Source: Synechocystis sp. PCC 6803 substr. PCC-P (GTDB taxonomy: Bacteria; Cyanobacteriota; Cyanobacteriia; Cyanobacteriales; Microcystaceae). Taken from it: a stretch of 32,000 nucleotides of DNA. The translations under genes were made by a program, and so were the position numbers. The notes under the pieces were generated by a model. That model had not been told where the DNA came from. It worked only from the letters and a program-made list of their open reading frames with translations, and did no database searches. Of the stretch, positions 1-32,000 are shown one piece after another. How positions within the stretch are numbered: the first letter of the stretch is position 1; the number at the start of each line of letters is the position of its first letter. The DNA is taken from NCBI RefSeq assembly GCF_000284455.1, contig NC_017039.1:3060001-3092000 (forward strand), given 5' to 3'.

Positions 1-1350
1 TCAGCACTGACTGGCGAATCGGTGCCCGGCACAGTTAAGCCTGGAGATACCATTCTTGCAGGCATGATCAACCAATCGGGTGTGTTGACAATTCGAGTCA
101 CCAAACTATTTAGTGAATCTTCGATCGCCAAAGTGCTCGATCTGGTTGAAAATGCGTCTAGCAAAAAGGCATCCACCGAGAAATTCATCACCCAATTTGC
201 CCGCTACTACACTCCCGTTATCGTCTTTCTTTCGTTAGCCGTTGCCCTGTTACCACCTCTGTTCATCCCTGGGGCGGATCGAGCCGATTGGGTTTATCGT
301 GCCTTGGTTCTGTTGGTGATTTCCTGTCCCTGTGGATTGGTGATCAGCATTCCGCTCGGCTATTTTGGTGGCATTGGGGGAGCCGCCAAACATGGGATTT
401 TGATCAAGGGATCTACCTTTTTAGACTCCCTCACGGCCGTTAAAACCGTTGTGTTTGATAAAACTGGAACCTTAACCAAAGGCACATTTAAGGTTACTCA
501 GGTCGTTACCAAAAATGGATTTTCTGAATCAGAATTGTTAACCCTAGCCGCAAAAGCCGAATCCCATTCCACTCATCCCATTGCCCTATCGATCCGCGAA
601 GCTTATGCCCAGTCGATCGCTGACTCTGAAGTGGCCGACTACGAAGAAATTGCTGGGCATGGCATTCGAGCCGTTGTGCAAAATCAAGTCGTCATTGCGG
701 GCAATGATCGCCTTTTGCATCGAGAAAAAATCGATCATGATACCTGTGACGTAGCCGGTACAGTGGTTCATCTCGCCGTAGATGGGCGCTATGGGGGCTA
801 TATTCTGATTGCCGACGAAATTAAGGAAGATGCGGTTCAAGCGATTCGAGACCTAAAACGCATGGGAGTTGAAAAGACCGTGATGCTGACCGGGGATAGT
901 GAAATAGTAGCTCAATCCGTTGCCCAGCAAATTGGTTTAGATGCCTTTGTTGCTGAATTATTGCCAGAAGAAAAAGTCGATGAAATTGAGCAACTGCTAG
1001 ATCCTTCAGGTAAAGCAAAACTGGCATTTGTAGGAGATGGTATTAATGATGCCCCCGTGATTGCCCGAGCCGATGTCGGTATAGCCATGGGGGGATTGGG
1101 CTCCGATGCTGCCATTGAAACAGCGGACGTGGTGTTGATGACCGATGCGCCCTCGAAGGTGGCCGAAGCGATTCATGTGGCCCGCAAAACTCGTCAAATT
1201 GTTGTACAGAACATTGTCCTAGCCCTAGGGATTAAAGCACTTTTTATCGCCCTGGGCACCATTGGCTTGGCAACCCTCTGGGAGGCGGTGTTTGCGGATG
1301 TGGGAGTAGCACTGTTAGCGATTTTGAATGCTACTCGGATTGCTAAGTAA
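1..1350 (+). CDS. ziaA: P1B-type heavy-metal (Zn/Cd-class) transporting ATPase, C-terminal ~450 aa; 5' end lies outside the window
   Basis: The frame is open from nt 1 (SALTGESVP). Motifs seen: CPC membrane metal motif (VISCPCGLV), DKTGT phosphorylation site (VFDKTGTLT), HP motif (STHPIA), GDGINDAP hinge. The symbol rests only on remembered synteny with copMRS in PCC 6803. Confidence 0.85.
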   Translation, partial: SALTGESVPGTVKPGDTILAGMINQSGVLTIRVTKLFSESSIAKVLDLVENASSKKASTEKFITQFARYYTPVIVFLSLAVALLPPLFIPGADRADWVYRALVLLVISCPCGLVISIPLGYFGGIGGAAKHGILIKGSTFLDSLTAVKTVVFDKTGTLTKGTFKVTQVVTKNGFSESELLTLAAKAESHSTHPIALSIREAYAQSIADSEVADYEEIAGHGIRAVVQNQVVIAGNDRLLHREKIDHDTCDVAGTVVHLAVDGRYGGYILIADEIKEDAVQAIRDLKRMGVEKTVMLTGDSEIVAQSVAQQIGLDAFVAELLPEEKVDEIEQLLDPSGKAKLAFVGDGINDAPVIARADVGIAMGGLGSDAAIETADVVLMTDAPSKVAEAIHVARKTRQIVVQNIVLALGIKALFIALGTIGLATLWEAVFADVGVALLAILNATRIAK

Positions 1351-1376
1351 AGTGCATTGACAGTATCCATACCCTG

Positions 1377-2753
1377 TTAGGTGAGATTTTTGGTACACTC
1401 TCGGGACTGTTGGTATGGTGGCGGACATATTGATAAGCGAATGGTGAATAAACTTCCCTGACCCAATTCACTCTCTACAGTCAAAACACCTTGATGCTTA
1501 ACGGCGATCGCCTGGGCAATGGCAAGGCCTAATCCTGCCCCTCCCCGTTGTCGAGACCGGGCCGTGTCCACCCGATAAAAACGGTCAAAAACCCGGCTTT
1601 GATTCTCCGAAGCAATGCCAATGCCCGTATCTTGGACTTTGATGATGGCTTGCTGTTTATCGGTCTCAAGCATGACGGTTACCTCGCCCCCCGTTGGGGT
1701 GTAGTGAATGGCATTACTGATTAAATTACCCACCAAACGATAAAGCTGTTCTTCTTCTCCCCTGACCCAGATATTTGCTTGATTGTCTAACTTCGCAGAT
1801 AACAATACCCCAGCGGCGATCGCCAAACTGGCAAATTCTTCGGTTAAATCTTCAACTAAATCATTGAGACAACAAAGGGTAAACTGGGTCGGATTAACTG
1901 TTGTTAAATCCATGCGGGAGAGGAGTAATAAATCATGGATTAAATGGCTGAGACGATAATTTTGTCGTTTTAAGGTTTGCAAGGTGCTATGGGTTTCTTC
2001 AGCATTAGGTTCTGCATTTAATGTCGTTTCCAACGTTGCCTGAATCGCCGTAATCGGTGTACGTAATTCGTGGGCAATATCAGCGGTGAACTGCTGGATT
2101 TGTTGGTAGGAACGATAAACCGGCTCCATGGCTAAGCCTGCTAACCACCAACTAGCACCACCGACCACAATCATCACAATGGGTAAACCCCAAACTAAAA
2201 AGCCTTGGATCGTGTGCAAATGATGGTCATATTCCACCAAGGAGCGCCCCACCTTTAAATAGCCCCAAGGTTCACCAGTGGTGGTTTTTAACAGCAAAGA
2301 AACTTGGTGATAGCGGTTCCCTTTTTGATCCGTTAATGGTTTTTGACGGGTGGTTTCCCGCTCAAAGGCTAAGCCTGGGGGATTTTCCCCTGCCGTTGCT
2401 AATAATTGACCGTTTAAGTCCAAAAACCGGACATAATAGCCCGGCTGTTGGGTTGCGTTGAGAATATGCCTCCGTTGAGGCGACCTAGGGCAAGCTACTG
2501 TACCTAAGCAAAGATTAGGCAAAATTTGTTTAACTGAGGGCTCTAACTGCCCTGGTTGTTGTAATAGTGGTTCCAATCCATCATGGAGAGTCCCCGCTAG
2601 GGAAGTAAGCTCTTGATCCAGCGATCGCCAATGATCCTGGGAAGTCATTTCATAGACCGCTAGGCCACAAAGACCCAAAATTAGCCCCATGACCCCAGCG
2701 TAATAACTGGCTAAACGCCAACGGGATAGATTGAATAATCTATTGTTCTGCAT
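1377..2753 (-). CDS. copS: Copper-responsive sensor histidine kinase (CopS/Hik31-like)
   Basis: 458 aa. Two TM segments flank a periplasmic loop. H-box IAHELRTPITAI, N-box LISNAIHYT, G-boxes VQDTGIGI and GGAGLGLAIA. 14-nt overlap with the upstream response regulator gene. Confidence 0.85.
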   Translation of the reverse strand: MQNNRLFNLSRWRLASYYAGVMGLILGLCGLAVYEMTSQDHWRSLDQELTSLAGTLHDGLEPLLQQPGQLEPSVKQILPNLCLGTVACPRSPQRRHILNATQQPGYYVRFLDLNGQLLATAGENPPGLAFERETTRQKPLTDQKGNRYHQVSLLLKTTTGEPWGYLKVGRSLVEYDHHLHTIQGFLVWGLPIVMIVVGGASWWLAGLAMEPVYRSYQQIQQFTADIAHELRTPITAIQATLETTLNAEPNAEETHSTLQTLKRQNYRLSHLIHDLLLLSRMDLTTVNPTQFTLCCLNDLVEDLTEEFASLAIAAGVLLSAKLDNQANIWVRGEEEQLYRLVGNLISNAIHYTPTGGEVTVMLETDKQQAIIKVQDTGIGIASENQSRVFDRFYRVDTARSRQRGGAGLGLAIAQAIAVKHQGVLTVESELGQGSLFTIRLSICPPPYQQSRECTKNLT

Positions 2754-3438
2754 GGGTTGGATGGGGCTGAAAACGATACCCTAAGCCATACACGGTTTCA
2801 ATGAGATTGCCATGGCTATACTCCTCTAATTTTCGCCGGAGCAAACGCACCTGGGCCGCTACGACATTACTGGTAGATTCCGCCGACAGCGCCCACAGTT
2901 GATTTTTAATCTGTTCACTACTAAGAATTTGCTGGGGATGTTTCATGAAGTATTCCAAAAGCTGGAACTCCTTGGCTGTGAGGGTAATTCTTGCTTGCTC
3001 TGGGGTTACTACCGCAAAAGTTCCATAATCCAACCACCATTGCCCCACCTGTAACTGCTGGGGTTGCAATTCTGGCGATCGCCGTTGCAAAGAACGTAAA
3101 CGAGCTAATAGTTCCGCCATGCCAAAGGGCTTGATTAAATAATCATCGGCCCCTGCATCTAAACCCTCAACCCGATCTGCAATTTGATCCTTCGCTGTCA
3201 GCATTAGAATCGGTAAAGAACTCCTTTGGCCCCGGAGTTTTTGACACAATTCCAACCCTGATAACCCCGGCACCATCCAATCAAAAATAGCCAGGGTATA
3301 GTTCACCCAGCCCTGGTCTAAATAGCTCCAGGCTAGGTTGCCGTCCTGCACCCAATCAACTACGTAATTTTCGCGACGGAGAGCTTTTTCCAGCGCCATT
3401 CCTAGATCAGGCTCATCCTCCACCAGCAACAGTCTCAT
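2740..3438 (-). CDS. copR: OmpR/PhoB-family response regulator (CopR/Rre34-like)
   Basis: 232 aa. Receiver domain (LLVEDEPDL, AIFDWMVPGLSG, LIKPF) plus a winged-helix C-terminus (TVYGLGYRF). Lies 6 nt downstream of copM. Confidence 0.85.
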   Translation of the reverse strand: MRLLLVEDEPDLGMALEKALRRENYVVDWVQDGNLAWSYLDQGWVNYTLAIFDWMVPGLSGLELCQKLRGQRSSLPILMLTAKDQIADRVEGLDAGADDYLIKPFGMAELLARLRSLQRRSPELQPQQLQVGQWWLDYGTFAVVTPEQARITLTAKEFQLLEYFMKHPQQILSSEQIKNQLWALSAESTSNVVAAQVRLLRRKLEEYSHGNLIETVYGLGYRFQPHPTHAEQ

Positions 3439-3444
3439 GCTTCC

Positions 3445-4035
3445 TCACTGACCATACCAGTTTTGATACCATTGCTTCATTTGCTTAATTTCCGCACTTT
3501 GGGAGCGGATAATGTCATCCATCAATTTATCCATCTCCGGCCGTTCCGTATTGGTTTTTAAATTGCTAGCCATCATCACTGCCATTTGATGGTGGGGAAT
3601 CATCTGACGAATAAATTCCCGGTCAAAGTTTTGGGCGGTGGCCAAAGCCTCTAAATCCATCGCCATCATGCCGTGACCTTGGTGCATTCCCATCATTCCC
3701 TGGCTCGACAAAGCAGGCACTGGTCGTTTAAACCATTGCTGATACCAGGTTTTCATTTCTTTAATTTCCCTTTCCTGGTCTCGGATAATATTCCGTGCCA
3801 ACTTTTTGAGTTCAGGATGTTCGGCTTTTTGTAGAGCCATCTCCGCCATATCAATGGCATCTTGATGGTGGGGAATCATCATTTCGATAAAACTTTGGTC
3901 TGTCCATTGCATGTGCATGCCTTGTTGGGCCATCATCTGCGGTGGAGATTGATTGCGATAAACCGCTGTTACCCCAGCCGCTGAACCACTGAGGAGTAGT
4001 CCTGCCAACCCATATATCCAGAATTGATTACCCAC
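3445..4035 (-). CDS. copM: Periplasmic copper-binding DUF305 protein (CopM-like)
   Basis: 196 aa. GTG start with AGGAGG 11 nt upstream. N-terminal hydrophobic signal/anchor. Two DUF305 repeats (MIPHHQDAIDMA, MIPHHQMAVMMA). Met/His-rich linker QGMMGMHQGHGMMAM. Confidence 0.85.
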   Translation of the reverse strand: MGNQFWIYGLAGLLLSGSAAGVTAVYRNQSPPQMMAQQGMHMQWTDQSFIEMMIPHHQDAIDMAEMALQKAEHPELKKLARNIIRDQEREIKEMKTWYQQWFKRPVPALSSQGMMGMHQGHGMMAMDLEALATAQNFDREFIRQMIPHHQMAVMMASNLKTNTERPEMDKLMDDIIRSQSAEIKQMKQWYQNWYGQ

Positions 4036-4085
4036 GGGAATGCTTACCTCCTATTCCTTCTCTAATTCCAGTCTGGCAAAGCAAA

Positions 4086-4103
4086 ATGAAATCAGGATGA
4101 AAT
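4086..4103 (-). promoter_or_regulatory. Direct repeat ATTTCAT-N4-ATTTCAT (11-bp period) upstream of copM; candidate CopR (OmpR-family) box
   Basis: The minus strand reads ATTTCATcctgATTTCAT, ending 50 nt upstream of the copM GTG. OmpR/PhoB regulators bind direct repeats spaced one helical turn apart. Binding has not been shown here. Confidence 0.45.
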
Positions 4104-4256
4104 TTAGAGCTCATTTATAAAGTCTTGTAATGGATAGCAAGTAGGAGAAGAAAAAAAGGAAAACTAAGAGTAAGAGCAGAAGGAGACAAAGAGCATGAAA
4201 AGTCGACAGCCTATGAAACAGACCTGAGCGATGCAGAATGGGCAATAGTTGAATCA

Positions 4257-4580
4257 ATGATTCCTCCCGCAAAGCCCGGAGGACACCCACGAACCACAGA
4301 TATGCGAGCGGTTTGTAATGGTATTTACTACCAACTAAAAACGGGTTGTCAATGGGCAATGTTACCCCATGACTTTCCTCCTAGTAGCACGGTCTATAGC
4401 TATTACCGTAAATGGCAACGTCATGGCGTGTGGGAAAGGCTCAATCTAAGGCTGCTGGAGCAATGCCGCCTCCAGAGTGGCAAGAGCCTTCAACCTAGCG
4501 TAATAGCGGCAGATAGCCAATCGGTAAAAACCACCGAAAAAAGGGGGAAGTCTACGGTTTTGACGGAGGTAAGAAGGTGA
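4257..4580 (+). CDS. IS transposase OrfA (N-terminal DUF4096-type HTH part)
   Basis: Contains LSDAEWAIVESMIPP...GGHPRTTDMRAVCNGIYYQLKTGCQWAMLP, typical of IS5/IS1031 transposase N-termini. The frame is open upstream to about 4161 without an in-frame ATG. Confidence 0.8.
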   Translation: MIPPAKPGGHPRTTDMRAVCNGIYYQLKTGCQWAMLPHDFPPSSTVYSYYRKWQRHGVWERLNLRLLEQCRLQSGKSLQPSVIAADSQSVKTTEKRGKSTVLTEVRR

Positions 4581-5005
4581 AAGGACGAAAGTGTCACCTA
4601 ATCGTCGATAGTCTGGGCTTAGTCTTAAAAGTGATAGTGACCGAAGCAAATGCAAGTGAACGCATCGTCACAGCTTATGCTCTGATGAGTTTGCTTGAAG
4701 AAGGAACTCAACTCCTCGAGTCTGTCAAGAGCATGTTAGTAGACCAGGGTTATCGAGGTGATACCTTTGGGTTAGCCATCTGGCTCTTAATTCAAGCCAA
4801 AGTCCAGGTGATTAGTCGTTCAGGGAAGTCTTTTGAGATCTTACCAAAAATATGGATTGTCGAGAGGACGTTCGGTTGGCTGAACTGGTATCGTCGTTTG
4901 AGTAAGGATTATGAGCATCTACCAGAAATGAGCGAAGCGGCTATTTATGCCGTGATGACTCCCATTATGTTGCGTCGTCTTTCTGCTACTTCTACCACTT
5001 TATAA
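4577..5005 (+). CDS. IS transposase OrfB (DDE catalytic part), in the -1 frame relative to OrfA
   Basis: Contains KGRKCHLIVDSLGL...DQGYRG...VERTFGWLNWYRRLSKDYE (DDE_Tnp_1 signature). This frame is open from 4517 and overlaps OrfA across an A6G run at 4537-4543. Confidence 0.8.
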   Translation: MKGRKCHLIVDSLGLVLKVIVTEANASERIVTAYALMSLLEEGTQLLESVKSMLVDQGYRGDTFGLAIWLLIQAKVQVISRSGKSFEILPKIWIVERTFGWLNWYRRLSKDYEHLPEMSEAAIYAVMTPIMLRRLSATSTTL

Positions 5006-5013
5006 ATGGGCTC

Positions 5014-5139
5014 TTAGGGCACTTTTCATCAAGCCCATTTCCCTTGCCACTTGGCTTATGGGCTTTCCAGATTGTTCTACTATTTTTACTGCTTCTGATT
5101 TTTGCTCCTTTGTAAATTGTCGTCTTGTTTTTTCGTCAT
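5014..5139 (-). pseudogene. Relic of an IS3-family orfA (HTH_Tnp_1-type) N-terminus, frameshifted and truncated
   Basis: The minus strand reads ATG ACG AAA AAA, then one frame over EKTRRQFTKEQKSEAVKIVEQSGKPISQVAREMGLMKSAL. This fits the RRxFTxExKxEAVKxVxxSGxxISxVARExG pattern of IS3/IS911 OrfA proteins. One extra A in the A6 run (5128-5133) would join the ATG to this frame. The similarity stops near the IS5-type insertion. Confidence 0.55.
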
Positions 5140-5185
5140 TTGAACATTCTCCTTGATTTTCGACTCTTTGAATGTGTCCATTTTT

Positions 5186-5476
5186 TCAGTCATGGTCAAT
5201 ATTTTGGATAGTGACTTTGGGATCGGGATTGTGACTAAAACACTCTGCTTTTGTTTCAATTTTTTTGAGTTGGGCGATCGCCATCGAGCAGGGTCTGCCA
5301 TAGACTTGCCGTACCCGTTCACTGGCAAGGGTTAAAGATTTCTGTGATCGCTGCACAAAATCTGCCAATTCGTAGGTTTGACCAGACTGAAAATATTGAT
5401 TGACCACTGTGGAGGGTGAATAAAACTGATCCTCTGAACCATCGGGCCAAACGATGTCAAATGTAACTTCGGGCAT
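5186..5476 (-). CDS. Small Nit1C-cluster protein (MSMEG_0570-family nitrogen-starvation response protein)
   Basis: 96 aa. Starts 3 nt after the stop of the AIR-synthase-like gene. Size and position match the conserved small ORF of Nit1C clusters. Family assignment is from memory of the cluster architecture. Confidence 0.65.
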   Translation of the reverse strand: MPEVTFDIVWPDGSEDQFYSPSTVVNQYFQSGQTYELADFVQRSQKSLTLASERVRQVYGRPCSMAIAQLKKIETKAECFSHNPDPKVTIQNIDHD

Positions 5477-5479
5477 TGT

Positions 5480-6448
5480 TTATGAATCTCCGGTAAAGCC
5501 AGTGAGGGGGTTTTGCTGCAAATCCCAAAATAGTTGGGACTCTGAACCTAGTTTAAGGGTGAGATTATGACCCGGTTGTATCGTGGCGATCGCCTCTGCT
5601 ATTAAACCTTCAGCCTGAAAACAAGCCTTGACCGTTTTGACGAACTGAGGACGCACGCTCAGCAAAAAACCATAACTCGGAAAACTAAGTAGCCATTGCC
5701 TAAAATCTAGACCCGCCGGACAGGAAATGGCATCAAGGTCGAGGATTGCGCCACATTTTGATGTTTCTAAAAGCATTAATGCTGTACCAATAATGCCGCC
5801 CATACTGACATCTTTCCCCGCATCACATAGCTTGTTTTCGGCCAGGTAGGGTAAAAGATCCCAGTGTTTTTGCAAAGTTTCTGTTTCTGCCATCGTTGCT
5901 GCATCCCAGCAATAGGGCGCATTGGGTCGCGGTTTGCCTTGAAAATTGCTTACAAGAATCAGGCGATCGCCTACCTGGGCATCAAAGCTGGTGATTAAAG
6001 ACTTTGCCCGACCTAAAATCGCCACTCCCAAGGCATCATAACCACTGTGGGTATTGGTATGGCCGCCCACAATGGGCACATTAAATCGAGCCGAAGCGGC
6101 TTGCATCCCTGCCCAAATTTGCTGAGCTTGGTCAGAAGACTTACTCCATAGGGCATCCACCACGGCGATCGGCCTGCCCCCCATGGCATAAATATCACTG
6201 ACATTGACCAAAACACTGCACCACCCTGCAAACCAAGGATCTTGGGTAATTAAACTGGGAGCCATCCCCTCAGCCGCAAGGAGTAGATAGCCATTCTCGT
6301 CTGGAATTGCAGCGCAATCATCACCTAATCGAATCGCCTCACCATCCCCGATCAATCGCTGTTGACCTTGACGGGATGCCAATTGAATATCCTGCTTGTG
6401 CAAAATGCCAAGGGTTTGCTGTAGTTCAATAATTAAGTCAGTTAACAT
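5480..6448 (-). CDS. AIR synthase (PurM/ThiL/HypE superfamily)-like protein, Sll0787-type
   Basis: 322 aa. N-terminal GDDCAAI motif and GGHTN motif typical of the PurM ATP-grasp-like superfamily. 9-nt gap to the upstream GNAT gene. Confidence 0.8.
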   Translation of the reverse strand: MLTDLIIELQQTLGILHKQDIQLASRQGQQRLIGDGEAIRLGDDCAAIPDENGYLLLAAEGMAPSLITQDPWFAGWCSVLVNVSDIYAMGGRPIAVVDALWSKSSDQAQQIWAGMQAASARFNVPIVGGHTNTHSGYDALGVAILGRAKSLITSFDAQVGDRLILVSNFQGKPRPNAPYCWDAATMAETETLQKHWDLLPYLAENKLCDAGKDVSMGGIIGTALMLLETSKCGAILDLDAISCPAGLDFRQWLLSFPSYGFLLSVRPQFVKTVKACFQAEGLIAEAIATIQPGHNLTLKLGSESQLFWDLQQNPLTGFTGDS

Positions 6449-6457
6449 AACCGAGAT

Positions 6458-6976
6458 TTAAGAAACCTGCAATAAAGCAAGATCGAGCTTCGGTCGACTA
6501 TAGACCACGGGGGGATAAAAATCTAAGTCCGCTTCCATTAAATGATGGGGGCGATCGCAGATCTCAATTTCCTGAAGGGAATGCCAATGTTGTCGCTGAA
6601 AAAAACGCACATTTTGCAATTGCACCGTCGCGAAAAACTTAGTACAACCCCAACCATGGGCAGCGGTAACAGCTTTATAAATCAAACCCTTGCCAATGCG
6701 ACCCACTCGCCGGTAATTTTGATGTACTCCTAGCCGACCGCCATACCAGACATTCGGTTCATTTTCATAAATCCGCACCGCACCTACTACTGTAGGTTTA
6801 CCAGGAGTCTCCGTATCTAGGGCAACAATTGGATAGGCAAACTGATCCGTCTCATCAAAATCATGTCCGGCAAAAATGCCCTGTTCCTCACAAAAAATTG
6901 CTCTGCGTAGGGCAAAATACCCTTGAATTTCTGCCGCAGATTCTGCCAGTTCAAACTGAAAACGATTGTTTGACAT
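6458..6976 (-). CDS. GNAT N-acetyltransferase, Sll0786/MSMEG_0567-type
   Basis: Acetyl-CoA motif YRRVGRIGKGL. I prefer the internal ATG (MSNNRFQ, 6976). The track ORF start at 7036 would overlap the radical SAM gene by 47 nt. Confidence 0.8.
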   Translation of the reverse strand: MSNNRFQFELAESAAEIQGYFALRRAIFCEEQGIFAGHDFDETDQFAYPIVALDTETPGKPTVVGAVRIYENEPNVWYGGRLGVHQNYRRVGRIGKGLIYKAVTAAHGWGCTKFFATVQLQNVRFFQRQHWHSLQEIEICDRPHHLMEADLDFYPPVVYSRPKLDLALLQVS

Positions 6977-6989
6977 CGTAAAAAGCTCT

Positions 6990-8078
6990 CTATTTTGCAA
7001 ATGTTGATAATGCTGAACAAGCGCCACATTTCGCACAGCCGGCCTTCATATCTACTGAAGAAATCTGCGATTGCTTAATGATTGTGCCGACCCTCTGATA
7101 CAGGGCAAACATAAAATCACTGTCCGGCGCAGGGTGATTTGCTAAAGGTGTTTCGGAAATGGGGACGAAGGGAACAACAAAAGGGTAAACGCCCATATTG
7201 ACCAGCTTTTCCGAGGCTTCTACCAAAGTTTCAAAGCTATCTCCCAGCCCTGCTAAGAGATAGGTGCTGACCTGTCCCCAACCGAAGACTTTAACGGCGG
7301 CTTCGTAAGCTTCGTAATAGTAGGAAACTGGAACCTCGGCTTTTCCGGGCATAATTTTGGCACGAACATCCGGATCAACCGCTTCGAGATGCATTCCCAA
7401 ACTATCGACGCCAGCGGCTTTCATGCGCTCGAACCAAATAAAATCATCGGGGGGTTCACACTGGGCCTGAATGGGAATATTGACCCGCGCTTTAATGGCT
7501 GCTGCACATTTTGTAAGGTAGGCTGCACCACGATCGCCTGAATTGGGTGTCCCCGTTGTCATGATCACCTGTTCGATACCGTCTAACCGGACTGCGGCTT
7601 CTGTGACCTCGGCTAACTGCTCCGGTAATTTACGGGTGATCGTGCGACCTGCATCAAGGGATTTTTCTATGGCGCAAAATTGACAAACAGTGGACTCATC
7701 GCGATAACGTATACAGGTTTGCTGAACCGTCGTCGCTAAAACATTGTTGCTGTGCAGTAGCGCAATGTGCGAATAGGGAATACCATCTGCTGTCTTCAAA
7801 TCATAGAATTTAGGTTGACGGGGCAGGGCGATCGCCGCAATCTCTTCGTCCCCTTTGCTCAAAACCGTCTTTGGGGGCATGGATGCAAGGTTGATACTGT
7901 AGGGCGATGCCGCAGCGGTGGAAGTATAGATTGGCACCATCACCGTCGTCCCATCCACCGTCACTGCCCGATGATCTGAAGGCCCTGCACCGCCTTTGCG
8001 CCCAAGATCTTTGGCATTTGGATCCACCAGTCGCAACCCTTTGGATTGCAGTTCTGTGATGAGACGTTGCTTATTCAT
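6990..8078 (-). CDS. Radical SAM protein, MSMEG_0568-type
   Basis: 362 aa. Cys triad C122-X9-C132-X2-C135 (TCIRYRDESTVCQFCAIEK). TIM-barrel-like GGE-type region (IMTTGTP). C-terminal CAKCGAC. Confidence 0.8.
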   Translation of the reverse strand: MNKQRLITELQSKGLRLVDPNAKDLGRKGGAGPSDHRAVTVDGTTVMVPIYTSTAAASPYSINLASMPPKTVLSKGDEEIAAIALPRQPKFYDLKTADGIPYSHIALLHSNNVLATTVQQTCIRYRDESTVCQFCAIEKSLDAGRTITRKLPEQLAEVTEAAVRLDGIEQVIMTTGTPNSGDRGAAYLTKCAAAIKARVNIPIQAQCEPPDDFIWFERMKAAGVDSLGMHLEAVDPDVRAKIMPGKAEVPVSYYYEAYEAAVKVFGWGQVSTYLLAGLGDSFETLVEASEKLVNMGVYPFVVPFVPISETPLANHPAPDSDFMFALYQRVGTIIKQSQISSVDMKAGCAKCGACSALSTFAK

Positions 8079-8108
8079 GTCGCTGGGATAATCCTTAAAT
8101 TTTTGTAC

Positions 8109-9149
8109 TTAATGGCTAAAAATCGGATTGTTGGGCAATGCCTCAATGGTTTCCGTCAGCTCTGGATCACTTACTGCCGGAATAGCATTGGGCGTAACTG
8201 GGTTGGCTTCTAGGGCTGACCAAGGCTGATTGTTGAGGGTTAGTTGTAATAGATCCGGTCGGGCATAATGTCCCACCGAATCCATCATGCGTTTGCGTTT
8301 AGCGATGAGGGAAAAATCTAAATCGGCGATCGCCAACCCTTCTCCCTCAGCAATTGGCTCACAGAGATGCTTTCCTTCGGGGCTAATAATTGCCGTATAA
8401 CAACCACCACTCAAGGCTTGATGCATTTTTTCGTCGGTGGTAATTTGTAACTTTTGCTCCGCTGTCAACCAACCCGTTGCATTAATCACAAAACAGCCGG
8501 ATTCCAAAGCATGATGCCGCATGGTCACTTCCATTTGATCCGCGAAAATCTGACCCACCATCGATCCGGGGAATTGCCCACAGTGGATTTGTTCATGTTG
8601 CGCCATCAGCGCATAACGGGCTAAGGGATTGTAATGTTCCCAACAGGCCAAGGCTCCCAAGCGTCCAACCGTGGTATCTACCGTCCTCAGACCTGCACCA
8701 TCCCCTTGTCCCCAAACCATCCGTTCATGGTAGGTGGGCGTGATTTTGCGACGTTTTAGCACCAGCGCACCATCTGCATCAAAAATCAGTTGTGTGTTGT
8801 ACAGCGAGCCTTCTTCGCGCTCATTAACCCCTAACACCACGACCATTCCATGGGTTTTCGCGGCTTGGGCGATCGCCTGGGTGACTTTCCCCGGCACAGT
8901 AACGGCTTCTTGATAAAGCTTTAGGTGACTTTTCCCCATCAAAACCGGCGGTTCAACAAAGGAAAAATAAGGGTAATAAGGCACAAAAGTTTCAGGAAAA
9001 ACAATCAGTTCTACCCCTTTCTTTGCCGCATTGGCGATCGCATCGAGAACTTTCTCCATAGTCCCTTGTTGACTAAAAAGAACAGGACTAATCTGTGCCG
9101 CTGCTGCCCGAATATTTTTTGTATAATTCAGCATGATTTTTCCCAGCAC
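8109..9149 (-). CDS. Nitrilase (branch 1, Nit1C/Nit6803-type)
   Basis: 346 aa. Glu-Lys-Cys triad contexts [20 protein letters not shown]. The track start is GTG at 9149; an ATG at 9134 (MLNYTK) is an alternative. Confidence 0.9.
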
Positions 9150-9178
9150 AACGACTGGAATAGTTTCAGAAATAAAAA

Positions 9179-9243
9179 ATGATTTGAAAACAAGTGATTG
9201 ATATATTAGACTTCAAAAATCAAAAACAAAATTTTCAAATCAT
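9179..9243. repeat. 12-bp perfect inverted repeat ATGATTTGAAAA / TTTTCAAATCAT separated by 41 nt
   Basis: Read directly at 9179-9190 and 9232-9243. It lies in the 137-nt spacer between the Sll0783-like gene and the nitrilase gene. Function unknown. Confidence 0.6.
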
Positions 9244-9286
9244 CCCTCCTATCAATAATTCACCAAATATTTAATCAAGCACATTT

Positions 9287-9769
9287 TTACATTGTCCAAG
9301 TATCAAGAATAAACGCACCATCCCTACGGTGCATCAAGATTAAATCCATCACATCTAGGGGATTAATCGGACGAATACCGGGGATTAGAGAAGGCTCGCC
9401 ATGACCATAAAGTGCTTGCAGTGCAAAGCGACAAGCATAAACCTTACCCCCTGCTTCCATGATTTTTACAATACGCTCATTCATGGTCAGGTGACCCGGA
9501 AAACCTTCATCCCCAAGCTTAGGAAAACCCCTTTGTACACCGAGAGTAACACCGGGACCATAGAGCAAAACAGATGTTTCAAAGCCTTTTTTAATTAAGC
9601 GGCTAGCTTGCATTAAATTTACTAAGCCAATGGAGCCTTCAAACGCCACTGTATGAAAAGTAATCAGCGCTTTTTCACCGGGTTCAGCTTGGACATCAGG
9701 AAAAACTTTTTCCTCGTAATCTACTAAGAAATCACCTGTTTGGTGAGCTGGCTTAGTTACCTCTGGCAT
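9287..9769 (-). CDS. Sll0783/MSMEG_0572-family nitrogen-starvation response protein
   Basis: 160 aa. First gene of the minus-strand Nit1C operon, preceded by an NtcA-type promoter. Family assignment comes from remembered cluster architecture. I see no obvious catalytic motif. Confidence 0.7.
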
Positions 9770-9823
9770 GGTTGTAGTTCCTTAAATTCAAATTCTGATT
9801 TGACTTGAGATTAGTCATGTATC

Positions 9824-9865
9824 AATGTAGAAGCGAAGTTTCCTTATTCTTGTATCATTTGTCAC
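9824..9865 (-). promoter_or_regulatory. NtcA-type activated promoter for the Sll0783-like operon
   Basis: The minus strand reads GTGACAAATGATAC (9865-9852), then exactly 22 nt, then TACATT (9829-9824). This fits GTN10AC and the -10 form TAN3T with class II spacing. It predicts a TSS near 9817. Confidence 0.6.
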
Positions 9866-10148
9866 AAAAAAATAGTTTTAATTGAAAGTCATAGGTTTAA
9901 CCATTCTTAATTTCTTGTATGAAGATTATCTTTTCTTAATAATCTTAGCCAGAAAAATGCTTCTTATCTAGATACAGTAAGAGTTTCAAGGCTTGGAATT
10001 TTCCTGGAAATGGATTTCTGTTCAGTATGTCCGCTTAAGATTTAAATGATTAGACACCTATCTAAATCAACAGGTCTGTCTATGTAAAGCTTATAAATAC
10101 AAGACTATTGCGATGTTTCCTATTAATAGAATCAGAGATCATCAATTT

Positions 10149-10190
10149 GTAGCGAAACATACAAGTGTTAGAAATTTCGAGGCTTACAGT
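10149..10190 (+). promoter_or_regulatory. NtcA-type activated promoter for the flavin oxidoreductase gene
   Basis: Perfect consensus GTAGCGAAACATAC (GTA-N8-TAC, 10149-10162), then exactly 22 nt, then TACAGT (10185-10190). It predicts a TSS near 10197, 37 nt before the ATG. Confidence 0.65.
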
Positions 10191-10233
10191 TGATGATTAT
10201 CAGGAAAGATAGAGTTCAATACAGGTAGATAAT

Positions 10234-11484
10234 ATGAAAAAAAGCCACTATTCCGTCATTATTGTCGGTGGAGGACAGGCGGGCTTAGCGATTAGTTATC
10301 TCCTAAAACAAGAAAGCATTGACCATGTTATTTTCGAGAAAAATCAAATTGGTCATGCTTGGCGTAATCAACGTTGGGATTCTTTTTGTTTGGTTACGCC
10401 TAATTGGCAATGTCGGTTACCCGGCTTTCCCTATGCGGGGGGTGATGATCAGGGTTTTATGCTGAAGGACGAAATTGTCCAATATCTTGAGGATTATGCG
10501 GCATCTTTCCAAGCTCCTATCCTTGAGGGGGTAGAGGTTTCTAAGCTGAGTCAACGGACTGATGCTTTTGAGGTGATTACCAGCCAAGGAATCTACACCG
10601 CTGATCAAGTGGTGGTTGCTACTGGGGGCTACCATACGCCAAAAATTGCGGCGATCGCCAAAAAACTACCTCCCCATATTGTCCAGTTACATTCGGTGGA
10701 CTACAAAAATCCGGAAACCTTACCAGATAGAATTTTATTAGTTGGCACAGGTCAATCGGGCTGTCAAATTGCTGAAGACCTACATCTAGCAGGTAAAACC
10801 GTCCACCTTGCCACAGGCAGCGCACCCCGTTCACCCCGCCGCTACCGAGGGAGAGATGTGGTCGAGTGGTTAGAGTTGATGGGTCATTATGATCTGCCCA
10901 TTGATGAGCATCCCCAAAAGGAAATGGTACGCCACAAAACAAACCACTATTTAACCGGTCGTGATGGTGGCAGAGAAATTGATCTGCGTCAATTCGCCCT
11001 TGAGGGCATGCATCTCTACGGACGGCTCAAGGATATTGATGGAAATCAAATTCTATTTGCCGATAATCTCAAGGAAAATCTCGATCAAGCAGACGCAACG
11101 GCCGCCAGAATTAAACAAAGCATTGATGAATATATTGCCAAAAACCAGCTTGATGCGCCCATCGAAGCACCCTATCAGCCCGTTTGGGAACCAACTTCCA
11201 TACCCCTTACCCTAAATATTGATGAAATTGATGCGGTTATTTGGTCCACTGGTTTTAATTTTAATTATGCTTGGGTCGATGTTCCTGTATTTAATTCGAT
11301 GGGGGAACCTCTACATAATCGGGGTGTAACTAATGTGGCGGGGCTATATTTCTTGGGTTTACCCTGGTTATATACTTGGGGTTCTGGGCGATTTTCAGGG
11401 GTTGCCCGTGATGCGGAATATTTAGCGGAAAAAATTAGAGAAACACTGCCCGCTAATCAAATAAATCCTTGTACGGTGGCTTGA
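10234..11484 (+). CDS. Flavin-dependent oxidoreductase/monooxygenase, MSMEG_0569-type (Nit1C Fmo)
   Basis: 416 aa. Two dinucleotide-binding motifs: VGGGQAGLA (FAD) and VGTGQSGCQIA (NAD(P)H). Divergent from the Nit1C operon. Confidence 0.85.
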   Translation: MKKSHYSVIIVGGGQAGLAISYLLKQESIDHVIFEKNQIGHAWRNQRWDSFCLVTPNWQCRLPGFPYAGGDDQGFMLKDEIVQYLEDYAASFQAPILEGVEVSKLSQRTDAFEVITSQGIYTADQVVVATGGYHTPKIAAIAKKLPPHIVQLHSVDYKNPETLPDRILLVGTGQSGCQIAEDLHLAGKTVHLATGSAPRSPRRYRGRDVVEWLELMGHYDLPIDEHPQKEMVRHKTNHYLTGRDGGREIDLRQFALEGMHLYGRLKDIDGNQILFADNLKENLDQADATAARIKQSIDEYIAKNQLDAPIEAPYQPVWEPTSIPLTLNIDEIDAVIWSTGFNFNYAWVDVPVFNSMGEPLHNRGVTNVAGLYFLGLPWLYTWGSGRFSGVARDAEYLAEKIRETLPANQINPCTVA

Positions 11485-12566
11485 TAAATGGCTTGGTAGC
11501 GATTTTTGGCGTTGAGTTTATGGAGGGTGCCATTAACATGAAACTTAACGGTACTTTCGCTGATGTGAAGCTCCTCGGCGATATCGCGATCGCGTAAACC
11601 TTGGGCTAATAGGCTGACGATTTCCTTTTCCCGCTCCGAGAGGAGATGTTTGTTGAGCTTGATGTTTTGAAACCCGTCATAGGGGAGTTGCAGCGAAATT
11701 TGCAGGATTGATTGATTTACACTGCTTTGACTCCTAAATTCACCGCCAACATGGTGGGCTAAAAATTCTATTTCTTTAAAAGGCGATCGCCCATCTGTGT
11801 TGAAGGCTTCTGACACGGATGCTTCGACAATGGCTTCGATGGTGACCGAAATCTCCCCATAGATGAGACGGCAATAATTACAGGAGAGTCGATTAAAAAT
11901 TTCTGTGGTTCTGATCAATAGATATGCAAGGGTGGGAGAGAGCTTTTTTTCTGTGCCGATTAGGGTCAGCTTTGTCTGAGATAACAGCCTTGCCAAAACG
12001 TCCGGTAAAGGGATTTGATCGTCTAAAAATTGGGTTGTATTAATCGTATTTGTTTCGCTCTGGAGTTGTCGGACGGCATCAATGGCGATCGCCACTGCCA
12101 TACAGAGAACTTGTAAAACTTCCAGAAATTCTGCGACAAAGGGAGCCTCGCTAAAGACAGCCAAGACACCAATCACACGGTCATGGCCTACCAATGGATA
12201 ACCGGCGAAACCGCGAATATTATTGGCGATCGCCCAGTCACGATCCTTTACCCAGGTTTCATTGGCGAGATGATTGCTTAAAAAAGGAATACAGCTTTGG
12301 GCAATTTTACCGACCTTATAAGCCCCCATCGGCACACGGGCAAAACTACCATTCGTACTGGTATGTAAGCCTGACGAAGCAACCAGTTTTAAACTCGCAC
12401 CATCAGGCTCTGTTAACCAAATACGTGCAAACACGCAATGAAAATCATGGATTAATGCTTCGGTGATTTCTTTGGTAATCGCCGTTGTGTCAAGGCAACC
12501 AGAAATGCGCTTGCTAGTCGTATTTACTTTTTGGAGATCAAAAATTAGCTGGGCAGAATCTAACAC
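11457..12566 (-). CDS. GAF-domain LuxR-family transcriptional regulator
   Basis: 369 aa. N-terminal GAF-like domain (IRGFAGYPLVGHDRVIGVLAVF). C-terminal LuxR HTH (LSEREKEIVSLLAQGLRDRDIAEELHISESTVKFHV). GTG start, so the N-terminus is uncertain. Confidence 0.8.
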   Translation of the reverse strand: MLDSAQLIFDLQKVNTTSKRISGCLDTTAITKEITEALIHDFHCVFARIWLTEPDGASLKLVASSGLHTSTNGSFARVPMGAYKVGKIAQSCIPFLSNHLANETWVKDRDWAIANNIRGFAGYPLVGHDRVIGVLAVFSEAPFVAEFLEVLQVLCMAVAIAIDAVRQLQSETNTINTTQFLDDQIPLPDVLARLLSQTKLTLIGTEKKLSPTLAYLLIRTTEIFNRLSCNYCRLIYGEISVTIEAIVEASVSEAFNTDGRSPFKEIEFLAHHVGGEFRSQSSVNQSILQISLQLPYDGFQNIKLNKHLLSEREKEIVSLLAQGLRDRDIAEELHISESTVKFHVNGTLHKLNAKNRYQAIYQATVQGFI

Positions 12567-12803
12567 GAGCGGCTCAGAACACTATCAAATCCACGCTATC
12601 AAAGGAAGCTATCTTGAAAAGTGCTGCAAGCAACATTATGGACACCGAACCATAGGATAAATTTTCGCCATGATCCCCGGGTTTATTGATAGTTCAAAAC
12701 TGCTGCGACTCAAAATCTGAAGTCATTATATGGACAAGGCGCAGAAATTTTATCCCTATCTCAACGATCATGGCCTTAAAACGTGTTTGGAAAGTTTTAT
12801 TCC

Positions 12804-12888
12804 GCCCCCTAAATCGACCCACTAAAGCTCCGGCAATACTGGGGGACTTTCACTCAGTTTCCCCCCAAATTTGGGGGGCCAGGGGGGC
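12804..12888. repeat. G/C-run palindromic element including the perfect palindrome CCCCCCAAATTTGGGGGG
   Basis: C5 at 12805-12809, G5 at 12841-12845, C6 at 12861-12866, G6 at 12873-12878, G6 at 12882-12887. The 18-bp perfect palindrome spans 12861-12878. GCCCCCT (12804-12810) is near-complementary to AGGGGGGC (12881-12888). Confidence 0.6.
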
Positions 12889-12937
12889 TTTTCAAACAGG
12901 CTCTTAGATTACATAAACTACATTTTGGGCTGTGGCA

Positions 12938-13405
12938 TTATTCTGGAGTATTGATCAAACCAGGGTGATCTAATGGGCGATCGCCGGGGGCATCCCAGAA
13001 GAAACGACGCTCGGATTCAGCAATGGGTTTGTCGTTAATACTCGCTTCCCGACGACGCATTAAACCCGCTTCATCAAATTCCCAATTTTCATTGCCATAG
13101 GCTCGATACCATTGACCCGCATCATCCTGCCATTCGTACTGAAATCGTACTGCAATTCGATTTTCGCCAAACGCCCACAGCTCTTTCACCAGACGATAAT
13201 TTAGCTCTTTATCCCACTTGCGACGCAAAAACTCACGGATTTTTTCCCGACCTTGGAATACTTCCGCCCGATTACGCCAAAAACTATCCTCGGTATAAGC
13301 CATACAGACTTTATCTGGGTTGCGACCATTCCATGCATTTTCTGCCATCCGTACTTTGGCGATCGCAATTTCCTTAGTGAAGGGAGGAACTAAAGGTGTT
13401 GTCAT
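12938..13405 (-). CDS. DUF1348 / NTF2(SnoaL)-like fold protein
   Basis: 155 aa. Contains [13 protein letters not shown]...FWRNR...[16 protein letters not shown]...[12 protein letters not shown], characteristic of the DUF1348 family as I recall it. Confidence 0.7.
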
Positions 13406-13676
13406 GATTAAAATTTCCCAATAATTTTAGAAGAGACGGCGGCTTACGAATTTGTTTACTCTCATTGTTGATGCAGGCAAAACCTACGAATTCATCTATG
13501 GTTGTTGACCCAATAGTGACAGAAGAAGTGTCCGAAAGACCACTAATGGCTAGAACTCCGCATTTGGTGGCCGCCTCATATAAACCAAGGGCTAATTCTT
13601 TGAGTAGTTCCCTTTCAATGCGTTGTTCAGAAAGTCGAATAGATTGAAGAATCGAGTCGGGAATTGAAATTTGCAT
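13374..13676 (-). CDS. UPF0175-like (antitoxin-type) small protein with divergent C-terminal half; possibly degenerate
   Basis: The N-terminus [34 protein letters not shown] matches the usual cyanobacterial UPF0175 opening. The remainder is atypical. It overlaps the DUF1348 start by 32 nt. No cognate toxin gene is adjacent. Confidence 0.35.
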
Positions 13677-13723
13677 TATGGTCGTATGTAAATTTCGTTA
13701 AAATGTATTGAGGTACGGCCAGA

Positions 13724-16378
13724 TTATAATTCGTCAACTTTAGTTGGGGAAGTTGACGTATCTTCGAGGACAAAATAGCCATTCCGACCCCGTTTCTTGG
13801 CCTGATAGAGCGCATCATCGGCACATTTTACCCAAGAGGCCAAGGACAATCCAGGCCGGGGTACAGCACAATGAATCCCAATACTGACAGTGACATAATT
13901 AGCAATCTCAGAGGTGGGATGGGAGATCGCTTTAGCATCCATCAAAGTTTTAATCCTTTGGGCAACGATAACCGCGCCGGATAAATCGGTTCTGGGTAAA
14001 ATTAAGGCAAATTCTTCTCCCCCATAGCGGGCTACTAGGTCTGAAGTGCGATGGACAGATTCTTGCAAAATGGCGGCGACAATGCGTAAACAGTGGTCTC
14101 CGGCTTGATGGCCGAGGGTATCGTTGTAGAGTTTGAAATAGTCAATGTCCAACATCACCAAGGTTAAGGACTCAGTTTCGCGAAAAGCAATTTGCCATTC
14201 CCGTTCCAAGGCCTGGTCAAAGAACCGACGATTATAAACTCCGGTGAGGCCATCAATTTGAGTCAATCGTTCCAGTTCAATGTTGACTTCTTGGAGTTTT
14301 TCTTGGGCTTGTTTGAGCGGGTCAATGTTTTGAATTTGGCAGACATAATAGAGCGGTTGTTGTTGAGCATCTCGGACCAAACTGACATTCAACAGACCCC
14401 AAATCCAACGCCCATCCCGGTGTTGATAGCGGCGTTCTTGGGTATAGGCCATAATTTCGCGGTTGAGCAGTTGTTGAGTTAGGTCTCCTTGGAATGGCAC
14501 CCAATTGGGATCTGTTACTTCTGCCACATCATGGTCTTGCAGTTCATCGGAAGTATAGCCCAACAGCTCACAAAAGGCGGGATTGACCTCAAGAAATTTA
14601 CCATCTAAGGAAATCAGTGCACTACTCACGGCCGTAGTTTGGAAGGTTTGCCGGAAGCGTTCTTCACTTTCTGCTAAGGCCTCTTGTATGCGGAATTTGT
14701 CGGTAATGTCCCGTCCTTCACAGAGGAGAAAAATTATCCGCTGGTCGGTGTCGTAGATGGGCCGAATCGAAAAATCCAAAATAACTTTTTGCCCATTATT
14801 GCCCAAATTTTCTACGTCATAGCGAATCAGAATCCCTTGAGCGGCCTGGTGTATCGCGGATTTGAGGTCAGCTTTGAGCTGTTCGGATGCCTGCCACCAG
14901 GGAGTTTCCCAAAAATCTTGGTCGACAATCTCATCCACCGTAATGCCAGCAAAATCCAGGGCCCGTTGATTCACTTTGACGACTTTCCCGGTGGGGGTTA
15001 ACAGAGCGGTAAATTGGGAGGCTTGATCAAATAGGGCTTGCATCATCGCTTCCCGTTCAGCCAAAGCCAGTTGCACTTCTTTGAGCGGGGTAATGTTGAT
15101 ATTTAAGCCACTCATTCTGACCGGTTGGCCGGCTTCGTTATACTCTACGTGGCCGGTACCTAAAATCCAAATACAATTCCCGTCGGCCTGGACTAGGCGA
15201 AATTCCCCTTGATAGGGTTCTCCGGTGGCAATAGCTAAGTTAACCCCCGCCTGGACGTGCTCCCGATCGTCGGGATGGACTAATTTGTAGAAAGTGTCTT
15301 GGTTTTTCTCGTAGCTGTCGGGGGTATAGCCCAAAAGATGATCGGACTGCTCGGACCAATCGGCTTGATCGGTGATTAAATCCCTTTCCCACCAGTTGGT
15401 GGAGGTGGATTCCAGGGTCATTCGCAACCGTTGTCCACTTTTTTGGAGAGCCTCTTCAATTTGTTTACGCTCAGTAATGTCAATCATAATCCCGCTGAGT
15501 TGAATGGGCCGACCGGTTTCATCCCGCTCCAGGGCCGCCAAATCCGCAATCCAGACCATTTGGCCATTGGGGGGAATCATCCGAAATTCAACCCTATAGG
15601 GCGCGTCGTGATTTAGGGTAGCTTCCACTGCGGTTTGCACCTTGGCCCGGTCTTCCGGGTAAATCAGCGCAATGGCATCGGCCCAGGTTGTGGGTAGTTC
15701 ATCCCCGTGGCGGCCGAGCAAATCATGGAATGAGGGAGCTGAGTACATCTGGTCGTTGACGATATCCCATTTCCACCAATTGGCGGTTTCGGCAGAGAGG
15801 GCCAGGCGGAGAGTGGCTTCATTTTCTTTCAGGGCGGCTTCGGCAAGTTTTTGCTCGGTAATGTCGAGGTTAATGCCGCTCATCCGCAGGGCTTGGCCAT
15901 TGGCATCCCGTTGCACCATACCTCTGGCCATAATCCAACGAATCGTCCCATCGGGGTGGACAAAGCGAAATTCGGTTTTATAGGGAATCCCATTTTCTAA
16001 GGAATCGTATAACTTTGCCCGGGTGGGTTCTACGTCGTCGGGATGGAGAAAACTTAAGAAGGAAGCAATATTTTTGGGGTAGGAGTTGGGGGCGCGGCCC
16101 ACCATGGCATCAAAGGTGTCTGACCAATCCACCTCATTGGTTTTGATATCCCAATCCCACCAACTTGTATCGGTTGATTCGAGGGCGAAGCGGAATCGTT
16201 CTTCACTTTTTTGCAGGGCCTGGGTTTGCTGTTGAAGGCGACGGAGAGGGCGGTTAATGGACTGGATTACGGCCAAACTTAGGATCACTAACAGGCTTAA
16301 TCCCAAGGCGGCGATCGCCAGCGTGGAGACTAAACTTTCATTGGCAACATTAATGAAACTTTGTGCGGAAATTGCCAT
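13724..16378 (-). CDS. Membrane-anchored multi-PAS diguanylate cyclase (GGDEF)
   Basis: 884 aa. One N-terminal TM segment. Five PAS/PAC modules; the first three are paralogous (WWDWD / WWKWD / WWERD). GGDEF domain with RYGGEEF and an RxxD I-site (RTSD) five residues upstream. No EAL domain. Confidence 0.85.
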   Translation of the reverse strand: MAISAQSFINVANESLVSTLAIAALGLSLLVILSLAVIQSINRPLRRLQQQTQALQKSEERFRFALESTDTSWWDWDIKTNEVDWSDTFDAMVGRAPNSYPKNIASFLSFLHPDDVEPTRAKLYDSLENGIPYKTEFRFVHPDGTIRWIMARGMVQRDANGQALRMSGINLDITEQKLAEAALKENEATLRLALSAETANWWKWDIVNDQMYSAPSFHDLLGRHGDELPTTWADAIALIYPEDRAKVQTAVEATLNHDAPYRVEFRMIPPNGQMVWIADLAALERDETGRPIQLSGIMIDITERKQIEEALQKSGQRLRMTLESTSTNWWERDLITDQADWSEQSDHLLGYTPDSYEKNQDTFYKLVHPDDREHVQAGVNLAIATGEPYQGEFRLVQADGNCIWILGTGHVEYNEAGQPVRMSGLNINITPLKEVQLALAEREAMMQALFDQASQFTALLTPTGKVVKVNQRALDFAGITVDEIVDQDFWETPWWQASEQLKADLKSAIHQAAQGILIRYDVENLGNNGQKVILDFSIRPIYDTDQRIIFLLCEGRDITDKFRIQEALAESEERFRQTFQTTAVSSALISLDGKFLEVNPAFCELLGYTSDELQDHDVAEVTDPNWVPFQGDLTQQLLNREIMAYTQERRYQHRDGRWIWGLLNVSLVRDAQQQPLYYVCQIQNIDPLKQAQEKLQEVNIELERLTQIDGLTGVYNRRFFDQALEREWQIAFRETESLTLVMLDIDYFKLYNDTLGHQAGDHCLRIVAAILQESVHRTSDLVARYGGEEFALILPRTDLSGAVIVAQRIKTLMDAKAISHPTSEIANYVTVSIGIHCAVPRPGLSLASWVKCADDALYQAKKRGRNGYFVLEDTSTSPTKVDEL

Positions 16379-16665
16379 AACTAGCAGTCAGTCCAGCGAT
16401 TGATTCAGGCTTTGAAAATTGAGGTTAGTGACAAGGGTGGTTTCAAGATTTCGAGTTTTGGGAGTAATAATTGGGGCATAGGTACGGACCACCAAGCAAA
16501 TAGTGCAATAGTTTGCGTGTAAAATACTATCTGTAAAGCTGAATTTGTAATACCTCCCTGATTCTAGCAAGCTGGACTGGTTCTTGCGCTTTGTAAAAAG
16601 ATGGGGCAGTGGTTAGTGGTTCGTGACATTTTTTAACCAGCCTTTGTTAATTGTTTTCAGTATTC

Positions 16666-19038
16666 TCAAATAATATCCTCTCTTTTTTTGAACAGGAAAA
16701 TAACTACGAGGCAAACAAAACCTTGGAGTAATAAAATTTCCCAGTTGACCAAAAGATTATTCCAACTAGGGTCGTAAACTAGGGTGGCTTTAAAAGGAGA
16801 TTCCAATACGGTACCATCGGGAAAAATGACTGGCTCTGGCACTAGACTGTTGATGTCTAATAATGTGCCATAGGCACCGATAGACCAACGGCTGACCATA
16901 AACCAAGAAAGATATTGACTCACACCTTTAATTTGGAACAGTACGCCGGAGAAGATGATTTGGGGCAGTAGCAAAATAGGTAGAGCGGTGTTAGCCTGGG
17001 TTTCACTTTTGACCAAGGTAGATACCATTAAGCCTAAGCAAATAGAACTGAAAAGGGTGAGATAACTGGTGATAATTAGCCCCAAACCCCAGGGCAATAG
17101 GGGAGGCTGGGGATGGTCGAAGGCAATGAGGATAATCACCACCATAGCAAGGGTTTGCAAAAGCGCTAATCCTGACAATACTGTCACCTTAGAAGCAATA
17201 TAGGCGAACAGGTTAAGATTAACTAATCTTTCTCGGCTGTAAATATCATTTTCTTTGACAATTTCTTGGAGAGAACTGGCGAGACCAACCCAGATGGCGG
17301 CACAGCTAAATACTAATAGTACGGTCTGAGCTAGGGGCGCAAGTTTGGGATCCGCTTCACTACCCAGAATAAATGGTTCCCTAGTGGCGATCGCCAGATC
17401 GATTAATAAAATGCCAATGGGGGCGGTGGCAATGGAAATACCGATATTGACCGGATCCCTAGCCATAATTTGCCAGTATCTTTGGCACAGAATCCAGGTT
17501 TGGCGCAGGGGAGATACCCTGGGAGGACTAGGTCTAGGGGCGGCAACAGCGGAATTACTCACCCCCAACCGTTGATCAATGTACTGATGTTGATAGCTAG
17601 ACCGGCTATAGCGTTGGGCGGCTTTGATCACTGCTGATTGATTATCCAATTGAATATAAACATCAGCAAAATCACCATTATGGAGGTTAAAAAATTGGCA
17701 AGCATCGCTAAAAGTGCCGAAATAACACAAATTGCCCCCCTGGCCTAAAAACACCAGGCGATCGCATAGGTTAATGTTGCCGGTGGCATGGGTTACCAAC
17801 ACAATAGTTCGTCCCTGATCCGCTAGCTTTCGTAATAATTGCATCATCTTTTTATCTAGACCAGGATCTAAACCCGATGTCGGTTCATCGAGGAAAAATA
17901 ATTTCGGATCCACCAGTAACTCCACGCCGATGGATACCCGTTTGAGTTGGCCGCCGCTTAATTTTTTGACCAGAACATGGCGACGTTCCTGCATTTCAAT
18001 TTGGCCCAAGGTTTTCTCAACAATTTCGTCAATATCCGCATCTTGGGGTAATCTTAATTTAGCCGCATACCGCAAAGCTTCCTCTACGGTTAGGGAACTG
18101 TGGATAATATCTTTTTGGGGCACGTAACCAATTTGATTACGGTAAAGGTTAAAATTATTTCTCAGATCTTCACCGTTCAAATAAACTGTGCCAGACGTAG
18201 TAGGTTCAATACCTAATAAAGTCCGCATAAAAGTCGATTTGCCTGCGCCACTTCCCCCCACTAAAGCTACCAATTGACCTGGTTCAATGGGCAAAGAAAT
18301 TTGGTTAAGGAGTGTAATTTCTTCGCTCTGATTACCTTGAACAGTGCGGACGATATTGCGGGCATCAAGGCGAATATTATCCCCGGTGTCGGCAATGAAT
18401 AATTGATCGTTTTGTAATACCAGGGTGTAGGGAACTATTTTGATGATGGCGGCGGTGTTAATCAGAATTTTACCGTTGACTTTAGTGCCATTAACGTAAA
18501 CACCATTGGTGCTGTAATCGTGTAAAAGATAGGTATTTGGCTCTAAATAATCCAGGACAGCATGTTGGCGGGAAACTGCGGAGGAAAGTAATTGTAAGTT
18601 GGCAGTTTCGTCCCGCCCAATAACCACAGATTTTTGCTTTAAATTGATGGATAATAGCGATGTTAAATTGGTAGGGCTAGAGCCATTGGGAGTAAAATAT
18701 TTAATAGTAATAAGAATATTAATATTTTGTCCAATCTTAATAACATCTCCATTCTGTAATGGGTAGCCAATATCATGGGTGATTAAATGATGATTAATAA
18801 ATAGCTTGTTACTGCTGGGATTGAGGCGATCGCCGTCATAAATAAAGTAATTACCTTGATCTTCTACTAAAGTAGCTTGACAACGACTAATAATGCTCCA
18901 ATCAGTGGGGACTATCAGGTCGGCAAATTGGGAATCTCGACCTAAAATATGTTTACTTTTAGTTAATTCAAAAGGGGGTAAGCTTTGACCTTGATTAGTG
19001 ACAATAATGTATGGTCTATTATTTTGATTCATGACCAT
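16666..19038 (-). CDS. ABC transporter (ABCG/ABC-2 type, fused NBD and permease) with two N-terminal FHA domains
   Basis: 790 aa. FHA1 at aa 29-103 (LGRD, SRCQA, SSNKLFIN). FHA2 at aa 137-202 (IGRD, SRQHA, STNGVYVNG). Walker A GGSGAGKST, signature LSGGQLKR, Walker B LFFLDEPTSGLD. C-terminal multi-TM ABC-2 domain. Confidence 0.9.
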   Translation of the reverse strand: MVMNQNNRPYIIVTNQGQSLPPFELTKSKHILGRDSQFADLIVPTDWSIISRCQATLVEDQGNYFIYDGDRLNPSSNKLFINHHLITHDIGYPLQNGDVIKIGQNINILITIKYFTPNGSSPTNLTSLLSINLKQKSVVIGRDETANLQLLSSAVSRQHAVLDYLEPNTYLLHDYSTNGVYVNGTKVNGKILINTAAIIKIVPYTLVLQNDQLFIADTGDNIRLDARNIVRTVQGNQSEEITLLNQISLPIEPGQLVALVGGSGAGKSTFMRTLLGIEPTTSGTVYLNGEDLRNNFNLYRNQIGYVPQKDIIHSSLTVEEALRYAAKLRLPQDADIDEIVEKTLGQIEMQERRHVLVKKLSGGQLKRVSIGVELLVDPKLFFLDEPTSGLDPGLDKKMMQLLRKLADQGRTIVLVTHATGNINLCDRLVFLGQGGNLCYFGTFSDACQFFNLHNGDFADVYIQLDNQSAVIKAAQRYSRSSYQHQYIDQRLGVSNSAVAAPRPSPPRVSPLRQTWILCQRYWQIMARDPVNIGISIATAPIGILLIDLAIATREPFILGSEADPKLAPLAQTVLLVFSCAAIWVGLASSLQEIVKENDIYSRERLVNLNLFAYIASKVTVLSGLALLQTLAMVVIILIAFDHPQPPLLPWGLGLIITSYLTLFSSICLGLMVSTLVKSETQANTALPILLLPQIIFSGVLFQIKGVSQYLSWFMVSRWSIGAYGTLLDINSLVPEPVIFPDGTVLESPFKATLVYDPSWNNLLVNWEILLLQGFVCLVVIFLFKKREDII

Positions 19039-19091
19039 TTCAAATTATTGAAAAATAAAATATTCATAGTTAAAACTGTAAATTATAGACA

Positions 19092-19961
19092 TCAAATACC
19101 ACTTCGAGCCACCATGAAAATTTGACTTGCTCTTGGTGAAGCAACATAACGCCAATGCCATGGTTCATAACTTACTCCTTGACTATTGTTAGGAGGAAAT
19201 GAAAGTTCAAAACCATACTGATTAGCATTTCTAGCTAACCATTGATAAGCAGATGTATTTTCAAAATTTATTTTTAAATCATTTGCTGGATTAGCACCAT
19301 CTCCTATATCTAAAGCATAGCCAGTGTGGTGTTCACTGTGTCCGGGAGGGGCACTAAACCTTGCCGCTGCTTCTTTACCACCTTTTCTTTTAATTTGATT
19401 TTGAAATAAAGCATCCTGAGAGGCAATAGAACGAAATCCAGAAATAATAGTTAATCTTACTCCTTGAACTTGAGCATCAGCTTGCATCTTTTTAAAAGCA
19501 GTGGCTGCTTCTTGATCTAAAGATTCACTGCGGCCGTAATATTCACCTACTTTTACTAATCTTTGCTGGCTATTTTCAGGGAAAGAATAATGACCTAAAT
19601 TAGTTTTAACCGCAATATTGTTGGGAACTTCTCTTGATCCTTGCTGTTCTGCTAGCGGGGATAATTGTTCATAATCTGGTGGAAGTCCTGGCAATAGGGG
19701 GCTAGTCTGGATTTCGGGGACTTCAGTTATTAATGGTTCGAGATTAGTTGGAGTCGGAGTGGGAACCGGAAGAGAGGAAAGCTCTCTATCTTCAAGGGGG
19801 GGGGGAGATGGAATTTTTTCTTGATTATGAATGCCACTAGTTTCGTTAATAGATAATTGTTTAGCATTAGGTAAGTACCACCAACCATACAACATTCCCA
19901 CTAACAGAGCGGCAACAAAAAAGTTTACCAATTGAAAGTTATTTTTTAAAAATTTTAGCAT
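19092..19961 (-). CDS. VanY-type D-Ala-D-Ala carboxypeptidase (peptidase M15B), membrane-anchored
   Basis: Zn motifs SEHHTGYALD and EPWHWRY, plus SGFRS. N-terminal TM segment FFVAALLVGMLYGWWYL. I prefer the ATG at 19961, which has AAGGAAA just upstream. The track start at 20009 would overlap the kinase gene by 31 nt. Confidence 0.85.
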   Translation of the reverse strand: MLKFLKNNFQLVNFFVAALLVGMLYGWWYLPNAKQLSINETSGIHNQEKIPSPPPLEDRELSSLPVPTPTPTNLEPLITEVPEIQTSPLLPGLPPDYEQLSPLAEQQGSREVPNNIAVKTNLGHYSFPENSQQRLVKVGEYYGRSESLDQEAATAFKKMQADAQVQGVRLTIISGFRSIASQDALFQNQIKRKGGKEAAARFSAPPGHSEHHTGYALDIGDGANPANDLKINFENTSAYQWLARNANQYGFELSFPPNNSQGVSYEPWHWRYVASPRASQIFMVARSGI

Positions 19962-19978
19962 TTTCCTTAGAATCAAGT

Positions 19979-21496
19979 CTAAAAGTTTACTAATTGACTG
20001 GCAATCCACCCCGTTGATCCTGAACCATAGTGATAAACTTTATACCAAACATGGCCACTGGAATCAGTACTACTATCTAAGATGTCTAAACCCTCACCTG
20101 TATAGCCTTGAGTAATAACGCCATAATCTGTTCCCGGACCAGAGCGAATATTTTTAGATCCAGGAATTCCTCCAATAGTTGCGCTAGCACCGCTGGCCAT
20201 AGCCTTTGCCTGATTTGCTAAAACTTGAACTCTCTGTCTTTCTGCGGCTAAACGCTGCCTTTCTTGCTTAGCTCGTTCGGCCTCAGCAGCTAGTCTTTGA
20301 CGTTCTTCTTCTACTCGTTTTTGTTCTAATTCCCTTTGACGTTTTTCATTCTCGGCAATTTTTTGCTCTGCTTCTATTCGTTTTTGCTCTGCTTCCTGTT
20401 TTTCTTTTTCAGCTTGAGCCGCCCTAGCTTCAGCTTCTTTAATTTGTTGAGTAATTATAAACCCACCTCCTAAACCAGCAGTGACCACAATAATCCCAAT
20501 AAGAACAGTTAACAGCGTTGCAATTTTTGATTTTCCATTGTTGTTCGAGTAGTTATTATGAGAGTTACCGACGGGCTTAACAACAGTTTCAGCCGTTTTG
20601 GTGGAACTTCTCGTGACTAAAAATTCATTACTAGGTGCAACTCGAACAGTTTCCATTGGAAGTGCTGGCTCAGCCCCAGAACTAATTAAGGAGTGTAGAG
20701 CCTGATACATTGCTTCGGCACTGGAATAACGACGACTAGGCTCCATTTCTATGGCTTTATTGATTACTTTAGCCAAGACAGAATCGATTTTAGATACATG
20801 ACTTTGCCAGTCTAATTGGCCTGTTTGCTGGTCGCTAGAAAATTCAACTGGCAACTTCTTGGTAAGAGTGTAAATAATAGTCAGTCCTAAAGCATAAAGA
20901 TCGGTGCTGAAAACAGAACGTCCCGAACTTTGTTCAGGAGCCATAAATCCCCTAGTGCCAATAACTACAGAGCTAACAGTAGAACCTGAGCCTAAAGTAA
21001 CAGCCCCCATAGTTTCCTTAACAGCACCAAAATCAATCAGAACGGGTAAGTGATCACTGTCCCGCAAAATAATATTTTCTGGCTTAATATCTCGGTGAAT
21101 AATTCCTTTGCTATGAATGTATTTAAGGGTAGTTAAAAGAGAAGAAAGAATAGTCTTTGCTTGTTCTGAACTAATAGGAGCAATTTCATTTAGGCTAACT
21201 CCTTGAATATACTCTTGGACTAAGTAAAATTCATTATCGTTTGAGAAATAACTATATAATTTGGGAATTTGACTGTTGTGCTCTCCTAAATCTTCTAACA
21301 CTGAAGCTTCTTTTTCAAACAATTTTTGAATTAACTCAGTGGAGGTATTACTGTTTGCATTGGCTGGTTTAAGACGTTTTATTACCACCAGCTTTTGAGA
21401 TGGTATCTGAGTATCTTTGGCTAAAAAAGTATCGCCAAATCCTCCTGAACCAAGGGATTTAACAATTTCATAACGGTCGAGTACTTGGACATTCAT
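19979..21496 (-). CDS. spkD: Hanks-type Ser/Thr protein kinase with TM segment, extracytoplasmic coiled coil and SH3b domain
   Basis: 505 aa. G-loop GSGGFG, VVIK, HRDIKPEN, DFG, APE. TM at aa 325-348. E/K/Q/R coiled coil at aa 351-432. C-terminal SH3_3-like NIRSGPGTDYGVI...GWIASQLV. The symbol comes from remembered synteny (sll0776). Confidence 0.85.
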   Translation of the reverse strand: MNVQVLDRYEIVKSLGSGGFGDTFLAKDTQIPSQKLVVIKRLKPANANSNTSTELIQKLFEKEASVLEDLGEHNSQIPKLYSYFSNDNEFYLVQEYIQGVSLNEIAPISSEQAKTILSSLLTTLKYIHSKGIIHRDIKPENIILRDSDHLPVLIDFGAVKETMGAVTLGSGSTVSSVVIGTRGFMAPEQSSGRSVFSTDLYALGLTIIYTLTKKLPVEFSSDQQTGQLDWQSHVSKIDSVLAKVINKAIEMEPSRRYSSAEAMYQALHSLISSGAEPALPMETVRVAPSNEFLVTRSSTKTAETVVKPVGNSHNNYSNNNGKSKIATLLTVLIGIIVVTAGLGGGFIITQQIKEAEARAAQAEKEKQEAEQKRIEAEQKIAENEKRQRELEQKRVEEERQRLAAEAERAKQERQRLAAERQRVQVLANQAKAMASGASATIGGIPGSKNIRSGPGTDYGVITQGYTGEGLDILDSSTDSSGHVWYKVYHYGSGSTGWIASQLVNF

Positions 21497-21573
21497 GTTG
21501 TTTGTTTATCTAAAATCAAAAAATTGAAATACTTAAATTCAACTTTAATTCAATCAATTGAACTGTAAAAAAC

Positions 21574-21951
21574 TTATCTTTCAACTTCAATATGACAATT
21601 GTAATTCCCATCTTTTTTGGCTTTCCTTCTTAAAATATCAGCCGCCACATTCCAGTTATGCTTAGAAGCAGCGGTATAGGGCATACCACCACAATAACCA
21701 CCGACAAAGTACCAGTCATCTTTTTCTGCTGTAGAAACAGAACAACTTCCGCCACCATTACCTCGACAGTTACGGATTGCGGCCTGTCTTGCCTTTTCCA
21801 TAGTTGAGTAACCAGTGGCCCAACCCCAACCCCTTACTCCCTGGGCGATGGCCGAGTAGCCAGCCAAAGCAGGGGAAGCCGCCAAGCAGGTGCTCAATAG
21901 GGACAGACCAGAAATAGAAAGGACGTTTTTGGGACTGAAGATAATTTTCAT
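21574..21951 (-). CDS. Secreted Cys-containing DUF4189-like protein
   Basis: 125 aa. Signal peptide ending ASPALA. Contains GWGWATGYSTMEKARQAAIRNCRG...GSCSV...GGYCGG, resembling DUF4189. Confidence 0.6.
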   Translation of the reverse strand: MKIIFSPKNVLSISGLSLLSTCLAASPALAGYSAIAQGVRGWGWATGYSTMEKARQAAIRNCRGNGGGSCSVSTAEKDDWYFVGGYCGGMPYTAASKHNWNVAADILRRKAKKDGNYNCHIEVER

Positions 21952-22248
21952 AGCCGTATCGTTGCCTCATACAGACAAACTTATAGGAATATTACCCTAG
22001 TTTTACGAAAAGGATCTCATTCCGTCAGGACTCTTTTATTAACTTTCGTTAAAGCCGTTTTCCTTAGGCGATCGCCATGGAGCAAAGGGAAAAACGGAAG
22101 AAAATTTATCTGGATTTTGGTAGTACTGTTAAAGTTAATTTCACCAAAATTAGTCAATGGGATAGCATAGTCAGTGCGACAATTCTGTGCTCATTTTCCC
22201 TTGGTCTGTCAAAAGAACCTAATTATCCCGACATATTGGAGTGAACTA

Positions 22249-22413
22249 ATGGATATTGTTAAGATCATTTGTGCGATTCTATTGCCGCCCCTGGGGGTTT
22301 TCCTGCAAGTGGGTATTGGCAAAGACTTTTGGATTAACCTACTGCTGACCATTTTTGGTTTGTATATCCTCGGTCTTGTCCATGCCATTTGGGTCATTGC
22401 CAGGGAACGTTAA
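22249..22413 (+). CDS. Pmp3/YqaE (UPF0057) family small proteolipid
   Basis: 54 aa from the ATG at 22249: MDIVKIICAILLPPLGVFLQVG...LLLTIFGLYILGLVHAIWVI. Two TM helices with the family PPLGV motif. Confidence 0.8.
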   Translation: MDIVKIICAILLPPLGVFLQVGIGKDFWINLLLTIFGLYILGLVHAIWVIARER

Positions 22414-22504
22414 TTAGTATCAATAAAAACATGGCTAGAGGATCAAGTTTGGTCTACTCCAGCCATGTTTAAGCAGAAATTAATTGCCTAAGATAAAAAT
22501 AATC

Positions 22505-25500
22505 ATGACCAAATTTTTTGTGGACCGGGGCGGCACCTTTACCGATATTGTTGCCATTACCAAAGATACAAAATTAGCCCAACATTCCGCTAAAGATAGG
22601 CGATTTAGCGTATTTATCCTACCCACAAAAGAAACGGTAATTTTATTTAAATTATTATCAGAAAATCCGGAACTTTATGACGATGCAGTTATCCATGGCA
22701 TCCGAATTATTTTAGGTTTATCTTCCAACGAACCCATCGCCCCAGAAAAAGTTAGCATGGTTAAAATGGGCACCACCGTAGCCACCAATGCGTTGCTGGA
22801 ACAGAAAGGAGATCCCCTAGTTTTAGTGATGACCCAAGGATTTCGAGACGGGTTGGCGATCGCCTATCAAAATCGGCCGGACATTTTTGCCTTGGAGATT
22901 AAAAAGCCTAGCTTGCTCTATGGCCCGGTCATTGAAGCGATGGAAAGAATTAATGCCCAGGGAGAAATTTTACAACCCCTAGATAAGCATAGGATTCACC
23001 AGGATTTACAACAGGCCTATGACCAAGGAATTCGCAGTGTGGCGATCGCCTTAATGCACAGTTATCTTTATCCTGACCATGAATTAATTATTACTGAAAT
23101 TGCCCAAAACATTGGCTTTACTCAAATTTCCCGTTCCTCTGAAGTTAGCCCCCTAATTAAATACATTTATCGTGGCGACACCACCGTTGTGGATGCCTAT
23201 CTTTCCCCTTTACTGCGGCGTTACGTTGACCAAGTGCAAGGACAATTACCAGGCATAACAGTACAGTTTATGCAGTCCCATGGAGGTCTGGTGGATGGTA
23301 GTCATTTCCAGGGACGGGATAGCATTCTTTCTGGCCCAGCGGGGGGCATTGTCGGCGCTGTCAAAACCTCCCAGCGGGCAGGCTTTCGCAACATTATTAC
23401 CTTTGACATGGGGGGCACTTCCACCGATGTGGCCCATTTTAACGGTACCTATGAACGATTATGGGAGACGGAAATCGCCGGGGTACGTCTGCGGGTACCA
23501 AGCTTAGCCATTCATACAGTGGCGGCAGGGGGCGGTTCCATTTTGCACTTTGACGGGCAAAGATACCAAGTAGGTCCCGATTCTGCGGGGGCTAACCCTG
23601 GGCCAGCTTGTTACCGTCGGGGCGGGCCGTTAACAGTAACCGATGCCAATGTCATGGTGGGACGGGTGCAAAAAAGCTATTTTCCCCCTGTATTTGGCCC
23701 AGAAGGAAATCAGCCCTTAGATATTGATATTGTTCAGGAAAAATTCATCGATTTGGCAAATCAAATAGCTCAATTCACTGCAATTAAACCTATACCAGAG
23801 GAAGTGGCGGATGGCTTTCTGGCGATCGCCGTAGAAAATATGGCCAATGCCATCAAAAAAATCAGTTTACAACGGGGCTACGACTTGGAAAGCTATACCC
23901 TATGCTGCTTTGGCGGGGCAGGGGGTCAGCTAGTTTGTCGATTGGCCGATCGCCTAGGTATTAGTAAGATTTTTCTTCATCCCTACAGCGGTGTCCTTTC
24001 AGCCTATGGCATGGGTTTAGCGGAGCAGCGGGCTTTGCGGGCCATGACCATTGAGCAACCTTTAACAGCGGATAATTTAGAGAGCTTACTAAGCAATTAT
24101 CAAACCCTAGAAACCCAGTTAGCTGAAACTTTTGTTAATAGTTCCAACAGCAATGGTAAAGCAGAAAATTTTAGTAAATCACCGGAAATACGTCGTCAAA
24201 TTGATTTGAAATATCGAGGAACTGACACTAGCTTAAGTCTTGATTTTTGCCCAGATTTAACCAGTTTAATCACTCAATTTACAGAACAACATCAACAACG
24301 CTATGGGTTTAATCAAACAGGCACTCCCCTCACCATTGCTGCTATTAGTTTAGAGTATATTCAACCTCTAGATTTGCCGCCGGAACCCTGTTTAGCTTCA
24401 GTGGTAAAACCGGCCCAAGCTTTAGAAATGGTGGATTTTTATGGCGATCGCCAATGGCATGCCATGCCTGTGTACCAACGTCAGCAGTTAGCTCCACACC
24501 AGGTAATTACCGGGCCAGCAATGATTGCGGAAGAGACTGGTACTATTGTAGTTGATCTCGGTTGGCAAGCCCAGTTGGGCCAAGCATCCCCATGGGAACC
24601 CCAACCTTGCCATTTGGTGTTGGAAAAAATAGTTAATCAAACAAAAGCTGCTCCTGATTCAATTAATAACAAAGAGGAATTGGAAGTTAAGGTAAATACT
24701 GATAGTTATGAAACTATTAGTGGGAATCAAGTCGATCCAGTGCGCCTAGAAATATTCAAAAACCTTTATCAATTTATTGCCGAAGAAATGGGCATTGTGC
24801 TGCAAAACACCGCTAGCTCAGTCAACATTAAAGAACGGCTCGATTTTTCCTGTGCCATTTTCGATGCCAATGGAGACTTGGTAGCCAACGCGCCCCACAT
24901 TCCTGTGCATTTGGGTTCCATGGGGGAAAGTGTCAAAGCTCTTTTGCACGATCGCCATCAGCAATTGCAACCGGGGGATGTGTATCTCTCCAATAATCCC
25001 TACAACGGTGGCACCCATTTACCGGATGTGACAGTGATAACGCCCCTGTTTGACTCTGCGGGTAAGGAAATTTTGTTTTATGTTGCTTCCCGGGGCCACC
25101 AAGCAGATTTGGGCGGCATTACCCCCGGCTCCATGCCTCCCCACAGTCAAAATATTAACCAAGAAGGTATTTTATTTGACAATGAGTTGTTAGTTAAAGC
25201 AGGGGAATTACAAACGCAAGCAATTCGTAATCATTTGCTTAATAACATTTATCCAGCTCGCAATCCCGAACAAAATTTAGCTGACTTTTCTGCTCAAATT
25301 GCCGCCAATCAACGGGGCATAATGGGTTTAGAAAGTATGGTAGCCCAGTATGGTTTAAACACCGTTCAGCAATATATGGCCCATGTGCAAAATAATGCCG
25401 AACAAGCAGTAACCAAGGCGATCGCCAAGCTGAAATCCGGTCAATTTGTCACAGAAATGGATAACGGCATTCGCATTGCGGTAACTATCACCGTTAACGC

Positions 25501-26263
25501 CTCCCAAGGCACCGCCATAATCGATTTTTCCGGCACTTCTCCCCAGGGCGATCATAATTTCAATACCCCCAAAGCGGTGGTACAAGCAGTGGTTTTGTAC
25601 GTTTTCCGCACCCTGGTACAGGACCCCATTCCCCTCAATGCCGGTTGCCTCAAACCGTTAAAAATTATTATTCCCCCCGGTTGCCTCCTCGATCCCCAAT
25701 ATCCCGCCGCCGTGGTGGCCGGTAATGTGGAAACTTCCCAGGCGATCGCCGACACGTTATACGGAGCGTTGGGTTGTTTGGCCGCCAGCCAGGGCACCAT
25801 GAATAACCTCACCTTTGGAGATGGTCAATATCAATACTATGAAACCATTGCAGGAGGCAGTGGCGCTGGCCCTAGTTTTGCTGGTTGTGACGCAGTGCAA
25901 ACCCACATGACTAATTCCCGCCTGACAGATCCAGAAATCTTAGAAAGTCGTTTCCCGGTGTTGTTGGAACAATTCGCCATTCGGCCCCACAGCGGTGGCG
26001 CAGGTAAATTTCCCGGTGGCAACGGCATTGTGCGCCAGTTTAAGTTCCTTCAACCTCTATCAGTAGCTATTTTGGCTAATCGGCGGCGGGTGGCACCCTT
26101 TGGGTTGGCCGGGGGAGAAGCAGGAGCCGTGGGGGAAAATTGGTTACTGCGTCGTTCTGGGGATAAGGTACGGTTAGATAGTTGCGCCCAGGTGGATGTG
26201 GCCCCTGGCGATCGCCTAATAATTAAAACACCGGGGGGCGGAGGTTATGGCCATCGAGATTGA
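22505..26263 (+). CDS. ATP-dependent 5-oxoprolinase-type fused hydantoinase A/B protein
   Basis: About 1250 aa. N-terminus [13 protein letters not shown], then HyuA-type and HyuB-type halves. The ATG at 22505 (MTKFF) is preferred over the track start at 22484. Confidence 0.9.
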
Positions 26264-26711
26264 ACGTAAATTCCTGGTTAAAGATGACCGCTGGCGGGAT
26301 TTAGCCCAGGGTTATTTGTACCGTCAAGGTTACATTGCGACCAAGGATTTAACCACGGTTCGAGTCCGTACCATTGGCAATCGGGCCTATCTCACTATTA
26401 AGGGTAAAAATACCGGCATGGCCCGTTTGGAATTTGAGTATGAAATTCCCGCAGTGGATGCTAATCAAATTTTGACTGAACTTTGTTCACCGCCCCTGAT
26501 TGAAAAATATCGTTATTGCCTCGATTACCAAGGAAAAACCTGGGAAGTGGACGAATTTTTGGGGGATAACCAGGGTCTAATTTTGGCGGAAGTAGAATTA
26601 TCCCAAGCTGACGAAAAAATAAGTTTACCCCCCTGGATTGGGAAAGAAGTCACGGATGATGCTCGCTATTACAACGTCAATTTGACTCAACATCCCTACA
26701 AAAATTGGTGA
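26247..26711 (+). CDS. CYTH-domain protein (triphosphate tunnel metalloenzyme / CyaB-like)
   Basis: 154 aa. ExExK signature in IEIERKFLV and a later acidic motif AEVEL. 17-nt overlap with the oxoprolinase stop. Confidence 0.8.
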   Translation: MAIEIERKFLVKDDRWRDLAQGYLYRQGYIATKDLTTVRVRTIGNRAYLTIKGKNTGMARLEFEYEIPAVDANQILTELCSPPLIEKYRYCLDYQGKTWEVDEFLGDNQGLILAEVELSQADEKISLPPWIGKEVTDDARYYNVNLTQHPYKNW

Positions 26712-26920
26712 CAGCTTAAACGATGAACAAACATAAGATTTTTAAGTCTCTTTTTCTTGTTTGAATCCAAAACATAGCCAACCAAATAATTTAAATGATT
26801 TATCAATTTTACCTTTTTTCTTTATTTTATCCTCCCTGCATTGACCAAAAAACGATAGCTTACTGAATATGGCTAGTTATGGAAACTTGTAAACTTTGTA
26901 GATAGAAGGAATGTTGACTC

Positions 26921-27343
26921 ATGTTCAAAAATGGTTATTTACTAATGGGAATTTTTTCTGCCACTTTTTTTTGGTTATCTGCGACCATTTCTGCCGAAAC
27001 TGACTTTAATTCCTTTTGGCAACAATTCAAAACTGCAGTGGTTAACAGTGACAAATCCACCGTTGCCAGATTGACAAAATTTCCCCTTTCGATGCCATTT
27101 GGAATAGAAAGCATAAAAACAGAAACTGAATTTTTGCAAGGTTACGACGATATTTTGAATATGGAAGCCGATGTGAAGAGATGTTTTCAAACGACTAAAC
27201 CGAAGCAAGAGGGAAAGGGTTATGCTATTTATTGCACCTTTAAACAGCTACCTGAATCAAGCGAAAATCGTCCGATTAAATATTATTTTGAAAGGACAAA
27301 AACGGGTTGGAAATTTGAGGGTATAGATAATATCAACGAGTAA
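26921..27343 (+). CDS. Hypothetical secreted protein
   Basis: 140 aa. N-terminal signal-like segment LLMGIFSATFFWLSATISA. GAAGGA lies upstream of the ATG. No family recognised. Confidence 0.5.
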   Translation: MFKNGYLLMGIFSATFFWLSATISAETDFNSFWQQFKTAVVNSDKSTVARLTKFPLSMPFGIESIKTETEFLQGYDDILNMEADVKRCFQTTKPKQEGKGYAIYCTFKQLPESSENRPIKYYFERTKTGWKFEGIDNINE

Positions 27344-27483
27344 AATATATTTGCAATCGCACCGCCCCCCAGAAATCTGAGATTCGCTCAGAAATTTTTC
27401 AATCGCAGATTAAAGTTGCCGGAGAAGAGATTGATTCACGGTAAAGTGTACGAAATTAGCTTGGATTTTCATGATAGGGATTT

Positions 27484-28842
27484 ATGACGGTACTGACTAA
27501 TTCTTCTTCTGTCCCCCAACTTAATCGCTGTTTAGGATTAATTCAGGTCACCACCCAGGCGATCGCCGTTGTAGGGCCAACCATAACCGCTGTGATCAAC
27601 ATTCCCCAGGTCTATCTCAGTTCCGGGAACAGTAGTTGGCTCACTTACCTGATTGCTTGTCTTTGTATTTTGTTAGTGTCCCAAGTGCTGATTACCTTTG
27701 CCAGGCAGGAAGCGGGGACAGCGGGCTTAGCCACCTATGTTTTGCAAGGTTTGGGGGTAACTTTTGCACGGTTAACGGGCTGGTTACTCTTACTGGCCTA
27801 TGGCGGCTTTGGCATACTACTGCTGGCCATGGCCAGTCAAAGTTTTGCAATTCTAATGGGGATGGCCGGACCCAAACTGCCTCTGTGGTTTTTTGTTGTG
27901 GTTTTGGGAGGATTAATTTGGTGGCTAGTGTCACGGGATGTGCGAGTATCCAATGGAATGATGTTGGTGTTAGAAAGTGTTTCAATTATTATAATTTTCT
28001 GGTTATGTAGTGTTATTTTATTCCACCATAGTATTAAATTTGATTTGTCAGAATTTCAACTCACCAGCGCCACAGGCAACCAAGTACGTTCGGGCTTAAT
28101 GATTGCTTTTTTGAGTTTTGTGGGATTTGAAAGTGCAGCTACCCTAGGACGTGAATCTCTCCATCCCCTCAAAGATATTCCCAAAGCTCTACGCATTGCT
28201 ACTTTGCTGCCAGGGGCACTATTTTTGGTTTGGGCTTATGTTTTAGGACTGGGTTTTAAAGCGGCTCCCAGCAATATTCTCAACTCAGCCAGTCCGCTTG
28301 TTAGTCTCGGCGATTTTTTACAAATTCCGACGGCGGCGATGGTAATTAGTTTTAGCGCCTCTGTTTGTTTTTTGAGTGCAAGTTTAGGGGTATTTAGTGC
28401 TCTGGCTAGGGTTGGTTTAAGTTTAGGAAAAGAAAAAATTCTTCCTCCATTCAGCACTAAAATTCATCCTGCTTTCCACACTCCGGTGGGCTCCTTAACT
28501 TTAGGGTTAGGGATTTGTATTTTGGGTACTTTGGTTCTGCTAGCAATGGGGTTAAAACCCGATGATATTAACGATGTTTGTGGTACTTTTGGGACTTTAG
28601 CATTGCTATTGGTCTATGGTCTTGTTTCCATTTCCCTACTGCGGGATCACTATCGCCGTGGTATCCTTTCCCGTTCTATTTTAATCCTTGGTAGTGTGAC
28701 AATTCTACTATTAGCAACTGCTACTATTGCTTTTTTAAGTGGGTTAAATCAAGGGGATTTGCTCAATACAGTGTTGATTTTCTTCGTTCTAATAGTTCTA
28801 GGCATTGGAATAATTGCTCGCCAAGGGGCTGACCGCTCCTGA
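27484..28842 (+). CDS. APC-superfamily amino acid/polyamine permease
   Basis: 452 aa. About 12 hydrophobic segments. Contains FLSFVGFESAATLGRES, typical of APC transporters. Confidence 0.8.
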   Translation: MTVLTNSSSVPQLNRCLGLIQVTTQAIAVVGPTITAVINIPQVYLSSGNSSWLTYLIACLCILLVSQVLITFARQEAGTAGLATYVLQGLGVTFARLTGWLLLLAYGGFGILLLAMASQSFAILMGMAGPKLPLWFFVVVLGGLIWWLVSRDVRVSNGMMLVLESVSIIIIFWLCSVILFHHSIKFDLSEFQLTSATGNQVRSGLMIAFLSFVGFESAATLGRESLHPLKDIPKALRIATLLPGALFLVWAYVLGLGFKAAPSNILNSASPLVSLGDFLQIPTAAMVISFSASVCFLSASLGVFSALARVGLSLGKEKILPPFSTKIHPAFHTPVGSLTLGLGICILGTLVLLAMGLKPDDINDVCGTFGTLALLLVYGLVSISLLRDHYRRGILSRSILILGSVTILLLATATIAFLSGLNQGDLLNTVLIFFVLIVLGIGIIARQGADRS

Positions 28843-29015
28843 CAGTCGAGAACTAAGACAAAAATTACTGGGGGTTAGGTAGGCGATCGCCAAATTACGA
28901 ATATTGCTCCGAAACTGACCACATTACCCACTGCGAAGAGTTCTAGCTATCCTTTACTGATAAGAAACTGGGAGAAAATCGTCCTTTTTTTGTAACAAAC
29001 TATATCAACCTACAA

Positions 29016-29035
29016 CCTTATACCTAAGTATAGGG
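29016..29035. promoter_or_regulatory. Imperfect palindrome CCTTATAC-CTAA-GTATAGGG upstream of the MerR-family gene; candidate operator
   Basis: 7 of 8 arm positions are complementary. TATATT (29038-29043) lies immediately downstream as a possible -10. I found no convincing -35, so the MerR-type 19-20 bp spacer geometry is not established. Confidence 0.3.
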
Positions 29036-29080
29036 AATATATTGTAGTAGAGACAGAGAAGAAATGGGAGGGTGAGCATT

Positions 29081-29485
29081 ATGTTAACCGTCAGCGAGGT
29101 CGCTCGCAAACTGGGATTAAATCCGCAGACTCTCTATTTCTACGAACGCATAGGGGTAGTCGATCATCCCCAGCGCAACCAATCTGGTTATCGGGTTTAT
29201 CAAGAGAAAGATTTGGCGATCCTGAGTTTCATTCGTCATGCCAAGGATTTGGGGTTTAGTCTGGAGGAGATTGCCGACATTCTCCACTTACAAAGTCAAC
29301 AATCCCTGACTTGCGACGAAATTTATCATAAGCTCACGAGCAAAATCCTTCAGCTCGAAAGTGGAATCAAAGAAATGGAAAAAATGAAGGATGATCTATC
29401 CAAAATTCTCAGTCTTTGCTGTCAAAGAATTAGTAATGGGGGTAAACACGGTAATTGCTGTTTGTTAAATGAGCAGTTGACTTAG
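29081..29485 (+). CDS. merR: MerR-family metal-responsive transcriptional regulator
   Basis: 134 aa from the ATG at 29081, with GGGAGG 10 nt upstream. N-terminal HTH LTVSEVARKLGLNPQTLYFYERIG. Cys78 lies in the dimerisation helix, and there are two C-terminal Cys pairs (C113/C114, C126/C127). The symbol comes from remembered slr0701 work and is unverified. Confidence 0.8.
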   Translation: MLTVSEVARKLGLNPQTLYFYERIGVVDHPQRNQSGYRVYQEKDLAILSFIRHAKDLGFSLEEIADILHLQSQQSLTCDEIYHKLTSKILQLESGIKEMEKMKDDLSKILSLCCQRISNGGKHGNCCLLNEQLT

Positions 29486-29591
29486 GTATTCTGAGTGATT
29501 GAACTTTTATCTACTTTGCTGGCTACTTTGTCAAAAATGCCACAAAAAACACTATTTTCTGGGGATTAAAACCAGAAAGGGAGGGTTTGTC

Positions 29592-30845
29592 ATGTCTTCT
29601 AATTCGTCAAGTAAGTTAGGGGATCAACAAAATGTAGGCATCCTCTACAATCTCTACAGTCAAGGGCAAGGAAAATCGGATAAACAAGGAAGTAAACCTA
29701 CCCTAAGTAAATCAACTCTTCTATCTAGCCTTGAACTAACAACTCCAACCTTAACTCTGGGCCAACGAGGTGGGAGTGTATCTGCTAACGCTGCCTCTAA
29801 TTTGGCGGCGATCACTCAAATTTCGTCCCAAGGTAAACGGGGCGGTGGTTTGCCAACCGATAAGGGTGGTGGTGGGCCGCCAGATGGCAAAGGCCACGGC
29901 GAAGAATCAGTCGAAAATAACCTGTCCTTCCCTGTCATTTTTCCCTCCGGAGTTACGCCTTTAGCTCTACGGGGAGCCATGAATAGCCTAACCCTAACGG
30001 ATCCTTATTTTGTACCCGGCACCCGTGATGATTATTACTGGTTTGCCCAAAAAAATGAAGGCAACACTTGGCAAGCTTATAACGAACAAGCAACAGGGGC
30101 GATCGCCATCGACAAAGTTGACGTGGGGGATGCCCTAGAGTCTGCCAGGATTGAGCTAGGTCAGTTTGTCCGAATCGAGTTGGCTTTATTTAAAGATATT
30201 GGGGATCCTCTTATCTCCGATGATGGGCAACTCGCCTACCATATGGAACAAATTGATGGTCAAGGCAAGACCGAAGTTCAGGGCACTCGCTATACAGCAG
30301 CATCGTTGCAACAGACTTTTGCTAGTGCCGATGATGCCTTTACCCAACTGGGGGATAGTGGTCTTCCCATCTATCGCAGTGACTTAGCCACCGTCTATGC
30401 ACCGTCCCAGGTGATGAACCTAACCATTCAAAAATTCGAACATGATCCGGTTACAGGACTGGACTGGAACGGGGACCAATGGGTTGGCCTTGGCATTGGG
30501 ACCAAAGACTACGCTGCTAGCACAGCATTTGGTTCAGAATTAGCCGTATCAGGTAAGGTTATTTCCGGCGTCTCGGGTAAACCGTTCAAATTCACTGATG
30601 CAGGAAACTATCGCATTACCTTTGAAATTGAAGAGGGGGCTTCGATTTTCTTGGATGCGGGGACTGAACGTTACAATGTCGCAGGCGCCAGGGGGATGGT
30701 GATTGTTCCTGATAGCTCCAACCATAATGGTTTGATCTATCTCGATATTGCTGTGCCCTCTTCTGTATCGGGTACTGAGGAAGTTGTCTTGGGAACCCAG
30801 GACGTCTTTAAAACCCAATTTGTTGAATTGGCACCCGTCAGTTAG
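29592..30845 (+). CDS. Uncharacterised 417-aa protein: Gly/Ser/Gln-rich low-complexity N-terminus plus unknown globular domain
   Basis: ATG at 29592 preceded by AGGGAGGG. No Cys, no signal peptide, no TM segment. No family recognised by eye. Confidence 0.6.
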   Translation: MSSNSSSKLGDQQNVGILYNLYSQGQGKSDKQGSKPTLSKSTLLSSLELTTPTLTLGQRGGSVSANAASNLAAITQISSQGKRGGGLPTDKGGGGPPDGKGHGEESVENNLSFPVIFPSGVTPLALRGAMNSLTLTDPYFVPGTRDDYYWFAQKNEGNTWQAYNEQATGAIAIDKVDVGDALESARIELGQFVRIELALFKDIGDPLISDDGQLAYHMEQIDGQGKTEVQGTRYTAASLQQTFASADDAFTQLGDSGLPIYRSDLATVYAPSQVMNLTIQKFEHDPVTGLDWNGDQWVGLGIGTKDYAASTAFGSELAVSGKVISGVSGKPFKFTDAGNYRITFEIEEGASIFLDAGTERYNVAGARGMVIVPDSSNHNGLIYLDIAVPSSVSGTEEVVLGTQDVFKTQFVELAPVS

Positions 30846-30903
30846 CTTTAAATCCCTCCCAGGGAGCAAGTAAGTTTTCTTTCCCTTCCTCAGCTAAGGG
30901 TAG

Positions 30904-30950
30904 AGCTATCCGTTGGAAGATTAACAAAAATCTGCTTGCGGATAGCTTTT
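30904..30950 (+). terminator. Candidate intrinsic terminator after the 417-aa ORF
   Basis: 9-bp perfect stem AGCTATCCG (30904-30912) / CGGATAGCT (30939-30947), followed by TTTT. The 26-nt loop contains an inner AGATT/AATCT pairing. It lies 58 nt after the stop codon. Confidence 0.45.
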
Positions 30951-31235
30951 GATCGGCGCAAATTTACGAAAGGGTTCCAGCAGGGGTTTTGTCCAGCGCC
31001 CCCCGAAGGACAGTTAGATTTAGGGGATGAATTGCCGGTGCTTTTCCTACTCTCTGAACGTACAATTTAACTTGATTTGGGCTAGTAGTCCTTGGAATTG
31101 ACAGAGAGAAAATAAGTAGGAGTTGGGTTGGCGATTAAAGCTCTAACTTAAAAGCTGTAGTAGAACTAGTAAGTATATTTAAAGAAAAAGCTACAGCTCT
31201 AAGTAAAAATCGTTGCTTATATTTTTCAGGTAAGA

Positions 31236-31673
31236 TCAGTTTTTAGAGCCAGACATAGAATGAACTAGAGTTGATTTAACAGTCTTTAACCAACGCCAAG
31301 AAACGGCATTAATTAGTAATCCCAGCAGAAATAGAAATATCATTAAAAATATTTGGTACCAAACAATCGTTTCTAAGCTAAGATCAGCAATCAAATGCCC
31401 TAAGTTAAGCACTGAATATACTACAGTTAAGCCAAAATGAACCTGACGTACTTTGCGGGACTGACTAAAAGAAATAACGATAATAGCAAATAGTGGCAGT
31501 ATAAAAAAGATTAACATCAGCCAAAAAATTGGAGAAACATCGGCCATAGTTTGCCCATGGAACTCCGCCACACTCAAATCATGAAAAAGGGGCATTAATC
31601 CCAAATCAGTATGAAACAGCATTGCCAACAAAAACACTGTCCAGAGGTTAACAATACGATGACTGTAATCCAT
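31236..31673 (-). CDS. Small integral membrane protein (about 4 TM), unknown function
   Basis: 145 aa. Four hydrophobic stretches, for example LWTVFLLAMLF and IFWLMLIFFILPLFAIIVISF. No family recognised. Confidence 0.5.
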   Translation of the reverse strand: MDYSHRIVNLWTVFLLAMLFHTDLGLMPLFHDLSVAEFHGQTMADVSPIFWLMLIFFILPLFAIIVISFSQSRKVRQVHFGLTVVYSVLNLGHLIADLSLETIVWYQIFLMIFLFLLGLLINAVSWRWLKTVKSTLVHSMSGSKN

Positions 31674-31735
31674 AGTATTTCCTCTAAAAAAATGAGAGTG
31701 GTCTAAATTTTGTCTAAGAAAGTGTTTGAAAAGTT

Positions 31736-32000
31736 TTAAGCAAGCCTTTGAAGCATGAGATGAACCATGGCAACATAGAGCATGGTCTCACTGGTGGTAG
31801 GTAAATATTCATAATCCTTGCTTAAACGACGATAGCGACCAAACCAAGCAAAGGTGCGCTCGACTACCCAACGGCGGGGTAAGACTTCAAAACCTTTTTG
31901 TCCCTGCTTTTTGCTGACGACATTCAAATTCCAACCAAAAGTATGCTCCACCCAATAGATAAAATCCTTTCCGCCAAAGGTGCTATCAGTCCATATAACT
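31736..32000 (-). CDS. DDE transposase (IS4/IS5 superfamily), C-terminal part; continues beyond the window
   Basis: Contains VVERTFAWFGRYRRLSKDYEYLPTTSETMLYVAM, paralogous to the OrfB tail of the IS at 4107-5013. The frame is open to nt 32000. The element ends cannot be defined. Confidence 0.8.
   Translation of the reverse strand, partial: VIWTDSTFGGKDFIYWVEHTFGWNLNVVSKKQGQKGFEVLPRRWVVERTFAWFGRYRRLSKDYEYLPTTSETMLYVAMVHLMLQRLA

Follow-up and report, generated by a model that had tools for sequence, protein, structure and literature searches.

The Nit1C nitrilase cluster of Synechocystis PCC 6803: gene content, NtcA-type promoters and a possible role in nitrogen salvage

Gene content and conservation of the locus

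The window analysed here (the whole 32,000-nt stretch of DNA) contains the Nit1C (nitrogen-starvation nitrilase) cluster of Synechocystis PCC 6803, a known rather than a new locus that consists of the operon sll0783-sll0784-sll0785-sll0786-sll0787-ssl1464 and a divergent flavoprotein gene, joined here by sll0782 and a DUF1348 gene (Table 1). It was among the seven loci by which Nit1C was defined, with its downstream insertion sequence (IS) included (Podar, Eads & Richardson 2005; PMC1199592), and the operon status of the sll0783–ssl1464 genes is named in PMC10094980. The present analysis adds two NtcA-type promoters, the recurrence of the sll0782 and DUF1348 neighbours, a glycosyltransferase census, the lack of a conserved transporter, the NitD cysteines, and fold comparisons for NitB and NitG.

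Proteins were assigned to families by comparing bit scores with the curated NCBIfam cut-offs (models TIGR04042–TIGR04049). The ORFs, six on the minus strand and a divergent one on the plus strand, were present where a sequence-only reading had placed them, and all seven proteins matched their own model end to end, far above its cut-off. The nitrilase was 100% identical over 346 aa to PDB 3WUY (Nit6803) and the product of the first operon gene 100% identical to NCBI sll0783, so the window was assigned to Synechocystis PCC 6803; with these identities and the seven family matches, the identification of the cluster as Nit1C in that reading was correct, as was the architecture of close or overlapping genes. 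Intergenic gaps measured 137 bp (B-C), 30 bp (C-D), 9 bp (E-F) and 3 bp (F-G). For the D/E pair a GTG start at 7036 gives a 47 bp overlap and the ATG at 6976 a 13 bp gap; in the long ORF the TIGR04045 match starts at residue 25, and the ATG is the likely start by sequence. The divergent region between sll0783 and the flavoprotein gene (NitH, slr0801 by gene-number order) is 464 bp long.

Table 1. Features of the Nit1C locus (window positions; bit scores with model cut-offs in brackets)
Feature	Position	Strand	Basis
IS4/IS5-type insertion sequence, 3' of operon	4106-5014	+	18-nt inverted ends, 94% complementary
Small protein ssl1464 / NitG	5186-5476	-	TIGR04042, 129 bits (80)
AIR-synthase-like sll0787 / NitF	5480-6448	-	TIGR04049, 487 bits (321)
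GNAT sll0786 / NitE	ORF 6458-7036, likely 6458-6976	-	TIGR04045, 246 bits (68)
Radical SAM sll0785 / NitD	6990-8078	-	TIGR04043, 610 bits (304)
Nitrilase sll0784 / NitC	8109-9149	-	TIGR04048, 592 bits (503; 502.6)
Sll0783 / NitB	9287-9769	-	TIGR04044, 287 bits (110)
NtcA-type promoter of sll0783	9824-9865	-	GTGACAAATGATAC, 22 nt, TACATT; pattern match, read in sequence
NtcA-type promoter of flavoprotein gene	10149-10190	+	GTAGCGAAACATAC, 22 nt, TACAGT; 44 nt upstream of ATG
Flavoprotein NitH	10234-11484	+	TIGR04046, 656 bits (498)
sll0782, GAF + LuxR-type HTH regulator	11457-12566	-	PF13185 GAF_2, PF00196 GerE
Weaker NtcA-like promoter architecture, directly upstream of sll0782	12593-12634	-	pattern match
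DUF1348 / SnoaL-like protein	12938-13405	-	PF07080, 215 bits

The gene-neighbourhood and co-occurrence comparison that had been proposed revealed strict synteny of the core, genes B-C-D-E-F being colinear and on the same strand in every related locus that has all five (58/58); the NitH gene was always near, and upstream and divergent in 39 related loci. An MSMEG_0565-family GT4 glycosyltransferase (TIGR04047) lies within the cluster in 26/43 informative related loci. In the 32-kb window no tblastn match to this family was better than E 0.07, and the extended Nit1C arrangement with GT4 between nitF and nitG does not occur here (nitF-nitG gap 3 bp). The description of the cluster as complete therefore stands for the canonical seven genes and fails for the glycosyltransferase of many related clusters. 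Among the neighbour families of the related loci no conserved transporter was found.

The seven core genes do not differ from the published Nit1C description, with agreement in gene content, order, divergent flavoprotein and downstream IS, and the nitBCDEFGH genes of Pseudomonas represent the same system; the regulator is the sigma-54 activator NitA in Pseudomonas, whereas Synechocystis has NtcA and the neighbouring GAF-LuxR protein. The gpr cluster of M. smegmatis (MSMEG_0565-0572) contains the same families, with GlnR-dependent induction by nitrogen starvation and an NADPH-related phenotype, but adds an amidase and the MSMEG_0565-family glycosyltransferase that is missing from the Synechocystis window. 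Its PurM-like part is modelled in NCBIfam as the MSMEG_0567 C-terminal domain (a separate model for the GNAT-fused protein), whereas GNAT and PurM-like proteins are encoded by separate genes in Synechocystis.

Nitrogen-controlled promoters and flanking genes

A search for the NtcA-type promoter pattern (GTN10AC, 22 nt, TAN3T) returned two promoters in the 464-bp divergent region. By ChIP-seq, NtcA gives two peaks that overlap each other within this bidirectional promoter, and its binding upstream of Sll0782 is also reported (PMC5714215); sll0782 is a published NtcA target repressed by ammonium, and the sll0783 operon is reported to go up under nitrogen starvation (PMC10094980) and down with ammonium. 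The link to nitrogen starvation and PHB in Synechocystis and that to cyanide use in Pseudomonas, both given in the sequence-only reading, are indeed in the literature (PMC3901256 and PMC5939895, respectively).

A homologue of sll0782 was present in 23/80 related loci, at no more than 1.5 kb from NitH in 19 of them. The DUF1348 gene, found in 9/80 and located between nitC and nitD in four, is an occasional cluster member. Because both genes are recurrent neighbours, the unit reaches to about 13405. On the 3' side lies the IS4/IS5-type element with DUF4096 and DDE_Tnp_1_2 split over two frames, which is outside the Nit1C system; the opposite flank holds the regulator, the DUF1348 gene and a PAS-GGDEF gene, so that the mobile flanks claimed earlier are found on one side and not on the other. 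HIP1 (GCGATCGC) occurred 34 times in the window (0.27 expected), nine of the sites being in the cluster (1.43 per kb, compared with 0.97 per kb elsewhere in the window), a density that supports the long residence proposed for the operon, in a HIP1-rich genome.

Properties of the individual proteins

NitC belongs to the Nit6803 / subfamily 1 nitrilase clade (TIGR04048, above cut-off), and for Nit6803 itself nitrilase activity has been demonstrated, with a solved structure and kinetics in the literature. It has been proposed that the nitrilase is mainly a filament scaffold or non-catalytic (Jones et al., who raised this over poor kinetics and filament formation; PMC7815647), in which case the phenotypes would come from Sll0783-dependent redox regulation with no nitrile chemistry; deletion of sll0783 by itself disturbs NADPH and PHB (PMC3901256), and NitB is conserved above all other members (median identity among related loci 84%, against 74% for NitC). 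Since both Nit6803 and Nit11764 have nitrilase activity and retain an intact catalytic site (PMC7815647) and strong purifying selection on Nit1C nitrilases has been reported (PMC1199592), we regard this explanation as very improbable.

NitB (160 aa) has relatives across phyla that are at least 79% identical among the matches listed, and contains one invariant cysteine (C113), located at a strand-to-helix junction of the AF2 model. Each of the top 10 PDB fold matches of this model was either a DsrE/DsrF/YchN protein or a cage designed from such a protein (best Foldseek match 3MC3, E 1e-5; top matches TM 0.5-0.65, with a query model of pLDDT only 68), and the Pfam DsrE score was 13 bits, below the 22.7-bit threshold. 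NitB is a candidate DsrE/YchN-like protein. Its predicted fold, which carries the single invariant cysteine, resembles that of the DsrE/TusD/YchN sulfur-relay proteins, but no DsrF/H or TusBC partners are present; a role in sulfur transfer would be a fold-based suggestion.

NitD matched PF04055 (49 bits, cut-off 29.5) in addition to TIGR04043. The canonical CX3CX2C motif is not present and the cluster motif reads CX9CX2C (C122-X9-C132-X2-C135), invariant in 15 diverse homologues, as are C207, C348, C351 and C354; because PF04055 is still matched above cut-off, NitD is assigned from its sequence to the radical SAM superfamily, with a variant motif. No related solved structure was found by sequence or profile search, and the sole match to a functionally characterised enzyme family was to LipS2 lipoyl synthase (42 bits, far below the family cut-off). 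NitE matched the generic Acetyltransf_1 family. NitG (96 aa) carries an invariant YSPSTVV motif and an invariant C63 in the alignment, and its AF2 model (pLDDT 89) had no fold match in the PDB (best E 0.5, TM about 0.3). Membership of the tautomerase superfamily, considered for the invariant Pro2, was rejected on this lack of a PDB match, which covers the beta-alpha-beta fold of that superfamily.

NitF (Sll0787) contains both AIRS domains (PF00586, AIRS N-terminal, 76.7 bits; PF02769, AIRS_C, 64.7 bits), which bears out its earlier placement in the PurM superfamily and points to an AIR-synthase-like, ATP-utilising protein. After TIGR04049 its nearest NCBIfam families were methanogenesis marker 2 (254 bits), ThiL and SelD, and its best solved-structure matches by sequence were ThiL, PurM, SelD and PurL. 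NitH has two GxGxxG motifs (GGGQAG at residue 12 and GTGQSG at residue 171, i.e. G12 and G171), in line with the two dinucleotide sites previously noted, and is judged on these motifs and its closest relatives to be a class B, FMO-like flavoprotein. The closest solved structures were type II FMOs (4USQ, 4USR and 4A9W) and the closest NCBIfam protein was ArsO, not N-hydroxylases; a partial Lys/Orn N-monooxygenase match (38.6 bits) and a weak YpdA match, far below its family cut-off, were also obtained.

From NitF and NitH the sequence-only reading had derived a model in which one cluster is responsible for both the synthesis and the hydrolysis of a nitrile and so remobilises internal nitrogen, with NitC then freeing ammonium; the nitrile would come from dehydration of a carboxamide by the PurM-like protein, as in HypE, or from an N-hydroxylation-oxime-nitrile route run by the flavoprotein and GNAT. 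Phosphorylation of an amide oxygen is PurM-superfamily chemistry (HypE, PurM, PurL) and could in principle yield a nitrile, an FMO of the NitH type can oxygenate heteroatoms, and the AIRS domains, the partial Lys/Orn N-monooxygenase match and the induction of the cluster by nitrogen starvation all fit the idea. In HypE, a C-terminal cysteine carries the carboxamide. This residue is missing from Sll0787, which ends in ...DLQQNPLTGFTGDS (...TGFTGDS) and has its last cysteine at residue 276 of 322; no HypE model was found among its NCBIfam matches at E <= 10 and no HypE among its PDB matches at E <= 0.01. Sll0787 therefore shares the PurM superfamily with HypE but has no family-level similarity to it, HypE being more distant than methanogenesis marker 2, ThiL and SelD, and the HypE analogy does not hold. 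The N-hydroxylation/acylation pairing fares no better, with NitH nearest to type II FMOs and ArsO, a generic GNAT match, and no aldoxime dehydratase domain among annotated or scanned window ORFs or recurrent neighbour families. Conversion of an amide via a nitrile to an acid would moreover cost ATP for what an amidase achieves directly. Nothing was found in favour of combined synthesis and hydrolysis of a nitrile by this cluster, and we consider it quite unlikely.

Possible functions: nitrogen salvage or biosynthesis of a redox metabolite

PMC7815647 and PMC11049912 still describe the substrate and product of Nit1C as unknown, in agreement with the sequence-only reading, and full-text searches of papers up to 2026 returned nothing newer on either. 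The best explanation, which we would trust about half-way, is an NtcA-controlled nitrogen salvage by the nitrilase acting on a small C-N compound. Nitrogen limitation would activate NtcA, which would switch on the two back-to-back class-II-type promoters of the 464-bp region and probably the sll0782 promoter as well. The seven proteins would share one small C-N compound, membrane-permeant or intracellular, as their target, and the absence of a conserved transporter fits such a permeant or internal substrate. NitC would catalyse the nitrogen-releasing step (nitrile + 2 H2O -> carboxylate + NH4+), and the other six proteins would serve to produce, prepare or regenerate either the actual nitrile or its acceptor. 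These six are the two-cluster radical SAM protein, the GNAT, the PurM-type ATP-dependent enzyme, an FMO-type oxygenase that would depend on NAD(P)H, the DsrE-like Sll0783 with its cysteine, and the small ssl1464 product. NADPH-linked phenotypes would stem from the demand of the FMO for reduced pyridine nucleotide. Cyanide-derived nitriles are the best supported source, because homologous clusters are required for growth on cyanide. We infer in what order these steps run, what NitB, D, E, F, G and H do, and which nitrile is the physiological one.

In support of salvage, P. pseudoalcaligenes mutated in nitA, nitB or nitC fails to grow on cyanide or on aliphatic nitriles (PMC5939895), and P. fluorescens can no longer grow on cyanide once nitC is knocked out (PMC7815647). 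In M. smegmatis, nitrogen starvation induces the cluster more than 500-fold via GlnR, and the cluster of marine picocyanobacteria is enriched in low-nitrogen waters. Against it, NitC homologues hydrolyse free cyanide poorly and have modest catalytic efficiency even with the best artificial nitriles, and Jones et al. question whether supplying nitrogen is the only role (PMC7815647). A simple cyanohydrin-plus-nitrilase route needs none of the six other proteins, yet these are strictly co-conserved. None of the Nit1C papers surveyed describes an experiment on whether Synechocystis can use cyanide or nitriles; the phenotypes described for this organism (PMC3901256) and for M. smegmatis concern redox (the NADPH pool, accumulation of PHB and resistance to peroxide) and not the nitrogen source.

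These phenotypes, and the GT4 gene of many related clusters, which looks biosynthetic and not catabolic, would be accounted for if Nit1C made a small metabolite, redox-active or with sulfur in it, that is glycosylated in GT4-bearing clusters and buffers redox during nitrogen starvation. NitD would then insert or rearrange atoms, perhaps sulfur from the DsrE-like NitB, the PurM-like enzyme and GNAT would activate and acylate, the flavoprotein would oxygenate or reduce, and the nitrilase would turn a nitrile intermediate into a carboxylate. The enzyme set (radical SAM, GNAT, ATP-dependent PurM-type enzyme, FMO and frequent GT4) is typical of tailoring and biosynthesis, transporter conservation is absent, and the predicted NitB fold with its invariant cysteine, the four invariant NitD cysteines besides the SAM-cluster motif, and the LipS2 and YpdA matches point the same way; a biosynthetic metabolon was deemed conceivable by Jones et al. 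(PMC7815647). A product has never been detected, however, and glycosylation cannot be essential because the glycosyltransferase is missing from Synechocystis and many other clusters; the likeness of GT4 to MshA and BshA is generic, and the LipS2 and YpdA similarities lie far under the family cut-offs. We consider biosynthesis an unlikely function, and the requirement for nitC and nitB on cyanide (PMC5939895) points instead to nitrogen release, as in the salvage proposed above.

Identity and gene content of the locus

The six minus-strand ORFs and the divergent plus-strand ORF obtained from the ORF listing each matched one Nit1C-specific NCBIfam model end to end and far above its curated cut-off, and the Pfam superfamilies were concordant (CN_hydrolase, Radical_SAM, Acetyltransf_1, AIRS with AIRS_C, and Pyr_redox_3/FMO-like). 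With these seven family matches the Nit1C nitrilase gene cluster that the sequence-only reading had placed at 5186-11484 was confirmed, its coordinates being exact. Intergenic gaps along the six-gene operon were 137, 30, 13 (or a 47-bp overlap), 9 and 3 bp, and the flavoprotein carried GxGxxG motifs at residues 12 and 171. The nitrilase was identical to Nit6803 of Synechocystis PCC 6803 (PDB 3WUY; 100% over all 346 residues) and the product of the first gene was 100% identical to NCBI sll0783 of Synechocystis sp. PCC 6803. The locus is therefore almost certainly the Nit1C of Synechocystis PCC 6803, a feature already known as the reference locus of its family. The operon is named sll0783-0784-0785-0786-0787-ssl1464 in the literature (PMC10094980). 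From gene-number order we infer that the flavoprotein gene is slr0801; the gene divergent from sll0783 is printed as 'slr0821' in the NtcA paper (PMC5714215).

Nit1C was defined by Podar et al. 2005 on seven loci, among them that of Synechocystis, with the identical six-gene order, the Synechocystis flavoprotein gene on the opposite strand, a YchN-like fold assigned to ORF1 and a glycosyltransferase inserted in some beta-proteobacteria (PMC1199592).

Features of the window, with family-model scores and median identities to the Synechocystis proteins in the best 80 related loci
Feature	Position (strand)	NCBIfam model	Score (bits)	Median identity (%)	Remarks
Six-gene operon (NitB to NitG)	5186-9769 (minus)
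NitB, MSMEG_0572/Sll0783 protein		TIGR04044	287	84 (biased upwards by the choice of loci)
NitC, Nit6803 nitrilase		TIGR04048	592	74
NitD, radical SAM protein		TIGR04043	610	68
NitE, GNAT		TIGR04045	246	61
NitF, sll0787 AIR-synthase-like protein		TIGR04049	487	56
NitG, MSMEG_0570 protein (ssl1464)		TIGR04042	129	48
NitH, flavoprotein	10234-11484 (plus)	TIGR04046	656	64
GAF-LuxR regulator (sll0782)	11457-12566
DUF1348/SnoaL-like protein	12938-13405
NtcA-type promoter of sll0783	9824-9865 (minus)				GTGACAAATGATAC, 22 nt, TACATT; ~55 nt before ATG
NtcA-type promoter of flavoprotein gene	10149-10190 (plus)				GTAGCGAAACATAC, 22 nt, TACAGT; 44 nt before ATG
Weaker NtcA-like architecture	12593-12634 (minus)				GTN10AC, 22 nt, TAN3T; 27 nt upstream of sll0782 GTG start
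Stem-loop in sll0783	9312-9335 (minus)				10-bp stem, then T-rich tract
IS4/IS5-type insertion sequence	4106-5014				18-nt terminal inverted repeats, 94% complementary
HIP1-free stretch	3083-5273
Histidine kinase, OmpR-type response regulator, DUF305 protein; next to them a P-type ATPase	1377-4035 (minus), 22-1350 (plus)				the first three directly adjoin the insertion sequence
FHA-domain ABC transporter, VanY-type D-Ala-D-Ala carboxypeptidase, Ser/Thr kinase with SH3 domain	16666-21496 (minus)				in a row
1259-aa fused hydantoinase/oxoprolinase A+B protein, CYTH protein	22484-26263 (plus)

Conservation and gene neighbourhood in other genomes

A relative of NitB was encoded in at least 588 species (one genome per species). 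The best 80 of these loci, chosen by NitB match, were analysed by tblastn with the window proteins; they were mostly cyanobacterial, the others being labelled Rhizobium, Polyangiales, Phycisphaerales, Hydrocarboniphaga and Bacteroidota, and several were MAGs. Wherever all five genes nitB to nitF were present they were colinear on one strand (58/58 loci). Upstream placement of the flavoprotein gene was seen in divergent orientation in 39 loci and on the same strand in 21; in 8 loci the gene was downstream. The median identity of NitB is biased upwards because the loci were picked as best NitB matches; NitB is nevertheless unusually constrained, each relative among the matches listed being at least 79% identical.

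Clustering of all neighbouring ORFs of the best 80 loci gave only three further recurrent families. Of the 43 loci with at least 3 kb of sequence past nitF, 26 encoded an MSMEG_0565-family GT4 glycosyltransferase (TIGR04047, 470-490 bits), its gene separating nitF from nitG. Homologues of the GAF-LuxR regulator were found in 23 loci, adjoining the flavoprotein gene in 19, and homologues of the DUF1348/SnoaL-like protein in nine, in four of them between nitC and nitD. Neither a conserved transporter nor an aldoxime dehydratase was found among these neighbours. With all seven families present and the MSMEG_0565-type glycosyltransferase absent across the entire 32-kb window, the Synechocystis cluster is complete in the seven-gene sense but of the short form, and its functional neighbourhood probably reaches to about 13405, past the end assigned from sequence alone.

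In two Pseudanabaena loci a protein of about 300 aa with a faint resemblance to class I SAM methyltransferases (E 4e-6 at best, well short of the family cut-offs) was encoded between nitF and the glycosyltransferase gene (L071, 4900-5805; L074, 10012-10917); it is a candidate for a further lineage-specific tailoring gene. The closest relative of the Synechocystis cluster among the species-representative matches listed was locus L001 (NitB 95%, NitC 83%, identical R-H-B-C-D-E-F-G layout, R being the regulator gene), on a contig that carries the label of a Sphingobacterium thalpophilum MAG and is probably cyanobacterial and mis-binned.

Enzyme families and readings of the function

PHB accumulation and NADPH balance depend on Sll0783 (PMC3901256), nitrogen starvation induces the operon and ammonium represses it (PMC10094980 among the sources), and Pseudomonas needs nitA, nitB and nitC to grow on cyanide or nitriles (PMC5939895). 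In M. smegmatis the homologous gpr cluster is induced by GlnR and has effects on peroxide resistance and on NADPH. The best-supported reading, to which we give roughly an even chance, is an NtcA-driven nitrogen-salvage module: NitC would free ammonium from a nitrile, probably cyanide-derived, and the other Nit1C proteins would make or condition the true substrate, consuming NAD(P)H.

For the formation of a nitrile, HypE-like dehydration of a carboxamide by the PurM-like protein had been proposed. Sll0787 was closest to methanogenesis marker 2 (254 bits), followed by ThiL and SelD, and its best solved-structure matches by sequence were ThiL, PurM, SelD and PurL; HypE was undetected in the profile search even at E ≤ 10 and the C-terminal cysteine was absent, and a HypE relationship was rejected. 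The suggested N-hydroxylation and oxime route of flavoprotein and GNAT also found no backing: the flavoprotein was nearest to type II FMOs and ArsO, its match to Lys/Orn N-monooxygenase was partial and weak, and no aldoxime dehydratase was found in the window ORFs scanned or the conserved neighbours. Making and breaking of a nitrile, and the oxime route, are thus possible at the level of superfamily chemistry only, and the sequence-only reading as a whole was partly supported.

The main rival, a biosynthetic and possibly sulfur-dependent pathway to a redox metabolite, is unlikely; what still speaks for it are the optional glycosyltransferase, the absence of any conserved transporter, the redox phenotypes and properties of NitD and NitB. 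The homologue alignment of NitD contained seven invariant cysteines: a motif C122-X9-C132-X2-C135, where CX3CX2C would be canonical, and four more, namely C207 and, near the C-terminus, C348-X2-C351-X2-C354; this inventory suggests a putative second Fe-S cluster. GR(K/R)GGAGPSDH was nearly invariant in the N-terminal domain. Sequence and profile searches of the PDB gave no significant structural relative of NitD, and its only match to a functionally characterised enzyme family was LipS2 lipoyl synthase (42 bits, far below cut-off). The same searches gave nothing significant for NitB. For the AF2 model of Sll0783 (pLDDT 68) the ten best PDB fold matches were DsrE/DsrF/YchN proteins or a designed cage based on such a protein (best 3MC3, E 1e-5; 1JX7 and 2HY5 also among the ten), in accord with the published YchN-like assignment. 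Its sole cysteine, C113, was invariant.

A distinctly improbable form of the biosynthetic reading makes Nit1C sulfur-dependent biosynthesis and not primarily nitrile catabolism: a two-cluster NitD and the DsrE-like NitB would sulfurate a small molecule, possibly handled by the invariant-cysteine protein ssl1464, and completion of a hitherto undescribed redox metabolite of the low-molecular-weight-thiol type would fall to the PurM-like enzyme and the GNAT, joined by GT4 in the clusters that have it. If true, this metabolite would account for the phenotypes seen in different phyla that concern NADPH, PHB, peroxide and cyanide tolerance.

Invariant residues of ssl1464 were Met1-Pro2, P11-D12, YSPST (residues 19-23), V25, L48, A51, S52, R54, V55, G60 and C63. 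Membership of the tautomerase superfamily, considered on account of Met1-Pro2, was rejected, as the confident AF2 model (pLDDT 89) gave no PDB fold match.

The role of Nit1C, in question since 2005, was still called obscure in 2021 (PMC7815647) and 2024 (PMC11049912), and no later solution was found in full-text literature searches. More than 588 species representatives of several phyla carry the cluster, which abounds in the marine picocyanobacteria of nitrogen-poor waters and is tied to cyanide growth, PHB yield and peroxide resistance; a solution would bear on the nitrogen cycle, cyanide bioremediation and bioplastic production. The question is real but one that the literature already recognises and is working on, and re-identification of the best-studied copy makes it no more testable than before. 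The linkage of sll0782 and DUF1348, the optional glycosyltransferase, the NitD cysteine inventory and the rejected HypE analogy are modest additions that could guide experiments.

Promoters, HIP1 sites and flanking genes

Two correctly oriented NtcA-type promoter architectures were located within the 464-bp divergent region. Because 2.6 chance matches to the relaxed pattern are expected in the whole window, a sequence match by itself carries little weight; the presence of a pair with the right orientations in a single intergenic region agrees with the two overlapping published ChIP-seq peaks at this NtcA-bound bidirectional promoter (PMC5714215). The weaker site fits the published NtcA ChIP target upstream of sll0782, Sll0782 being a newly identified NtcA target (PMC5714215), and sll0782 is repressed by ammonium. 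This raises the possibility of a feed-forward loop in which NtcA acts on Nit1C by way of Sll0782; no description of such a loop was found in the literature examined. A whole-window Rfam scan for riboswitches and sRNAs gave no match at gathering thresholds. Counts from a generic sigma-70 promoter and terminator scan (4900-13600) were at or below shuffle expectation and are therefore no evidence for or against internal signals. The stem-loop lies within the final ~16 codons of sll0783 and precedes the AT-rich gap of 137 bp that separates this gene from the nitrilase gene. It might reduce read-through or make the transcript of sll0783 more stable; terminator-like matches in this region were no commoner than chance.

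HIP1 sites, read earlier as a sign of long residence, were indeed enriched (34 in the window vs 0.27 expected; 1.43 per kb within the cluster vs 0.97 per kb outside) and the GC content of the cluster equalled that of the window. Both support long residence, although a donor, itself a HIP1-rich cyanobacterium, is also possible. The mobile flanks described with them were found on one side only, as an insertion sequence, and no further transposase was found in the window.

None of the genes from the FHA-domain ABC transporter through the CYTH protein (16666-21496 and 22484-26263) was linked to Nit1C in other genomes. The left flank encodes a P-type ATPase, running off the window start, beside the histidine kinase, response regulator and DUF305 protein, which we take to be the copper-responsive hik31/rre34 (CopR)/CopM operon. 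The transposase of the insertion sequence is divided between two reading frames, with DUF4096 first and a DDE domain after it; this points to programmed frameshifting or to decay of the copy.

Follow-up and report, generated by a model that had tools for sequence, protein, structure and literature searches.

The sll0775–sll0778 gene cluster

In the 32,000-nucleotide stretch of Synechocystis sp. PCC 6803 DNA analysed here (the window, whose coordinates are used throughout), four open reading frames, sll0775, sll0776, sll0777 and sll0778, follow each other on the minus strand, separated in this order by only 77, 17 and 53 nt. An earlier note made from the sequence had described them as four same-strand genes for a secreted DUF4189 protein, an SH3b-bearing kinase, a VanY peptidase and a double-FHA ABC exporter; the ORF calls return the same strand and gaps, and Pfam the same domains. 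Terminator-like hairpins or stable structures were not found in the gaps. Published work also shows that the genes are co-regulated: a transcription-unit list places spkD (sll0776) in TU3253 ('Operon: Yes'), and in a lexA mutant sll0775, spkD, sll0777 and sll0778 are up 13.5-, 15.4-, 9.0- and 5.1-fold, respectively, with stress genes induced alongside. An opposite account is given in Chen 2021, which relays an earlier study where RT-PCR of the intergenic regions gave no product and an operon was denied. The promoter of the unit is expected in the upstream non-coding region (21952..22173, minus strand), where promoter matches were at consensus level only, not above chance, and a Kizawa-type LexA motif was not found.

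The first gene, sll0775 (21574..21951), encodes a small secreted DUF4189 protein of 125 aa (Pfam DUF4189 at 32 bits, 1.6e-07, over the cut-off), with a signal peptide at approximately residues 1–30 and four Cys in the mature part. The place in the module that the earlier note gave to DUF4189 was not borne out by conservation: the domain was found near none of 166 related loci (0/166). The gene sll0775 is co-induced with the cluster without being a conserved member of it, and we regard it as a strain-specific passenger.

A receptor kinase, a peptidase and an exporter

The sll0776 gene (19979..21496) encodes a bitopic receptor Hanks Ser/Thr kinase of 505 aa, an exact match to the Synechocystis SpkD of PCC 6803-type chromosomes. 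Its kinase domain (aa 9–263, 20708..21472, Pfam Pkinase 1.1e-40) has intact GSGGFG, K40, HRDIKPEN and DFG motifs, all in invariant alignment columns. A single TM helix (approximately aa 325–348, 20453..20524, score 2.43 in the hydropathy scan, which places the segment at 325–343) is followed by a predicted periplasmic stalk of 84 residues (20201..20452), which is 64% E/K/R/D/Q and contains no Pro or Gly, and by a C-terminal SH3b domain (SH3_3, aa 449–503, 19988..20152, Pfam 3.3e-11). Since there is only one TM helix, a cytoplasmic kinase domain implies an extracytoplasmic SH3b domain, in agreement with its previously proposed location. The PDB sequence matches of this SH3b domain are weak, and all of them are to SH3b domains from hydrolases or amidases of the cell wall. 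The stalk is predicted to be a long helix or coiled coil of ~12 nm, which would bring the SH3b domain out as far as the wall. SpkD orthologues of equal architecture share 55–69% identity, and those at loci L087, L089 and L092 carry a similarly charged stalk.

The sll0777 gene (19092..19961) encodes a membrane-anchored zinc carboxypeptidase of the M15B (VanY/LdcB) type by Pfam, with 289 aa when read from the ATG; an SD-like AAGGA is found 17 nt past the spkD stop, and the longest ORF starts from a GTG at 20009 and overlaps spkD. A slip-prone C10 homopolymer (19796..19805, minus strand) lies within the gene and is C9 in one public assembly. A TM anchor (aa 9–27, hydropathy scan) and a Pro-rich spacer precede the catalytic domain (aa 146–274, Pfam VanY 3.8e-48), which contains the SxHxxGxAxD and ExxH motifs; SAPPGxSEHHTGxAxD and EPWHWR are invariant in the family alignment. 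The best PDB matches are LdcB-type enzymes (4mph, 4jid and 4ox3), with scores of 102 bits for B. anthracis LdcB and 84 for B. subtilis YodJ, as compared to 55–60 for VanXY/VanY structures. Since all NCBIfam scores, including those of the VanXY and VanY models, are far under the family cut-offs, Sll0777 does not count as the equivalog of a characterised enzyme. The membrane anchor and VanY family proposed for this protein therefore stand; the D,D specificity does not follow, because the closest relatives are LdcB L,D-carboxypeptidases, and 'VanY-type' is a family-level call.

The last gene, sll0778 (16666..19038), encodes an ABCG-type half-transporter of 790 aa with two N-terminal FHA domains; Pfam finds two FHA stretches (3e-26), ABC_tran and ABC2_membrane. 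FHA1 (approximately aa 10–115, 18694..19011, placed by alignment and model strands) conserves G33-R34, S51 and N77, and so retains the Arg, Ser and Asn phosphate ligands, while Gln replaces the His of the SxxH motif (Q or H among orthologues); its best PDB profile match is the FHA domain of Synechocystis Slr1951. FHA2 (approximately aa 130–217, 18388..18651, Pfam and alignment) is fully canonical, with invariant G141-R142, S156-R157-x-H159 and S176-x-N178-G179. The two are joined by a Ser/Thr/Pro-rich linker (aa 116–129, 18652..18693, TPNGSSPTNLTSLL) of ~10–15 residues, unconserved in the alignment and disordered in the AlphaFold model (pLDDT <50 at residues 119–128). A nucleotide-binding domain (aa 224–450, 17689..18369, Pfam ABC_tran 1.3e-30 and PDB matches) precedes an ABC-2/ABCG-type membrane domain with six TM helices (16672..17511, Pfam ABC2_membrane, hydropathy and Foldseek), in which hydropathy indicates an extracytoplasmic loop of ~55 aa from TM5 to TM6. 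The AlphaFold model of the whole protein (pLDDT 78.9) gave target-normalised Foldseek TM-scores of 0.77–0.82 over ~600 columns with ABCG2, ABCG1 and ABCG5/G8. The description as a double-FHA ABCG-type exporter thus holds by Pfam and by modelled structure. Orthologues of constant length (45–76% identity) occur all over cyanobacteria, and the protein is near-universal and single-copy-like there. Both Sll0776 and Sll0778 are in the compiled Synechocystis phosphoproteome, and are thus phosphorylated in vivo; the SpkD phosphosite is S289, in the juxtamembrane region.

Recurrence of the neighbourhood among cyanobacteria

The colinear core of SH3b-kinase, VanY and 2×FHA-ABCG genes is found in six genomes or contigs, besides PCC 6803 in Synechocystis LKSZ1, Umezakia, a Snowella-like contig and two metagenome contigs (loci L087, L089, L092, L093 and L094). 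At seven further loci (L013, L044, L061, L069, L070, L096 and L111) the exporter is divergent beside a kinase-VanY pair; the rearranged yet adjacent genes belong to Nostoc, Oscillatoria and Phormidesmis-type genomes. The colinear and divergent cases are spread over three transporter clades. The LKSZ1 cluster contains an inserted toxin-antitoxin pair.

At 34 of 86 cyanobacterial loci, a Hanks kinase is encoded no more than 4 kb from the exporter gene, often divergently transcribed, and kinases are the sole neighbour family that recurs across lineages. The kinase density per 10 kb is 1.0–1.1 within 2 kb of the exporter and 0.09–0.27 at 2–10 kb, a 5 to 10-fold enrichment, with the reservation that the loci are not phylogenetically independent, so that independent events are fewer than such counts suggest. 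About 60% of the exporter loci lack a kinase within 4 kb, including those of the close relatives Geminocystis and Cyanobacterium aponinum and all Microcoleus and Microcystis loci, and in many cyanobacteria neither a kinase nor a peptidase is close by; a neighbouring kinase is therefore not required by the exporter. Thus, of the four-gene neighbourhood described earlier, the kinase-VanY-exporter core does recur, but the DUF4189 gene does not, and many exporters are solitary.

The tightest pairing is between a transmembrane signalling protein that ends in SH3b and the VanY that comes next: in the nearest VanY relatives the preceding gene almost always ends in SH3b, a closer association than that of VanY with the ABC gene. 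At L101, L106 and L109, no exporter was found within 8 kb of the SH3b-kinase/VanY pair, and some other genomes link the SH3b/VanY pair to a STAND NTPase that has TPR repeats. The position of VanY is held elsewhere by other wall enzymes: a PBP4-type D-Ala-D-Ala carboxypeptidase adjoins the exporter or kinase at 7 loci, a beta-lactamase-fold protein lies directly 3′ of the kinase at 5, and an AmiA-like amidase or a polysaccharide deacetylase with DAP epimerase is also found adjoining. The ectodomains of the neighbouring kinases vary as well, being SH3b, ARC6-like IMS, YARHG or none.

Comparison with known systems

The mycobacterial kinase PknF phosphorylates and activates the exporter Rv1747, and the earlier note had seen the same logic in the present genes. 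The domain logic is indeed alike: in each case a single-pass Hanks kinase is encoded beside, and transcribed with, an ABC half-transporter of FHA-FHA-NBD-TMD order that is phosphorylated in vivo and implicated in the envelope (glycolipid export for Rv1747). The likeness does not extend to the linker or to a sequence relationship of the FHA domains. Rv1747 has a disordered inter-FHA linker of ~100 residues that contains the acceptors T152 and T210 and drives clustering, whereas that of Sll0778 is too short and variable to hold a conserved acceptor site of this kind; the FHA domains of Sll0778 are at least as near to EmbR or GarA as to Rv1747. Unlike PknF, SpkD bears an SH3b ectodomain on a predicted coiled-coil stalk, a wall carboxypeptidase is the third partner, and the cyanobacterial kinase is often divergent from the exporter.

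PASTA kinases (PknB, StkP and PrkC), which have a peptidoglycan-binding ectodomain, control envelope synthesis or export by way of a phosphothreonine that an FHA domain reads, as in the PknB-MviN-FhaA circuit. SpkD and Sll0778 share this combination of a receptor Hanks kinase with an FHA reader. The cyanobacterial kinases carry the varied ectodomains listed above and not PASTA, the reader is fused to the transporter instead of being a separate adaptor, and the transporter is of the ABCG type and not MurJ/MviN. Sll0777 has the zinc and catalytic motifs of LdcB (DacB/YodJ) and VanY/VanXY enzymes (MEROPS M15B, LAS fold), from which it differs by its N-terminal TM anchor and Pro-rich spacer and by its genetic tie to an SH3b-ending signalling protein. 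Sll0778 shares the NBD-then-TMD order, six TM helices and a similar fold with ABCG2, ABCG1, ABCG5/G8 and plant ABCG16/25, at only 18–24% identity with such eukaryotic and bacterial type V exporters, and it has an extra N-terminal tandem FHA module of ~220 residues.

A model for the module and its alternatives

Taken together, we consider it reasonably probable that sll0776-sll0777-sll0778, with sll0775 as passenger, form a co-transcribed cell-envelope signalling module in which the kinase switches transport. The circuit of wall sensing, stem trimming and exporter gating proposed earlier might then work as follows. SpkD would act as a receptor kinase, with its stalk presenting the SH3b domain in the periplasm, where it would most likely read peptidoglycan stem peptides. 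Sll0777, anchored in the same membrane, may remove the terminal D-Ala from these peptides and so create or destroy the feature that is read. Sll0778 would be a homodimeric exporter whose cargo, by analogy of fold, is probably a lipid or lipid-linked envelope component. Its cytoplasmic FHA domains would bind a phosphothreonine generated by SpkD, which may lie on SpkD (in the activation loop or the juxtamembrane region) or within the N-terminal region of Sll0778, and the kinase activity could in this way switch transport.

The earlier note had said that SpkD was discussed in carbon and TCA-cycle metabolism and not in the present context, and this holds in the open literature searched; a 2018 review gives its substrates as not determined, and FHA is nowhere mentioned in a 2025 review on Ser/Thr phosphorylation in cyanobacteria. 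The phenotypes published for SpkD relate to inorganic carbon, TCA metabolites and PUFA. These phenotypes would suit neighbours that share a promoter and have independent functions, with SpkD in carbon/TCA or fatty-acid metabolism, the exporter otherwise controlled and the peptidase in housekeeping, as would the majority of exporter loci without a close kinase, the RT-PCR claim relayed in Chen 2021, and the phosphorylation of Rv1747 by several M. tuberculosis kinases together with the absence of a growth defect in the pknF mutant. We regard such independence as unlikely, because the linkage occurs in both orientations, across three clades of the transporter and with varied kinase ectodomains and wall enzymes, the kinases are enriched beside the exporter gene, and the genes are co-induced, with spkD in a multi-gene unit. 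A later mutant collection, moreover, failed to reproduce the carbon phenotype. Against the signalling module itself, along with the exporter loci without a kinase, the pairs without an exporter, the RT-PCR claim and the short FHA linker, speaks the fully segregated spkD mutant, which is nearly phenotype-free, with slight salt sensitivity only, and for which no wall phenotype has been reported.

Distinctly unlikely, in our view, is resistance to wall-targeting antibiotics or peptides, in which the kinase senses damage, the peptidase removes D-Ala-D-Ala, in the manner of VanY in glycopeptide resistance, and the pump expels the agent. The van ligase, dehydrogenase and VanRS genes are absent, glycopeptides normally do not cross the outer membrane, and a near-universal exporter of constant length better suits a core envelope role; the peptidase, too, is nearer to housekeeping LdcB enzymes. 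In favour of resistance are the matches of the peptidase to VanXY and VanY models, under the cut-offs, the multidrug exporters (ABCG2, Pdr5 and Cdr1) among the structural neighbours of the pump, the beta-lactamase-fold genes behind the kinase in other lineages, and the induction of the cluster alongside stress genes when lexA is mutated. The ABC protein could also be an ATP-driven, FtsEX-like mechanotransmitter that moves no substrate and turns the periplasmic peptidase on and off, as FtsEX does with wall hydrolases, with the kinase setting its activity, as its repeated position beside genes for wall hydrolases or peptidases from several families and its 55-residue extracytoplasmic loop would allow; we find this very improbable, since the fold is type V and not the MacB/FtsX type of known mechanotransmitters, the exporter is frequently without a nearby peptidase, and VanY is tied more tightly to the SH3b protein. 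Least probable of all is a role in conflict or phage defence, where attack on the wall would be sensed by a Hanks kinase, or elsewhere by a STAND NTPase, that then triggers an effector: the 314-bit match of SpkD to the PADLOC PD-T4-6 kinase models is restricted to the generic kinase domain, PADLOC matches neither the peptidase nor DUF4189 and gives just generic ATPase matches for the transporter, and the genes lie on the chromosome, are conserved in sequence and have a wide distribution, unlike patchy island cargo, despite the STAND NTPase partner in other genomes and the toxin-antitoxin pair of LKSZ1.

For the envelope signalling module that we favour, the conserved linkage of kinase, peptidase and exporter provides a first plausible target for SpkD and connects it to the cell envelope.

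Organization and expression of the sll0775-sll0778 cluster

The four genes lie on the minus strand in the order sll0775 (21574-21951), encoding a DUF4189 protein, sll0776/spkD (19979-21496), encoding a 505-aa kinase with a Pkinase and a C-terminal SH3_3 domain, sll0777 (19092-19961, counted from its ATG), encoding a VanY-domain peptidase (163 bits), and sll0778 (16666-19038), encoding a transporter with two FHA domains followed by ABC_tran and ABC2_membrane. Pfam confirmed the domain calls that the earlier note had made for all four ORFs, and the coordinates agree with its description of same-strand genes separated by 77, 17 and 53 nt, with a Hanks kinase gene, spkD, two genes upstream of the transporter gene. 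The 505-aa SpkD sequence is matched exactly, with the same neighbours, on Synechocystis chromosomes such as CP129343.1. A Shine-Dalgarno-like AAGGA is present in the 17-nt gap between spkD and sll0777, and none of the three gaps contains a terminator-like hairpin or a fold stabler than shuffled sequence. The promoter and terminator scans, and the folding of the three gaps and of the 3′ end, all stayed within shuffled controls; they are informative only as an absence of terminators.

Published expression data point to a common transcript. The spkD gene belongs to TU3253 of Kopf et al. 2014, listed as ‘Operon: Yes’ in Table S1 of Barske et al. 2023, through which the extent of the unit is known only indirectly; the supplements of the 6714/6803 comparison contained no entry bearing on the transcription unit. 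In the part of the lexA-disruption RNA-seq data of Kizawa et al. 2016 that covers the cluster, one stage of growth showed sll0775, spkD, sll0777 and sll0778 up 13.5-, 15.4-, 9.0- and 5.1-fold; a different stage gave rises of 8.5-, 8.4-, 6.0- and 4.1-fold. Such a declining gradient would be expected from a single 5′-to-3′ transcript. Against this, Chen et al. 2021 relay that an earlier study failed to amplify the intergenic regions and concluded that there is no operon. We have weighed the genome-wide data sets (the Barske/Kopf transcription unit and the Kizawa RNA-seq) more heavily than this RT-PCR claim; by shared strand, TU3253 and co-induction, and with one contrary RT-PCR report, the kinase gene probably lies in the same operon as the exporter gene. 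The LexA motif of Kizawa, TTTTGWTNAC, has zero matches in the window, so the response to lexA disruption may be an indirect one.

Downstream of the exporter gene by 287 nt lies sll0779 (13724-16378, minus strand), which encodes 884 aa with several PAS domains and one GGDEF domain; it does not stand beside sll0775-sll0778 in the section of the lexA table covering those genes. Divergent from the cluster, on the plus strand, are the genes for a small Pmp3-family membrane protein (22174-22413) and a 1252-1259-aa hydantoinase/oxoprolinase (22484-26263, Hydantoinase_A and Hydantoinase_B), which have a 222-nt upstream region in common with sll0775.

Conservation of the neighbourhood

We have compared 86 transporter-centred loci, 80 from a scan of species-representative genomes (among the matches listed) and 6 from the nearest relatives, which were missing among the scan matches listed and were recovered singly by exact-protein look-up, together with 80 further loci centred on peptidase relatives from metagenomes. 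The earlier note had made conservation of the four-gene neighbourhood one of its checks, and on this the outcome is divided: a DUF4189 gene is near transporter or peptidase relatives in none of the 166 loci (among the matches listed), whereas a three-gene core of SH3b-kinase, VanY peptidase and double-FHA ABC transporter does recur. This core is colinear, in the order seen in the window, in Synechocystis sp. LKSZ1, in the heterocystous Umezakia ovalisporum (gaps of 19 and 87 nt), in a Snowella-like contig and in two metagenome contigs; in LKSZ1, a nucleotidyltransferase/HEPN toxin-antitoxin pair (L087:7285-7997) is inserted between the VanY and ABC genes. The three genes are also adjacent, with the ABC gene divergent from kinase-VanY, in Nostoc linckia FACHB-104, Oscillatoria sp. 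HE19RPO, Phormidesmis-type genomes and two metagenome contigs. The colinear and divergent cases fall in three separate transporter clades.

When ORFs within 4 kb of the transporter gene were clustered, the Hanks kinase (34/86 loci) was the only neighbour family to recur across lineages among the matches listed, the other recurrent families reflecting within-clade synteny, for example the EVE-domain and ABC_ATPase genes of Microcoleus. Up to 2 kb from the transporter gene, the density of kinase domains is 1.0-1.1 per 10 kb, versus 0.09-0.27 at 2-10 kb; such counts are descriptive, not statistical tests, because loci of related species are not independent. The ectodomains of the neighbouring kinases carry SH3b once or twice, an ARC6-like IMS domain, YARHG, or no detected domain.

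Two further observations concern individual lineages. In LKSZ1, the gene before the SH3b-kinase encodes another Hanks kinase, one that lacks SH3b. The transporters of Umezakia (L089) and Anabaenopsis (L090) fall within the Synechocystis clade with 66-67% identity, other Nostocales copies having 55-57%; the gene may be a distinct paralogue or may have been acquired horizontally, in Umezakia perhaps together with the rest of the three-gene module.

Wall enzymes and the SH3b/VanY pair

The connection to the cell wall is the strongest new result of the analysis. Where VanY is absent, other peptidoglycan enzymes occupy its position. In Anabaena, another Nostocales genome, a Leptolyngbya and locus L045, the gene immediately after the kinase encodes a beta-lactamase-fold protein of ~430-490 aa. 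In seven Oscillatoriales loci, a PBP4-type D-Ala-D-Ala carboxy/endopeptidase (TIGR00666, at or near the cut-off) is encoded on the opposite strand, 0.1-2.4 kb upstream of the transporter gene, and in at least two of them (L017 and L045, Pfam-tested) an AmiA-like amidase and a kinase follow a few kb beyond; by ORF size and position, the same is probably true of L020 and L030. In Anabaenopsis, the order is DAP epimerase, transporter, polysaccharide deacetylase and kinase.

One dense wall-remodelling array, L045:2797-12361, reads beta-lactamase-fold protein, Hanks kinase, AmiA-like amidase, PBP4-type enzyme, a 116-aa ORF and the double-FHA transporter, each ORF having been tested with Pfam or NCBIfam; L017, L020 and L030 have similar layouts, with their ORFs tested in part. 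The 116-aa ORF stands at the position of a Pfam-tested DUF4760 protein in L017.

Approached from the peptidase side, the nearest Sll0777 relatives (at least 56% identity in the catalytic domain) nearly always lie just behind a gene ending in SH3b, and this gene is usually a Hanks kinase. In L105, however, the VanY orthologue is preceded not by a kinase but by a STAND NTPase (L105:5775-7811; nSTAND2/ATPase_2, a TPR repeat and two C-terminal SH3b domains by Pfam), and in L116 by a 1425-aa HEAT-repeat protein ending in SH3b (L116:3382-7659); L100, L102-L104 and L107 have the same SH3b-without-kinase layout as L105, as judged by tblastn only. More distant VanY homologues had no SH3b-ending upstream gene. 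Judged from gene context, the SH3b/VanY pair thus seems to form a module whose cytoplasmic parts can be exchanged. The nearest-relative and neighbour data together define two conserved pairs, [signalling domain]-TM-SH3b/VanY and Hanks kinase/double-FHA ABC transporter, and the Synechocystis cluster joins both through the kinase.

The SpkD kinase

A hydropathy scan gave one TM helix in SpkD (325-343). Between it and the SH3b domain lies a stretch of 84 residues that lacks Pro and Gly and in which charged residues and Gln make up 64%. The SH3b domain is already in the literature; its extracytoplasmic location, which the earlier note had claimed, holds if the kinase domain is cytoplasmic, in which case it would sit on a long periplasmic stalk. 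SpkD has the full set of active Hanks kinase motifs (GSGGFG, K40, HRDIKPEN, DFG and GFMAPE), which do not vary between orthologues, and in vitro kinase activity of SpkD has been reported. SpkD is not a PASTA-type wall-sensing kinase, as Pfam found no PASTA repeats in the ectodomain, only SH3_3, and the NCBIfam model PknB_PASTA_kin scored 152 against a cut-off of 450, over the kinase part only.

Spat et al. 2015 mapped a SpkD phosphosite to S289, in the segment that links the kinase domain to the TM helix, and a 2018 review gave the substrates of SpkD as not determined. S289 adjoins the motif T-[IVLM]-x-[VIFLM]-[AS]-P at residues 283-288 (window 20633-20650). T283 in this motif was considered as a conserved FHA docking site and rejected, because the motif is equally common in kinases far from the exporter; it is common in cyanobacterial membrane Hanks kinases (many in L007-L092) with or without an exporter neighbour, and may be a general juxtamembrane autophosphorylation or FHA-docking site.

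The Sll0778 transporter and its comparison with Rv1747

Sll0778 combines two FHA domains, an NBD and an ABC-2/ABCG-type membrane domain in one polypeptide, as found by Pfam, AlphaFold and Foldseek. The hydropathy scan placed six TM helices after the NBD, and the AlphaFold model (pLDDT 78.9, pTM 0.75) shows two beta-sandwiches, the NBD and six TM helices. Foldseek aligned this model with ABCG2, ABCG1, ABCG5/G8 and plant ABCGs over ~600 columns with target-normalised TM-scores of 0.77-0.82; the designation ‘ABCG-type exporter’ in the earlier note is therefore correct at the fold level. Transporter orthologues of nearly constant length (~786-834 aa) and 45-76% identity occur throughout cyanobacteria among the matches listed.

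The FHA domains carry the residues expected for phosphothreonine binding (Gly-Arg, Ser-x-x-His and Asn-Gly), which suggests that both could bind it, with FHA1 slightly non-canonical. FHA2 is canonical, with G141, R142, S156, R157, H159, S176, N178 and G179 invariant among 20-21 orthologues; in FHA1, the same set shows no variation at G33, R34 and N77 and at least 90% conservation at S51, and the His of SxxH is replaced by Gln in Sll0778, orthologues having Q or H. Both Sll0776 and Sll0778 are in the compiled Synechocystis phosphoprotein list of the 2025 review by Hagemann and colleagues, where the word FHA is absent; no Sll0778 phosphosite was found in the Spat 2015, Toyoshima 2020 and Barske 2023 supplements searched. 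The open literature searched contained no source connecting SpkD with Sll0778.

The nearest known system is that of PknF/Rv1747, to which the earlier note had likened the cluster. Transporter domain order, an adjacent and co-transcribed single-pass Hanks kinase and an envelope role are common to both, and to this extent the comparison stands. Rv1747, described as unlike any other ABC transporter described, has a disordered inter-FHA linker of ~100 residues with acceptor threonines T152/T210, and its mechanism involves these threonines, intramolecular compaction and clustering (PMC8339232). In contrast, the Ser/Thr-rich linker of Sll0778 spans only ~10-15 residues (~aa 116-129) and is disordered in the model, with low confidence at 119-128 only, and its sequence is not conserved across 20 orthologues, so the Rv1747 mechanism cannot apply as such. 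Nor is there a specific sequence relationship between the FHA modules among the PDB FHA domains compared: a PDB sequence search with the N-terminal 228 residues of Sll0778 did not find Rv1747, and in the profile search its FHA-2 (6cah, 5e-11) ranked level with EmbR and GarA, its FHA-1 (6ccd) reached only 3e-06, aligned to the FHA2 region, and the nearest PDB match of FHA1 was Synechocystis Slr1951. As the long linker and a specific FHA relationship are both missing, we class Sll0778 as working like the Rv1747 system, not as its demonstrated orthologue. The PASTA kinases and the PknB-MviN-FhaA circuit follow a similar logic, but the Sll0776-0778 system has no PASTA domain.

The Sll0777 peptidase

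By hydropathy and sequence, Sll0777 is anchored at its N-terminus (9-27), and a Pro-rich spacer leads from this anchor to a catalytic domain bearing LAS-family motifs. It is an M15B/LAS zinc peptidase, with SEHHTGYALD and EPWHW invariant in 9 orthologues and a VanY-fold domain at 163 bits. Of the membrane-anchored VanY-type D,D-carboxypeptidase proposed earlier, the anchor and the VanY fold (Pfam) are retained and the D,D specificity is not. The closest PDB entries are the Bacillus LdcB-type L,D-carboxypeptidases (102 bits for 4mph and 4jid, 84 for YodJ), ahead of VanXY/VanY (55-60 bits). With LdcB structures nearest and all NCBIfam scores far below their cut-offs (vanXY 90.8/250; vanY_AFMPt 69/425; LdcB 77/275), Sll0777 may be either a D,D- or an L,D-carboxypeptidase, and it does not qualify as a glycopeptide-resistance VanY D,D-carboxypeptidase.

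A run of ten C lies inside sll0777 (window 19796-19805), in the codons for PSPPPL just after the membrane anchor. In the public assembly SRR11267205 (L005), this run has nine C, and the resulting frameshift splits sll0777 into ORFs of 76 and 200 aa; either the tract is prone to slippage, with loss of the peptidase from some substrains, or the assembly is in error.

Discussion

We propose that SpkD would act as a receptor kinase: on the helical stalk, some 12 nm away from the membrane, its SH3b domain would read peptidoglycan stem peptides. Sll0777, anchored in the same membrane on its Pro-rich tether, would trim terminal D-Ala and so set or erase the SH3b signal. Activated SpkD would then autophosphorylate or phosphorylate Sll0778, and phosphothreonine binding by the tandem FHA domains would alter, in either direction, the ATPase and transport activity of the ABCG-type dimer, the cargo of which would most likely be a lipid or a lipid-linked envelope component. 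The FHA pair more likely docks onto the phosphorylated kinase than responds to linker phosphorylation of the Rv1747 type. Of this scheme, the anatomy, fold, gene linkage, co-regulation and phosphorylation of both proteins are established, whereas the ligand, the bond cut, the pairing of kinase with substrate, the sign of regulation and the cargo are inferred.

Several other explanations have to be weighed. The genes could be independent neighbours: ~60% of the 86 transporter loci examined (among the matches listed) have no kinase within 4 kb, including those of the close relatives Geminocystis and Cyanobacterium aponinum and all Microcoleus and Microcystis loci examined, and SH3b-kinase/VanY pairs are found with no transporter within 8 kb in L101, L106 and L109. 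A conflict system is suggested by the PADLOC models of PD-T4-6, a single-gene anti-phage kinase, which reach up to 314 bits with the SpkD kinase domain; PADLOC gave generic kinase and ATPase matches only on the cluster, this match looks like generic Hanks-kinase similarity, and it shows how easily such models flag ordinary receptor kinases. A peptidase of VanY fold beside an exporter could also form an antibiotic-resistance module, and a transporter coupled to a wall enzyme could be an FtsEX-like mechanotransmitter. All four fit the cross-lineage linkage to wall enzymes less well than does envelope signalling.

A wider reading of this envelope signalling is possible, but we hold it only tentatively and as a whole: that cyanobacteria sense wall status with an equivalent of the Gram-positive PASTA kinases built from different parts. 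The periplasmic SH3b domain and the anchored VanY/LdcB-type carboxypeptidase would be a conserved sensor pair that reads and edits stem ends, with a Hanks kinase, a STAND NTPase or a HEAT-repeat protein as interchangeable cytoplasmic outputs; in Synechocystis and many other cyanobacteria, the tandem FHA domains fused to a near-universal ABCG-type exporter would allow the kinase output to gate its export of an envelope lipid or lipid-linked precursor. Given the short inter-FHA linker, such gating would have to differ from the linker-phosphorylation/clustering model of Rv1747.

The gene annotations, the SpkD SH3b domain, the existence of the cluster (Chen et al. 2021) and its co-induction (Kizawa et al. 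2016) were already known. In the open literature searched, we found no source that interprets the cluster as a kinase/FHA-exporter pair accompanied by a wall peptidase, and none reporting that this linkage recurs among cyanobacteria, where the wall enzymes are non-orthologous and the sensor outputs exchangeable.

Of the 12 Ser/Thr kinases annotated in the main cyanobacterial model, SpkD is an orphan with respect to its substrate, and its reported phenotypes conflict; the recurrent gene context now points to Sll0778 as its candidate substrate or docking partner, and to Sll0777 as its candidate partner at the wall. The double-FHA ABCG exporter, of constant length and present in nearly every sampled cyanobacterial lineage (among the matches listed), is uncharacterised, and knowledge of what it exports would close a gap in the picture of cyanobacterial envelope biogenesis. 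The exporter would also provide a second, independent system for the FHA gating of an ABC transporter, which so far has been studied only in M. tuberculosis Rv1747.
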